From: Myxococcota bacterium
GTDB taxonomy: Bacteria > Myxococcota_A > Bradymonadia > UBA7976 > UBA1532
Assembly (NCBI GenBank): GCA_036337435.1
Contig: JAYZEG010000088.1
Span: 1-59,016 of the forward strand
Direction of reading: 5' to 3'
Length of the DNA: 59,016 nucleotides
The translations under genes and the position numbers were made by a program. A model generated the notes under the pieces. That model was not told the DNA's origin. It did not search any database and saw only the letters and a list, made by a program, of their open reading frames with translations. Each line of letters begins with the position of its first letter. Position 1 is the first letter of the stretch. Positions 1-59,016 of this stretch are shown in pieces.

Positions 1-97
1 AGTCCGGCGTGCGTGTCTACAAACTCACGGACTGAACAAGACGGAAAATCGACTGTCCATAGTCGACTTAAAAGATGTCGTGTATACTGCTAGACCT

Positions 98-1954
98 ATG
101 ATGCGAATGACCTACATCAATCTCTTTGTGACCGTATTCGCACTGGGATGCGCCACCGAGCAGCCTGCCGGTGAAATCGCTGAATCGGGCGACGTTTGGG
201 CAGAATTTGGGCTGCCCAAAAAAGGGGATGACCCCGGGTGTAGCGTCGAGAGCAAACTGTGCTGGCAGATTAAGGATATAAACGCATTCAAGGCGTTAAT
301 GGGTGCTGAAGACAGACTGCTCATGGCTCTCGGAGACCCTCTTGACCAGATGCGTACGATCGAGGGTGCCCTCATCCAGTTACGCGACAAATTGGTGAGC
401 ACCCAATTATCCAATCTCGAACAATTAATGGGAGATGCAGCACGGGTTGCTCAGTCGGCATCGTCTGATGCTGTGTTGGTCTGGCTCGATTCGCTTCGCA
501 GAGACGTCGTGAATGATCTATACGACGGCTACTTTACCGCCCATGCCGTCGGACTGGGCTCTCTTGCTCGAAACGACGCCAAGTACGACGTCTATGGACG
601 TGATGGTCATGAGGCCTCACAAGCCGGTCTGACCTCCGGCATGCTCGATAGCCTCTCCGAACTCAAAAACACGGGTGTCGTTGGGCAAGCCTACGCCCTT
701 CTGATGCTCAACACGGGCGTCCTCGATGAGGCTTATGTGGTCAACGACGGCCAATTCCCTTCTGAACGACCGATCGAATTACAGGCCCAAGAACTGATTG
801 ATCGTGCCCGTTGGGCGTCCATTCGACTCAACACCCTCACCAATTTAGAGAGCCTCATTCCTTTCGTCGGCCTAGGCATTTCAATCCCTCACAACATGAT
901 CGCGAACTTTAGAATTCGAGCACGCCTGGTCTTCCAACTCGTGAGCCTCTACGGGCTCGATATTCGGCAGGGGTCGAATCTCTTGCTGGCAACTCAAGTG
1001 ATGTTGAGTTCCATGGGGATTATTGAGACTCGCCTGCTCATGGCAGCCGCAATGGCGATTCCTGTTGTGACAGCAATCGCGATGAACATCACCGGTTCGG
1101 TCGCACCTCAGGCTGTATTTCGGCGGGTTCTCATGAATGGATTGTCGACTGTTTTAAGTCGTTTAGGGCGCCTTGGTGAGCAAGTTTTAGCACGCGCAGC
1201 AGCCCGAGCTGGTGCGCAGGCTGTGGGCCGCCAAGTACTCGGATACGCCACCCTCGGCGTGTCAATTATCGCCGATATTGCGCTCGCGACAGCCGCAACG
1301 AGTCGAATTGGGACACATGCCGACGCCCTCGCCAGACCTTGGGCGTCCATGGCACTCCAATACGGGTCCGATTTGTTTTCGGACATGGGGCAGGGCGGTC
1401 GATGTATGTTTCAGCTATTCGGACAAGCCGCCCGGGCCGACGGACGCCTCTCTCCTGATGAATTGGTCTATATCGCCGGTCAGCTCACTCGACAAAATTA
1501 CCGCGCTGGTCGTTGGGTAATGGCCGATGGAATCCAATCAGACCGATGGGTTGCCGCTTTAAGTGACGATAGCCTCGCCGACTGCGTCATAGCCAACCTA
1601 GTCCCACGCTCCGTCAGTGATAGGCGCAACGTGCTCGCCCTTGTCGCCGTTTTACTTGCCATCGACGGGGTTTTTTCACCCGAAGAGATGAGCCATCTCG
1701 ATGCCCTCGTAGATGCGCTCGACGGCGATCGACTCTTCGGAGACGGTATTGGCATCCGCGAGGATGATCTCGAAGCGATCATTGTTCACATTGAAAGCGT
1801 TTTCTCGAGCCGCCCTCCATTGATTGAAATCTTTGGTCTTGAGCTCATTGGCTCGCTTCATGGGTCGGACTTTGTACTCGGCCTTGAGCAGGTCACACCG
1901 TCTCAAATTGACCGGGTGCGATGCGGATTTACGCAGAACTGTTTCGATCAGTAG
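98..1954 (+). CDS. Lipoprotein with EcsC-like central domain and C-terminal TerB-like motifs
   Basis: Lipobox FALGC. EcsC-like segment LIPFVGLGISIPHNMIANFRIRARLVFQLVSLYGLD followed by Ala/Gly-rich helices. Two TerB-like motifs, ARADGRLSPDE and LAIDGVFSPEE. ATG at 98 preferred over the track GTG at 80. Confidence 0.55.
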   Translation: MMRMTYINLFVTVFALGCATEQPAGEIAESGDVWAEFGLPKKGDDPGCSVESKLCWQIKDINAFKALMGAEDRLLMALGDPLDQMRTIEGALIQLRDKLVSTQLSNLEQLMGDAARVAQSASSDAVLVWLDSLRRDVVNDLYDGYFTAHAVGLGSLARNDAKYDVYGRDGHEASQAGLTSGMLDSLSELKNTGVVGQAYALLMLNTGVLDEAYVVNDGQFPSERPIELQAQELIDRARWASIRLNTLTNLESLIPFVGLGISIPHNMIANFRIRARLVFQLVSLYGLDIRQGSNLLLATQVMLSSMGIIETRLLMAAAMAIPVVTAIAMNITGSVAPQAVFRRVLMNGLSTVLSRLGRLGEQVLARAAARAGAQAVGRQVLGYATLGVSIIADIALATAATSRIGTHADALARPWASMALQYGSDLFSDMGQGGRCMFQLFGQAARADGRLSPDELVYIAGQLTRQNYRAGRWVMADGIQSDRWVAALSDDSLADCVIANLVPRSVSDRRNVLALVAVLLAIDGVFSPEEMSHLDALVDALDGDRLFGDGIGIREDDLEAIIVHIESVFSSRPPLIEIFGLELIGSLHGSDFVLGLEQVTPSQIDRVRCGFTQNCFDQ

Positions 1955-2045
1955 CGGATGATTTTTGGCGCTTTCCGCGATGGGATGCAAATTCGACAAA
2001 CCCACCGAATAAGTTTGTCACCCACCGAGTTTCGTTTGCATCGCC

Positions 2046-2073
2046 TTGACAGAATGAATTTAATCGGTAAAAG
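2046..2073 (+). promoter_or_regulatory. Putative sigma70-type promoter of the E1 gene
   Basis: TTGACA at 2046-2051, 16-nt spacer, TAAAAG at 2068-2073. Confidence 0.35.
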
Positions 2074-2192
2074 ACGCCACAGTGCTAGATCCGATGGTCA
2101 TTGGATGTTAAGCAGAATTATGATGCGTTGAGGCCTTGCGTGATAGGTCTCCTAATTTGAAATTGAGACGGCAATCAGAAGCGGAGGGTTCC

Positions 2193-4238
2193 GTGGGTAA
2201 AGCAGCAAAGAAGAACGAGCAAGGGCCATTGGCTGGCCTCGATGCGGATATGGTCAGAGAGTGGTTCAAAATCACTCACCTCGGTCGGCTTATCGAGGAC
2301 AAAGCCTATCTATACATTCGCGCCGCGAAAGGGTGGTCATATCATGCCCCATTCGCCGGTCATGACGGGATCCAACTGGCACTCGGCCAAGCCTTTCGGG
2401 CCAACAAAGATTTTCTGTTCCCGTATTACCGAGACCTCCTGACCTGTTTGGCAGCGGGCCTGAGCGTCGATGAGATCTTGATGAATGGCCTTTCCAAAGA
2501 CGGCGATGTCGCGGGTGGTGGACGGCATATGTCTAATCACTTTGCGAAGCCTGAGATTGGGATTCAAAATGTCTCCAGCTGCACAGGGAACCACACCTTG
2601 CACGCTGTCGGGGTGGCTCGCGCGATTAAGTATTACGAGTCTGATGGCATTGCATTCTCAAGTCAGGGTGAGGCGAGTACAAGCGAGGGCTATGTTTACG
2701 AAGCTCTCAATGGTGCGAGTCGTGAGAAACTGCCCGTGATTTTCGTCATCCAGAATAACGGTTTTGGCATATCCGTCCCGGTCAGTCAGCAGTCAGCGAA
2801 TGCACGGGTTAGCGACAATTATCGCGGTTTGGCCAACCTCAAGATCATCAACGTTGATGGCACTGACTTCGTCGATTGTCACAACGGAATGCAAGAGGCG
2901 ATCGCCCATGTTCGAACGGGTGAAGGACCGGTCTTGCTCCACGCTCAATGTGTACGTATCGGTGCTCACTCCAATTCAGACCGCCATACGCTGTATCGAA
3001 GCGACGACGAGATCTCAGAGGCAGAAAGTCACGATCCATTGCCGAAACTCAGAGCGGCGCTCATCGATGCAGGGTTGATGACAGAAGAAGAGCTCACGGC
3101 TGTCGAAGAAGCAAATGTGGCCGCGCTTGCAGCTGCAGCTGAGCGTGTAGAAGCATCACCGGACCCTGATCCCGTCAGCGTGGACACATTTGTCGAGCCA
3201 ACGCCATGGCAAGTGGAGGAGACGCCCACGCCCGAAACCGGGGACAAATGGAAGCTTCGTGAAGCCATCAATGAAACGCTTCACGCGGAATTTCAACGCA
3301 ATCCGGATACGTTCATTTGGGGCCAAGACGTTGCCAGTAAAGACAAGGGTGGCGTTTTTAACGTGACCAAGGGCATGGAAGCGGCCTTCGGACCAGCTCG
3401 TGTTTTCAACGGACCCATTGCCGAAGATTACATCGTAGGTACAGCCAACGGCATGGTCCGCTACAAAGAAGACTTACGCGTGGTTATCGAGGCGGCTCAA
3501 TTCGCCGACTACATCTGGCCGGCAATGGAACAAATCGTCGAGATGACACACGACTATTGGAGAAGCCGTGGTCAATTCAGTCCTAATGTGACGTTGCGAC
3601 TCTCGAGTGGTGGTTACATCGGTGGTGGCTTGTATCACTCGCAGAACACCGAGGCCATCTTTGGCCATCTGCCTGGCTGTCGCGTGGTCGTTCCAGCATT
3701 TGCGGATGACGCGGCCGGATTGCTCCGCTCGTGCATTCGCAGCGAAGGCATGACGTTCTTCCTTGAACCGAAGTTTCTCTATAACCAGGGGTTTGCATCG
3801 ACGATTCGATGCGACGAGAATCACGCCGTTCCACTCGGTAAGGGTCGAATCCGGCGCCCTGGTTCGGACGCGACCATCGTTGCTTGGGGTACACCCGTGC
3901 ATTGGAGCATTCGTGCAGCCAATAAGTTGGCCAAAGAAGGCCATGAGGTCGAAGTAATCGACCTCCGATCAATTCGTCCATGGGACCAAGAGATGGTCGC
4001 TGAGTCCGTTCGTAAAACAGGCCGACTCCTTGTCGTTCATGAAGATCACATCACCAATGGCTTTGGTGCAGAGATTGCCGCTTGGGTCTCTCAGAATGTG
4101 TTTGAATGGCTCGATGCGCCCGTTCAACGCGTTGGGGCCAAAGACATTCCCATCGGTTTCTCACGGATCCTTGAGCGCGAGACTCTGCCGTATGAAGCCG
4201 ATGTCCATGAGGCGCTCAGCGCTTTGCTTGCCTACTGA
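2193..4238 (+). CDS. 2-oxoacid (probably branched-chain 2-oxoisovalerate) dehydrogenase E1, fused alpha+beta subunits
   Basis: PYYRD, HMSNH, TPP-binding GEASTSEG...QNN, HSNSD. Beta part GQDV...GGVFNVT, PIAE, HSQ, FLEPK, EVIDLRSIRPWD. GGAGGG RBS before GTG 2193. No E2/E3 adjacent. Confidence 0.9.
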   Translation: MGKAAKKNEQGPLAGLDADMVREWFKITHLGRLIEDKAYLYIRAAKGWSYHAPFAGHDGIQLALGQAFRANKDFLFPYYRDLLTCLAAGLSVDEILMNGLSKDGDVAGGGRHMSNHFAKPEIGIQNVSSCTGNHTLHAVGVARAIKYYESDGIAFSSQGEASTSEGYVYEALNGASREKLPVIFVIQNNGFGISVPVSQQSANARVSDNYRGLANLKIINVDGTDFVDCHNGMQEAIAHVRTGEGPVLLHAQCVRIGAHSNSDRHTLYRSDDEISEAESHDPLPKLRAALIDAGLMTEEELTAVEEANVAALAAAAERVEASPDPDPVSVDTFVEPTPWQVEETPTPETGDKWKLREAINETLHAEFQRNPDTFIWGQDVASKDKGGVFNVTKGMEAAFGPARVFNGPIAEDYIVGTANGMVRYKEDLRVVIEAAQFADYIWPAMEQIVEMTHDYWRSRGQFSPNVTLRLSSGGYIGGGLYHSQNTEAIFGHLPGCRVVVPAFADDAAGLLRSCIRSEGMTFFLEPKFLYNQGFASTIRCDENHAVPLGKGRIRRPGSDATIVAWGTPVHWSIRAANKLAKEGHEVEVIDLRSIRPWDQEMVAESVRKTGRLLVVHEDHITNGFGAEIAAWVSQNVFEWLDAPVQRVGAKDIPIGFSRILERETLPYEADVHEALSALLAY

Positions 4239-4241
4239 CTC

Positions 4242-4631
4242 TTATGGCGTCGCTGGGTCCACAGTGCCGGTCTTCGGCTGCGGCGCTGTGGGCTGAGGCT
4301 TGAGCTGACTGGGTTGAGCGCACAGCCTCAGGCATTCACTCTTGGTCTGTCTCTGGGACGCACAGCGCGCCTGGCACTCCGACGTATTCTGTCTCAAGAG
4401 TCCATCGACCACCACCTTTGTCAAAATCGGTTTGTTGACGCCTTGGCGACTCTCATGGCGCCTGAGCCGGTCCATCACGACAGGGCTGATCACCCTTGTT
4501 TGGGAGGATTGCTTTTTTGTGACAGGCCGCTTTTTCTGATTCTCCCCTGGTGTCTTGCGAGTACAGCCACAACAGCCAACGACCATTAAAATAGCAACAA
4601 GCAGCGGACTTAATTTCTTGTTGGTGCACAT
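4242..4631 (-). CDS. Small hypothetical lipoprotein
   Basis: GGAGGG RBS; signal-like N-terminus ending VVGCCGC; C-terminal CxxxC...CxxxC pair. Confidence 0.5.
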   Translation of the reverse strand: MCTNKKLSPLLVAILMVVGCCGCTRKTPGENQKKRPVTKKQSSQTRVISPVVMDRLRRHESRQGVNKPILTKVVVDGLLRQNTSECQARCASQRQTKSECLRLCAQPSQLKPQPTAPQPKTGTVDPATP

Positions 4632-4825
4632 ATGCCCTCCGGGTTGCTGCCTAGCCTAGAAGACTCTTTGGATAAAGGCAATTCGCTTTGCTTTTGCCCC
4701 ATCAGACGCGAGAAACCTTCGACAGTAGGCGAAAGCAATGGTATACGCGCTGCCCACGCGCCGGATCCACACTAGGCCTCTCGGCTATTTTTTTGGATGG
4801 GGCCAAACGGGCAATCGGAGGAGCA

Positions 4826-6262
4826 ATGTCTCACGGCATTCGACTTATTGTCACCATCACAGCACTCGTCTTTGCATCGTCTTTTGTTGCAGAGTCTCAG
4901 GGTTACGTTTCGTTGATCGAGTTAGCTGACTTTAATGATGTCGTCCACCCCGCTTTCAAGTCGTCGACTGCTGGTCTGGCACAAGATGAGCACGTGGCAA
5001 CAAAAACAACGACGACCATGGCACAATCCATCCCAAGTGAGGCTCCACCGGCGGCCCCGCTCGATGGGCTCAATGCGCCTCAAAAGCCTGCCGCCAATCG
5101 AGAAACAACGGGAGATGGGGCAACTGACGAGGTGCATTCAGCACCGCAACCCCCTCACAAGTTGCAAGCCTTCTTTGACCGGATCGATGAGGCAAAGCGG
5201 CCTGGTGGCCGCCCTGTGCATGTTGTTCAGCTGGGAGATTCAGAAATTGCATCCGATGCGGTGACGATGACAGCACGAGAGCTCGCGGCCAGCAAATACG
5301 GTGATGGAGGCCCCGGTTTTGTATTAGCAATGAAGCCCTGGCCCTCCTATTCTCGGTCCAAAATTCTACATAGCAAACCAGAGAAATTTCGTGTGCGGTC
5401 GTTCCCTAGGCGAGAGATCAAAGACGGTCACTATGGGCCTGGTGGCGTCGGTTTCGAACCAAGAGGTGGATACAGTCGGTTCATCAGTCTTCGGTCTGAG
5501 ATCGTGGGCAAGCCATGTGTCGTGACCTTCCACTATTTGCAACAGCCCAAGGGTAGCAAAGTCAGTATCGTCGCCGGGGGAAACGTGGTTGCTGAGGTAT
5601 CGACGGAGGGAACCAAGTCCGCCAGCCAGCACTTGGTAGAGCTAGCATCATGCTCGAAGTCCCTCGGATTTCGCATGATGGGCGGCGGCCGGCTGAGGGT
5701 CTTTGGATGGCAGGTGCACACCAAGTCAGGGGGGATGTCGTGGACCTCGATCGGAGTTAATGGTGCTCGCTACAGTCATTTGAACAACTATGCGGATGGC
5801 ACCTTTGCCCAGTCTTTGCAGGCCATCAAACCCGATCTGCTGATCTTTGGGTTCGGTTTAAACGTGACCTCCTATCCACATGGATTGAACAAGAACTATG
5901 AAGCGCGCATACAGACGGTCTTCGATGGACTCAAGCCTCTGATTACTAAAACGCTTTGTATCTTGTTGGGTCATTATCCAGTGGCAGCAAAGCTCACGGG
6001 CCGGTGGGGTGTAAGCCCGACTTTGTACAAGGTCTTGGAGATTCAAAAGCGACAGGCTAAACGCCACGGTTGCGTATTTGTTGACCGATTCACACGTCTT
6101 GGAGGTGCCAAGGTCTTGTCAAAGTGGCGTCGAGGCAGACCCCGAATCTTGTCTGCGGATAATGTTCATTTGACCCGTGAAGGGTCGCGCCAGATGGGCG
6201 AATTCATCTTTAAATATCTCACCGTCGAATACGAAAAGTCCGCAGCCCAGACGGATAAGTAG
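4826..6262 (+). CDS. Exported SGNH/GDSL-family protein, PatB/AlgJ-like O-acetyltransferase partner
   Basis: Signal/anchor helix; block I QLGDS; GPGFV; GVNGA; GFGLN; block V DNVH. GGAGGAG RBS before ATG 4826. Ends 6 nt before the MBOAT gene. Confidence 0.75.
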   Translation: MSHGIRLIVTITALVFASSFVAESQGYVSLIELADFNDVVHPAFKSSTAGLAQDEHVATKTTTTMAQSIPSEAPPAAPLDGLNAPQKPAANRETTGDGATDEVHSAPQPPHKLQAFFDRIDEAKRPGGRPVHVVQLGDSEIASDAVTMTARELAASKYGDGGPGFVLAMKPWPSYSRSKILHSKPEKFRVRSFPRREIKDGHYGPGGVGFEPRGGYSRFISLRSEIVGKPCVVTFHYLQQPKGSKVSIVAGGNVVAEVSTEGTKSASQHLVELASCSKSLGFRMMGGGRLRVFGWQVHTKSGGMSWTSIGVNGARYSHLNNYADGTFAQSLQAIKPDLLIFGFGLNVTSYPHGLNKNYEARIQTVFDGLKPLITKTLCILLGHYPVAAKLTGRWGVSPTLYKVLEIQKRQAKRHGCVFVDRFTRLGGAKVLSKWRRGRPRILSADNVHLTREGSRQMGEFIFKYLTVEYEKSAAQTDK

Positions 6263-6268
6263 ACCCAG

Positions 6269-7702
6269 ATGCTTTTTAACACAGCCCAGTTCGGCATTTT
6301 CCTATTTGCCGTCCTCGCGATCTATTGGGGGTTGTCCCGATACCGAACGCTTCGGTTAGGCTTCCTCCTGCTGGCCAGTTACTACTTTTATGCCTCGTGG
6401 AACGCCGCGTATCTGCTGTTAATTGGTGCAGTCACTTTGGTTGACTATCTCGGTGCACTCGCCTTGGTTAAGGTTCCATTGGCCGGCCTGCGACGGCTGA
6501 TGCTCACCCTTATCGTGTTGGCCAATTTAGCCGTGTTAGGGTACTGGAAATATACCAATTTTCTGATCGATGCCTTCCGCTCATACCTCGGGTATTTGGA
6601 CGGCTACCCGACGGCCCCTTTGGACATTATCTTACCCGTCGGCATCTCGTTCTTTGTTTTCCAAGGACTCAGTTATGTAGTCGATGTTTATCGAGGGGAT
6701 TCACCGGTTGAACGCTCCCTGCCTCGGTTTGCTCTATACATTGCCTTTTTTCCGCAGTTGGTCGCCGGCCCCATCATTCGAGCAAAAGACCTTCTTTTTC
6801 AATTCGAACAGGACGTGCGGCTGACCACAGAGCAAACAGGACTCGGCCTCTATATGATTCTCTGTGGGTTGCTGAAAAAAGCCATTTTTGCTGATTATTT
6901 GGCCGCTAATCTACTGGATCGCGTCTACGATAACCCGACCAGTTATTCTAGCCTGGAGGTGCTGGGCACCGTTTATGGTTATGGATTACAAATTTATGGT
7001 GATTTCTCAGGTTACACGGACATCGCCATCGGTGTTGCGTTGCTCTTAGGCTTTGTGTTGCCGCCCAACTTTAATTTGCCTTATCGAGCCATTGGTTTGC
7101 AGGATTTCTGGCGTCGTTGGCATATTTCATTATCCACGTGGCTCAGAGATTATCTCTATATACCCCTCGGGGGGTCGCGGGGTGGCCAAATCGCAACATA
7201 TCGCAACCTTTTTATCACCATGCTCTTAGGCGGCTTATGGCATGGTGCCTCGTGGAATTTTGTGATCTGGGGAGCCTTTCATGGCATCGGTCTGAGTCTA
7301 TGGCGTCTGTCAGCAGCCGGTTGGACTTGGATGCAACCTCGTTTTGGTCTACCGGATTTAGACACCGGCATCGTGAGGGCACTCAGGACCTGTTTGACGC
7401 TTCACTTTGTCTTGATGCTCTGGATCTTTTTCCGCGCGCAGGACTTTGAGTCCGCCATCGCAATTTTCACTCAATTGGCTTCGTTCACGCCCGGGACAGC
7501 CAATCTCAGTGCTGCTGTCGTGGGCGTACTCATTGTCGGTTATGCGATTCATTACGCTCCGCTCAAGTGGCATAATAATCTCCGACAAAAATTTGTTGAA
7601 GCCTCGTGGGTGGCCCAGTCGATTATCACCGTCAGTGTCCTCTGGATTCTCCGTTTCCTCAGTCTGGATACGCCTCAACAGTTTATTTATTTTCAGTTCT
7701 GA
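6269..7702 (+). CDS. MBOAT family O-acyltransferase (AlgI/PatA/DltB-like)
   Basis: LPVGISFFVFQ, FFPQLVAGPI, YGDFSGYTDIA, FWRRWHISLSTWLRDYLYIPLGG, GLWHGA, C-terminal FIYFQF. Confidence 0.93.
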   Translation: MLFNTAQFGIFLFAVLAIYWGLSRYRTLRLGFLLLASYYFYASWNAAYLLLIGAVTLVDYLGALALVKVPLAGLRRLMLTLIVLANLAVLGYWKYTNFLIDAFRSYLGYLDGYPTAPLDIILPVGISFFVFQGLSYVVDVYRGDSPVERSLPRFALYIAFFPQLVAGPIIRAKDLLFQFEQDVRLTTEQTGLGLYMILCGLLKKAIFADYLAANLLDRVYDNPTSYSSLEVLGTVYGYGLQIYGDFSGYTDIAIGVALLLGFVLPPNFNLPYRAIGLQDFWRRWHISLSTWLRDYLYIPLGGSRGGQIATYRNLFITMLLGGLWHGASWNFVIWGAFHGIGLSLWRLSAAGWTWMQPRFGLPDLDTGIVRALRTCLTLHFVLMLWIFFRAQDFESAIAIFTQLASFTPGTANLSAAVVGVLIVGYAIHYAPLKWHNNLRQKFVEASWVAQSIITVSVLWILRFLSLDTPQQFIYFQF

Positions 7703-7722
7703 GTCCCATGGAAAAAGGCGAG

Positions 7723-8715
7723 TCACCGAGTCGGGACGTTGATGGCCTGATGGGCGCAAATATCATGGGGTCGAGGCAGCGTAAGCGCGCACTCGAAATA
7801 GGAAAGAATGCCTCCGATATCACTGTCGACGTATGGGCCTGGTCGGCGTGGATTAAACCTCCAGAAAAGGGGGGTGGTTGGCCAAAAGCGCCAGGGATTG
7901 ACCCAGACCGGGTAATGTTCAACACACAAGGCCCATGTGTTGTGGCAGTGATGTTGAAAATCTTCTTGTTCGCCCGTGAAACGATCGAACCACATGTTGG
8001 CCATTCGCTTATATCGCCAATCCGTCTGTCCTTTCTTAAACGCGTTGATGAGCGCACCGTAGTGCTTGTAGACACGGCGGGATAAGACCCTAGGTTGTAT
8101 CAAAGTTCCCATCGTTGAGTGTAGATTGGCACTGGCGACAAAATCCACTTGGTCATGGAGAGTTGCTAGAGCGCGAGTCTCCGGCTCGCTGAGGGCAGAC
8201 GCACCTCGATAAAATGCGTTCGTTGGGTCTTGGGAACCCAGTCGCCATCCACCAAATTTGAGCCACGTTTTTTGAGTATCACTCGGTCGTGGGTAATTTC
8301 GGTTCAAATCGACCCCATTGGCGTTTGTTCTCAACTCAGCAAGCACGCCTTGTCCCTGTTGTTGCCATGTTCGAAAATATGCATCGGGATTAAGGGTCGG
8401 GATAATCCAGAGATCAACTTTTTGAAGAAGTTCGGCAACTCTAAAACAGCCTTCGGCGGCACGTTTTAAGAGCCCAAGAGCAACCTCCACAGCGATGAAT
8501 TCAACACCATGAATATTTGCGCAGACAAGAACCGACCTGGCGGAGGTCGATGAGCTTTTAATTTGAATTGCGTCAATGGGACGTCCCTCAACGGACCGAC
8601 CGATGGTATGCCGAATCATGCCTTCGGTCTTTGTATGGGCCACTGTGGCCTCATAGACTGCATCTAGGGTTCGGTAAGGCGATAAGGCCAAATTTGCATC
8701 GATGAGATTTGTCAT
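7723..8715 (-). CDS. M14 family zinc carboxypeptidase
   Basis: IGRSVEGRPI, HGVE (HxxE), NPD, RTNANGVDLNRNYP, SEPET, NLHS. No signal peptide. Confidence 0.88.
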   Translation of the reverse strand: MTNLIDANLALSPYRTLDAVYEATVAHTKTEGMIRHTIGRSVEGRPIDAIQIKSSSTSARSVLVCANIHGVEFIAVEVALGLLKRAAEGCFRVAELLQKVDLWIIPTLNPDAYFRTWQQQGQGVLAELRTNANGVDLNRNYPRPSDTQKTWLKFGGWRLGSQDPTNAFYRGASALSEPETRALATLHDQVDFVASANLHSTMGTLIQPRVLSRRVYKHYGALINAFKKGQTDWRYKRMANMWFDRFTGEQEDFQHHCHNTWALCVEHYPVWVNPWRFWPTTPLFWRFNPRRPGPYVDSDIGGILSYFECALTLPRPHDICAHQAINVPTR

Positions 8716-8883
8716 GGTTCATACTGCCATTCTAAATACATATTTCTCAATCTTTACCGGCAGATGGTGCGCGAAGATGAAACATGGGCATCGTGGTTTC
8801 CGGCGTCTGGTTGTGTGAATCCGGTCTACTTTGCGCATCGCCCACTGGTAAATTCCGTTGGCATTATGTAAACGGTGGGTCCG

Positions 8884-11085
8884 ATGAATAATCTACATAG
8901 CGATAATCAAGTGAAGCCGAGTCTGCTGGCAACATTACGAACGCGGATGCTGATCTTCGGCGCGGTGGGATTGGTTGCGAGCTGGATAGACGCAAATTTT
9001 GGGTCGTTAGGCGGCCTAAACACTGGATTGGCCATCGGCATGGGATTCGGCGCGGGCCTCTCCATTAGTCTCTACTGGACCCTACTCAGCGCGGTCACCA
9101 GCCGTCTAAATTGGCTTTTGAGTCTCGGCAGTTGGTTGGCCCCATCTCTTTTCGCAGGAGGGTATCTGGCCTATCTCCTGAATGCCTTTCTGCGACTCGG
9201 CAGTGAACATAACAGCCTCGCTTTGGTGACCATTATTGGGTGCCTCGGGGCCGGCGCAGGTGTCGGTTTACTCTCTTGGTTAATCGAACCTCGTGTGGGC
9301 AGCAAACATTGGACTCAAGAATTAGTCTGGCGACGATTCACAGTGCCTGTTGGTGCGTTTCTGTTGGGACTTGGGCTTGCACTCGTCATTCTCGAGCGAC
9401 GTGTTTTCGTCGGTCTTTATCCACAGGCTCACAAAGCCATATTGGTCATTGGGGTCTTTTCTCTGGCGAGTGGTTTGATTTTCCTCCTGAAGGAAAAAAT
9501 GCCAAGAATGATTCTCACGCGCCCCATTTGGTTGATTGGTTTGGCACTCTTGTTCAATTCGTTTATCGACCTTCACAAAGACAGCGATGATGAAATACAT
9601 GAACTTAGGCAGCGGCCCATCGTTAGTTTTTCGATGGATGTGCTTCGCAGCATGACCGATGTTGACCGGGACGATTACTCAAGTCTGTTAGGTGGGGGTG
9701 ATTGTGCCCCATTTAACCCCATGGTTAACCCTGGTATGCGCGAAATACCCGGCAACGGGATAGACGATAATTGTCGTCTTGGTGACATCGAGGTGAAACC
9801 GACCTCGACGGTGAAGCCCGGTGTTAAACCAAGGCCGATGGGACCAGAGACGTCCGGCTCGAGAGTGCCCGATACATCATTGGTGTTGATCACAGTCGAC
9901 ACAGTCCGTGCCGACCATCTCTCAATCTATGGATACAAACGACGGACGACACCGAAGCTGGAACGATTTGCCACCCGTTCGGTCATTTTCGACCGCGCAT
10001 ACGCCTCGAGCGCATGGACGAGCTTATCCATTTCATCAATGATGCGCGGTTTGTATCCACGTCGTCTTCAGTGGACGCCCGTCTATGAGACAAATAAGTT
10101 CCGGCTCATCGAAGATCCGGCCAGCGAGCTCAGAGAAGGCGAGAAGGTGCGGATCACATTTACCATGCCGCTCAATGATCCGCGACCAACGTTGGCGCAA
10201 CGCTTACAGGCGCACGGGCTTTACACAGCGGCGATTATCAACGACGGCTACGCGGAGTTCCTGAGCGAAAAAATGGGTGTCGCAGCGGGTTTTGATCGCT
10301 TCGAAAACATGGACGATCAGCCAAAACGAAAACGAACAGTGCGAGGCACTGTGAATCGCGCAATGAAAATCTTGAGGGAGATTCCGAAAGACAAGTACTT
10401 CTTCCTGTGGGTCCACATCTTTGGACCCCATGACCCCAGCACCAAGCACAAGGGCAGCCCCAAGTTCGGTACGTCTATAAAAGATAAATACGATCACGAA
10501 TTACACTATGCAGACGCCCAATTGGGTCGCCTTTTGAGTCGACTCAAAGTCATGGAGCGACAACAGCGGATTGCGACGGTGATCACCTCAGACCACGGTG
10601 AACTCTTTTTCAAGAAACGGCGGTATCATGGGGTAAACTTGCATGAGTCGAGTATTAAGATTCCATTGATCATACGAGCACCCGATTGGCCAGCTGGCCG
10701 AACGGAAACCCTCGCGAGCTTGGTGGACGTTATGCCCACGATGCTGTCTCTCGCGGGCGCACCCGCTGCCTCCGAGTCCGATGGTGACAATCTGGAGCCC
10801 TATGTGTTTGGGACTGAGCCTCACAAGGACCGAATCCGGTTTGCTGAGACCTGGTATCTCTCCAAAGATGGCACGCCCAAAAAAGATATGGTGGCGGCTT
10901 TTGATGGTCGTTACAAAGTGGTTCACAACCGACTCAAGAGCTATACAAAGGTTGTCGATCAAAATGATTTAAAGCGAAGACCCAAGAACATTGGACTCAA
11001 GTCGACACAAGCCAAACGAATCAACAAAAAGCTCGAAGAGTATATTGAAGCAACCAGTGGTCCAATTTGGCCACCGGACAAATAG
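8884..11085 (+). CDS. Membrane-anchored sulfatase-like hydrolase/transferase (alkaline phosphatase superfamily) with MopE-like metal-binding motif
   Basis: About 7 N-terminal hydrophobic helices; DVDRDDY...GGDC...PGMREIPGNGIDDNC motif; LITVDTVRADH, WTSLS, FLWVHIFGPH, TSDHGE, HG. Confidence 0.85.
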   Translation: MNNLHSDNQVKPSLLATLRTRMLIFGAVGLVASWIDANFGSLGGLNTGLAIGMGFGAGLSISLYWTLLSAVTSRLNWLLSLGSWLAPSLFAGGYLAYLLNAFLRLGSEHNSLALVTIIGCLGAGAGVGLLSWLIEPRVGSKHWTQELVWRRFTVPVGAFLLGLGLALVILERRVFVGLYPQAHKAILVIGVFSLASGLIFLLKEKMPRMILTRPIWLIGLALLFNSFIDLHKDSDDEIHELRQRPIVSFSMDVLRSMTDVDRDDYSSLLGGGDCAPFNPMVNPGMREIPGNGIDDNCRLGDIEVKPTSTVKPGVKPRPMGPETSGSRVPDTSLVLITVDTVRADHLSIYGYKRRTTPKLERFATRSVIFDRAYASSAWTSLSISSMMRGLYPRRLQWTPVYETNKFRLIEDPASELREGEKVRITFTMPLNDPRPTLAQRLQAHGLYTAAIINDGYAEFLSEKMGVAAGFDRFENMDDQPKRKRTVRGTVNRAMKILREIPKDKYFFLWVHIFGPHDPSTKHKGSPKFGTSIKDKYDHELHYADAQLGRLLSRLKVMERQQRIATVITSDHGELFFKKRRYHGVNLHESSIKIPLIIRAPDWPAGRTETLASLVDVMPTMLSLAGAPAASESDGDNLEPYVFGTEPHKDRIRFAETWYLSKDGTPKKDMVAAFDGRYKVVHNRLKSYTKVVDQNDLKRRPKNIGLKSTQAKRINKKLEEYIEATSGPIWPPDK

Positions 11086-11091
11086 GCAGCC

Positions 11092-13176
11092 TCATTTCAG
11101 GCCTAATTGCTTCGATAAATAAATATATTCGAGGGCAGTGCGTTCGGCCCGCTGATTTTGATTTGCACTGGCTGCATGGCCCCCATCGATATTTTCGTAG
11201 TAGTACACATCTTTGTTAAGTGAGAGCATTTTAGCGGCCATTTTTCTCGCATGACCCGGATGAACTCGATCATCTCGGGTCGACGTCACAAAGAAGATCT
11301 TGGGATAGTTTTTAGACGAGCTTAAGTTGTGATAGGGCGAATATTTCCTGATCACGGATGCCATTTTGGGGTCTGTTGGATCACCATATTCTGCCGCCCA
11401 ACTTGCCCCGGCAAGAAGCTTGGTATAGCGCATCATATCAAGAAGTGGCACCTGGCAGACAACCGCATTGAAGAGCTCCGGCCGCTGTGTCACGGTGGCC
11501 CCCACCAACAATCCACCATTGCTGCCGCCCATGATCCCCAACTGGGCAGATGTCGTGACCTTGGTCTTGATCAAGTCCTCGGCGACGGCAATAAAATCAT
11601 CAAATGCTCGCTGTCGGTTTTCTTTCTTAGCGGCAGCATGCCATTTGGGGCCAAATTCGCCACCGCCACGAATATTCGCCATCGCAAACGCACCGCCGCG
11701 TTCAAGCCACAGTTTTCCGACACTCGCCATGTATCTCGGGGTCAGGCTGATCTCGAAGCCACCATATCCATAGAGTAAGGTTGGTGTGCTCTCATCGGCT
11801 TTGTGACCCGCACCAAAAACGAGGAAATACGGAATTTCCGTACCATCGGCACTTTTTGCAAATCGTTGCTCGACCCGAACACCACGATTGTCAAAACGAG
11901 AGGGCAGTGTCTTGAGCTTTCTTGGCTTGGCGTCCCGGCTGACAGCCATCAGTGCATCGGGCGTGATGAAGTCTTCAAAATTGACGAAAATCGTATCTTG
12001 GAAAGCATCGCTGGACGTCACCCGCACGGCCCCATTCTTCGGCAGTTGAACTTGGGTTTGGATCCAGCTCTGCCCGCGTTTTTCTTGTCGAAAAAGAGTG
12101 CCTTTGACCGTATCCAAAACGGCGACATATACATCATTTTTGGTCATTGAGACAGAGGCGATACTCGCTCGGTCATCGGGTTCATAGAGTCGAGAAATAT
12201 GGCCAAGCTTGCCCGTCTTCAGTGGCGCGTATTCCAGTGCTAAGAGTGTGCCAGCTTGGTACGTTTCGCCGCGCACAGCCCATTGCTTTCGAAGCGAAAT
12301 CAGGAAAACGTCTTTGAAAACACCATGGGCTTTTGCGGATGGTGGAACGGGTAATTTCGTCGGCTCGACCCCCTGAGGTACAAAGTGAAGTTCGGATGTG
12401 AAAAATGTTGTCCCACGATAAACCATTTCGGTGGCGCCTTCTGGACGATGACTGACCCATGGCCAGACGCCAACGTCTTTACTTTCGCCTTCAAAAACAG
12501 TTTCTGCATCGTTTAACCTCGTTCCGCGTGTCCAGCGCTTGACGACGCGTGGGTATCCGGACTGAGTCAAACTGCCTGGTCCCCAATCAGTGCCGATAAG
12601 CAGGGTGTTAATATCGACCCATGCAGCCGCAGTTTTTGCTTCGGGAACAGAAAAACCATCTTTAACAAAGGCCCGCATATCCACATCAAATTCACGGATG
12701 GTCACGGCATCTTTTCCGCCGTCCGATAAGGAGATCATGCATCGAGAGTGATCGGGTGGTAGGCACTTGGACCCCTTGAAAACCCAATTTTTTTTCTCTT
12801 TCTTCGCCAGTTCATCGAAATCGAGTAGTGTCTCCCAACTTGGATTCTCGGTTTGATAACTGGCCAGCGTCGTTCGACGCCAGATGCCTCGCACATGGAC
12901 TTTGTCTTGCCAGAAATTATAAACATAGTCTCCCCGGAGTGCGCCGTAGGCAATGCGATCCGTCGCAGTCAAAATCGCCGTCGTCTTTTCGAGGAAATCT
13001 TGATAGCGCGGATCTCCTTTCAGCTCTTTTAGGGTAATCTCATTTTGTTTTTTGACCCAGTCGAGTGCTTTGGGGTCATCGACACCTTCCAGCCATTGAA
13101 AGGGATCTTTTTGACCGTTTTGAGCCATTGTATTTGATCCTAATATTAAGAAAAACGTGATGCAGTGCTTTAGCAT
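11092..13176 (-). CDS. Prolyl oligopeptidase (S9A)
   Basis: DPFQWLE, LLYGYGGF, ANIRGGGEFG, GGSNGG nucleophile, DDRVHPGH, GGH. GGAGAGG RBS before ATG 13176. Confidence 0.93.
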   Translation of the reverse strand: MLKHCITFFLILGSNTMAQNGQKDPFQWLEGVDDPKALDWVKKQNEITLKELKGDPRYQDFLEKTTAILTATDRIAYGALRGDYVYNFWQDKVHVRGIWRRTTLASYQTENPSWETLLDFDELAKKEKKNWVFKGSKCLPPDHSRCMISLSDGGKDAVTIREFDVDMRAFVKDGFSVPEAKTAAAWVDINTLLIGTDWGPGSLTQSGYPRVVKRWTRGTRLNDAETVFEGESKDVGVWPWVSHRPEGATEMVYRGTTFFTSELHFVPQGVEPTKLPVPPSAKAHGVFKDVFLISLRKQWAVRGETYQAGTLLALEYAPLKTGKLGHISRLYEPDDRASIASVSMTKNDVYVAVLDTVKGTLFRQEKRGQSWIQTQVQLPKNGAVRVTSSDAFQDTIFVNFEDFITPDALMAVSRDAKPRKLKTLPSRFDNRGVRVEQRFAKSADGTEIPYFLVFGAGHKADESTPTLLYGYGGFEISLTPRYMASVGKLWLERGGAFAMANIRGGGEFGPKWHAAAKKENRQRAFDDFIAVAEDLIKTKVTTSAQLGIMGGSNGGLLVGATVTQRPELFNAVVCQVPLLDMMRYTKLLAGASWAAEYGDPTDPKMASVIRKYSPYHNLSSSKNYPKIFFVTSTRDDRVHPGHARKMAAKMLSLNKDVYYYENIDGGHAASANQNQRAERTALEYIYLSKQLGLK

Positions 13177-13408
13177 CTGGACCTCTCCGATTTCACCGTG
13201 AACGTCATAGCGTATCGAAACAGGTTCAGAGTGCTGTTTCAAGCCTCGGCGGGTGGTGAGTCAGTGACCGTTCGATGAACCGTTGTCGTTTGGATAACCG
13301 TTGGACTTTCGACGGGGCGTTGCATCCATCTCAGCGACCCGCTCGCGCCCTGAAAGATTGCGAAGTCAAATCAATGGAGTGGGTGTCTCGTCTGGGCGAA
13401 CCGATGTG

Positions 13409-14911
13409 TTATGGATCTTGGTCTAGCGGGGGCTGTGCATCGAGACCACCGCCATCCTCAGTGTTACTGACACCCGCGTCAACCACGTTTGGGCCTTGAA
13501 CTGGGGTACAAAGCCCATCGCGACAACTTTGGCCGTCTTCACAGCGCGAGGCGAGTGAAACGGTGCGCCCACAATTGTCTATGTTGACGACGTCTTGAGG
13601 GTCTTGTCCGCAGCCCTCGGTCCAGGTGAGCCAGCAAACGCCGGTCTGACTACATTGAAAGCCGTCTGGACAGCGTGCGTCTGGATCTTCGGCGCAGTCT
13701 GATTCCTCGACACATACTTTCGGGACATCTGGATAGTTACTATAGCCCCGACATCTAAAACCCTGTGCGCAATCTCCATCGTCAATGCATTCTGCGCAGA
13801 GTACGCCTGAGCCAAGACATCGACCATCTGCACAATCAGCCGTCTCACGACACTCATTGGCCCTCACAACACGTCGTTGGCATGTGTCGTGTTGCCAGAC
13901 ATCTCCATCGTCTCCGCAGAGCGGTGTCCAGGTAAGCCAGCACACGCCTGATTGGCTACATTGCAATCCCTCTGGACAGGTCACTGCGTCATCATCATTA
14001 CAATCCGATTTTGGAACACAGACCATCGGCAAATGGTCATAGTTTGAGTAGCCTCGGCACAAATGGTCTGCATCACAGTCGCGATCGCCTGCGCAGTCAT
14101 CACACAAACGACCAGAACCAACACAGCGGCCTGCACTACATTGACCACCAGGGCCGCAATCCTCCGCCACACCAATGGTACGTCCGCAGCTGTCGATGCT
14201 CCAAGATTGACCACCCTGACATTCCCTCGACCAGGTGAGCCAACAGACACCGTTGTCATCACAGCGAGTGCCTTCGGGACAATCTGAGTCAGCACGACAG
14301 CCTCCGAGCACACAGACCCGTCCAATGTCTGGGTAACTGCGATAACCTAAGCATCTGTATCCAGTCGAACAGGAGGAATCATCCGAGCATGGGGCGCATA
14401 GTTCACCCGGTTGGACACAGCGTCCATCGGCGCAGACCTGTTCTCCTGAACAAAGCTCGCCTTCATCGAGTATGCCATCACAGTCGTTGTCGATTCTGTC
14501 ACAACGTTCTGGTCCGGGCGTACAATCCGCTGACGTACACCGTCCATCTCGACACACTTGTCGATCGCCACACGTGTCTATGGGATAGACCGGTTCGCCG
14601 CAATCGTTGAATCGGTAGACATCGTTGCCGTAGCATCCGCGCGTTCCTGATCCCGTCGTGGCGCAAACACATAGGCCGTCCTCGCACACTTCCTGTGAGT
14701 CACAGTTTGTTTTTCTCTCACCTATGACGCCGCAGGAATCGATCCATGTCGGGTGTCCGTCGACGCAGCGTGTGGTCGTTTGTTGGCGACATGCTTGCGT
14801 GGTTCCATCGTCCGCTGCCGGAGCTGCATCGGGGCGGCTTGTTGAGCCGTCGCGCCCTTGGCTACACGCCGCGAGACAAGATAGAGCGAATAGACTCATG
14901 AAGCGCATCAT
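13409..14911 (-). CDS. Cysteine-rich repeat lipoprotein
   Basis: Lipobox LAAC; MopE-like PGPERCDRIDNDCDG; three ~100-aa repeats with 14 Cys each, containing GY..Y and GVCWLTW. GGGAG RBS before ATG 14911. Confidence 0.75.
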   Translation of the reverse strand: MMRFMSLFALSCLAACSQGRDGSTSRPDAAPAADDGTTQACRQQTTTRCVDGHPTWIDSCGVIGERKTNCDSQEVCEDGLCVCATTGSGTRGCYGNDVYRFNDCGEPVYPIDTCGDRQVCRDGRCTSADCTPGPERCDRIDNDCDGILDEGELCSGEQVCADGRCVQPGELCAPCSDDSSCSTGYRCLGYRSYPDIGRVCVLGGCRADSDCPEGTRCDDNGVCWLTWSRECQGGQSWSIDSCGRTIGVAEDCGPGGQCSAGRCVGSGRLCDDCAGDRDCDADHLCRGYSNYDHLPMVCVPKSDCNDDDAVTCPEGLQCSQSGVCWLTWTPLCGDDGDVWQHDTCQRRVVRANECRETADCADGRCLGSGVLCAECIDDGDCAQGFRCRGYSNYPDVPKVCVEESDCAEDPDARCPDGFQCSQTGVCWLTWTEGCGQDPQDVVNIDNCGRTVSLASRCEDGQSCRDGLCTPVQGPNVVDAGVSNTEDGGGLDAQPPLDQDP

Positions 14912-15108
14912 GACCACGACTCCCAAGCAAAAAATCGAAACAGCATGAACCGTCGTTATTGTTGTAACAAATCAACGGATTTTCAAGGCATCGGCAATGG
15001 CAATCAGCAACTGTGGCTTTGATGGCTTACTTAGATTTAAATTGAATCAAAAATGATCAAAATATAATAATAAATTGAATTTTTATTGATTTTTATCTTT
15101 AATTTGTT

Positions 15109-15124
15109 TGGCACGGTCGGTGCA
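15109..15124 (+). promoter_or_regulatory. sigma54 (-24/-12) promoter of the LysM gene
   Basis: TGGCACGGTCGGTGCA matches TGGCACG-N4-TTGCW with exact GG-N10-GC spacing, preceded by a very AT-rich tract. Confidence 0.7.
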
Positions 15125-15179
15125 TTAGTCGGTTTTGTCACAATGGAGTGGCTCTGAAAAATACCCCAGGAGGTATCTC

Positions 15180-15842
15180 ATGAACCGTTTAAATATTTTG
15201 ATTGTCGCCGCGTGCTCCCTTTTACTCTACACGTCAAAGGTACAAGCTAAAGATGGACTGAGTCGCGAGACTGATGGAGGGGTTTTAAGCAGCCTGAAAA
15301 AAACCAAGCCCTCCACGGACTTTTTGTCCGATATGCCCGAGTTGGTCGAGGTGAGGATTCGGCACGGCGACAGTTTGTATGAGCTGGCGAAATGGTCAAA
15401 CACGCAAATCGATATCATCGAAAGCCTGAATGGTGTCGATACAAACGATGAACTGACCGTTGGTGGCGGTCTGCTCTTGCCCATGACAAAGACAGAGCAG
15501 GTCGAGTTCAAGAACAAACGCTCATTATCCGTCGAGTCGAAGCGCGAGCGATATCTCTTGCGACACGGTGGTTTGAGCCAGCTTAAGTCTCACCGACTTA
15601 AACAGGGTCAGACCGTCTGGCGCATTGCACGCGAATCTGGAGGAATCCCACTTTGGTTGGTGCAATCATATAATCCGGAGGTCGACTTGAATCGGGTTCA
15701 AGTTGGACAGAGCATCGTCATTCCGGTCCTGGGATCGACATCCAACATGACGGACCCGGATTCACCGACGGAGCCAACAGATCAAATGGATGTGGAGGGC
15801 GAGTTTGACGACGTTGATATCGATGAGGAATTTGGATGTTGA
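15180..15842 (+). CDS. Secreted LysM peptidoglycan-binding protein (two LysM domains)
   Basis: AGGAGG RBS; signal peptide ending VQA; GDSLYELAK...LN...L.VG..LLLP and GQTVWRIAR...NP...VQVGQSIVIP; acidic tail. Confidence 0.82.
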   Translation: MNRLNILIVAACSLLLYTSKVQAKDGLSRETDGGVLSSLKKTKPSTDFLSDMPELVEVRIRHGDSLYELAKWSNTQIDIIESLNGVDTNDELTVGGGLLLPMTKTEQVEFKNKRSLSVESKRERYLLRHGGLSQLKSHRLKQGQTVWRIARESGGIPLWLVQSYNPEVDLNRVQVGQSIVIPVLGSTSNMTDPDSPTEPTDQMDVEGEFDDVDIDEEFGC

Positions 15843-15897
15843 GTCAGAGACCTGTATTCAAACCAACATCGGTCTCAACACACCGCCGCAGATGAAC

Positions 15898-17055
15898 TCA
15901 CGAAGCCAGATAGTCAGATAAGCGAGAAATAACAGCATCGGTAACGGCTGTCATCGATGCTGCTTTCTCATCGCCAACGAGATCGTATGTGAGTGGATGG
16001 CCCGTTTTGAGTAGTTCTTTGATCGCTCTCTCGATCGCGTCTCCGCCCCGAGTCAGGTCGGCATCGGTCTTTCGCTTGCCCAACCAGCGCAAACCCTCAG
16101 CGGTTGACATCAGCATCGCGATAGGATTCACCTTGTCCTTACCCGCATGGCGGGGGGCTGAACCATGGATTGGTTCAAACATCGCGTAGTCGTCTCCCAC
16201 GTTACAGCCGACAGCCATACCCATTCCACCTTGGAGAACACTGGCGAGGTCGGTGACGATGTCGCCAAACATATTGGTCGTAACCAGAACGTCATAGTAT
16301 TCCGGTTGTCCGATGAGCCACTGCGTAAACGCATCGATGATGGCCACGTCTTGCTCGACTTCTGGATAGTCCTTCCCGATTTCTTGAAAAATTTCATAGA
16401 AGAATCGGCAACCGCTCAACACATTGTTCTTCACGATGCACGTCACGCGTTTCTGACCGTCTTTCGGAGCACCATTTCTTTGCATGGCGATTTCGAATGC
16501 CATTCTAATGACGCGCTCCGATGAATCTCGTGTGATGATTCGAGTATCGCTTGCCACTTGGCCTATTCCGCCTGGCCGAACGACACCACCGATGCCTGAA
16601 TAAAGGCCTTCGGTATTTTCTCGGAGAAAGACCATGTCAACATTTTTTGCATCCCAAACATGCTTACGTTCCCCCGAAATACGAGTCTTCACCCCATCGA
16701 ACAGCTTAACCGGACGAACATTGGCGTACAGATCGAGATTTAAGCGGTTGCCGATAACAGGTGAGTAGCCGGCCATTTTTCCATTGGTCATCGTCACTGG
16801 ACCTGTACCGTCTGGCGAGGGCCATCCAACAGCACCAAGCAAGATGACGTCCGCCGCTCTGCAGCGCGCTTCTGCATCATCAGGCCAGTCTTTCCCATGC
16901 TCTAAATAGTACTGACCACCGCAGGGGATCTCGTCGATCTCAAAGCCAATACCGAGTTGTTCGCCCAGCGCTTTCAATGTCCGCTTTGCTTGTTCTGCAA
17001 CCTCAATACCGGTTCCATCTCCGGGAAGAAGTGCGATCTGGTAGGATTTTGTCAT
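15898..17055 (-). CDS. Isocitrate/isopropylmalate/tartrate dehydrogenase family beta-decarboxylating dehydrogenase
   Basis: LPGDGTGIEV, LGAVG, LDLYANVRP, RENTEGLY, NMFGDIVTD, FEPIHGSAP, NPIA. GGAG RBS before ATG 17055. No leu genes nearby, so substrate uncertain. Confidence 0.88.
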   Translation of the reverse strand: MTKSYQIALLPGDGTGIEVAEQAKRTLKALGEQLGIGFEIDEIPCGGQYYLEHGKDWPDDAEARCRAADVILLGAVGWPSPDGTGPVTMTNGKMAGYSPVIGNRLNLDLYANVRPVKLFDGVKTRISGERKHVWDAKNVDMVFLRENTEGLYSGIGGVVRPGGIGQVASDTRIITRDSSERVIRMAFEIAMQRNGAPKDGQKRVTCIVKNNVLSGCRFFYEIFQEIGKDYPEVEQDVAIIDAFTQWLIGQPEYYDVLVTTNMFGDIVTDLASVLQGGMGMAVGCNVGDDYAMFEPIHGSAPRHAGKDKVNPIAMLMSTAEGLRWLGKRKTDADLTRGGDAIERAIKELLKTGHPLTYDLVGDEKAASMTAVTDAVISRLSDYLAS

Positions 17056-17247
17056 GTACTTTCTCCGCTGTGCAACATCGGCAGCACTAAACCAGATCGA
17101 CTGACCAAATAGCAACCTCCATCGAAGCAGAACGGGCTCCCGAACGGAGGAGCTGGCCATTTTACGAGCACGCTACGGGCCGGTATCGATATGGCTTAGG
17201 TGGGCGCCAGGACCCTTGTATTCGAGTTATTTTTTTTGGGGTGACTA

Positions 17248-17382
17248 TTAGCGCAGAACGAGGATAAGGCCACCCATGATCAGGGCGAGCAGGATGAGCA
17301 GGTTGAACAGATCATCCCAGCTCATCTCATCATATTGGCCAAAAAGCACTTTACCCAGGAATTGGAAAAAACTTTTAAACAC
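17248..17382 (-). CDS. 44-aa small membrane protein (below the ORF-track cutoff)
   Basis: GAGGG RBS, GTG start, MFKSFFQFLGKVLFGQYDEMSWDDLFNLLILLALIMGGLILVLR, tandem TAA TAG stops. Confidence 0.55.
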   Translation of the reverse strand: MFKSFFQFLGKVLFGQYDEMSWDDLFNLLILLALIMGGLILVLR

Positions 17383-17512
17383 GAGTCCCTCGGCGATGCA
17401 GCGTTTACACAGGCCTAGAGATAAGTGAGACCGATACTCAGTTGCTCAGGCACGTGAGATCAGATTAGACCTGTTTCACTGTCTAAACGCCAGGCATCTT
17501 TTAACCGTGGAC

Positions 17513-18907
17513 TCAGCGTTCTCGACAGACGAAGTCAATACACGCCGTTGTCGCACCGCAGCATTCATCTGTTGTCGCACAGGTCTCTCCGACTTCACGG
17601 CAGACATCACACTCCCCAGCGAAACAGCCCAATCCCGTGCAGCAATCAACTCGCCCATTGCAGGCGCCGTCTTGAGGGTTACAGAATGTGAACGTGACAT
17701 CTGCGCACTGGCCAAGGCCGCAGCCGACACCGCCGGTCTCATCATCACATTCACTCACAGCATTTTTTGTCTCCGTGTGCCATACACCAGCAACGTCGGC
17801 ACTGGCGGTGATCCGCCAAGCGTAATCGCTTCCAGCGGCATTATTAAAGTCACATGCGACTTGATTGCAGCCTAGATTACCGGGGCCTCGAGCACCGATA
17901 CTGACGCTTGCCGGGCGTGGTTCCCCGAATTGATTAACGACGGCGACGTCAGCGCAGGCCCGCCCCGGGAAAGGGGGTGGGAAATCGAGGTTTTTGGTCG
18001 AGAAGTGAGTGGCTTCAGTTTCCATGATCCCTGCAACGGCGTCGTAGCTCTTCTGGACATCGGTGTCCTCTACCCATTCACCTGTGCTCGTATCTAAAGA
18101 ATAAATATTGAGATGCCCAGCCTCAGCGGTTGTGGCCGCCATCCCCTGAAGTAGTTCGTTGACCTTCATGCGCCAGCCAATGGTTTGACCTGGGCGTACG
18201 TTGAGTCTTTCGCTCCCTTGGAAGAATTCGACTCGAAACATGCCTAGACTGGTCAGCGGACCGTCATTGGTGATGAGGTCAGAGGGCATGGATGTTGGCT
18301 CATCCACGGCCGGATCCCAAGTTTGGTAACGAAGTTCAACATCGCCAGTGGCCGCTTCTCCGTCTCCATTCTGTAATCCAAGATCCGCGGGCTCAATGAT
18401 CAAGGTAACCGGCTCCAAAGACCCCCCCGTTGTATCGCCAAGAGTTACTTCGAGTTGGCCGCTGGTCGGAATCGTGATGACTTTCGACTGGCGAGTATTC
18501 ATCGTGACATGGATGTGCTGCTGCATCCCCGGGGTTTCTTCAATCACACGGTAGACATCGTCATATCCATCGGCGACGAACCGAGCCACGTATTTTTGCT
18601 CGTCACTGACCTCAATCGTGGCCACGCCCTCTGCATTGGTACGACTGGCCGGCTCGCCCGCCGGCGCATCGTGCCCAAAACTTGGTCGATGGTCTGGTCC
18701 CGGCGCGACGTATCGGGTAAGGAAAACAGAGACGTTCTCGAGAGCAACGGCCGCCGATTCTCCATCGACGCCATCCACTTTGACCAAGAACTGCGCGGCT
18801 GTGCCGGTGGGGGCATTCGGCTGTTCTTCGCCTGTTGAGTCGGTTTTTGAGGCCTCGCATCCGATCAAGCCAAACGTGGCGAACAGGATGATCAGTAAAT
18901 TCTTCAT
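17513..18907 (-). CDS. Lipoprotein with carboxypeptidase-regulatory-like domain, HFS-motif domain and Cys-rich tail
   Basis: AAGGAG RBS; lipobox LIGC; RTNAEG; SLGMFRVEF...LNV; YSLD...GEW; THFS; C-terminal CC-containing repeats. Confidence 0.7.
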   Translation of the reverse strand: MKNLLIILFATFGLIGCEASKTDSTGEEQPNAPTGTAAQFLVKVDGVDGESAAVALENVSVFLTRYVAPGPDHRPSFGHDAPAGEPASRTNAEGVATIEVSDEQKYVARFVADGYDDVYRVIEETPGMQQHIHVTMNTRQSKVITIPTSGQLEVTLGDTTGGSLEPVTLIIEPADLGLQNGDGEAATGDVELRYQTWDPAVDEPTSMPSDLITNDGPLTSLGMFRVEFFQGSERLNVRPGQTIGWRMKVNELLQGMAATTAEAGHLNIYSLDTSTGEWVEDTDVQKSYDAVAGIMETEATHFSTKNLDFPPPFPGRACADVAVVNQFGEPRPASVSIGARGPGNLGCNQVACDFNNAAGSDYAWRITASADVAGVWHTETKNAVSECDDETGGVGCGLGQCADVTFTFCNPQDGACNGRVDCCTGLGCFAGECDVCREVGETCATTDECCGATTACIDFVCRER

Positions 18908-18996
18908 GGTTCTCTCCTTCGTGTATACGCTAACTCATTCTAGACCCTTGGAGCCCGCGTTCCACACCGGGGTGAGTCCAGTCCCCAGAAATAGTT

Positions 18997-19012
18997 AGCA
19001 TGAACCGTACCA
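18997..19012 (-). promoter_or_regulatory. sigma54 promoter of the 17513-18907 lipoprotein gene
   Basis: Minus strand reads TGGTACGGTTCATGCT (GG-N10-GC), about 90 nt upstream of the ATG. Confidence 0.55.
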
Positions 19013-19357
19013 GCTTTTCGAGACGACGTTGTCTGAACACAAAAAACTGTTTTTAAAAGCGGTTCGAGAGCACGGTGGACATGACCGCAAAGGACTGTGT
19101 CCGAGGGAGGAATAGGTGATTTTGGTCAATGTCGGGTTGCCGGGCTCAATGTGAACTCAGCGGATTAAGAGTTGAGACACCGAGGCCCATCAACGGGGAC
19201 AACAAGGTGGGAACTACAGAACCCAATTGGTGGTCCTTCGAGTTTCTGGTTCGCTGAGACGGCCTTAAATTTAATCCTCTGTAACGTCCGATATGAGCTC
19301 AAAACGGCCACGTTGTCCGGATGGATAGGGTCTGTTCAGGGCACACATGAAGTAAAC

Positions 19358-19373
19358 TGGCATTTGGTTTGCA
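19358..19373 (+). promoter_or_regulatory. sigma54 promoter of the flp/tad operon
   Basis: TGGCATTTGGTTTGCA (GG-N10-GC with TTGCA), about 97 nt upstream of the pilin ATG. Confidence 0.7.
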
Positions 19374-19469
19374 CACACGATGACGTAACGCTTGCGATCA
19401 CATGTTCTCGTGTCCACAATGAAAAATGGGTACACTAGAGCAGCAGCAATCATAGATGGGAGTACAGAG

Positions 19470-19643
19470 ATGGGTTTTCTCAAAAAGTTATGGAATGACG
19501 AAGAGGGTGCAACTGCGACCGAATATGCGATAATCGTGGCAATATTGGGTGTTTCTTTGGTCATTATCTTAGTGACATTCCGAGGAAGTATATCGGGTTT
19601 CTTCGACAACTTTGCGGGCGAAGTAGCCGGCAGCACTGAGTAG
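19470..19643 (+). CDS. flp: Flp family type IVb/IVc major pilin
   Basis: 57 aa; LWNDEEG/ATATEY Flp cleavage motif followed by a hydrophobic helix; GGGAG RBS. Confidence 0.92.
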   Translation: MGFLKKLWNDEEGATATEYAIIVAILGVSLVIILVTFRGSISGFFDNFAGEVAGSTE

Positions 19644-19655
19644 ATTTAGTCGACC

Positions 19656-20186
19656 TTGTTGGGTGCAGAGCATGCCGTCTGGTCGATCCCGATCACCGCG
19701 GGCTTGTTGGTCGCCTCCTGGAGCGATATTGCGACCAGGCGGATCCCCAACAAAATCACGATTTCGCTCCTTGGTGTGGGGCTCGCCCTCGCCCTCTCCG
19801 GGTACGGGCGCGTCTCTGTCCTAGATTGTCTCGGTGCTGTCGGGGTGTCGTTTGCAACGATGCTCCTGCCCTTTATCATCAGGCTGTACAAGGGTGGCGA
19901 TCTAAAGTTGGTGGTCGCAAGTTCAGCTTGGTTGACGCCTGTAGAGGCGTTCTGGTCCATTTTGTTGGGTGTGATTCTCGGAGGTATCCTGGGCATGCTG
20001 GTTCTGTTTCGAAATAAGCAAGCAAGGGAATCGTTTAAATCGACGGCATGGCTCGCTCTAAATAGCCGGTATGTTGATGGAGACGCACTTCACACGAGCG
20101 ATCGAACGCGGACTGTCCCGATGGCCGTGGCCTTCTCGGTCTCCGTTTTGGCCACGCTTGAGTTGGGAGTACCATGGGTGACGTGA
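19656..20186 (+). CDS. cpaA: A24 prepilin peptidase (CpaA/TadV)
   Basis: SDIATRRIPN and GGDLKL aspartate motifs; C-terminal VPMAVA; directly follows flp. Confidence 0.88.
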   Translation: MLGAEHAVWSIPITAGLLVASWSDIATRRIPNKITISLLGVGLALALSGYGRVSVLDCLGAVGVSFATMLLPFIIRLYKGGDLKLVVASSAWLTPVEAFWSILLGVILGGILGMLVLFRNKQARESFKSTAWLALNSRYVDGDALHTSDRTRTVPMAVAFSVSVLATLELGVPWVT

Positions 20187-20620
20187 TGCAAAAACGCCGA
20201 AATCAGAAAGGTGTCGCGGCCTCTGAATTGGCCATCGCGCTTCCGATCCTCATTTTAGTTGTGGGCAGTGTAATTTCCATTGGACGCCTCGCGCACCTCA
20301 AAGTGAAGCTGGACAGCTTGGGGCACGAGTCGGCCCGTTTCTGCGCGCTTCAGTCCGACCTCATCAATTCGAATCAAATGGACGCATGTATGGAAGTCCA
20401 ACTGGTTCAACGCGGTTTTGATGATTGCAGCACCCTGAGAGTGATCTCGGAGTTGACCAGCCGCGTCTTCACCTACGAGGATCCGCTCACCGGTGATTCC
20501 ATAGACGCACAAGTTCCGCTTGTGAATGCAAGAATCGAGTGTCTGGTTGACCTCATCAATGCAGGACACATGCTCGAAGACACAGAATTGTCAACCACTG
20601 TGATCGCGGGGCGGAATTGA
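20174..20620 (+). CDS. tadE: TadE-like pseudopilin
   Basis: QKG/VAASELAIALP pilin-like N-terminus, hydrophobic helix, ESAR motif. Confidence 0.78.
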   Translation: MGDVMQKRRNQKGVAASELAIALPILILVVGSVISIGRLAHLKVKLDSLGHESARFCALQSDLINSNQMDACMEVQLVQRGFDDCSTLRVISELTSRVFTYEDPLTGDSIDAQVPLVNARIECLVDLINAGHMLEDTELSTTVIAGRN

Positions 20621-21102
20621 TGGGCACGGCACGTAGAGCAGCACGTCAGGCGTCATGTAATCGGCGCAGACAAAAAGGGGTCGTCGCAGTCGAGATCATG
20701 TTGTCGCTCCCCGTCATCATTGTTGCGTTCAGTGGTGCTATCTTCGTCACCACTTATATGAAGAAAAGAGCACAAGTTGAACAATTGCTCTCAGATACAG
20801 TTCGGCTCTGCTCTCGAAACATGGGGGCTGTCACTGCCATCGATTGCGTTGAGCAGGGGCTGCGAGTCAGTCCCAGGGCTGCCCTCTGTAATCCGATGGA
20901 AATCACCGTCGAAGTCCTCGAACGAGGTGAAGTCTATGCAGCCGATGAATTGTTTAACGATGTACCGATTAATTTAGATATCTTGACAGCTTCGGTGAGT
21001 TGTATGCCGGACATTGCGGTCCCGCTGCTCGATATCGATACATTGGCCTTCAAGAGTCAGGTGGCCATGCCAATACGAATAGGAACGGATTTATTACCAT
21101 GA
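20620..21102 (+). CDS. tadE: TadE/TadF-like pseudopilin
   Basis: QKG/VVAVEIMLSLP; paralogous Cys pattern to the upstream gene; overlapping stop/start. Confidence 0.72.
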   Translation: MGTARRAARQASCNRRRQKGVVAVEIMLSLPVIIVAFSGAIFVTTYMKKRAQVEQLLSDTVRLCSRNMGAVTAIDCVEQGLRVSPRAALCNPMEITVEVLERGEVYAADELFNDVPINLDILTASVSCMPDIAVPLLDIDTLAFKSQVAMPIRIGTDLLP

Positions 21103-22028
21103 GCGGATCTTCTCAATCGAAACGAGCAAAATTGGGGGCGATTGGATTTACCATCGTCGCCATTGCTCTGGCATTGTTTAGCGCGATCCTACTCGCGCGG
21201 CTGATGAAAGGCCGCGGCTATGATCAGGACGCATTGGTGAACGTGGTCGTCGCGAAGCAAGACCTTAAGCCTGGAATTGGCATCGAAGATGCTCAGCTTG
21301 AACTGAAGTTATGGCCTAAAAAGTCCATCCCCAAAGGCGCGTTCCGCTCTAAGAAAACACTCCTTGCATCGGCAAATAAAGTGCCGTTACACACCATCCT
21401 AGCAGGGGAGCCAGTTTTGGCGGGGCGACTATCGCATCCGAAGAAGGGCTCGGGCATGGCACCGCTTATCCCTCAGGACCTGAGAGCATTTCCAGTCAAA
21501 ATCGAGCGTTGGGTTGCCGCATCGAAAATGGTGTATCCCGGTGCTTTGGTCGATGTCATGAGCACAGTGAAGCTCGAAGAGGGCGGTTTTACGAGTCGTA
21601 CGATTCTGCAAGGCGTAAAGGTCATTGCGGTGAATGGAGCGGTGGACGGAATGACCTTCATTCGTGGCAATCCGAAACAGAAGAAGAAGGCAGTTAAAAA
21701 AGCCATGTCTGTTGCCACCCTCCTGTTAACGCCGACCGAGGCGGAGGAACTCGCTCTCGCAACGCGCATCGGAAAGATTGATATCGTCCTCAGAAGTGCC
21801 TCTGACGAGGCAAAAATTGAGACCGATGGAGTCAATGTAAAAGCTCTGTACCCATCCCTTGCAGTCACGGCTGAAGCCGACGACAAAGTGCGTCGCCCAG
21901 CACCAGCTGCTGCGAAGCGTCGTCGCACGCGCAAGGCGACAGGAGTGCGCGCCAAGCGCGCCCTCAAAAAGATGAGAAAACGTCGAAAGTCGCCTGCGAA
22001 GTCGAAATCAAACATGGTGGGAGGATGA
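21099..22028 (+). CDS. cpaB: Flp pilus assembly protein CpaB/RcpC
   Basis: N-terminal TM helix; SAF-like VVVAKQDLKPG...ILAGEPV; PGALVDV; ILQGVKVIAV; ATLLLTPTEAEELALA; LR. ATGA overlap with the preceding gene. Confidence 0.9.
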   Translation: MSGSSQSKRAKLGAIGFTIVAIALALFSAILLARLMKGRGYDQDALVNVVVAKQDLKPGIGIEDAQLELKLWPKKSIPKGAFRSKKTLLASANKVPLHTILAGEPVLAGRLSHPKKGSGMAPLIPQDLRAFPVKIERWVAASKMVYPGALVDVMSTVKLEEGGFTSRTILQGVKVIAVNGAVDGMTFIRGNPKQKKKAVKKAMSVATLLLTPTEAEELALATRIGKIDIVLRSASDEAKIETDGVNVKALYPSLAVTAEADDKVRRPAPAAAKRRRTRKATGVRAKRALKKMRKRRKSPAKSKSNMVGG

Positions 22029-22033
22029 CCTAA

Positions 22034-23473
22034 ATGAAGTCTACACCAGTTGCCTTTTTGCTCCTCTTGATGAGCTTGCCCGTTGGTGCTCTAGCCGATC
22101 GGGATGTCTCTGTACCACTGGGAGGTGGTCGGGTGATTAACCTGGGTGGGATTCGTGGTGAGGCTGAGATTACCGACCCGTCTATTGCCTCCTTTCGAGC
22201 CTATGGCCGCGATCTCCTCATCTCGGGAAAAAAGATCGGAGAGACCAACTTACTCATCAAATCCGCCAACGGGAATGCTGAATGGGCCATTCGGGTGACC
22301 ATGCCGGCGGCCGCGGTGCAGACCGAGATCGACAAGCTGTTTCCCAGCGATCGAGTAGTCGCCCGCGCGGTCGGTGGTAGCATCGTTTTGACGGGGACAG
22401 TCGGAAGCATTATTCGTGTCAAAGAAGTAGAGCAAGTTGCGCTCGGATATCTTCGCAGTCCGCAGTTTGTCGCTCTTGGCCTTCAACCACATGTCATCAA
22501 TATGCTTTCGGTCAAAACGCCACAACAAGTCCAATTAGAGGTTAAGTTTGCCGAGGTGAATCGACGCTCGTTTAGAGAATTGGGTGCCAATATAACACTT
22601 GTCAGAGACCCGAGTGGCGGCTCTATGGATACCATTGGAGGTGCCGGTATTGGTGACAATGCGGTCTCCAGTATCGGTAACGTAGACCGCGGTGCCGATC
22701 AAGCGCTGACAGGCGGCCCTGGTGCTGTCAGAGCCATGCCTGCCGCCAATTCATTCGGAACATTCTTTTTTGGGACTCAATTCGGGTCTTTTCCCTTCGC
22801 GGCGACCCTCAGTATGCTCGCACAGCACAATCTGTCGCGAACCTTAGCCGAGCCCACCTTGGTGGCCATGAGTGGCCAGCAAGCAACTTTTCTTGCGGGT
22901 GGGGAAGTCCCGTTTCAGAAAAGCAATGGCTTAAATGACACCTCCATTGAATTCAAGCAATTCGGTGTCGAGTTATCTTTCAAACCCACCGTGCTCTCTG
23001 ACAGCACAATTCAACTCAATACCATGGTGGCTCTCAGTGCTCCTGACTTGTCTTTCAATTTGCGGGGACCCGGCGGGGTCTCTACGTTTGGCTTCAAAAG
23101 ACGATCAAGCGATACCACCGTTCGTCTGAAAGACGGCCAAAGTTTTGCCATCGCTGGCTTGCTCATCGATGAACTCAGCAAGATCACCGCAGCTGTCCCG
23201 GGCTTATCGAGTTTGCCCATCATCGGTATTCTCTTCAAAAGCAAGCGGTTTGAGCGCCAGGAAACTGAATTGGTGGTGGTTGTGACGGTTCGACTCGTCG
23301 ATCCAATGGAGCAAAGTCAAATTCCTCATTTACCGGGGTCAGATGGACCAACAGACCCAACCGACCTGCAAATGTTTCTTCTCAATATAGATTCACCAAC
23401 GGCGACAAAACCGAAGAGGAGGCGGGTCAAGAAGAGACGACGCCCCTCAGGTCGTCTGGGTTTTCAGCGGTAA
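22034..23473 (+). CDS. cpaC: Tad secretin CpaC/RcpA
   Basis: Signal peptide; QQVQLEVKFAEVNR; LAEPTLVAMSGQQATFLAGGEVP; FGVEL; DGQSFAIAGL; VPGLSSLPIIGILF; ETELVVVVT. Confidence 0.93.
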   Translation: MKSTPVAFLLLLMSLPVGALADRDVSVPLGGGRVINLGGIRGEAEITDPSIASFRAYGRDLLISGKKIGETNLLIKSANGNAEWAIRVTMPAAAVQTEIDKLFPSDRVVARAVGGSIVLTGTVGSIIRVKEVEQVALGYLRSPQFVALGLQPHVINMLSVKTPQQVQLEVKFAEVNRRSFRELGANITLVRDPSGGSMDTIGGAGIGDNAVSSIGNVDRGADQALTGGPGAVRAMPAANSFGTFFFGTQFGSFPFAATLSMLAQHNLSRTLAEPTLVAMSGQQATFLAGGEVPFQKSNGLNDTSIEFKQFGVELSFKPTVLSDSTIQLNTMVALSAPDLSFNLRGPGGVSTFGFKRRSSDTTVRLKDGQSFAIAGLLIDELSKITAAVPGLSSLPIIGILFKSKRFERQETELVVVVTVRLVDPMEQSQIPHLPGSDGPTDPTDLQMFLLNIDSPTATKPKRRRVKKRRRPSGRLGFQR

Positions 23474-23493
23474 TTGTTGGGGATGGTGGTGTC

Positions 23494-24555
23494 ATGAGTG
23501 AGCTTAAACGCAAACAGCAAAGGGGCTTTGGTCGGCGGATATTGACCGACAGCACGGCTGTTTTCCGCCTTAAGGACATTGAGTCTCGACTTGAGTCAGA
23601 GGCCTCCGCTCCAGCCGTGGCACCTCCCCCTATACCGGCAACAACCGATCCAGAAATCGAGGTCAGAACTCAGGATGCGGTTCTGCCCGACACCGGCGCA
23701 GGACTTGTTGACTTAAACTCATTCGAGACCACTGCAAGTGTTGCAGATTCGGAGCCATCAACTGTGTCTCCCGCTTTGGCCAAAAAGATTGTTTTCTTTG
23801 CATCCAAAGGCGGGGTCGGGGCAACGGTCATTACGACTCATATCGCAGGCGCTTTGAGTGCTTTAGGTCACCGGGTTTGTATTGTTGATATGGACCTACA
23901 AATGGGTGGCACAGCGTTCGCCTTGGGCATGCAGACAACACGCAGTCTTGCCAACTTAGCCCAGGCTGTAAAAATCGGCGCCGAGGCGGTATCTGACTTT
24001 CCAATCGCACAGCATAGCAGCGGGGTCTACTTATTAGACCAGCCGGATTTGGTTGAAATAGAACAGGTCGGCCCCGATGGCTTACCCAATGTATTAAGAG
24101 CACTCTCTGGCATTTTCGATTTTGTTCTGATCGACGGACTGAGGGATTTTGGCGACCACTCAATTGTGACGATGGATGAAGCCGACCAGATCATTTTGGT
24201 GGCGAACGACGATGTGCCGTCACTTCGATGCGGTTTGCGAGCGACGGATCTGTTTCGGCGACTTGGCTATCCCTCGGATCGTTTGAAACTCCTGCTGAAC
24301 CGAAATAACGAGCCCGACGACGTGTTTCTTGAAGCGGTTACCCAGGCGTTTGGGCGTGATATCGATTGGTCCGTACCTGAGTACGCAGACATGGCGACTT
24401 GTCTGAATGATGGCGTCTTAATGAGTCATGTCGATCCAAAAAATGAGGCCAACATCCTGTTTGAGAATATCGCTCGGGACCTTGCGGGACTGCCTCGGGT
24501 TGAGCCTCCAAAGAAAGGCTTTTTTCGGCGCCTATTCAAGAAGGGCGGTGCTTGA
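23494..24555 (+). CDS. cpaE: CpaE/TadZ MinD-like pilus localisation ATPase
   Basis: Deviant Walker A SKGGVGAT; VDMDLQMG; C-terminal amphipathic KKGFFRRLF; no recognisable receiver domain. Confidence 0.87.
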   Translation: MSELKRKQQRGFGRRILTDSTAVFRLKDIESRLESEASAPAVAPPPIPATTDPEIEVRTQDAVLPDTGAGLVDLNSFETTASVADSEPSTVSPALAKKIVFFASKGGVGATVITTHIAGALSALGHRVCIVDMDLQMGGTAFALGMQTTRSLANLAQAVKIGAEAVSDFPIAQHSSGVYLLDQPDLVEIEQVGPDGLPNVLRALSGIFDFVLIDGLRDFGDHSIVTMDEADQIILVANDDVPSLRCGLRATDLFRRLGYPSDRLKLLLNRNNEPDDVFLEAVTQAFGRDIDWSVPEYADMATCLNDGVLMSHVDPKNEANILFENIARDLAGLPRVEPPKKGFFRRLFKKGGA

Positions 24556-25859
24556 TGTCAAAACGCTTGTCAGATCGGCTCGCGCCCAAGGCTGCTCGGG
24601 CGGAGAAAAACGACGTCGGTGCCATCGCGACCATAATAAAGGGGAAAGTCATTGACCGAATTGACCATGCGGCCCTGAGTCAATTCGATGAGGCTGAAAA
24701 AAGAAAGCATCTTCGTACAGAGATCGAGCGGCTACTCGACCAGGGAGAATTCAAGCTCTCCAGTTACGAGCGTCAAGAAATTTGCCAAGCTGTCTTGGAC
24801 GAGATCCTCGGTCTCGGGCCCTTGGAGGCGTTGTTGGGTGATCCTGCGGTTTCAGACATCCTCGTAAACGGTCCAGACACCATCTATGTGGAGCGCCATG
24901 GCCGCCTGGAACGCGCCCATGTCCGATTTCGTGATGGACTCCATTTAGTCAACACAATTAGTCGGATCGCAGCCAAGGTGGGTAGACGTGTCGATGAATC
25001 GTCGCCAATCGTTGATGCGCGCCTTCCGGATGGCTCACGGGTAAACGCCATCATACCGCCATTGGCCTTAGATGGTGCGGCTTTATCCATTCGTCGTTTT
25101 GGCACCAAGGCTCTGTCGATCGACGACTTGGTGGGTTTTGGTGCCATGAATGACGACATGCGCAATTATCTCCGAGCCGCCGTGATCGCGAAGTGTAACA
25201 TTTTGGTGAGCGGTGGGACCGGTGCCGGGAAAACGACATTACTCAACGCATTGAGCAACTTTGTACCGGATGGGGAGCGCGTCATTACCCTTGAGGACTC
25301 GGCCGAACTCCAGCTCCAGGGTGCTCACACGGTTCGATTGGAAAGTCGACCGGCCAACATGGAGGGTCGGGGACAAATCACCATCGGCGATTTAATGAAA
25401 AATGCACTTCGCATGCGGCCCGACCGCATCATCGTCGGTGAGGTCCGCGGTGCTGAGGCTCTGGACATGTTACAAGCGATGAACACGGGTCATGAAGGCT
25501 CCATGGGAACTTTGCATGCCAACTCCCCAGATGATGCACTTCAACGATTGGTCACCATGATCACCATGGGCGGTGGGCAATTACCACCAAAGACATTGAA
25601 CCAAATTATTGGGCGGACTTTGCATGTGATCGTGCAGGCCGCACGTCTGCCCGATGGCAGCCGTCGAATCACCAGCATCATGGAGGTATTGGCTGTCGAA
25701 GATGGCGAGATTAAAACCCAAGAGGTCTTTATCTATGACCGGACAGGAATGGATGCCAATGGCCGTATCATCGGTGAGCATGCCTACATTTCAGAAAGTA
25801 CATTTCTCGATAAGTTTTACCGTGTAGGCGCATTGACGCCACCGAAAGAGGGATATTGA
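24555..25859 (+). CDS. cpaF: Tad motor ATPase CpaF/TadA
   Basis: GLGPLEALL, DILVNG, VDARLPDGSRVN, GGTGAGKTT, LEDSAEL, ALRMRPDRIIVGEVRG, AMNTGHEGS. No FHA domain. Confidence 0.96.
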   Translation: MSKRLSDRLAPKAARAEKNDVGAIATIIKGKVIDRIDHAALSQFDEAEKRKHLRTEIERLLDQGEFKLSSYERQEICQAVLDEILGLGPLEALLGDPAVSDILVNGPDTIYVERHGRLERAHVRFRDGLHLVNTISRIAAKVGRRVDESSPIVDARLPDGSRVNAIIPPLALDGAALSIRRFGTKALSIDDLVGFGAMNDDMRNYLRAAVIAKCNILVSGGTGAGKTTLLNALSNFVPDGERVITLEDSAELQLQGAHTVRLESRPANMEGRGQITIGDLMKNALRMRPDRIIVGEVRGAEALDMLQAMNTGHEGSMGTLHANSPDDALQRLVTMITMGGGQLPPKTLNQIIGRTLHVIVQAARLPDGSRRITSIMEVLAVEDGEIKTQEVFIYDRTGMDANGRIIGEHAYISESTFLDKFYRVGALTPPKEGY

Positions 25860-26785
25860 TGACGGCTGTTGTTGTCACCATAGGCCTTGCTGTTTTCTGC
25901 GTGTTGCAAGCGCTGTATTGGTTTGGTCGGGGCCGTTCGAGTGCCCGGGCCAATGCCCTTCTCGAACGCTTGGGTGGGGCGTCTTCTGTCCAGGATGTCA
26001 CCTTACTCAAACAGGTTGATGAATCTGGCTCATTGCGATCATCGATTCACGATATGCTTCGGCAGGCTGGAGAACCAGAACAGATTTTTCCCTTCCTTGT
26101 GAAAGTCATCAACTGGGCTCTCATCGGTGCTGTACTCGGTCTCGTTGCCGGTGGCTCACTGGTCGCCTTGAGTCTGGGTGCAATCATCGGCTGCATTTTG
26201 CCTCTCGTGCGATTGAACCAACGGCGCCGTCAACGTTTGGTTCAGATAGAGAAGAACCTACCTGAGGCCCTGCAAGTTTTGATCATCTCTTTGAAATCTG
26301 GTCATGCCATGCCCAAGGCCATCGCGACGACAGCCGACGAGATGTCTGGACCGTTGCGCAGCGAGCTTCAGATCCTGGCAGATGAACTTCGGCTTGGACG
26401 CAGTGTTGAAGTGGGTTTTCTTCGACTTGGCCAGAGATTAGAGCGATTGCAAACAGTGCGGACCTTTGTTGTTGCGGTCGTTGTTCTACAGCAGACAGGC
26501 GGCAATATGGTTGAAGTCCTCGAGCAGTTGGTTGAGGCCTTACACGAGCAATCTCAATACGCGCGAAAACTCGCTGCCATGACCGCCGAAGGTCGTATGA
26601 GTGCCCGCATACTCTGTGGCCTGCCTCCGGTGTTTCTAGGCCTGACTGCAATGGCCGCCCCTGATTACGTCGGCGGCCTCCTCAATGCGGGTGCCGGCAT
26701 CGCCATTCTTCTGGTCGCTATCACCCTGTATGTGAGCGGCGTTCTTTGGGTCCGTAAATTGGTTGACCCAGGGGGGGGCGTTTGA
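25859..26785 (+). CDS. tadB: Tad inner-membrane platform protein TadB (T2SSF family)
   Basis: LPEALQVLIISLKSGH, QQTGGNMVEVL, AMTAEGRMSA, C-terminal TM helices. Confidence 0.9.
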   Translation: MTAVVVTIGLAVFCVLQALYWFGRGRSSARANALLERLGGASSVQDVTLLKQVDESGSLRSSIHDMLRQAGEPEQIFPFLVKVINWALIGAVLGLVAGGSLVALSLGAIIGCILPLVRLNQRRRQRLVQIEKNLPEALQVLIISLKSGHAMPKAIATTADEMSGPLRSELQILADELRLGRSVEVGFLRLGQRLERLQTVRTFVVAVVVLQQTGGNMVEVLEQLVEALHEQSQYARKLAAMTAEGRMSARILCGLPPVFLGLTAMAAPDYVGGLLNAGAGIAILLVAITLYVSGVLWVRKLVDPGGGV

Positions 26786-27705
26786 TGTTTGATGCATGGA
26801 CCGAACAGACGACTATGGTCGCACTTGGCCTGGTGGCTGCGGCCTTGGTGATCTCCATTTCCTTAGCCGTTCAGCGTTGGCTCTACGCCTCCACTCTCAA
26901 AAAAGCCGAGCGCGCCGGCGATAATGAAAAGCTGAGCGAATTGATCGCGGCCTGGCAGCCGTCTGGAGGCCTATCGGGCATTTTCGCAGCGGCTTTTCGG
27001 CCACAGCCCGGGACATCAGATTTCAATGAACTCTCCCGATTGATGTTCTATGCGGGTCGACGTGGACGTGATGCCATGGACAAGTATCTCGCAAAGAGAG
27101 TCTACGTCCTTCTCGGTGGCGCGCTTTTCTGCGCGCTCCTGGTGCTTGTTTTCGGTCAAGCGGCAGCCATTCTGGTGCCGCTCATTTTGGGGGGCTCATT
27201 TCTCGCACCAAAAATGCTTTTACGAGCCGAAGCCCAGGGCCGCCAAGAGCGAATCGAACTCGCATTACCTACCGCTTTGGATCTTTTAGAAGCGTGTATC
27301 GAAGCCGGATTGGGTCTGGAGCAAGCCCTGAGCCGAGTGGCGGCTGAATTAGGCGGCAGCGCGCCAGATATTGCAGACGAACTCAGCGTTTTAGTCGGAG
27401 AGATTCGGGCGGGCCTACCCACGGCTGATGCATTCCGTAAATTGTCTGAGCGCGTCGAGGTGGATGAAGTCAAAACCATGTGTTCGATGATGATTCAATC
27501 GGCGAGTCTAGGTGCCCCTTTGTCGAAAACACTGAAGCAATATTCGGCGACATCTCGAAAGCGTCGGGGCTTGTTTTTAGAAGAACGGGCAGGGAAGGTC
27601 ACAGCAGCCATGACGTTGCCCCTGACCATTTGTCTCTTGCCTTCAGCACTGCTGATGGTCCTTGGCCCAGCCATTGTGGCTGTTTTGGAGTCATTTGGTG
27701 ATTAG
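26785..27705 (+). CDS. tadC: Tad inner-membrane platform protein TadC
   Basis: LPTALDLLEACIEAGLGLEQAL, QSASLGAPL, EERAGK, PLTICLLP...LGPA. Confidence 0.9.
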   Translation: MFDAWTEQTTMVALGLVAAALVISISLAVQRWLYASTLKKAERAGDNEKLSELIAAWQPSGGLSGIFAAAFRPQPGTSDFNELSRLMFYAGRRGRDAMDKYLAKRVYVLLGGALFCALLVLVFGQAAAILVPLILGGSFLAPKMLLRAEAQGRQERIELALPTALDLLEACIEAGLGLEQALSRVAAELGGSAPDIADELSVLVGEIRAGLPTADAFRKLSERVEVDEVKTMCSMMIQSASLGAPLSKTLKQYSATSRKRRGLFLEERAGKVTAAMTLPLTICLLPSALLMVLGPAIVAVLESFGD

Positions 27706-28480
27706 GTTGATTTCTGTATTGATGGTCTATTACTGCCTTGGATGCGGCGGTGGCCCGGACACTCGGTCCTCGTCAGGTGTACCAGAGGTGGGTCAATTAA
27801 CACCTGAGAAACGGACCAGTGTACGCCACTCTCTTATCAAAACACTTCTTGATAGCCATGCCTATGACAGCGCGGTTCCCTTGATTAATCAGGCCTTAAA
27901 AGACGTACCTAACGATGCCCGGCTGCACGGTTTTCGTGCCACAGTTCTCCGTGAGCGTGGCCGCTTAGAACAAGCCCTGTCGGTCTACACCCTTGCCTTG
28001 AAGTTCGATCCAAAGCTTGCGGAAGCGCATGCAGGACGGGGGATCGTTTTGAATCTTCTCGGTCAGCACGACAAGGCAACTCGAGCTCATCAGAGGGCGA
28101 CCAAACTGACGCCCGACCATAGTGCTCGACTCAACAATCTTGGATTTTCACTCTATTTGCAGAGGAATTACCAGGAGGCGGTGGATGCCTATGAAGCGGC
28201 CATTAAGGTTGATTCGCGTGCGCGGGTCACCTTCATAAATCTGGGATTTGCTCTCGCTGCATTGGGCCAGGAGGCGAAGGCTAAGCGTGCGTTCGGACAG
28301 GTTCTCGACGAAGCAGGGATTCTCAACAATCTTGCCTTGGCTCAAGAGCTTAAAGGCGACCCAAATGCGGCTCGGACACTATACAAGCAAGCCCTCATCA
28401 CTGACCCAAAGAATCAAGATGCTGCTCAGAACCTAGAGGCACTGGGCGCAGAATCTTCCGCTCAAAAGGAGACGAACTGA
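27698..28480 (+). CDS. tadD: TPR lipoprotein, TadD-like pilotin
   Basis: GGAG RBS before GTG 27698; lipobox CLGC; several TPR motifs (LNNLGFSL, FINLGFAL, LNNLALA). Confidence 0.78.
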   Translation: MIRLISVLMVYYCLGCGGGPDTRSSSGVPEVGQLTPEKRTSVRHSLIKTLLDSHAYDSAVPLINQALKDVPNDARLHGFRATVLRERGRLEQALSVYTLALKFDPKLAEAHAGRGIVLNLLGQHDKATRAHQRATKLTPDHSARLNNLGFSLYLQRNYQEAVDAYEAAIKVDSRARVTFINLGFALAALGQEAKAKRAFGQVLDEAGILNNLALAQELKGDPNAARTLYKQALITDPKNQDAAQNLEALGAESSAQKETN

Positions 28481-28785
28481 TGCAAAAAAACAAATTGATT
28501 TTACTCATCGGTGCGGCTGCAATGTTGCTTTTACCGGGTTGTGCGAGCCGAGACACGCTGGTTCCAGAGAGCGGGCGAGCTTATCGCATGCTCTTTGCCA
28601 TTCAGGCTCAAAAACGGTCGGCGATGAAGGTGGCCCCGCTGACTGCAACAGAGGCCAAGATCATTCTCGATGACTACGAAGGACTTGGGCAGGGTCGGCG
28701 CTCTCGGCGTGGGTCGACGCGCCGCTCGACCTCGTCACGGCCGCAGCAATCAGGTCGCTTAGGCCGAGTAAGGCGCATCGATTAA
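28480..28785 (+). CDS. Small Tad-associated lipoprotein with Arg-rich tail
   Basis: AAGGAG RBS; lipobox LPGC; GRAYRMLFAIQ motif; overlaps both neighbours. Confidence 0.65.
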   Translation: MQKNKLILLIGAAAMLLLPGCASRDTLVPESGRAYRMLFAIQAQKRSAMKVAPLTATEAKIILDDYEGLGQGRRSRRGSTRRSTSSRPQQSGRLGRVRRID

Positions 28786-30164
28786 TGGTGAGGCGCCTTC
28801 CTAAGTCCAATGGGCGCAGAATTAAAGCGGCTGAGCGCGGTTCTGTTGTGATCATCACGGTCGCTTGGACTGTGCTCGCCCTTTTTGTCCTTGGTGCAAT
28901 CGGCTATTTCCACGGTTTGGCATCCTTGGAACGGCTGCGGGCTCAGGTGCGCTCCGATGCGTTGGCCCTCGGGTCTGCGGAAGCGTTTCGGATGTATGGG
29001 CTCAATCACCGATGCGATATCGATTATGGAGGCGAGTTCATCAATGAACTCCACACCTTAAATGGGGGCGAGGGGTTGGCCCCCTGTCCTGTGGGCGAGC
29101 CAAAAAATGAAGACCGTTGGATGCTGTATGCATTTCAAGACAGTCAGGTCGGCCGGATAGAAGGGCAATTCGGGCAGTGGGGGGTCGATACTGAAATTAC
29201 CCGCCGCGGGCGTGCCATGAGGCTCTATGAGCTGGTCACCGATTACGATGATTTCTTTCCCATTTACCCGAATGTTGAGTTGGTCTTGGACTATTCGGCG
29301 TCCATGGAAGATCCCATGACAGACGGAAGTGATCGGACCCGGATTGAGCAATTGCGCACGGCACTCACAGAATTCTTGAGGCGAGCCCGCAATGTCAATG
29401 TTGGCTTGACGCTGTTTGCGACAGGAACGGTCGCCAGTCGGCGTATTCGAGAGCTGACGTTTAACCAAAGAGGCATTTTGACACGTGCTATCAATGAAAA
29501 CGACCCGCCCTTTGATGAGGTCAATGGGAAGACCAACTACGCTGAAGGCCTACGTGTGGCGAGAAATAAACTCATCGGTGAGCGATGGGGGGCGCGAATC
29601 ATTTTCTTTGTGTCCGATGGCAAGCCCACTGTGCCAAGCCCTGCAGAAGGGCCTCAGAGGGCGCGAAACATGGCTGATAATGTCAAACGTTCTGTTGATC
29701 AGATCTGGGGTTTGTACGTTGGCGACCGTGATGGCGAAGGCGTGATGAGATATATCGTGACCGATCCCAATCAGAACCTGCTGACCAATAATACACCAGA
29801 GGCCTATCAAGACTTTTTCCGGAATTTCGCCTTCGATTACGTATGTCGGCTGGAAATCCCCGTTGACCGCAGTTTGGACGGTGGTTTTCCCGCCGAGCGG
29901 ACAACGGCGTGGATTCGGCGGCGAAATGCGGTCGGTGGCCCAGGTATTCCGTTAGAATACGTGCCCAACCAAGACTTACTTTTTGAAGAAAATAACCAAG
30001 ATGTACACCTGAGGTTTCGATACACAATTTTCGTCCCCGATGGAGAAGACGAACTCTATGTCCACATCAGTCAGGGGGCATGCGAACAGCTCTTGGACAG
30101 GAACTACGAATTTGTCTTTAGAGCAGGCTATACCATGTTGGCTGCTCTCAATGCTGAACTCTAG
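28785..30164 (+). CDS. tadG: TadG-like pilus tip protein with vWA domain
   Basis: ERG/SVV pilin-like N-terminus plus TM helix; MIDAS elements LDYSASM, TNY, VSDG. Confidence 0.78.
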   Translation: MVRRLPKSNGRRIKAAERGSVVIITVAWTVLALFVLGAIGYFHGLASLERLRAQVRSDALALGSAEAFRMYGLNHRCDIDYGGEFINELHTLNGGEGLAPCPVGEPKNEDRWMLYAFQDSQVGRIEGQFGQWGVDTEITRRGRAMRLYELVTDYDDFFPIYPNVELVLDYSASMEDPMTDGSDRTRIEQLRTALTEFLRRARNVNVGLTLFATGTVASRRIRELTFNQRGILTRAINENDPPFDEVNGKTNYAEGLRVARNKLIGERWGARIIFFVSDGKPTVPSPAEGPQRARNMADNVKRSVDQIWGLYVGDRDGEGVMRYIVTDPNQNLLTNNTPEAYQDFFRNFAFDYVCRLEIPVDRSLDGGFPAERTTAWIRRRNAVGGPGIPLEYVPNQDLLFEENNQDVHLRFRYTIFVPDGEDELYVHISQGACEQLLDRNYEFVFRAGYTMLAALNAEL

Positions 30165-30191
30165 GGTCGCCCGTCGCCCGCATTCGCTTCA

Positions 30192-30665
30192 TTAAAGACT
30201 ATAGGAATAGCCGATATAACCGCGCTTTAAATAGCTGCAGTACGGCCGCAAGGTTTTGTTTTCGGTCGGCACGAACAGTGCTTCAAATCGGCAATAAGAC
30301 ACCCCGTTTTTGACCGTTTTTTTCGCCCCATCCGGACAGCTGTAAGCCGGTTTTTTTGGCCGCTTTTTGCTGACCCAAGAAAAACCCAGAACACCCTGAT
30401 CTAGCCCATCGCAGTCGGGTGTGACATCGGCCTTTGGGAGAGTGAGTTTTGTCTTAAGACAATAGATGGTTGTCTTGGATAAGCTTATGGCAAAGGCCTT
30501 CGGGCATCGCTGTGCAGCTAAGGTCTTCATAAACGCAGCGGGCGACGAGATTTCTGCCCATCCAAGCTTTGCTTGACTCGGACCAACCATGCAGCACGGG
30601 GCTATGAAAAACAGCATGAAAGCCAGACAACGCGACAGATTTTGAGTCGAATTGGGAGACCGCAT
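30192..30665 (-). CDS. Hypothetical secreted Cys-containing protein
   Basis: GAGGGG RBS; signal-like N-terminus; internal repeat G(V/Y)(L/I)G(F/Y)S(W/Y); upstream TTGCTC-16-TATAAT on the minus strand. Confidence 0.55.
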   Translation of the reverse strand: MRSPNSTQNLSRCLAFMLFFIAPCCMVGPSQAKLGWAEISSPAAFMKTLAAQRCPKAFAISLSKTTIYCLKTKLTLPKADVTPDCDGLDQGVLGFSWVSKKRPKKPAYSCPDGAKKTVKNGVSYCRFEALFVPTENKTLRPYCSYLKRGYIGYSYSL

Positions 30666-30836
30666 TTTTCCCCTCAGGCGAACTTAAATCACCGCATTAT
30701 AGCTAAATTGGGGACCGGAGCAATGGGGCTGTCAACGGCTTGGCTGGCAGCGAAACGCGATAGGTCTATTCGGCAGGCAGTCAAAGCTGAAGAAATCTGT
30801 TTGACAACAGGTCCGCAGAACGTATTTATCCAACCC

Positions 30837-31706
30837 ATGGACTCTCTGTGCAAAAATGACGACGCGTATTCGGTTGTGATCCCGACCTACAATCGTGTTC
30901 ATACACTCCGGCGAGCACTCGACTCGGTTTTTGCCCAGACCAGAGCAGCGCAGCGGGTGATCGTGGTCGATGATGGCTCAACAGATGAGTCCGCCACAAT
31001 GATGGAAACGCACTACCCGACGGTGACTTTGATCAGACAAGAGAATCAGGGTGTCAGTGCGGCTAGAAATCGTGGTCTTTCCATGGTTGATACACCGTGG
31101 ATTGCTTTCCTCGATTCAGATGACGAATGGCTCCCGCAAAAAATGGCTCGTCAATTCGCGGCACTCAATGAACAACCCCATTTTGCTTTCTGCCACACGG
31201 AAGAAATTTGGATCCGTAACGGCGTTCGCGTCAATCAGATGAAGAAACATCAGAAATCCGGCGGTGACGTCTTTCGGCGAAGCCTGCAATTGTGCTGCAT
31301 CTCCCCGTCAAGTGCACTGATTCACCGGCGGTTATTCGACGTCTATGGTTGCTTCGATGAAGGACTGCCCGCGTGCGAAGATTATGATCTCTGGCTTCGG
31401 ATATGTGCCCATGAACCGGTGTTGTTCATCGACCAACCCATGATCATAAAATATGGAGGCCATGACGACCAATTATCTCGCCTCCATTGGGGCATGGATC
31501 GCTTCCGGATTAAGGCTTTAGAGTCGCTTCTCGAAACCGGGCAACTGAACCCGGTCCAAACCCAGCAGACTCATCGGGTTCTCATGGCCAAGCTCAAGGT
31601 TTTGCTCAATGGGGCTCGCAAACGTGGTAATCAAGAGGTCTTAAGCCTATACGGTGAGAAACATACCTTATGGGACGGTTTTTTGGAGTCGATGGATGAA
31701 ATTTGA
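30837..31706 (+). CDS. Glycosyltransferase family 2
   Basis: VVIPTYNR, VVDDGSTD, NQGVSAARNRG, FLDSDD, EDYDLWLR; distinctive EEIWIRNGVRVN and KYGGHDDQLS motifs. Start placed at ATG 30837 because the longer track ORF overlaps the divergent gene. Confidence 0.9.
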   Translation: MDSLCKNDDAYSVVIPTYNRVHTLRRALDSVFAQTRAAQRVIVVDDGSTDESATMMETHYPTVTLIRQENQGVSAARNRGLSMVDTPWIAFLDSDDEWLPQKMARQFAALNEQPHFAFCHTEEIWIRNGVRVNQMKKHQKSGGDVFRRSLQLCCISPSSALIHRRLFDVYGCFDEGLPACEDYDLWLRICAHEPVLFIDQPMIIKYGGHDDQLSRLHWGMDRFRIKALESLLETGQLNPVQTQQTHRVLMAKLKVLLNGARKRGNQEVLSLYGEKHTLWDGFLESMDEI

Positions 31707-32535
31707 ACCGCGTCTCGTTTGGTTAGTTGCCCTGCCCGCAGAGGCGCGTCCCCTGTGTCAATTGTTCGGTCTTGCTCCATCCCGGCATCCGTCGCCTTTT
31801 CCAACTTTTTTCTCGGCCAGCGGGCGTGAGCTGCTTGTGGTCAGCGGGCTCGGTCGCAATCTGGGGGCTGCTGCCGCGATGCATGCCTACCATGAATTGG
31901 GTGGGGGCGCTCATATCGCTTGGCTGAATGTGGGCATTGCCGGGCATGCCAGTCACCCCATCGGTTCGGCTTGGATGGTTAATCAAATCATCGAGTACAG
32001 CAGCGGTGCCCGGTATTATCCGCAGTCGGTCATCAGACATCCCTTTCAGTCGAACAATTTGACGACGGTTGATGTGCCACAAGAAACAATGGTCGACACC
32101 TCCCTCTACGATATGGAAGCCTCCAGCTTCTTCCAAATCGCGAGTCGGCTATCGTCCAGTGAACTGGTGTCCGTCGTTAAAATCGTATCGGACCATGGCG
32201 TGGATAAATCGTCTTTTCCATCTCGGAAGCAAGTCGGTCGCTGGATAGAAAACCATGGGGCAAGCTTACGCCAGTTGGCGGATTCAATGCTTGTTCTCTC
32301 AGGAGAAGAAGCACAACGCATTGAGCCCGTCGAACTCGATCTCGACGGGATCAATCTTCACTTTACCGTCGCACAACAGCACCAGTTGAAAACCATTTGT
32401 CGCCGCTGGAATGCCCTCGGGCTTCCGGGCTCCCCGCTGGGTACGGTAAATACATATTCGACGGCATCAGACGCGCTGACAGGCCTTCGTCGTCTGGTTG
32501 ATAATGAGGTTATCGATTGGACTCAAAATGAGTAA
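31696..32535 (+). CDS. Nucleoside phosphorylase / MTA-SAH nucleosidase-like protein (PNP_UDP_1 fold)
   Basis: VALPAEA, VSGLG, LNVGIAG, DMEASSF, KIVSD. Confidence 0.8.
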   Translation: MKFEPRLVWLVALPAEARPLCQLFGLAPSRHPSPFPTFFSASGRELLVVSGLGRNLGAAAAMHAYHELGGGAHIAWLNVGIAGHASHPIGSAWMVNQIIEYSSGARYYPQSVIRHPFQSNNLTTVDVPQETMVDTSLYDMEASSFFQIASRLSSSELVSVVKIVSDHGVDKSSFPSRKQVGRWIENHGASLRQLADSMLVLSGEEAQRIEPVELDLDGINLHFTVAQQHQLKTICRRWNALGLPGSPLGTVNTYSTASDALTGLRRLVDNEVIDWTQNE

Positions 32536-33529
32536 GCGAATCTATGTCGAACGCAGCGTAGCCGACCATCCCCGCACCCGTGCCGTGCTCAAACGATATC
32601 CGCGGGCATCCATCATTGAAATCGAGCGGTACGGCGAAGTGTTCAATCGGCGAAATCAAAATTTTCGATTACAGAAAAAACAGCCAGCCCTGATCTTGGC
32701 CGACAAGTTTTCCTCACGAGTCTTGCCCACACCGCCTGGCTACGGAATCGGAGGCGAGAACAACTTTTACTTCTCCCACCTTCTCAATTGTGTCTACGAC
32801 TGCCGTTACTGTTTCTTGCAGGGCATGTATCGGTCGGCCAATTATGTTTTATTCGTCAATTACGAGGATTTTTTCGACGACATTGAGGCGCAGTTGGCGC
32901 GTTTGCCAGACCAGGACCACTATTTTTTCTCCGGCTACGATTGCGATTCACTAGCCATGGAGTCTCTCACAGGCTTTGTAGAGGCTGCTCTGCCCTTTTT
33001 TAGGGCAAGACCAAGGGCATGGCTTGAGTTGAGGACTAAAAGCGTTCAAACCCGGCCGCTCGTCGATTCAGCTCCGTTTAAAAACTGTGTTGTCGCGTAC
33101 AGTTTGACACCCGATACGGTGGCACAGGCTGTTGAACATAAGGCCCCAACCGTGAAACGTCGTATCGATGCAATGGCTCAGTTGGCCCAGCAAGGCTGGT
33201 CCATCGGGCTGCGTTTCGATCCGTTAATTTACGGGGCCAATTGGATGGACAATTATCGGCGGCTTTTCGATGCGGTCTTTACAGCTGTACCACGAAATCG
33301 GATTCATAGCGTAAGCTACGGTCCATTGCGGTTTCCGAAGAAAATGTACAAAGATATCGTAAGCTTATATCCAGATGAAGCCTTGTTTTCTGGTGCGATG
33401 CACCTTCAGAATGGTATGGTGGCGTACCCTGACGGAATCGAGTCTGACATGGCTGCATACTGTTCAGACCAGTTGCGTGCCTATCTGGATGATTCCATCT
33501 TTTTTCAATGTTTACCCGAGGTGCGATGA
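32528..33529 (+). CDS. Spore photoproduct lyase-like radical SAM protein
   Basis: NCVYDCRYCFLQ (CxxxCxxC), FVN, GYDCDSL, ELRTKS, SLTP, E...P....RI, RFDPLI, G.LRF. Confidence 0.85.
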   Translation: MSKRIYVERSVADHPRTRAVLKRYPRASIIEIERYGEVFNRRNQNFRLQKKQPALILADKFSSRVLPTPPGYGIGGENNFYFSHLLNCVYDCRYCFLQGMYRSANYVLFVNYEDFFDDIEAQLARLPDQDHYFFSGYDCDSLAMESLTGFVEAALPFFRARPRAWLELRTKSVQTRPLVDSAPFKNCVVAYSLTPDTVAQAVEHKAPTVKRRIDAMAQLAQQGWSIGLRFDPLIYGANWMDNYRRLFDAVFTAVPRNRIHSVSYGPLRFPKKMYKDIVSLYPDEALFSGAMHLQNGMVAYPDGIESDMAAYCSDQLRAYLDDSIFFQCLPEVR

Positions 33530-34230
33530 GTCGACAGCGAACCATCCTAGTGACCGGCAGCTCCAGCGGAATTGGGGAGGCCATCGTAGGCAGGCTGCTC
33601 GCTGATGGTCACCGTGTCATCGGCGTGGCGAGACGAGTTCAGGTGCATGATCCCGAGCATGCCTTTAAGGGCGTTTCCATCGATCTCTCTGCCATCGATG
33701 ACCTGCCCCGTCGACTCGCGCGAGTCGTCAAGGATAACCCGTCTATCGATGGTGTGATCAGCTGCGCCGGTGCTGGTCTTTTCGAGCCTTTGGAGTCTGT
33801 TTCGGCAGACCAAGTGAATGCGTTTTTCCGCTTAAATCTCTTAGCTCATGTCCACTTGGCGAGAGTATGCCTACCTCATCTTAAAAAAATTGGATTAGGT
33901 GACTTCATTTTCATGGGGTCAGAATCGGCTCTCAGGGGAGCTAAGAAAGGCGCGCTTTACTGCACGGCGAAATTTGGTCTGAGGGGGCTCGCTCAGTCTT
34001 TGAGGGCTGAGTGTAGCTCGAAAAACGTGCGGGTCTCGCTGATCAACCCAGGCGTTGTGCGCAGCCCATTCTTCGAGCAGCAACGATTTCGGCCTGGCCC
34101 AGCATCGGAGCATGCCATTGAGCCAAGCGATGTCGCTGATGTGGTCTCATCTATTCTGACTATGCGACCCGGCACGGTGATCGATGAGGTCAACTTAACA
34201 CCGCTCAAACACGTCTTGGAGTTTGACTAG
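33526..34230 (+). CDS. SDR family oxidoreductase
   Basis: VTGSSSGIG, CAG, catalytic S and YCTAK, INPG; ATGA overlap with the radical SAM gene. Confidence 0.92.
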   Translation: MSRQRTILVTGSSSGIGEAIVGRLLADGHRVIGVARRVQVHDPEHAFKGVSIDLSAIDDLPRRLARVVKDNPSIDGVISCAGAGLFEPLESVSADQVNAFFRLNLLAHVHLARVCLPHLKKIGLGDFIFMGSESALRGAKKGALYCTAKFGLRGLAQSLRAECSSKNVRVSLINPGVVRSPFFEQQRFRPGPASEHAIEPSDVADVVSSILTMRPGTVIDEVNLTPLKHVLEFD

Positions 34231-34387
34231 TCGATTCCAAACCGGTCGGACTTTCGCCTCTCGTTTTTCAATCCATATCCCGCGATTGCACTCGCTGCAG
34301 ACCGCGACGAGGTCGATTCCGCACCGGCCAAATAGACGGCCCTCGTTTTCCAATCCATGTCCCGGGATTTGCCTCGCCGCAGACCGC
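34230..34387 (+). repeat. Degenerate non-coding tandem repeat, 82-bp period, 2 copies
   Basis: 34230-34305 and 34312-34387 align without gaps at 58/76 positions by manual count. Confidence 0.8.
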
Positions 34388-34434
34388 CAGATCATAGTAC
34401 CGTAGTGCGGTGAGACAAAATCGCGGGAGACAAA

Positions 34435-37400
34435 GTGATCAGGTTTTCATTTCACGCCGGTCAATCCGAGCAGTTCTGCGCTTATTTAAGCCTATTTTTG
34501 ATTGCCATCTGCTGTGGCTGCGGGAGCGAGACGGCGTCTACGTCTGAACCTGATGCGATGACGCCGGACGTCGCGATCAGCGCTGAATGTGGAAACGGTC
34601 AGGTCGAAGGTGATGAAGAGTGCGATGATGGCAACTCGGTTGAGACAGACGCTTGCTTGAATAACTGTCTCCGAGCGCGCTGTGGTGATGGCATCGTCCA
34701 TGCCGACAATGAACTTTGCGACGATGGCAATCAGAACGATGGCGATGAATGTAGAAATAATTGTTCGCCTGCCAGTTGCGGTGACGGTGTCGTGCAAGTG
34801 GGGGTAGAAGAGTGTGATGACGGCAATCAATCGGACACGGATTCGTGCCTTCCGACCTGTGTCGCCGCGCGCTGTGGAGATGGCATCGTCCACATCGGAA
34901 CGGAAGATTGCGATGATGCCAACGATGTCAATGAGGACGAGTGTAAGAACGATTGTCGCGCAGCGCGGTGCGGAGACGGCGTTGTACAAGACGGTGTCGA
35001 AGCGTGTGATGATGGCAACAACTTGATGACCGATGGGTGCTTAAACAACTGCGTCCTTGCTCAATGTGGCGATGGAATTGTCCATGTCGGCGTCGAGGAC
35101 TGTGATGATGGAAATACGGACGAGACAGATGGCTGTTTGACGGGATGTCAAGCCGCGCGATGCGGTGATGGTATCGTCCATGAGGGCACCGAAGAATGCG
35201 ATGATGGTAACAATGAAAATGCTGACGATTGCCTCAATAATTGTCGGTTTGCCCAGTGTGGTGATGGCGTAATTCAAATCGGTATAGAGGATTGTGATGA
35301 TGGAAATGACGATGATTCAGATGCGTGTCCGTCAACCTGTACCCAAGCATACTGTGGTGACGGCTTCGTTCGAGAGGGGCGTGAGGAATGCGACGACGGA
35401 AACGGCATAGAGACCGATGATTGTCCGTCCACCTGTCAGGTTGCGCGGTGTGGAGATGGACTCCTGTGGGCCGGTGTCGAGGACTGTGATGATGCCAACG
35501 ATATTGACACGGATGCATGCCGCTCAAACTGTCAAGCGGCCAGGTGCGGCGATGGCATAATCCACGCTGGGTTCGAGGTTTGTGACGATGCCAACGACTT
35601 CAACGGTGACGCGTGTACCAACGAGTGCGAGTCGGCAACCTGCGGCGATGGGTATGTGTTCGTCGATGTTGAAGAATGCGATGATGGCAACGCGGTTGAA
35701 ACCGACTTATGTCGAACCGATTGCTCCCTCGGCGTTTGCGGTGATGGCGTGGTTATCCAGGGGGTAGAAGAGTGTGATGACGGCAACGTGGACGATTCCG
35801 ATGATTGTTTAAATAGTTGCGAGGCCGCCCGTTGCGGCGACGGAATCATACGCGTCGGCGTGGAAGAATGTGACGATCAAAACCGTCGAGACGATGATGG
35901 GTGCCGGAATACCTGCGAGCGTGCCCGCTGCGGTGACGGCATTATCCGAGTCGATGTTGCCCCTGACGATCCACGATTCGAGGAATGTGACGATGGCAAT
36001 GGAGTCGATACGGACGCCTGCTTGAACACGTGTCGGTCTGCTGCTTGTGGTGATGGTGTCATCCGTGCAGGCCGAGAAGAATGCGATGATGGCAATCTAT
36101 CGAACACCGACAGTTGCTCGAATCGCTGTCGATCAGCCTATTGCGGCGATGGGATTCTGCGGACCGATCTTGAGCCGACGGATGAACTGTATGAAGCCTG
36201 CGATGATGGTAATTTGGAGAATGATGATGCTTGCCTTGTGAATTGCCAAGTCAGTCGGTGCGGTGATGGTTTCGTCAATTTGGAGACCGAGGAATGCGAC
36301 GATGAAAACCTAGATGATAACGATCCTTGCTTAAGCACGTGTGTTGTAAACGTCTGTGGTGATGGATTCGTACGTCCAGATCAAGAAAGTTGCGATGACG
36401 GCAACGACATAGAAACCGACGCTTGTTTGAGCACCTGTGTCGTCGCATCTTGTGGCGATGGATTTATTCAGGACGGGGTCGAGGCATGCGACGATAATAA
36501 TCGAAATGACGACGATGGCTGTTTGAACACCTGTACCCTGGCCCGTTGCGGTGATGGCGTTCGACGAACTGACGTCGATTCTGATAATCCCGATTTTGAA
36601 GCTTGTGATGATGGAAATGACATTGAGCAGGATGGGTGTAAGACCGATTGCCAAGTGGCCACCTGTGGCGACGGGGTTGTGCGTGCGGATTTGCCCTTTG
36701 AATCGCCAGACTTTGAAGAGTGCGACGACGGCAATGATAACGATAATGATGGGTGCAAACGAGATTGCTCGTCTAATGTCTGTGGTGACGGTTTTGTGTA
36801 CCTAGGTATCGAAGATTGCGACGATGGCAATGAAATTGATACCGACAGCTGTTTGACGGGCTGCATCAACGCTCAGTGTGGTGATAACATCGTCCAATTT
36901 GGTGCAGAAGATTGCGATGACGGCAACTTGGATGACGGTGACGATTGCCTGAGTGGGTGCCGATTTCCTCATTGCGGTGATGGGTATCTCCGACGAGGCG
37001 TCGAAGACTGCGATGATGGCGACGTCGATAACACCGATGAATGTGTCGAGGGTTGCCGCACGGCAGCGTGCGGAGATGGGTTTGTCTACGACGGGGTTGA
37101 GGAATGCGATGATGGCAACAATATCAACACCGACAGTTGCCTGAGTGACTGTACGAACGCGGTGTGTGGAGATGGAATTATCCACGCTGGTGTTGAAGAC
37201 TGTGACGATGGCAATCTCACCGATGGTGATGGGTGTGAGTCCAATTGTACAACCTGTGCAGCAATGGGGTTCGATGGAACCGGGCAACACGTCTCAATTC
37301 GTCGCCCGGACAATATTTTCTACTTTGAGTCCGTCACTGTCGAGGCATGGATTCGTTGGGACGGGCGTGCTTTGCCTCATCCATGGTCCGTTGTTGCCGG

Positions 37401-39717
37401 CCATGGAGCCGCTCAACGTGTTTTTCGCTTGCAGATCAAAACTGAGACAGGCCAGGTGTTCTTCGATGTTCACCAGGATGGACAGGGCCCTCGCGCGGTG
37501 ATCCAACCGAATGAATGGACTCATGTTGCCGGCGTCAACAACGGGCAAACACTCACGCTTTACGTGAACGGTGTCCCAGTCGATACGAAGGCAGGGGGCG
37601 GACTCGGACATGCATTCGCCGTCCGTAATTTTGGCCTGGGTGCTGTGCCTGGTTCGACTGATACGACCGCTTTTTCCGGGGACTTGAGGCACGTCCGCAT
37701 TTCCCACAATGTCCAGTATAATGACCCCTTCATACCCCAATGGCGGTTGGATACAAACGCTGACACAATCGGGTTTTGGCCGCTTCGCATTGTCGAAAAT
37801 GGGCTTGCACTCAATTCGGTTGATGCACTCCATCATGGGGACGTAATCGGAGCATCTGTCAACGTCATTGACTGTCAAACGGGTCTCTGTGGCAATGGTC
37901 AGGTCGAATTAGCTGAGCAATGTGATGATGGCAACATAGATGGGGCTGATGGCTGTTCTGAACAGTGCCAGACAGTCTGTGCATCTCGCGATTTCAACGG
38001 GTCGGACAGCCTGTGGATCGAGCAGAGTCTGAACTCGGTTTTAGCCCCAGAAAATCGGAGCTTTACCCTCGAAGGGTGGGTCAGGCAGAGGACGGCAAAT
38101 CAAAATGTCGGCCGGACTAGTCTCGGTGTGTCCTGCGGGCCCCGAGTTGACCTGGCTGATGACGATCGAGTTCGATTGCATGTCGGTCAACAAAGTTGCT
38201 CCGGTGAGTCCGTTGTCATGCCTGGTCAATGGCATCACATCGCCATATCGATGACTGCACAAGCTCCTCTCACAGTATCTCTGATGGTTGATGGACGCTC
38301 ACAATGCCGTATTGTCGCGCCAAACCTTGACGCCACAGCGCATCTCGATGGTCAGGTTCTCATCGGCACCGCGGCAGACCAATGTCTCTTGGTTGACGGG
38401 GACCAGCTCGGTGACCAGGGTTGGATCGGCCAAGTCGGCCCAGTGCGTCTGTCTAATGGGCTCATTTACGATGGCGATTTCACCCCTGACGGCTGGCTCG
38501 AGCGCACAGAAACGACGGTTTTCCTGTCCAATCACCTGTATCCAAAGAGTGACGATAGAATACGCGATGAGGGGCCCTTGTCATTGGCGGCGGTGATCAG
38601 TGATCTGACGCGCCAATATGAGGGGCCTGGTTGTGGGCAATGCGGAGATGGCATTCGGCAATTAGACGAGGAGTGCGACGATGGTAATCGAGACCAGAAC
38701 GATGGCTGCACCAATTCGTGCAATGTTGCCGTTTGTGGGGATGGATTGGTGTTCGCGGGTACAGAACAATGTGATGATGGCAATCGAAACGGTGGAGACG
38801 GTTGTGAACCGGGCTGCACGCGGACAGCGAGCTTTTGGGATTTCCCCTTTGTCCATGACGAACCATCGCGGCGCGCCAACCACGCGATGGCCTATGACCC
38901 GGCGACTCGAGACGTCGTCGTTTTCGGCGGCACCACCGGCGCTGATTGTGGGACGAATCCGACCCTGGGAGATCTGTGGCGGTGGAATGGTTTCGACTGG
39001 ATTCGCATACAACTGGCGGACGGCCCGAGTCCGAGGGAAGGGGCACAAATGGCGGCCGATCCCACTCGAGGTGGCCTCTTGTTATACGGAGGCTGGGATC
39101 GATGCGGCAATGGAGGCCTGACTTATTTCACTGATACGTGGCATTGGGATGGCGCGAGCTGGACTCGGATAAATACCCAAGAACATCCCGGTCAACGGAC
39201 TCATTTTGCGATGATCGATGACGTTGAGACTGGCTCGATTTATGTCTATGGCGGTGCTGCCGAAGGCCGGTCTCAAATGTATCGGTGGACAGGGGTTAAT
39301 TGGACTGAAATGGCTGAGTTTCAGCAACCCGGAGATGTACAATCTCCTCAACTTGAACGCCATCCGCTGACAGGCGACATCCTGCTGATGGATGAACTGG
39401 CCCAACTGTGGCAGCTGACCGACGCCCGTTGGGAAATGATCAATAGCCCCGATGGCCCACAAGGTCGTCTAGGCGGGTCACTTGTATCTGATGTTCGACG
39501 TGGGGAACTGATGTTGTTGGGGGGTATCCAAGGTGACGTCTATGTTGACGACTCATGGTACTGGAATGGTCTGCAATGGGCGCGAGACAATATCCAAGCG
39601 GGCGTTGGCCAACGGCACTTACATCGAATGGCATACGACGTCAGTCAGGGGCATATTATTGTGTTTGGTGGCTATACCGATCAGGGGGTTGCCGCAGGCA
39701 CTATGCTGAGGCGCTAG
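34435..39717 (+). CDS. Giant lipoprotein with Myxococcus cysteine-rich (DUF4215-type) repeats, two LamG-like domains and a C-terminal Kelch-like propeller
   Basis: Lipobox-like CCGC; 30 CG(D/N)G...E.CDD.N...D.C...C repeats (27 in tandem); LamG motifs [17 protein letters not shown]; Kelch-like HAMAYD...VFGG, DTWHWDG. Confidence 0.85.
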
Positions 39718-39746
39718 TGGTCTGGTCGCCTTTTGTTTGAGCGCGC

Positions 39747-40622
39747 TTAGATTGCTGTTCGCAGGCTCCAAAGTTCAGGGAAAAACTTGAGACTGAGTGC
39801 TTTGGACAAGTAGCCAACGCCAGACGTGCCCCCGGTGCCCCGCTTGAAACCAATGACCCGTTTTACAGTGGTCATGTGCCTGAATCGCCACTGTTGGAAA
39901 TTATCTTCAACGTCGACGAGTTTTTCGGCGAGAGCGTAAAGGTCCCAATGCCGATCTGTATCTTGGTAAATGGTCAACCATGCGTCATGAACGGACGCAT
40001 TTTCCTCGTAAGGCAGAGACCAATCGCGTTCCACGTAGTCGCTCTGAATCTCAAAGCCGCGGCGACTTAAAAGTCGAATACATTCGTCATATAAGCTTGG
40101 CTCATTGAGACACGTCCGGACACGGGTATAGATGTCAGGATCGTGTCGATGTACTTCGATCATTGCGGCATTTTTATTTCCAAGAATGAACTCGATCATC
40201 CGGTACTGATAGGACTGAAAACCCGACGAGTGTCCCAGTGCATCACGAAAGGCGACGTAATCCGCCGGTGTCATGGTCGACAAAACATCCCAAGCTTGCT
40301 TGAGCTGATTTTGAACTTTCGATACCCGTGACAGCATTTTGAAGGCGGGTGAAAGGTCGTCTGACTTGACGAGCTCTCTTGCAGCGTGGAGTTCGTGCAG
40401 GACCAGCTTCATCCATAACTCTGAGACTTGGTGAATAATCAGAAAGAGGGCTTCATCATGGTGTCCGGAGAGTTGCCGTTGTGCCGACAAGACTTTTTCG
40501 AGCCCAAGATAATCGGCGTAGCTCATCTCCTGGCGAAAGTCCCATTGAACCTTCTCATCTTTTAAGTCGACCTGATTCTTCGGCGTTGTAGACTTACTTT
40601 TCCCTGTATCTCCCTTGGTCAC
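39747..40622 (-). CDS. kynA: Tryptophan 2,3-dioxygenase
   Basis: [54 protein letters not shown] overlap with the upstream gene; the track start is 40637. Confidence 0.96.
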
Positions 40623-41407
40623 GATGGACTCCGCCAATCCGGTTGGGTTTTGGTCATGAAAGCCATGAGGCCTTTCTGAGCATCTTTTGTCCCTAAACAG
40701 GCCATGAGCATGTCATTGAGATAGGGGAGTGCGGCTGCATAGTCCATGTCCGACTGACGATAAAACGCTTCTAAGCCCAACTTCATTACGTCTGGGGGGC
40801 GGTCAACCAATTTTTGAGCGAATGCCCAAACCGATTCATCGAGGGATTCGGCGGGAAAATGATCGTTGATAAGACCCATCTCCTTTGCATCATCGGCGCT
40901 GATACGTTCGCCCATGGTAATGAGCTCTAAACCTTTTCGGCGCGGCACGACACGAAAAATATTCGCCATGATCATCATTGGCCAGAGACCCCGTTGAATC
41001 TCGGGCGTCCCGAAGGTTGCAGTCTCCTCGGCAAAGGCAAATTGGCAGCCACACATCAGTCCGAGCCCGCCTGCCAATGCGTAGCGCCTCACTTTCGCAA
41101 TGATTGGTTTGTGCACCGTCGTGAGTGCAAGATTGAGCTCAACGAATCCACCCCGATGGGGAATCGTCGATTCACCGCCAGACGCTGACCCACTCATTTG
41201 GGATAAGTCCCCACCTGCACAGAACACATCACCCGCACCGGTTAAGATAATCGCTCTCACATGATCATCATCTCGTGCCTGTTCCAACGCGTAGATGAGT
41301 TCATTGACCAGTCGGGCCGACAAGGCGTTCCGTTTTTGCGGCCGATTAAGCGTAATCGTGCATACGAAGTCTTCAATGGAATAGATCAGGTCCTGATAAA
41401 TGGTCAT
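40619..41407 (-). CDS. Enoyl-CoA hydratase/isomerase family (methylglutaconyl-CoA hydratase-like)
   Basis: [25 protein letters not shown] (first catalytic Glu absent), PEIQRG. Confidence 0.88.
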
Positions 41408-42357
41408 TTTATCCGCCTCCGTGGCTTCCCAGCCTCATGGGTCAATTCAAGCACTTGACTCAGCCAACGTTCCATCTCCAGCCACAAAGGGGCAGCGCGC
41501 GGAGATGTGACTAAAGTCATATGGTCGGGATCAAAATCCAAGCCAAATTGACCCGCTTCTGCCAGCCAGAACTCCTTAGTACCAAATCCAACGTCTTTGA
41601 ACCATCTTTCGGCACCAATGGGATGCGCCATAAGTGTATCGCCTGCACCGATAACCGATAAGATCGGAGCGGAAACTCGGCTGGCTGCCTCAGTGTAATT
41701 ATCAACACCGTTTCTTGAACGCCACCGGTCAGTGCTCCAGGACCGTCTCAAATCGGACACATAGTCGAGGGCCTCATTACATGAACCGAATCGAAGCGTT
41801 CGGCTCGGGAAGTAACCAAAAGCACGGGTAATGCCATAGAAAACAGTGAAACTAGCTGACTTTTTTACTCGCCTGATAAAGCTCGGTTCCAAACCCGGTC
41901 GCCAAACATTAGCCGACAAGAGCAAGTAGGCATCGGGTGCTTGGTCAAACAGACCCAAGCCCGCGGTCGCTACGCTTGCATGGCCGCCGAGAGAATGTCC
42001 ACCGAGCACGAGGGGCATCGATCCCACGTGCTGACGGACAGCATGTACAATGGCGGGCAAGTCATATCGGACGATGTCATCGTAGGTCCAGCTGCCGCCC
42101 TGCTCAGGCCTCGTCCCGGATTGACCACGGCCTCTGAAGTTTGGCAGGAAAACGGTCCATCCCAAGCGTGCGAATGTCTCCGCCATTCCCTTGCCACGAC
42201 GGCAAAAGGTTCGGGCGTCCACCATCATTGCGTGGGTCAGAATCAGGCAGGCGACGGGAACGGTTGTTTGCGATGTAATTTGGACGACGTCAAGGGTGCA
42301 ATTATCGGCTGTCGTAATGTGAAATTGAGTCTTTGACAAATGTGCGGACGACGCCAT
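41404..42357 (-). CDS. Alpha/beta fold hydrolase
   Basis: THAMM, NFRGRGQS, YDLPA, GHSLGG nucleophile elbow, GAGD, DH. Confidence 0.82.
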   Translation of the reverse strand: MASSAHLSKTQFHITTADNCTLDVVQITSQTTVPVACLILTHAMMVDARTFCRRGKGMAETFARLGWTVFLPNFRGRGQSGTRPEQGGSWTYDDIVRYDLPAIVHAVRQHVGSMPLVLGGHSLGGHASVATAGLGLFDQAPDAYLLLSANVWRPGLEPSFIRRVKKSASFTVFYGITRAFGYFPSRTLRFGSCNEALDYVSDLRRSWSTDRWRSRNGVDNYTEAASRVSAPILSVIGAGDTLMAHPIGAERWFKDVGFGTKEFWLAEAGQFGLDFDPDHMTLVTSPRAAPLWLEMERWLSQVLELTHEAGKPRRRIK

Positions 42358-42358
42358 C

Positions 42359-43381
42359 TTAAATGATGTTCTCAAAGCCGGGGTTTTCCGGGGTTAGGAA
42401 TTCCAAAGCACCACCGAAATGACTGTAGAATTCGGTTTTTTTTCCATTTTTCGGGGTCAGTTGAAGTCGGGTTTCTGCCAGCTTACTGTTCAGACAATAG
42501 TTCAAAGCTCCATTGGGATTTAAGTATCCTAGGCAGATCATCTCATCGGGGTTGGCAACCATTGTGAGGGTCGCGCTCGCAACTTTACTTTTCATCGAAA
42601 GAGTCCATGTTGGATAGGTGACATCCGTCTCTTGGTTCCATAGGTCAAGAAGCTTATTGAAGCGATATTCTTCGCCCTGATGACGAATGACCAGTGCCGA
42701 AATGGGTGGTGTGAGTTTGCCGCCGACGCGAATCCGCCCCGAGAAGCCCTCGACCATACACGTCGGGCGTTGCCCATCAAAAAAAATGCATTGTCCCCAA
42801 GCATAGCGAGGCGTGTGCTCAACACCCCAATTATGACCTTGCATGCCGGACCATCCATCGATGGAGACAGATCGCCCCGACCATTTCATTTCGCCATTGA
42901 ATTCCAGGACGGGGTGGGGGGTTACGGTCTTTGAGCGAGGAATGCTGGTGTGTAACATCCATCGGAATGGAAAGATGCTCAGTGCTTTGGATATGGATCC
43001 AGCGGTCGGTGCCCAGGTGATGTCCCAGCTGCATGAACCCCTGGAGTTCGTGAGCGAACCTGATGCTCGTCCACTGTCCGGATCCAGGAGTAATCGGTTG
43101 TCTCCGATTTCAATCTCCAGGGGGGCACCTTCGAAACGGGTGTCATCGAAGGCCAATGTCTGGCGGTCTCCCCAGATAATACCGTTGACCCCATCAAATG
43201 TAGAGCACCAGATGTCCGCTGTGGCCGGTTGTCGACCGCGTCTGGCGAGGATGGTGGCCTTGAGCCAGAAGGCCCGACGGCTATTTGGGTCATTTGCACG
43301 CCAGAAGTAGCTTTCAACATGACCCGCGGTCATGCCTCGGTGATAACGAAGCACATTGTCGAGTCTGGCCGATGCTGGCAT
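42359..43381 (-). CDS. Tocopherol-cyclase-like aromatic-rich beta protein
   Basis: ESYFWRANDP, FWLKATI, WDITW, GMQGHNWG, YAWG, L.Y.NP.G...YC.NS, LE. Confidence 0.6.
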   Translation of the reverse strand: MPASARLDNVLRYHRGMTAGHVESYFWRANDPNSRRAFWLKATILARRGRQPATADIWCSTFDGVNGIIWGDRQTLAFDDTRFEGAPLEIEIGDNRLLLDPDSGRASGSLTNSRGSCSWDITWAPTAGSISKALSIFPFRWMLHTSIPRSKTVTPHPVLEFNGEMKWSGRSVSIDGWSGMQGHNWGVEHTPRYAWGQCIFFDGQRPTCMVEGFSGRIRVGGKLTPPISALVIRHQGEEYRFNKLLDLWNQETDVTYPTWTLSMKSKVASATLTMVANPDEMICLGYLNPNGALNYCLNSKLAETRLQLTPKNGKKTEFYSHFGGALEFLTPENPGFENII

Positions 43382-43508
43382 AGGGCTCCTGATTCAGTGG
43401 GACGCTTGAGATCCGGTCAATCCGTCAGCACACTGTAGCTCGAATAGGCGTCGACTGCCACCGTCGATGCGTAGACAAACGGACAATTTGGGCGCATGAT
43501 AAGGGCCC

Positions 43509-44210
43509 ATGGGCATTCTCTCGGCAAATTTTGGACCGTTGGCCTACTTTTGGCCAACCCGCAGGCGGCCAGTGGCAACGAAACCCGATGTTGTGTTTGT
43601 CAACGGTTACTATACGACCCCAAATTGTACCCACAAACTTGTGGAATGGATGGACCAGCAAGGCCTGGCGTGTAGTGTGCCGGAGCTTGGGGGGCTCATG
43701 GGCCAGTGGCAAACAGCTCGAGTCAAGACGAGTGCTGCTCGTTTGGCGGCCCACATCGAAGGACTTCCAAAAGGTCAAAAGCCGTGGCTCATCGGTCATT
43801 CACTGGGCGGTGTAATCTCACGGTTTGCCGTCCACGAATATCAGCTAGGGGATCGGGTTAGTGGTGTCATCACACTCGGTACACCTCACCGAGGCGTTGG
43901 TGCCATTGGACTCGTCTTTTTATGCGGTCTCGGCCTTGTGGGGCCGGCCGCAATCGATATGCTCCCGGGCTCGCGGATCATGAATACCTTCGCTGCCTCA
44001 AAATGGCCTTTTCAAATTCCGTTGATTTCCATCGCAAGCACCGCCGACAGACTGTGTCCTCTAGATGCGAGCCAGCTCGACGAAGACACGAACGGTCGAT
44101 GCATCCAAGTAGACGGTCTCGGACACAACGAGTTGATTCGCCATGAATCAGTCCTCACGCTCGTATTTGATTGTATGACGACTGACGGACGTGCTGAGAT
44201 GGCTAGTTGA
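43509..44210 (+). CDS. Lipase/esterase family alpha/beta hydrolase
   Basis: IGHSLGG, ITLGTPHRG, DMLPGS, D..C, GH. Confidence 0.82.
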   Translation: MGILSANFGPLAYFWPTRRRPVATKPDVVFVNGYYTTPNCTHKLVEWMDQQGLACSVPELGGLMGQWQTARVKTSAARLAAHIEGLPKGQKPWLIGHSLGGVISRFAVHEYQLGDRVSGVITLGTPHRGVGAIGLVFLCGLGLVGPAAIDMLPGSRIMNTFAASKWPFQIPLISIASTADRLCPLDASQLDEDTNGRCIQVDGLGHNELIRHESVLTLVFDCMTTDGRAEMAS

Positions 44211-46188
44211 GCCGATCACTCAACTGTTCGGCGACCATGGTTGCATACGCCATGATCGACACCTGAGGGTTGACGCCCAAAGAAGACGGAAAAATTGACC
44301 CATCCACGACAAATAGGTCATCGAGCTCATGGGTCTCAAGAGTCGGTTTGATCACTCCAGAACGCGAACTGACGCTCATCCTCGCGGTGCCCAGTGGATG
44401 GAATGCGGCGGCCTCGAATCGCCAAGGGCTGATCGGCTTACTCAAGGCCTTCAGGGCCGAGTCTAGGCTCCGCTGGGTTTCGATACCTGCGATGGGCAAG
44501 TAAATTGTTTCTGCACCAGCAGCAAAGAAGACTTGGCTTAGCATTCGTAAGCCTTTGACCATCTTCTGTGCATCTCGACGACTGAGCCAATAACTAATAA
44601 GCGGGTGTCCTCCAGGCCCGCGGCGGACGCGCCCATTGGGCTCATCTGAAACCAGCAAACCGAAAATTGCCAGGTGCTCGTAGCGCGCCATGAGCTCTGT
44701 CAATTTACGCCCCGCAAAAGGGAATGCGATGCTCGCGTATTCTGGCGGGACGAACGCGCCTTCGAACATAATCCCTTCATCGAAGAGTTCATAGATTCCA
44801 TATCCCTGTGGTGTATCTTCCCATCCCCTCACAGGCTCAGGCATGTCGGCTACGATTTTGGTCCCTGGATGAATGCTCAAGTGTCGGCCCAAATGGGGAT
44901 TTTTCAGGCCATTATTGAGTAGAAATGGCACACCCGCGATCGCACCACACGCACTGACGACGATGTCCGCATCGATCTCAAGCGTATGGCCGGTCTCGCG
45001 ATGGCGGCCGATGATGCCGGTCGCTCGCCCCAGAGCGTTCTTAATTCGATGGACTCGAACATCAGAGAAAAGTCGAGCACCCGCGTCCAATGCCCACGGG
45101 ACATAGCTGATGTTGGTCGATTGTTTGGCGTCACTTGGACAGCCAAATGCACAGACAGCTGACCGCTTACACTCTCGGATGTTTCTGTGTAGTGGGCCAT
45201 GTGCCAAGCCTAAGGTCTCGGCCCCCTGCGCGATGATTGAGCTCGAACCACCGAGGAGGTGGGGGGCAACCGGTTGAATCGACAGTCGCTCTTCAACGCG
45301 CGCGAAGGCCGAATCTAGATGAAGTTTGTCTGTCAATAGACCCGCTTTCTGCCACGCGTTTAAAATCCTGTCCGGGGTTCTAAAGCAGGTGCCCGAGTTG
45401 ATGGTCGTGGTGCCACCAACAGTGCGGCCAAGGGGAATTGGTATACCGGGGCGACCGAGGGCTACGGTCGTGCCATTCTGCCAATACAACTCCCGCAAAT
45501 GCCTCGCCGGTAAATCCCCGAACGTCTTTGTGTCATGGGCTTTACCAGCTTCTACGATGATCACATCGATCCCCCGTTCCGCAAGTTCGCAAGCCAAAAC
45601 GCCGCCACCGGCTCCAGACCCGATAATGGCCACTTGACAACGGGTTCGGAGTTCACCTTCCAGATGAGTCAGGTGGCGCTCATGGGTCAACGGGTTTGGT
45701 CCTTTTGGCTGGATTGTCTCCAGCCGATCGGCGGGGTAATTCATTTGGAGCTTTACGGCTCTTCGCTCGATGTGGACAGGCTTGATTAAAGTCAAGAGTG
45801 CTCTGATCGCGAATCGTTTGATGGCAAACTGGCTGTTAATCCAGCCGTCTAAGTGGCTGAGTTGGCCCGCTGGTTTGAGTGCCCAGAAGGGCTTGAGACG
45901 AAACATGATCGAACTCAGTGCAAATAAGCCAGCAAAGAGACGAACACCGAAGCGACTTGTTGCAGGCATCGTGCGCAGCACCAGCCCAATCGATTCACAC
46001 AAATGTACCTCATCTATCGGGATCGTGAGTTTGTCATCGGTGGGAAAAGTCCCATGGGCAAGCGCAACCATTGTCGACCGAAACCAACCCCTCATTGGAA
46101 AGGGGAGGGCATCGATCTTTTGCACGGCATCTTCCCTTGATGAGGACCCTGTGCTTGAACAACTCGAACTTTCAGACGGTGTAGACAT
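44203..46188 (-). CDS. GMC family FAD oxidoreductase with N-terminal helical extension
   Basis: IIGSGAGGG, GRTVGGTTTINSG, C..SAVCAFGC, HPLGTARM, VVDGSIFPSSLGVNPQ. Confidence 0.9.
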   Translation of the reverse strand: MSTPSESSSCSSTGSSSREDAVQKIDALPFPMRGWFRSTMVALAHGTFPTDDKLTIPIDEVHLCESIGLVLRTMPATSRFGVRLFAGLFALSSIMFRLKPFWALKPAGQLSHLDGWINSQFAIKRFAIRALLTLIKPVHIERRAVKLQMNYPADRLETIQPKGPNPLTHERHLTHLEGELRTRCQVAIIGSGAGGGVLACELAERGIDVIIVEAGKAHDTKTFGDLPARHLRELYWQNGTTVALGRPGIPIPLGRTVGGTTTINSGTCFRTPDRILNAWQKAGLLTDKLHLDSAFARVEERLSIQPVAPHLLGGSSSIIAQGAETLGLAHGPLHRNIRECKRSAVCAFGCPSDAKQSTNISYVPWALDAGARLFSDVRVHRIKNALGRATGIIGRHRETGHTLEIDADIVVSACGAIAGVPFLLNNGLKNPHLGRHLSIHPGTKIVADMPEPVRGWEDTPQGYGIYELFDEGIMFEGAFVPPEYASIAFPFAGRKLTELMARYEHLAIFGLLVSDEPNGRVRRGPGGHPLISYWLSRRDAQKMVKGLRMLSQVFFAAGAETIYLPIAGIETQRSLDSALKALSKPISPWRFEAAAFHPLGTARMSVSSRSGVIKPTLETHELDDLFVVDGSIFPSSLGVNPQVSIMAYATMVAEQLSDRLN

Positions 46189-46278
46189 GACTGACCGAGT
46201 GTAAGCCGAATTAGCCGGGCGGGTCTATGGATCCGTGCCAGTACCCGAATTTTCTCAGGTTGAGGATGCTCCCTCGAA

Positions 46279-49200
46279 CTATAGGTGTCGTCGTTTAAGT
46301 CGAATGAAACCCATGATGATCAGCAATGCAAAGATGCTGAGCGGCGCGTTATCGCCTTGGCCGGAGATACACCCCAACTTGTCGCCCTGGATCTCTCGAA
46401 AAGAAGGAATGTAGGCATCGGGCTCTGGTGGTGCTGCATCTGGAATGATCATCGGGGCAATCGACAGCCGATAGCGTTGCACTGTGACACCCCCGTCGGG
46501 TCGCCAAACACCGTCAACGGTCCGACCATCACTGGCTGTCAGTTCCACTTCGACCGACCCATCCATTAGGCGTGGTACGTCCCAGCTCAGCTGCCATTTC
46601 CGTCCACCAAGCGGGACTAGATCCATCTCTTCCGGACCACCTGTTAACTCAAGTTGGACCTCATCCTGTGGACCTTGGTCGCTGATCTCAACGGTATAGA
46701 AGTAGGTCTCTCCGCCCGCAGCATCTTCTGGTGGTTCAGTAACGAATGAGGGGGCGACATTGACGATGAGCACCTCAATGACCGACTCGATGGGTTGACT
46801 GGGCGTACCACCCGTCACGGCCACCGAATAAATCCCGTCTCGAGGATAAATGTGACCAACTTCCGAGCCGCGCGCGACGGTGCCGTCGCCAAAATCCCAG
46901 CGCCAGTCATCAGGATTGGGGTTCTGGTCACGCTCGCATGCGGCCGGACCCGTCTCAGATGTGACACGGCCTTGGGCAACGCGAAGGACGAGACAGCGAC
47001 CCTCTTCGCCTTCCAAGTGATCGTCTGCAAATGGGGCCGATCGTAGCCACGGCTCAAGGACAAAAACTTGCTCGACTTCTTTGACTGTTCCGGACCAAGG
47101 GTCAGTTACTGCGACCACCACTTCGTATGTTCCACCACCCTCGTATTCATGGACGAACTCCCCGAGATAAAGGCCCGCCGCTTCGAACAAACCATCGCCG
47201 TTCATATCGAATGCATATTCGAGCTGGGCGGTATCAGGATCGCTGGCTGACACGGCAACGAAAACGGTCCCATTCCTGAGGACAGTCAAGGTCACTTGGT
47301 CGACACGAGTTGGTGCATCGATCACATCAACAACGAACTCATGTTCAGCTGTGAGACCGGATGCATCAGTCACGAATAAACGCCCATCATATTGTTGTCC
47401 GTCGACCGGGTATGGATAGACGTGACTCGCTTCGAATCCGACGACTGGGTCCGGTTGCCCGTTCTGACCATCTCCCCAGTCTGCGGTCACCGTGAGCTCG
47501 CCACCTTCGGGATCGAACGCATCAACCCGAAGCTTAGCAACGCCGCCCGGTGCCACATCGATGGCCACAGAGTTGATCTGCGGTGGCAAATTTGGGGTTC
47601 CGACACGGTCGTCACCGACCACGTAAACACCATCAACATGTCGATTTGACCACGGGTCGAGGACTCGAATACCAACGGGTCGGCGGCCAACAGCTCCAAA
47701 TGTGTGTACGATTTGCGGACTCTCGCTATTTTCCAAATCCCACACTCCGTCGGCGTCAAAATCGAAGCTGTATCTGAGACCACCCTCCGAATCGGGGTCG
47801 CTGGCATTCACTCGCATCAGCCATGTGCCTTCCCGAATACGCTCGGACTCAAAAGATCGAATTTCAGTCGGTACATCGATACTCTCCACAGTAAAGTCAC
47901 GATGCGTCTCAGCCCCCCTTGAATCCATGATGATGAGCCGACCAAAATAGGGCACCTGTGGAGAGCGGTAGGCATAACGATGATCAGTGTCCGCATCGAT
48001 AATTCGAGTTCTGGCCCCTGGATCGTCCTCATCGCCCCAGCGCACAAACGAATCTATAGAATCACCATCCGGGTCGCTGACTGCAAATTCAATCTCAACG
48101 TGACCACCTGGGCCCTGAGTCAATTCAAAGCCATCAAATTGCGGCGGTCTGTTTTCTTGAAGCCAAGGGGACACTCTGAGGTTTCGGGTGCCGATGGTCG
48201 ACAGGCCAGACCATGTATCCGTCACCCGTACCCGTAGTCGATAATCACCAGGCTCCGCGTAGGCATGACGAGCGACAGCTGACGGTGAATTGTCAACGTC
48301 CCACACGCCATCACCCTGGAAGTCATACGCATATGTCAAACTCGCCCCATCGGCGTCTGAGGCCACCACGCGCACTTCATATTCATTGTCTTCATTGTGT
48401 ACTGTTGTCAAATCATCGATTCGGGTCGGCAAGTCCTGGATTTGAGCTCGAAAATCAGCCTCTACGAATGCGCCGTGCGTATCGATGACCCTGACACGGC
48501 CTTCGTAGGGGCGCAGGGTAGCTCGGTATGCGTATTGGTGTTCTGCGATTCCATTTACAAAAGCTTCCGACTCGTCGGGTTCATTTTCATCACCCCACTG
48601 GACAAAATATTGCAGGGCATCCCCATCGGGATCGCGGCTCTGCACGGACAGTGACGCGGCGCCATGAGGACCAATTTCAATAGAGAGCTGGTCGATGATA
48701 GGTTCACGGTTGTCTTGTCGCCATTCAGGAATTGTCAATTCACCGACTGTTTCGATCGCTGCGTTAGACCAACTATCTTGCACACGAATACGATAGCGAT
48801 ACTCTCCCGGCTCGGAATATTGGTGATTGGCTTGGGCGTGGACTGAGTTTGAGATTTCGTACTCGCCATCGTTGTCGAAGTCGTAACTGAAGAGTAAGAA
48901 TTCGTTGCCGTCTGGGTCATCCGCAACAACATTGAGGCTCGCGGCACCGTTACCTTGTAGGGACTCTTCAACCCCTCGGATGGTTGTTGGTTGGTCCGCG
49001 ATCACCGTGACAAAGCGTCCGCGCGTTGTGTTACCCGCCGTGTCTGAAACATCGACGAACCCCTGGTACGCGGCCCCGTCCATTGGAAGAGCATAGGCAT
49101 GTATTGCCCGTCCCCCGGGGACAGCTGTTGTGGCATCGTCCTCGGCTTCATCACCCCAATGGACCGCATAGCTTAGCGCATCACCGTCCGGGTCGAACGC

Positions 49201-52200
49201 AGCGACACTGAGCTCCGTCTCTCCGCGTACACCAACAGCCACCGAAATTGAATCGATGACGGGTGCCTGATTGGGTGCCGGGTGGGGGAAATCAATCTCG
49301 GCATCCATCGTGGCCAGTCCACCAAATCCGTCATCGACTGTGACGGTCACTGTGTACGATCGATACACGTCGGTCGGATACTCATGAGCGGCTAATCCAT
49401 CCCCTCGAGTCTCAACATCGCTCCCGTCGCCCCAGTCAAATGAGTATGTCAACGGGTGCTCGTCGGAATCAAACGCGCCCACGAGAGCGGTGACAGTCCA
49501 GTCGCCCTCATTGATCAACCGGACAGATTCGATCACAGGGGACTGATTGTCTGGCGGCGGATCGATGACAACCAGTATTGGAACGGATGCCTGGCCTCCA
49601 CGGCCATCCTCGACTAAGACAACGACCAGGTATTGACCGAAATCTTCAAATTCGTGATTTGCGACACCTCCCGACGTTACCGTAACTGGCGTTTCATCGT
49701 GCCAATCGAAGGTATAGGTCAGCTGGTCGCCATCGGCATCCACGGCACTCGCTGCGATGGTGATTCGATGGCCCGTTTGGTCGATAATTCGTGCAAAATC
49801 GAAGACGGGAGGTTGATTGGGTGCAGGGGCTGGGAATTCCACCGCCAAAATGGCTGTATCTTCCCCACCAAATCCGTCTCGGACGGTGATGGTGATCTGA
49901 TAAGACACGCCCAATTGCTCTGCATACGTGTGCGTGGCAACCCCACCTGATTGTGTAACCGGGGCTGTGCCATCACCCCAATCGAATGTGTACGTGAGTT
50001 CGTGACCATCGGCATCGATTGCGTTGACCGCGACCGTCGTGCTGAAGCCATCTTCTTCAATAACAGCCGCCAGTTCAACCACAGGGGCTCCATTGGGCTC
50101 TGGTGCTTCGAACTCAAGGTCGAATTCTGTCTGTACAACGCCACCGCGAGAGTCGTCGACGATGACGCGGACCGTAACCAGACCGACCAGATCCGCAGCA
50201 TACGTGTGGCTCGCTACACCCCCGGGCGTTGATTCAGGCGGAGAGCCATCACCCCAGTCGAAGGTATACGATAAGGTGTCTCCATCCCGATCGCTGCCGG
50301 CAACAGCCAGTGTGTAGTGGCGTCCGTCTTGATTAACAATCTGTGCGAAATCAATGACCGGAGCCTGGTTTTCAGGGTGGGCTAAAAATTCGACATCAAC
50401 AGTGACAGCCGCTTGACCTCCTCGCCCATCGCTCGCCGTTATGGTCACGGAATAGGTTTGGTAGTCGCCGGGGAAACGATGGGCGGCGACCCCGGACCCT
50501 TGTACGGTGTCCGCAGTGCCATCATCCCATTGAAATCGGTAGCTCAGTGCATCCCCATCGGGATCGGTGGCATGGGTTGCAACCACAACCAAGAATCCAT
50601 CCTGGTTAATGACCTCGGCTTGGTCAAAACTGGGTGCTTGGTTGTCTGGTGGGGCTTGAAAAGAAATTGTTATCCGTTCCTCGACAAACCCACCATGAAT
50701 GTCCTCGACCAGCACCGAAACATCATAGTCTCTGAATATATCCTGTGGATATGTGTGTTCAATGACCCCAGCGTTGCGTTGGGTCGTCGTTCCATCTCCC
50801 CAAGTGACTGTATAGCTAAGCGGATCTCCGTCTGGATCGCTCGCGGAGATGGCGATCGTCACATCAAAAGCATCCTTCTCGATGGTTTGCACCAATTCGA
50901 TCTGGGGTACCTGATTTGCTGGAGGAGCGGCAAACGCGACGTCGACAGTTGCCTGGTCGACGCCCCCGTTGCCATCACGTACGGTGATGGTGATCGAATA
51001 CGCCCTGTACACGTCCCTCGGGTACGTATGCGCGGAGATGCCTGCTGAGTTTTGCGTATCGGCACTGCCGTCACCCCAATTGAATGTGTAGGTCAGATCG
51101 TCTCTATCAAGATCGGTCGCACCGGCTGCAACAGTGATGATAAAGTCGTCCTGGCTGACCAACTGCGCGATGTCTATCGTCGGTGCTCGATTTGGAGTGG
51201 GTGCTCTGAACTCAACGGTTTGCACCACTTGGTCCTGGCCACCTCGGCTGTCAGAGACGGTTACCGTGACGACATAAGCCTGGTGTACATGAGCGTATTG
51301 ATGAGTCGCTGTCCCTTCGTTGACGACAGTGACGGGGCCTCCATCGCCCCAGTCAAACGTGTACACTAACTGATCCCCATCCGGATCGGAGGCGGTCGCG
51401 ACTACGGTCGCTTCGAATTCAAGTTGTTCAGCAATGCGAATCGTCTCCACCACTGGCGGACGGTTGTCTGCCGGAGCAGCGAATTCGATGTTGATCTCGC
51501 CTTGGTCCTCGGCACCGTTTGGGTCTGTGGCCGATACGCGAACTTGGTAGGTATCAAATACATTTGCAGGGAAACGATGCGCAACAAATGCACCGGCCGA
51601 TGTATCGGGAAGCGTCCCATCGCCCCAATCGACCGTGTAGGTGATGGGATCTTCATCGGGGTCGAGTGCTTGAAGTCCAAGAACGACATTGAAGTCGTCT
51701 TGCTCAATAATGTGAATGCCACTCAACTCAGGGGCCTGATTCGCTGGGGGGGCGTCGAACTGGAGAACAACTTGCTGGTCGACAACGCCACCTCGGCCAT
51801 CGGCGGCTTCAATTGTCACTAATCTCAGTCCGACCGTGTCGGCTGGGTAGGCATGGGAACGGATAATCCCAAAACCGGATTCTAATGGCGACCCATCGTC
51901 CCAATTGTACGTGTATTCAAGTGGATCGCCATCGGGGTCGCTGGCCGCGGCCGCGATGATCACGTCCGTTCCATTTTGGTCTAGTACGGTCACGTAGTCG
52001 AAGGACGGGACTTGGTTTTCTGCCGGTGGTGTAAAGTCAAGATTGAGTGCTGTGGCTCGTCGCCCTCCGCGCCCATCAGATGCTGTGATGCGTATGAGGT
52101 AGGGGACGAAAGCATTCGGGTACGTGTGACTCACTATATTCGACCGGGTGACCGTCTGGTTTCCATCGCCCCACTCGACTTCATAGTCGATGGTATCACC

Positions 52201-52962
52201 ATCGGCATCGACGGCACTCATCGCAACCACGACTTCAAATGTTGAATCGTCCTGGGCGATGATGCGCGCTTCGTTGAAGTCAGGCACTTGGTTGTCCAGT
52301 TGTACCATTTGCGAGAAGGGGGCTTCTTCTCCGTCGGGGTGTCTTACGAATCCACTTATGATCGCCTGTTCGGTCCCGGCAGCAACATGAAAGTCGATAG
52401 AGTTTTGGCCTCCGCCTGCAAGTTCATATTGTCCATCTCCATCGACGTCGATGAAATATTCGAGGGCGGGATCAAAACGAGGTGCTACGAATTCTCGGGC
52501 GACGTCATATTGAATGCCGCCGGTCAGTTCGAAATGGACTGAGAAGAGCGTGTTCTCAGGTGTTGGACCCATTGGAACTTGACCGCTCAATGGTGCGCCA
52601 TCCAAGACCGATTGCTGTTGACTCACGCCTTGGATTAAACGGTCAATTATTCGCCTAAACGGTCCTGGGTTAGGCTGTCCATCTGGCTCCACGACGTAAT
52701 CGACAAAGACGAGCTGTTCCAAAGACGGGCTGGCACTGATACTCGCTCGATACCAGCCGTCGCCTAAGTTGGCTGATGTGATTGGTTCGGCGGGTATGAC
52801 GGGTGCCGATTGTTGATATTCGACCGTCCAAGTGACGTCAGGCTGCCCGTGCGCGGGCGCTGCGCATATCCCCAATATAAAGACGAAATTGGCTGTGCAT
52901 AGTCGACTTTTTCGGCGCACTTGTCTAGCGCAGGATGTCAACCCATTTAATGCCCGATTCAT
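46279..52962 (-). CDS. Giant PKD/Ig-repeat surface protein with MYXO-CTERM sorting signal
   Basis: GAGGGAG RBS before ATG 52962; signal peptide ending AHG; about 20 repeats N..P...A.D.DGD.L.Y..(W/F)GDG; C-terminus GC...TM helix...LKRRHL. Confidence 0.88.
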   Translation of the reverse strand: MNRALNGLTSCARQVRRKSRLCTANFVFILGICAAPAHGQPDVTWTVEYQQSAPVIPAEPITSANLGDGWYRASISASPSLEQLVFVDYVVEPDGQPNPGPFRRIIDRLIQGVSQQQSVLDGAPLSGQVPMGPTPENTLFSVHFELTGGIQYDVAREFVAPRFDPALEYFIDVDGDGQYELAGGGQNSIDFHVAAGTEQAIISGFVRHPDGEEAPFSQMVQLDNQVPDFNEARIIAQDDSTFEVVVAMSAVDADGDTIDYEVEWGDGNQTVTRSNIVSHTYPNAFVPYLIRITASDGRGGRRATALNLDFTPPAENQVPSFDYVTVLDQNGTDVIIAAAASDPDGDPLEYTYNWDDGSPLESGFGIIRSHAYPADTVGLRLVTIEAADGRGGVVDQQVVLQFDAPPANQAPELSGIHIIEQDDFNVVLGLQALDPDEDPITYTVDWGDGTLPDTSAGAFVAHRFPANVFDTYQVRVSATDPNGAEDQGEINIEFAAPADNRPPVVETIRIAEQLEFEATVVATASDPDGDQLVYTFDWGDGGPVTVVNEGTATHQYAHVHQAYVVTVTVSDSRGGQDQVVQTVEFRAPTPNRAPTIDIAQLVSQDDFIITVAAGATDLDRDDLTYTFNWGDGSADTQNSAGISAHTYPRDVYRAYSITITVRDGNGGVDQATVDVAFAAPPANQVPQIELVQTIEKDAFDVTIAISASDPDGDPLSYTVTWGDGTTTQRNAGVIEHTYPQDIFRDYDVSVLVEDIHGGFVEERITISFQAPPDNQAPSFDQAEVINQDGFLVVVATHATDPDGDALSYRFQWDDGTADTVQGSGVAAHRFPGDYQTYSVTITASDGRGGQAAVTVDVEFLAHPENQAPVIDFAQIVNQDGRHYTLAVAGSDRDGDTLSYTFDWGDGSPPESTPGGVASHTYAADLVGLVTVRVIVDDSRGGVVQTEFDLEFEAPEPNGAPVVELAAVIEEDGFSTTVAVNAIDADGHELTYTFDWGDGTAPVTQSGGVATHTYAEQLGVSYQITITVRDGFGGEDTAILAVEFPAPAPNQPPVFDFARIIDQTGHRITIAASAVDADGDQLTYTFDWHDETPVTVTSGGVANHEFEDFGQYLVVVLVEDGRGGQASVPILVVIDPPPDNQSPVIESVRLINEGDWTVTALVGAFDSDEHPLTYSFDWGDGSDVETRGDGLAAHEYPTDVYRSYTVTVTVDDGFGGLATMDAEIDFPHPAPNQAPVIDSISVAVGVRGETELSVAAFDPDGDALSYAVHWGDEAEDDATTAVPGGRAIHAYALPMDGAAYQGFVDVSDTAGNTTRGRFVTVIADQPTTIRGVEESLQGNGAASLNVVADDPDGNEFLLFSYDFDNDGEYEISNSVHAQANHQYSEPGEYRYRIRVQDSWSNAAIETVGELTIPEWRQDNREPIIDQLSIEIGPHGAASLSVQSRDPDGDALQYFVQWGDENEPDESEAFVNGIAEHQYAYRATLRPYEGRVRVIDTHGAFVEADFRAQIQDLPTRIDDLTTVHNEDNEYEVRVVASDADGASLTYAYDFQGDGVWDVDNSPSAVARHAYAEPGDYRLRVRVTDTWSGLSTIGTRNLRVSPWLQENRPPQFDGFELTQGPGGHVEIEFAVSDPDGDSIDSFVRWGDEDDPGARTRIIDADTDHRYAYRSPQVPYFGRLIIMDSRGAETHRDFTVESIDVPTEIRSFESERIREGTWLMRVNASDPDSEGGLRYSFDFDADGVWDLENSESPQIVHTFGAVGRRPVGIRVLDPWSNRHVDGVYVVGDDRVGTPNLPPQINSVAIDVAPGGVAKLRVDAFDPEGGELTVTADWGDGQNGQPDPVVGFEASHVYPYPVDGQQYDGRLFVTDASGLTAEHEFVVDVIDAPTRVDQVTLTVLRNGTVFVAVSASDPDTAQLEYAFDMNGDGLFEAAGLYLGEFVHEYEGGGTYEVVVAVTDPWSGTVKEVEQVFVLEPWLRSAPFADDHLEGEEGRCLVLRVAQGRVTSETGPAACERDQNPNPDDWRWDFGDGTVARGSEVGHIYPRDGIYSVAVTGGTPSQPIESVIEVLIVNVAPSFVTEPPEDAAGGETYFYTVEISDQGPQDEVQLELTGGPEEMDLVPLGGRKWQLSWDVPRLMDGSVEVELTASDGRTVDGVWRPDGGVTVQRYRLSIAPMIIPDAAPPEPDAYIPSFREIQGDKLGCISGQGDNAPLSIFALLIIMGFIRLKRRHL

Positions 52963-53116
52963 GGTGGCTCCCTCAGATGGCACACAGATACACGTTGAGA
53001 ATAGCGCAAAGTAATTGGTTGATTAAACTTGGATCGCGATCAGCCGGATAAGCGAAATCGGATTACGTTGGTCTAACTGAGTTTAGGCATACGCCTGGCC
53101 GGACACCGGTCTGGGC

Positions 53117-53668
53117 TCAATCGATGCTGGATGATTGCGGCTTTGCGAGCCGGTAAGATGCCAATAAGACCACCGCTCCGGGTGGCCCAAAAATCAGCAA
53201 ATCCATGAGAAACCCACGTGGGAGAAACGGCGCAACACCAGACTGATACTGGTCGAAGGTTCCGACGTAGAGCGTTTCGTGCCAGAAAAGACAGCAGTAA
53301 AGGATGAATAAGACCAATCCGATCGGAACGATTTTCGGGTACTGTGCACCCAAATAGTGGCCCGCACAAGATGCCGATACGATGGCGACGAGGAAAGCCG
53401 CATAGACGCCCGTCGATAAAATCGATGGATCGAATAGGTACTGCCAGTCCCAAGCCGGGTATGCTTGCAAGAAATATAGGCCCGGGACGCCCATCCCGAG
53501 TACGCCCGCGGTTAGGGCTAAGTCTATGCGTTGTCCTTGGCTTTTGGATCCGATCGCTGAACCCACAATGAATGCAGCGGATATGTCAAAAATAACCACG
53601 GTGATTACCCTCCTTTTGCGCCAGATTGCTTCTCCATTACGCGGCCTGCTGGCAAACTGCTTACTCAT
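53117..53668 (-). CDS. Hypothetical multi-pass membrane protein
   Basis: About 5 hydrophobic helices; YPAWDWQY motif; start position uncertain. Confidence 0.6.
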   Translation of the reverse strand: MSKQFASRPRNGEAIWRKRRVITVVIFDISAAFIVGSAIGSKSQGQRIDLALTAGVLGMGVPGLYFLQAYPAWDWQYLFDPSILSTGVYAAFLVAIVSASCAGHYLGAQYPKIVPIGLVLFILYCCLFWHETLYVGTFDQYQSGVAPFLPRGFLMDLLIFGPPGAVVLLASYRLAKPQSSSID

Positions 53669-54091
53669 TGGGAACAGACCCCGCAGTATCACATCTCGTA
53701 CACCCAATTACTAGGCAAGGATTTGAACAGACCCGTTTACGTGTCTTGAATTCCCCTAATGGGTCTTTTAAGCGTAGGTTTTCTTGGTTCAAGAAACCTG
53801 GATGAGTCAAACCGATCCAGCTGCAAAAAGTTACAATTACTGAATCCTTCGCGACGCTGCATGTATCTACTAAAAAACAGATTTCGGGACTGGTGGGTCA
53901 GTTAAAGATAAGTTACATACCTAAAATAAGACCTGGCAGTTTGAGATTTCATAAATAAAAAAAAGACTGTGAGTTTGTTTGTCTAGGCTCAAAAAATACA
54001 CTCTGATTGTTTATTTGATTGGATCTGGACTATTAGATAGAGTTAAGAAGTTCGCGAATTAGTTGGTTTGTTGGTACACTTACGAGTGGCA

Positions 54092-54107
54092 GGGCATATA
54101 TCTTGAT
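54092..54107 (+). promoter_or_regulatory. Possible variant sigma54 promoter (GG-N10-GA) of the giant + strand gene
   Basis: GGGCATATATCTTGAT, 28 nt before the GTG start, downstream of a long AT-rich region. Confidence 0.4.
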
Positions 54108-54135
54108 CGAGCACCCCAGTGGGGGGGAGGCACGA

Positions 54136-57100
54136 GTGAAAAAAAGAAATAGTGTGATAACACTTCGTTCGGGTAATCGCTTTGCGGTTGCCCTTTTCGC
54201 GTTTGCCGCGATTTTTATGGTCGCCGAGACCGCCAGTGCGCAGCTGCGAGTCAGCTCCATCGACTGGGTTCAAGGTCGACCGGAGATCCCGCATCCTGCG
54301 TTGAATAACCGAGCGACCATTCTCATGGCGATCGCGGAGGGCGGCAACTGCAACGGAAATTACCAATACCGTTGGGACATCAACGGCGATGGTGACTTCG
54401 ACGACGGGAATGAGCAGTGGCGCGGGACCAACTCAGGCGGGCATCGAAGCGGCTGGTGGGCTCCCCTCGGTCTCGAGATCACCTTCCCCGCTCAACCGGG
54501 TGATCGTCTATTCTATCCTAAAGTCGAGGTCGATTGTGCCGGCCAGCGTGCCTCTACTGTCGTACCGTATTTGGTACGAGTCGATCGAATGTGCCCCAAC
54601 TACCCCAACGACTTCAACGGTGGATGCCGCGCCGAGAAAGACGAAAACATCAAACTCACCCGACAGTACTACTACGACCGAATCGTCGACCGACTCATGT
54701 GGTGGATGTTTAACTCGACCAACCATTACAACGACGATGGCCGCCGAGGGGGCATACACGCCTGTGTTTACTGGGGTGGACCCGGCATGTACAACGTGGG
54801 TCACTACCTCAACGTCTTTCTCCGTCGTTCCCACGGCTACGGACCTGGACGAGATGTGGATGCCTATTACCGCCATGCGGTTTACTGCGGTCTAAACGCC
54901 CTCGTCGGCACGTACCACATGGCGGGTGGTGCTTGGTTTAACGACGACGGTGCTGATGGCTGGGACGGCTGGCGGATGTCCTACACCAATGCTCGTCTCG
55001 GTGGACACTGGGGTTGGGGTAGCTATGGCTCCACCGCTTGGGTCGAGCCTGTCGTAAACTACGGAAACGCAGATTATCGTGTGCCCGGTGGTGAAGGAAA
55101 TGTTCGAGGGCGGTCCTTACGTGACCTCGGAGGGGACCTTCGAGACGGTATATTGTATTGCATGGGTGGATCCGGGCAATGGTTCTATTCTTGTCGGTCA
55201 GACGGTCATCCGGACGCGTCCACCAACGGCTGGGCACCCGAATCAATGCGTATTCTGGGTCGTAAGTTCGGTATGAATACCTATGGCTGGGCTCGAGATC
55301 GCCAACGAAATTGGCTCAACGGCAACTGCAGTCACGGCTCAAACAATAACCATTATCTTTTCGGTTGCCGTTATCACGTCCATGGACCGGGTGGCATCGG
55401 CAAGCTCGCCGGCAATGCTTTGGTTGGGTATGGCTGGACACAGCTACAGGACTTTAACAATGACGCGGGCGGGGCACGCTGGCGAATGCGCGAGCACTGG
55501 ATTGCCGCGAGCCGCCTCGATAATGTCTGGCATGGCCTCTACTTCTTGTACGCGACCACGAAGGGCATGCGCTCCTTCGTGCCCGAGCTTTCCGAAATGG
55601 AAGGCGGTCGCGATTGGGCGACCGAATTCGCCCACTATCTTGTAACGCACCTGGTTGGCGACAACTATTCAAACTGGTGCGCTGGTGGGCCTTGGGGCTG
55701 TCATTGGTGCTGTCGCGGTTCATTCACATATTATAGTGGTACAGCCCTCACCGCACAGATGATTCAGACTTGGTTGGAAGCCCAAGCGATGGCGAGAGCG
55801 AACCCGCAATCGACCGGCCCCGGTATCCCCGTTACATTCGACCATTCTTGGAGCCATATCCTTGACCCATTGGTTACGTTAACTCGTTTCCGCTGGAACG
55901 TTATCGACAATGGAAATGAAGGCAATAACGGCCCAGGTTCAATGGTTTGGGATTTCGACACCGACGACGTCAGTGAAACATTCGAATACACTTTCTCAGC
56001 CAACCTCGGTTGGAGCGATGTCATCAACAAAAAGATCACTCTTGAGGTGACGGACAGTAATGGCAATACGGTCTACGACGACAAGTCGGTATCGATTACG
56101 CTGTCGCTGAAAAACCACAAACCGGTTGTGGTCGCCCATCCCGACGGCCGTGACGGCATCTATTCCGGCTACTTCGGCCAACGTTTCATGCTCGACGCGA
56201 GCCGCAGCTACGAGACCGACCAATGCATCCGCGATCCCGAGGATCCCAACCTACCCGGTGGCAGTGCGGAAGTCATCGAGCCCCCGGTGCCTTCGGATGT
56301 GCAGATTCAAGATTGTGATGCACTCGAAAATGAGATGAATCGCTGTTTGGACAATGCCGACCCGACCAATGTTAACGAGATTCTGGCGTGCGTGCAGATG
56401 CAATATACACTGCAAGATTGTCGCATGTTGGAAACTGAACTCTCTGGTTGTAATCCACTACAGGCGCAGATCGCAGCCTGTGAAGCCTTGCGCGAACTTG
56501 ATCCAGAAGAGGTCGAGGAAGACGTCGTAATTCCGGAGAATTGTGATCCGGAAGTCGCAGCTTATCAGCAATGCCGGGTTGACTCGGTGAACACCGTCAA
56601 CGCGACAATCGATGCGGCGAATTTGGCGGAATTCCAAGCGCAACAGGGCGGCGGGCCTGGTGGTGGTGAAGACGCTGACGGTAACTGCGGCGACCGGGAA
56701 GTCTTCCCGGGTGATGGCGGTAAGCCACGCGGCATTCCTGACAAAATCACGAGCATTTGCTTCGACACCAACTTCAATAACCGGTGGTGTGAAGCGGGCG
56801 AAATCCAATACTTATGGCCGGACGGTGCAGCTGAGCCAACGCACAATGACCCGGTGGAATTCGTGCCACGCGCTGGGATGGGCGAAGGCGACATCATCGG
56901 TGTGCCTGTTCGTGTATGCGACGACGGGCGTTGGAACGGAAAGTGCTATCAAAATGGCGATGGAGCGCCAGGACACTTGACACGGGGAGATTGCTCGGAA
57001 TGTGGTTACGGCACCGCATCGTTGCAGGTGATCAACAATACGACCGCACCCGAACTCACACTCTCGGATCCGCCTGCAGAGCCTGCAAAGGGCCGTCTCA

Positions 57101-59016
57101 CAGTCGGTGGTGCGCCCAACGATGGTGACTTTGTCGACTTAAAGAATGCTGCTGGCGAATCGAAGCGGATCGTTTTTGATCATGATACGGATCAAACCTC
57201 GATAACCGCATCGTCCACGACGCTTACAGTGACGCAGACACCCGTTGAACAAGACACATTCCGTTTGCAGGACCACACCGGTAACGAACGGCGGTTTGTG
57301 TTCCGAGCGCGGTCGGAGTCCGTGGATGGCTCCAACAGTGACGTTCTCGGTATTCCCCATGTCCAAATTGGGTTGTCGGGTGCAGGTGGACCTAACGGGG
57401 TCGCCTCCCGTGTTGCGACTGTCATCAATACTGTTGGTGCCTTGGATATCACGGCGACAGCAAACAACAACCAGGTTACTCTGACCCAAGGCCAGCCAAC
57501 CTATTCCGGTAATACGCCCATCACTACATCGGGTGTGAATGGAATGACGACCCCACCCTTCAACGGTGGTGTCAACGTCGGCATTGGGAGTGTCCGTGGT
57601 GACAGCAACGGGATCGCGGCACGCGTGACGGCTGCAGTAAACAACCACGTGCCTGGAATCACCGCCTCAGCCTCGTCCAATGTCGTGACCCTGCAGCAGC
57701 AATCCACTGGCTTTGCTGGTAACACGCCTATCAGTACAGATAACGTCGAGAACGTCCGCGCCAGCGATTTTAAAGACGGCCGCCCGCAAGGCTACGAAGT
57801 GGCCCCCGGCCAACGGATCAAGCTCGACCTCAGTCAAAGTCGGGATCCTGAGGGTGTCCTGGGAGCAGCACTGGATACCAACGGTGTTTACTATCGGTAC
57901 GAACTCACCCGCGGCCGAGGCTATATTTTGCCCGAGCGCGGCTATGAAACGAAAGCATCTGGTCGCAACGACAATAGCCAAGACCCAGATGACTGGTCCA
58001 ATTGGGGCTCTCGTCCGTTCATCGTGCCACGTGGTGACGGCCCTGTTGATATGACCGTCCGGGTCAGTGCTCGCGATGTCGGTGGCCGAACAGTCAACCG
58101 TGATATTGATATTTCGCTTATCAATGAAAAGCCGGTCATGAAATCCGTGACATCTGATATTTTCGCCCGAGCGCCAAGCCTGGACGAGAACCAAGCACCG
58201 CCGATCGAAAGCCGAGGAAACCGTCGTTACAGGCTGGTTGTTCAAGCGATTCCAGACAACGGAGTTGATGCAGTCGTGCGTTTCCAAGCGGTCGAAAAAT
58301 ACGGCCAGGACATCACGGTCACAGCTGACCTTGACAACGATGGAAATGCGGATGCTGATCCGATTGCTGGTCCGGGCGGTACAGCCGAAGGCGAATTCAG
58401 AACAACGTTCCGCGACATGCCACCAGAGGGTCGCACGTTCACCAGTCGAGTCGTCGTAAGCGACGGTAATGACACCGATACCAAGCTCATTCGGGTATAC
58501 GTACCGGCCATTAGTCCGCAAGCGGCAAACGACATTAGGTACTCCATTGACATCGGCAACGACGGCTCGTACGAAGTAACCGATTCGCGGCAGAATTATG
58601 CTGATTTCCGACTGCCACCCGGTAACAACAGTATCGAAGTCGCCGGTGCGGTATCCGCCAATGGTTCAACCATTCCGTTCAACCTGGGCGAGGTCGAAAT
58701 GCCAAATGCGCCACCGGCGTTTACAAACCCGCGGCTCGTGAGTCAGGACGGCTTTGACGTCGTTGTTGCCGCAAGTGCGACCGACCCAGACGGCGACCCC
58801 GTCACGATTACAGTGGATTGGGGCGATGGAAATGTCAGCCGCGGCCGCAACGTCGTCTACTCTCACAGCTATGCAAACGCTCGGTTCCAGGTCTATACCG
58901 TCCGAGTCCGCGCAACAGATGACCGCGGGTTATTCGATGAGCATGTGCTGACAGTCGATATCGTACAGCCTGCCATCAAGGAGGCCGATATCAACAGCCT
59001 AGCTTGGCGTCGCGTC
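54136..59016 (+). CDS. Giant secreted multidomain protein (probable alpha/alpha-toroid head plus PKD/Ig stalk); 3'-truncated by the window and missing from the ORF track
   Basis: GGAGG RBS, GTG start, no stop codon in 1627 codons on manual translation. Signal peptide MKKRN...ETASA/Q; DINGDGDFDD; ATDPDGDPVTITVDWGDG PKD repeat near the end. Confidence 0.9.
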   Translation, partial: MKKRNSVITLRSGNRFAVALFAFAAIFMVAETASAQLRVSSIDWVQGRPEIPHPALNNRATILMAIAEGGNCNGNYQYRWDINGDGDFDDGNEQWRGTNSGGHRSGWWAPLGLEITFPAQPGDRLFYPKVEVDCAGQRASTVVPYLVRVDRMCPNYPNDFNGGCRAEKDENIKLTRQYYYDRIVDRLMWWMFNSTNHYNDDGRRGGIHACVYWGGPGMYNVGHYLNVFLRRSHGYGPGRDVDAYYRHAVYCGLNALVGTYHMAGGAWFNDDGADGWDGWRMSYTNARLGGHWGWGSYGSTAWVEPVVNYGNADYRVPGGEGNVRGRSLRDLGGDLRDGILYCMGGSGQWFYSCRSDGHPDASTNGWAPESMRILGRKFGMNTYGWARDRQRNWLNGNCSHGSNNNHYLFGCRYHVHGPGGIGKLAGNALVGYGWTQLQDFNNDAGGARWRMREHWIAASRLDNVWHGLYFLYATTKGMRSFVPELSEMEGGRDWATEFAHYLVTHLVGDNYSNWCAGGPWGCHWCCRGSFTYYSGTALTAQMIQTWLEAQAMARANPQSTGPGIPVTFDHSWSHILDPLVTLTRFRWNVIDNGNEGNNGPGSMVWDFDTDDVSETFEYTFSANLGWSDVINKKITLEVTDSNGNTVYDDKSVSITLSLKNHKPVVVAHPDGRDGIYSGYFGQRFMLDASRSYETDQCIRDPEDPNLPGGSAEVIEPPVPSDVQIQDCDALENEMNRCLDNADPTNVNEILACVQMQYTLQDCRMLETELSGCNPLQAQIAACEALRELDPEEVEEDVVIPENCDPEVAAYQQCRVDSVNTVNATIDAANLAEFQAQQGGGPGGGEDADGNCGDREVFPGDGGKPRGIPDKITSICFDTNFNNRWCEAGEIQYLWPDGAAEPTHNDPVEFVPRAGMGEGDIIGVPVRVCDDGRWNGKCYQNGDGAPGHLTRGDCSECGYGTASLQVINNTTAPELTLSDPPAEPAKGRLTVGGAPNDGDFVDLKNAAGESKRIVFDHDTDQTSITASSTTLTVTQTPVEQDTFRLQDHTGNERRFVFRARSESVDGSNSDVLGIPHVQIGLSGAGGPNGVASRVATVINTVGALDITATANNNQVTLTQGQPTYSGNTPITTSGVNGMTTPPFNGGVNVGIGSVRGDSNGIAARVTAAVNNHVPGITASASSNVVTLQQQSTGFAGNTPISTDNVENVRASDFKDGRPQGYEVAPGQRIKLDLSQSRDPEGVLGAALDTNGVYYRYELTRGRGYILPERGYETKASGRNDNSQDPDDWSNWGSRPFIVPRGDGPVDMTVRVSARDVGGRTVNRDIDISLINEKPVMKSVTSDIFARAPSLDENQAPPIESRGNRRYRLVVQAIPDNGVDAVVRFQAVEKYGQDITVTADLDNDGNADADPIAGPGGTAEGEFRTTFRDMPPEGRTFTSRVVVSDGNDTDTKLIRVYVPAISPQAANDIRYSIDIGNDGSYEVTDSRQNYADFRLPPGNNSIEVAGAVSANGSTIPFNLGEVEMPNAPPAFTNPRLVSQDGFDVVVAASATDPDGDPVTITVDWGDGNVSRGRNVVYSHSYANARFQVYTVRVRATDDRGLFDEHVLTVDIVQPAIKEADINSLAWRRV

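Follow-up and report, generated by a model that had tools for sequence, protein, structure and literature searches.

HpnG and MqnB are dedicated MTAN/PNP paralogues that stand next to a radical SAM enzyme and process the adenosylated adduct. The order HpnH, HpnG, BHT and HpnI is given for hopanoid side-chain synthesis in one study (PMC13459092), and this system combines a radical SAM enzyme with an adenine remover of the PNP/MTAN superfamily and a GT2 enzyme, the ribosyl aldehyde being reduced in between. In the second system, the radical adenosylase MqnE is followed by the MTAN-family hydrolase MqnB. A different radical SAM scaffold is found in the spore photoproduct lyase (SPL) SplB from Geobacillus thermodenitrificans (4FHC and related structures). 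Here, according to PMC3467042, Cys140 is the H-atom donor, Tyr98 takes part in the radical relay, and Lys174, Ser195, Arg273 and Tyr96 have roles in SAM binding. SplB-like radical SAM enzymes also occur in DNA-repair operons with DUF4130, UDG or ImuB-C, outside spore formers too, as stated in PMC3765255.

Here, an operon was analysed in the window, the whole stretch of 59,016 nucleotides from a Myxococcota bacterium. According to the window sequence and the ORF list, four genes on the plus strand, termed GT2, NUC, rSAM and SDR, follow one another in that order:

30192-30665, minus strand: divergent ORF of 157 aa, flanking 30666-30836
30666-30836, no strand: intergenic region upstream of the operon, separating it from the divergent ORF
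30837-31706, plus strand: GT2, GT2-family (GT-A) glycosyltransferase of 289 aa (ATG 30837, TGA 31704-31706)
31696-32535, plus strand: NUC, predicted MTAN-type nucleosidase of 279 aa (ATG 31696, TAA 32533-32535)
32528-33529, plus strand: rSAM, predicted SPL-fold radical SAM enzyme of 333 aa (ATG 32528, TGA 33527-33529)
33526-34230, plus strand: SDR, classical short-chain dehydrogenase/reductase of 234 aa (ATG 33526, stop 34228-34230)

The overlaps of 11 nt between GT2 and NUC, 8 nt between NUC and rSAM and 4 nt (ATGA) between rSAM and SDR, which the initial annotation had described, are borne out by the sequence and the ORF list. Its claim of a Gram-negative-type host agrees with a secretin and a Tad/Flp pilus locus in the window and with Myxococcota MAGs as the nearest relatives. 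In the intergenic region 30666-30836, Rfam gave no match at the gathering score or at E<=1 and a consensus scan gave no sigma-70-like site, and no regulatory element was identified by these two scans. A full-text literature search found no assigned product or substrate for the cluster, in line with its earlier description as uncharacterised. Since the same order recurs across phyla, the four genes are linked beyond chance; they are a real, widespread and uncharacterised system.

The linkage was followed in 80 loci, with up to 7 kb examined on each side. The complete set of four is found in 19 of the 80 loci, from about nine phylum-level groups, and the four-gene state occurs in both halves of the rSAM tree, so the linkage is conserved across phyla. 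Of the assessable loci, 61 of 73 have SDR directly downstream of rSAM and 32 of 72 have NUC directly upstream; GT2, which is not universal, lies no more than 2 kb upstream in 22 of 70. Within the 7 kb on each side, rSAM and SDR occur without NUC or GT2 in 40 of the 80 loci, almost all from Methylococcaceae, and SDR is absent from the neighbourhood in 8 loci retaining NUC. The absence of NUC traces essentially to one loss at the base of the Methylococcaceae and one Acidobacteriota locus. None of the 22 GT2-bearing loci lacks NUC, an association without statistical weight since NUC changes its state just twice on the rSAM tree (sign test, p = 1).

From 928 ORFs in the 80 loci, 26 recurrent neighbour families were annotated. 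The initial annotation had proposed a check for co-occurrence with GT2, SDR, nucleosidase and folE/queD-type genes; the first three were recovered at the frequencies given above, and no folE/queD-type gene was seen among the 26 families. Some loci additionally carry a HAD phosphatase, a PfkB sugar kinase, a dual-specificity phosphatase (between GT2 and NUC) or a sodium:solute symporter, each in 2 to 5 loci only and several on the opposite strand. The rSAM family itself comprises 739 representative clusters matching at E<=1e-30, and its carriers include marine and freshwater SAR116, Marinimicrobia, methanotroph relatives, Myxococcota, Planctomycetota and Acidobacteriota.

The rSAM protein matches the SPL family PF20903 in Pfam (1e-19, 71.1 bits against a gathering score of 27 bits). 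In NCBIfam it stays below the cut-offs of the SPL equivalog TIGR04070 (83.7 bits vs 400) and of the SPL family protein model TIGR03886 (74.8 bits vs 437.55), and the models of the Rv2578c family and of TatD-linked radical SAM enzymes are matched at 15-16 bits only. The structural comparison to SplB that had been proposed revealed a shared SPL fold over the whole length at 16% identity (Foldseek against 4fhc: 7e-18, TMq 0.79, 345 columns), for a model with low confidence at residues 36-50 and 97-102. The next fold family is PFL-AE (3.6e-5), and distant matches are AprD4 (6fd2, E 1e-3) and MqnE (6xi9, E 1.7e-4, TMq 0.44), the latter listed among the fold matches as 'in complex with aminofutalosine'.

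The CX3CX2C cluster motif is present at C88/C92/C95. In the translation, CVYDCRYCFLQ covers residues 88-98 and FFSGYDCD residues 133-140, and the exchanges of Tyr to Phe and of the donor Cys to Tyr, which the initial annotation had seen in these motifs by eye, are confirmed by a HMMER alignment, here made and numbered against the solved chains of SPL from G. thermodenitrificans and not B. subtilis. CHYCYLQ of SPL aligns with CRYCFLQ, placing Phe96 at Tyr98, and FEAACTSD aligns with FFSGYDCD, placing Tyr137 at Cys140 (Cys141 in B. subtilis), with the invariant Cys139 two residues further on; the H-donor Cys140 and the relay Tyr98 are both replaced in rSAM. The SAM-binding residues of SPL are kept (Lys174 as K171, Ser195 as S192, Arg273 as R268 and also Tyr96 as Y94), with K171 and S192 invariant in the family alignment. 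In contrast, at the positions of Arg193 and Glu268, which bind thymine O4 in SPL, rSAM has the invariant Ala190 and Gly265; Tyr339 falls beyond the aligned range. Furthermore, the hosts of rSAM belong to non-sporulating Gram-negative lineages, and a nucleosidase is coupled or fused to it.

Between phyla, members of the subfamily are 55-63% identical with about 95 invariant columns. Judged by its sequence, rSAM thus represents a distinct, highly conserved subfamily of SPL-fold radical SAM enzymes, atypical as first claimed, and the label spore photoproduct lyase or DNA photolyase is probably wrong for it. A beta-hairpin is retained in the model at residues 292-299, and together with many invariant polar residues it would also fit a nucleic-acid substrate. 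Residues 36-54 form a very highly conserved basic/polar loop, which is probably flexible.

For NUC, the sole Pfam match is PF01048 at a sub-threshold 18.2 bits (gathering score 25.1), and in NCBIfam the lone match is the PRK05634 nucleosidase (15.8 bits vs 129), the equivalog models of HpnG and MqnB not being matched. A profile of 19 NUC orthologues, however, matches MTA/SAH nucleosidases in the PDB (5.5e-7, 1zos). In the structural model (pLDDT 91.5), the nucleosidase core is N-terminal and is followed by a C-terminal helical extension of some 100 aa (approximately residues 177-279). Its top Foldseek match is the futalosine hydrolase/MTAN of H. pylori (4bmz_B, 1.3e-12), and the best folds also include Chlamydia CT263, which is 21% identical. 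Residues E16, G51, G53, N78, G80, G83, E141, S165 and D166 are invariant in the family alignment, and the MTAN catalytic positions E16, E141 and D166 are retained in 19 of 19 orthologues. We take E16 to be the catalytic Glu, E141 the ribose-binding Glu of the ME motif and D166 the purine-protonating Asp of the SD motif. At positions matching these residues, PDB titles cite Glu12Gln, D198N and D161N mutants. Fold and catalytic residues place NUC among the MTA/SAH nucleosidases of the PNP_UDP_1 superfamily, and it can be regarded as an MTAN-type, presumably adenine-releasing nucleosidase.

With the housekeeping MTA/SAH nucleosidase MtnN/Pfs, NUC shares the fold, the N-terminal Glu and the SGxGK, NxGxAG, (D)ME(A) and SD motifs. 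It differs by an identity of 12-21%, by the extra C-terminal domain, which is predicted to contact rSAM, and by its frequent fusion to rSAM. The extension also distinguishes NUC from MqnB.

Fusions were surveyed in the best 150 of 2760 representative proteins, 28 of which are at least 400 aa long. In 25 of these 28, a match to the NUC profile lies N-terminal to the rSAM domain (18 at E<=1e-15), which indicates NUC-rSAM fusion in no fewer than 18 representative clusters. The NUC catalytic residues are kept in most fusions (E16 in 20 of 22, E141 and D166 in 18 of 22 each), and the fusion P0241 is 31% identical to NUC of the window over the full length. Complex prediction for rSAM and NUC resulted in an ipSAE of 0.86 in three runs against 0.00 for the best control, and passes a mark that 116 of 157 solved complexes attain, compared with 2 of 215 mismatched pairs; this score is the model's own confidence and not a measurement. 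At least 93% of the contacts are shared between the runs, with a partner pLDDT of at least 88, and the predicted interface consists of the invariant rSAM loop 37-54 and the C-terminal extension of NUC. rSAM therefore appears to work in complex with NUC, and the tie between both proteins claimed initially is stronger than first seen. A search of the open-access literature did not reveal any earlier description of such a fusion or docking between a radical SAM enzyme and an MTAN-type nucleosidase.

GT2 matches PF00535 (1.3e-33) and contains the DxD motif D93-S94-D95-D96; across 16 sequences, this DSDD motif reaches at least 95% conservation, as do many other residues. Its orthologues are 57-65% identical across phyla, and their length of 273-293 aa supports the start at ATG 30837. 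All named GT2 equivalogs in NCBIfam, including WcaA, stay under their cut-offs (best 90 bits vs 423; MftF 82.4 vs 280; TIGR04283 arsenosugar GT 59.3 vs 182). SDR matches PF00106 (2.2e-34) and contains the classical motifs TGxxxGIG, conforming to TGxxxGxG, and Y145xxxK149 (YxxxK) as well as Arg36 after strand 2. In 53 sequences, conservation is at least 95% for T10, G11, G15-G17, R36 and K149 and at least 70% for Y145. No specific equivalog reaches its cut-off in NCBIfam, where, as in the PDB, the matches are to generic SDRs. SDR is probably an NADPH-dependent carbonyl reductase, the cofactor preference and direction being suggested by the motif.

The four genes quite likely constitute a conserved cytosolic four-enzyme pathway that does not serve spore-photoproduct repair, with the complex of rSAM and a dedicated adenine-releasing MTAN-type NUC as its core, together with an NADPH-type SDR and a soluble GT2. 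For the chemistry, we infer all steps of a tentative order of radical adenosylation, adenine removal, carbonyl reduction and glycosylation. Here, rSAM would reductively cleave SAM, and the 5'-deoxyadenosyl radical, rather than abstracting hydrogen, would add to an sp2 carbon of a polar substrate, the product radical being quenched by an invariant Cys (C139 or C328). The docked NUC would then hydrolyse adenine off the adenosyl adduct and expose a ribosyl hemiacetal, whose open-chain aldehyde SDR may reduce to a polyol chain, and GT2 would glycosylate the product. This would be the same logic as that of HpnH, HpnG, reduction and HpnI and of MqnE/MqnB, on an unrelated SPL scaffold; a nucleosidase, a reductase and a GT2 enzyme are the set that this logic requires.

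The many invariant polar residues of rSAM, whose scaffold is unlike that of HpnH, argue against a lipid as in the hopanoid pathway. The HpnG, HpnH and HpnI models gave no match to the operon proteins at E<=0.01, HpnB alone being hit by GT2 with 19 bits vs 379, and the annotated window region shows no squalene-hopene cyclase context. MqnE is a distant fold match only, no menaquinone genes were seen nearby, and SDR and GT2 are without counterpart in the MqnE/MqnB pathway. One may speculate that rSAM is an independent radical adenosylase in obligate complex or fusion with NUC, which with SDR and GT2 would graft SAM-derived ribose onto a polar unsaturated metabolite, resulting in a so far unknown glycosylated, C5-polyol-extended compound in aquatic bacteria of many phyla. 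To our knowledge, the sole characterised SPL-family enzyme abstracts hydrogen, which counts against adenosylation. The tightest pair is rSAM-SDR and not rSAM-NUC, and with the 40 of 80 loci lacking NUC this would fit NUC as a dispensable accessory. Radical addition and H-abstraction are not distinguished by the present data.

The main rival, a possible but doubtful one, is H-abstraction. Here, the substrate of rSAM would be a sugar, a nucleotide-sugar or a polar metabolite of similar kind, and the enzyme would be of the lyase or diol-dehydratase type; SDR would reduce the resulting carbonyl for a net deoxygenation or rearrangement, the docked NUC would scavenge inhibitory 5'-deoxyadenosine, and GT2 would use or decorate the product. 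A precedent for a radical step followed by reduction, with net deoxygenation, is AprD4/AprD3, and AprD4 is among the distant fold matches of rSAM. The predominance of the rSAM-SDR pair, which persists alone in half of the loci, is in line with this, and fusion or docking of NUC is equally compatible with a direct hand-off of 5'-deoxyadenosine. Loss of Tyr98 and of the aligned Cys140 suggests that SAM is consumed and not regenerated, so that 5'-deoxyadenosine would need disposal. However, a 5'-deoxyadenosine nucleosidase that is dedicated or fused to a radical SAM enzyme is not known to us from any characterised case; this task normally falls to housekeeping enzymes. H-abstraction also leaves unexplained why the NUC-contacting loop 37-54 is invariant in Methylococcaceae without an adjacent NUC, and it gives no reason for the constant, if statistically weak, company of GT2 and NUC. 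In its favour, SPL itself abstracts hydrogen, as PMC3467042 describes.

In an improbable alternative, the substrate is a nucleoside or nucleotide; its sugar or base would be remodelled by rSAM and SDR and, once modified, freed by NUC, and kinases, phosphatases and GT2 would process it further. The SPL scaffold binds nucleosides (PMC3467042), R268 aligns with the phosphate-binding Arg273, NUC is by residues and fold an intact purine nucleosidase, and the phosphatases, sugar kinase and symporter of some loci would fit; these genes, however, are confined to few loci and partly to the opposite strand, and the thymine-contacting residues of SPL are lost in rSAM.

Repair or modification of a flipped-out DNA or RNA base by rSAM, with only loosely related neighbours, is very unlikely, since despite the SPL fold with its hairpin, the basic/polar loop 36-54, the source annotations of rSAM relatives ('DNA photolyase', 'spore photoproduct lyase family') and the repair operons with other SplB-like branches (PMC3765255), rSAM falls under both curated SPL cut-offs, differs from SPL at the donor Cys position as well as at Tyr98, Arg193 and Glu268, and is linked to metabolic-type enzymes by translational coupling and fusion; the loop is predicted to contact NUC instead, no DNA-repair gene, including DUF4130, UDG and ImuB-C, was seen in the window neighbourhood or the 26 annotated recurrent families, rSAM sharing with the other SplB-like branches the superfamily but not the gene context, and, as a weak argument, the family pI of 5.5 to 9.0 is not consistently basic.

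New in this system are the NUC-rSAM fusions that retain catalytic residues and the predicted NUC-rSAM complex. Thousands of such proteins are labelled in databases 'DNA photolyase' or 'spore photoproduct lyase', a label that is probably wrong for the rSAM subfamily. The system points to either a fourth independent origin of radical adenosylation or the first built-in system for removal of 5'-deoxyadenosine. Since the rSAM family is large, strongly conserved and present in abundant aquatic lineages, its product is likely to be physiologically important.

The four genes at 30837–34230 form a translationally coupled operon; the overlaps of 11, 8 and 4 nt claimed in the initial annotation are borne out by the start codons read in the sequence. 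The operon stands on its own.

Features of the operon and its immediate surroundings
19656–30164, + strand: complete-looking Tad/Flp pilus locus by domain annotation, directly upstream of the operon
30837–31706, + strand: GT2, putative glycosyltransferase, 289 aa (Pfam PF00535, 1.3e-33)
31696–32535, + strand: NUC, putative MTAN-type nucleosidase, 279 aa (Pfam PF01048 sub-threshold, 18.2 bits vs 25.1)
32528–33529, + strand: rSAM, putative radical SAM enzyme of the spore photoproduct lyase (SPL) fold, 333 aa (Pfam PF20903, SPL, 1e-19)
33526–34230, + strand: SDR, putative reductase, 234 aa (Pfam PF00106, 2.2e-34)
34435–39717, + strand: 1760-aa protein with many DUF4215 Cys-rich repeats, LamG and Kelch, downstream of the operon

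The Tad/Flp locus, which seems unrelated to the operon, contains an A24 prepilin peptidase, TadE, RcpC/CpaB, a secretin, a ParA-like ATPase and a T2SSE ATPase as well as two T2SSF proteins (TadB/C), a TPR protein and a VWA protein. On the other side, the stretch 39747–46188, mostly on the − strand with one ORF on the + strand, encodes a tryptophan 2,3-dioxygenase, an enoyl-CoA hydratase, two alpha/beta hydrolases, a GMC oxidoreductase and a 339-aa protein without annotation. This may be a catabolic cluster and has no link to the operon. A giant 2234-aa ORF is located at 46279–52983 (− strand).

Directly after the SDR stop, a 76-nt element occurs twice in tandem at 34230–34387 (+); the copies have a spacing of 82 nt and an identity of 76%. 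The 23-nt core of the element is found only at these two sites in the window (chance expectation 0), and the tandem element has no Rfam match; it could be a 3' element of the transcript or an intergenic repeat. Rfam gave zero matches at gathering score for the whole window and zero at E ≤ 1 for 30000–34600, and a promoter/terminator scan revealed nothing beyond the shuffle expectation (2 promoter-like sites vs 3.1 expected).

The structure of rSAM was modeled from 16 family members (mean pLDDT 80, pTM 0.83, low confidence at residues 36–50 and 97–102). The model matches the SPL of G. thermodenitrificans (4fhc) over its whole length, with an E-value of 7e-18, a TMq of 0.79 and 16% identity over 345 columns, and the next fold family, the PFL-activating enzyme, follows only at 3.6e-5. 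A search of the protein atlas returned 'SPL family' clusters only. The scores against the NCBIfam models TIGR04070 (SPL; 83.7 bits, cut-off 400) and TIGR03886 (SPL family; 74.8 bits, cut-off 437.55) are, however, far below the cut-offs. On sequence grounds, rSAM is assigned to the Pfam SPL superfamily, outside both curated SPL families.

Residues were mapped by a HMMER alignment to PDB chains, in which the chain index is the enzyme number plus 27, and the roles in SPL (SAM binding, the H-atom donor Cys140, thymine O4 binders) are those described in the portion of Benjdia et al. (2012; PMC3467042) used here. According to these roles, the SAM-binding residues are kept (Lys174 as K171, Ser195 as S192, Arg273 as R268, Tyr96 as Y94), whereas residues for repair of the spore photoproduct (SP) are replaced, namely Tyr98 by F96 and Cys140 by Y137. 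The initial annotation had noticed these two motif changes, including a later Cys, and both are correct in the alignment: an invariant Cys139 lies two residues past the Cys140 position. The exchange of the thymine O4 binders Arg193 by A190 and Glu268 by G265 adds changes in the substrate pocket. SPL Tyr339 falls beyond the aligned range; near the C-terminus, F326 and C328 are invariant in the rSAM family. An identity as a genuine SPL was rejected on the sub-cut-off scores together with the replaced SP-specific residues. Furthermore, the gene context of rSAM is unlike that of the SplB-like enzymes of DNA-repair operons, as far as these are covered by the relevant part of PMC3765255.

By sequence comparison, the rSAM family is large and unusually conserved. 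A word-indexed search yielded 5301 relatives at E ≤ 0.001 among 8000 candidates scored, and the best 120 of them display 55–89% identity over 94–100% of the query; the nearest are from Myxococcales MAGs (89%). When representatives clustered at 50% identity were searched exhaustively with a profile, 2760 matched at E ≤ 0.001, of which 1934 reached 1e-10 and 739 reached 1e-30. In an alignment of 16 sequences spanning Myxococcota, Planctomycetota, Acidobacteriota and Proteobacteria, identity averages 66% per column; about 95 columns do not vary, and many of these hold polar or charged residues. The pI of the family ranges from 5.5 to 9.0.

For NUC, a profile of 19 orthologues matches MTA/SAH nucleosidases in the PDB (best 1zos, 5.5e-7). 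The NUC model (pLDDT 91.5) matches many MTANs, including the futalosine hydrolase/MTAN of H. pylori (4bmz_B, 1.3e-12, TMt 0.68); Chlamydia CT263 is closest in sequence (21%). Invariant in all 19 orthologues are E16, G51, G53, W76, N78, G80, G83, E141 (in DMEA) and S165-D166. We take E16, E141 and D166 to be the catalytic Glu, the ribose-binding Glu and the purine-protonating Asp of MTANs, respectively; mutant names in PDB titles (Glu12Gln, D198N, D161N) agree with this assignment. The best MTAN fold matches cover only about 235–240 columns of the 279-residue model, whose C-terminal part (about residue 177 to 279) is a helical extension. NUC is thus predicted to be a true MTAN-type, adenine-type nucleosidase with intact catalytic residues and an extra domain.

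GT2, a putative soluble GT-A glycosyltransferase, retains the DxD motif and shows 57–65% identity across phyla (closest organism-named match a Bradymonadia MAG, 65%). In the public protein set it is present as P0121, with 327 aa and a start further upstream (30573–31706). The ATG at 30837 is the more probable start, since the orthologues have 273–293 aa and align from about residue 10 of the 289-aa form onward. SDR carries the NADP-type Arg after strand 2 and the YxxxK pair. A 491-aa homolog, P0280, contains an rSAM domain at 81–399 followed by a match to positions 1–40 of the SDR profile at 441–477; this arrangement could reflect a fusion of rSAM to SDR, read-through or a truncated gene call.

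A scan of species-representative genomes confirmed at least 595 rSAM relatives, and the best 80 were taken as loci. Because of this selection, half of which is Methylococcaceae, the raw linkage proportions are biased. Adjacency was counted by tblastn with thresholds in loci with enough flank: SDR lies directly downstream of rSAM in 61/73 assessable loci, NUC directly upstream in 32/72, and GT2 within 2 kb upstream in 22/70.

Gene arrangement in the 63 loci assessable on both sides
All four genes in the order of the window: 13/63
GT2-NUC-rSAM without downstream SDR: 8/63
NUC-rSAM-SDR: 6/63
rSAM-SDR only: 32/63
NUC-rSAM only: 3/63
rSAM alone: 1/63

Gene presence in all 80 loci including truncated ones (family HMMs on six-frame translations)
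All four genes: 19/80
NUC, rSAM and SDR: 10/80
NUC and rSAM: 5/80
GT2, NUC and rSAM: 3/80
rSAM and SDR: 40/80
rSAM only: 3/80

The linkage of all four genes is therefore conserved across phyla (19/80 loci), in line with the coupling proposed initially. In five of these 19 loci (L019, L063, L068, L075 and L078), SDR is divergent and located upstream of GT2. By record title, the carriers include Myxococcales, Bdellovibrionales, several Alphaproteobacteria (SAR116, Rhodospirillaceae, Nisaea), Gammaproteobacteria, Acidobacteriota, Marinimicrobia, Planctomycetota, Opitutaceae/Pelagisphaera and Omnitrophica. In a maximum-likelihood tree of 81 rSAM sequences, which has several long end branches and 26 of 78 inner branches unsupported, the four-gene state is present in both halves. 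Apart from one Acidobacteriota locus, the sequences with rSAM and SDR only make up essentially a single clade, of 41 Methylococcaceae rows. Methylobacter tundripaludum (locus L038) is a carrier of this rSAM-SDR form. At minimum, NUC changes state twice on this tree, GT2 five times and SDR four times. None of the 22 GT2 loci lacks NUC, an association without statistical weight because NUC changes state only twice (sign test with two independent NUC changes, p = 1); as a clue to the pathway order it was dropped for this reason.

Annotation of 26 recurrent neighbor families, out of 928 ORFs, revealed that the other neighbors of the operon are lineage-specific. In Methylococcaceae the upstream neighbors run on the opposite strand and have housekeeping roles (proC-, yggT- and argB-like by eye, first seven clusters). 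Five gammaproteobacterial loci also carry a HAD hydrolase, a CxxCxxCC protein and a PfkB sugar kinase. In two other gammaproteobacterial loci, L019 and L075, a gene like those of dual-specificity phosphatases is inserted after GT2 and before NUC, and a sodium:solute symporter gene follows rSAM (about 5665–6144 and 7983–9416). As extra conserved pathway genes the HAD, PfkB, phosphatase and symporter genes were rejected, each being present in only two to five loci; as neighbors they hint at an intermediate that is phosphorylated or imported.

Recurrent fusion and a passing complex prediction argue that NUC is tied to rSAM as one unit. A search for longer relatives revealed P0241, a 657-aa protein whose N-terminal part is 31% identical to NUC of the window over the full length including the extension, and whose C-terminal part is 49% identical to rSAM. 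Among the 150 best representatives of the exhaustive search, 28 have at least 400 aa, and 25 of these contain a match to the NUC profile N-terminal to the rSAM domain (18 at E ≤ 1e-15, seven weak ones at 7e-10 to 5e-4); those without are P0280, P0284 and P0375. In 22 fusions aligned to the NUC profile, E16 is kept in 20, and E141 and D166 in 18 each, the four fusions lacking the latter two having short or divergent N-terminal parts. These fusions were identified in protein sequences.

The complex prediction for rSAM and NUC, using our family alignments A1 and A2, gave an ipSAE of 0.86 in each of three runs (best control 0.00), which supports binding of the two proteins to each other. Of 157 solved complexes, 116 score this high, as do 2 of 215 mismatched pairs; these counts are only a rough guide here because our own alignments were used. 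The three runs share at least 93% of contacts, and the partner pLDDT is at least 88. We know of no solved complex of this kind, so that a structure memorized by the predictor is an unlikely source of the pass. The predicted interface includes the invariant low-pLDDT loop 37–54 and segments 195–201, 235–242 and 279–290 of rSAM, and on the NUC side residues 150–157 (with the invariant E156) and parts of the C-terminal extension (201–211, 236–242, 268–278). The loop 36–54 (window 32633–32689) is invariant also in Methylobacter proteins without adjacent NUC; either these genomes encode NUC at another site or the loop serves a second function.

Mechanistically, the loss of Tyr98 and Cys140 at the aligned positions suggests that SAM is consumed and not regenerated by rSAM. 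In this case, its adenosine part would become 5'-deoxyadenosine or part of the product, and NUC would take the adenine off. As a route we tentatively prefer radical adenosylation followed by adenine removal, reduction and glycosylation. Here, the 5'-deoxyadenosyl radical would add to a polar substrate at an sp2 carbon and an invariant Cys would quench the radical so formed; NUC would then cleave adenine from the adduct, SDR would reduce the ribosyl aldehyde and GT2 would glycosylate the product. This preference is based on the characterized dedicated MTAN/PNP paralogs that process the adenosyl adduct of a radical SAM enzyme, namely HpnG acting after HpnH and, following MqnE, either MqnB or the MTAN of H. 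pylori. It is also based on the set of nucleosidase, reductase and GT2, which echoes the hopanoid side-chain logic as outlined in part of PMC13459092.

Alternatively, rSAM might abstract a hydrogen atom, after which the carbonyl would be reduced, with AprD4/AprD3 as a precedent, and NUC would act as a docked scavenger of 5'-deoxyadenosine. This possibility, only slightly less probable than adenosylation, is favored by rSAM-SDR being the primary pair. A route with a nucleoside as substrate appears unlikely, and repair or modification of nucleic acids by rSAM, with its SP-specific residues replaced, is quite improbable.

With respect to known systems, identities as hopanoid Hpn, futalosine Mqn, mycofactocin MftF or arsenosugar GT proteins were rejected, being below the NCBIfam cut-offs or absent. 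ArsS is a further precedent that was considered. On RadicalSAM.org, according to the part of PMC9477430 concerned, SPL is listed only as subgroup Megacluster-5-3. In the open-access full-text literature, neither a paper on the operon nor an already assigned product was found, and the open-access literature yielded neither an SPL-like enzyme with these partners nor a pairing of PNP_UDP_1 with radical SAM; a function published in subscription journals or bioRxiv supplements could have escaped notice. Within this frame, we rate the enzyme families as already known, and their conserved combination and the nucleosidase-rSAM unit as new.
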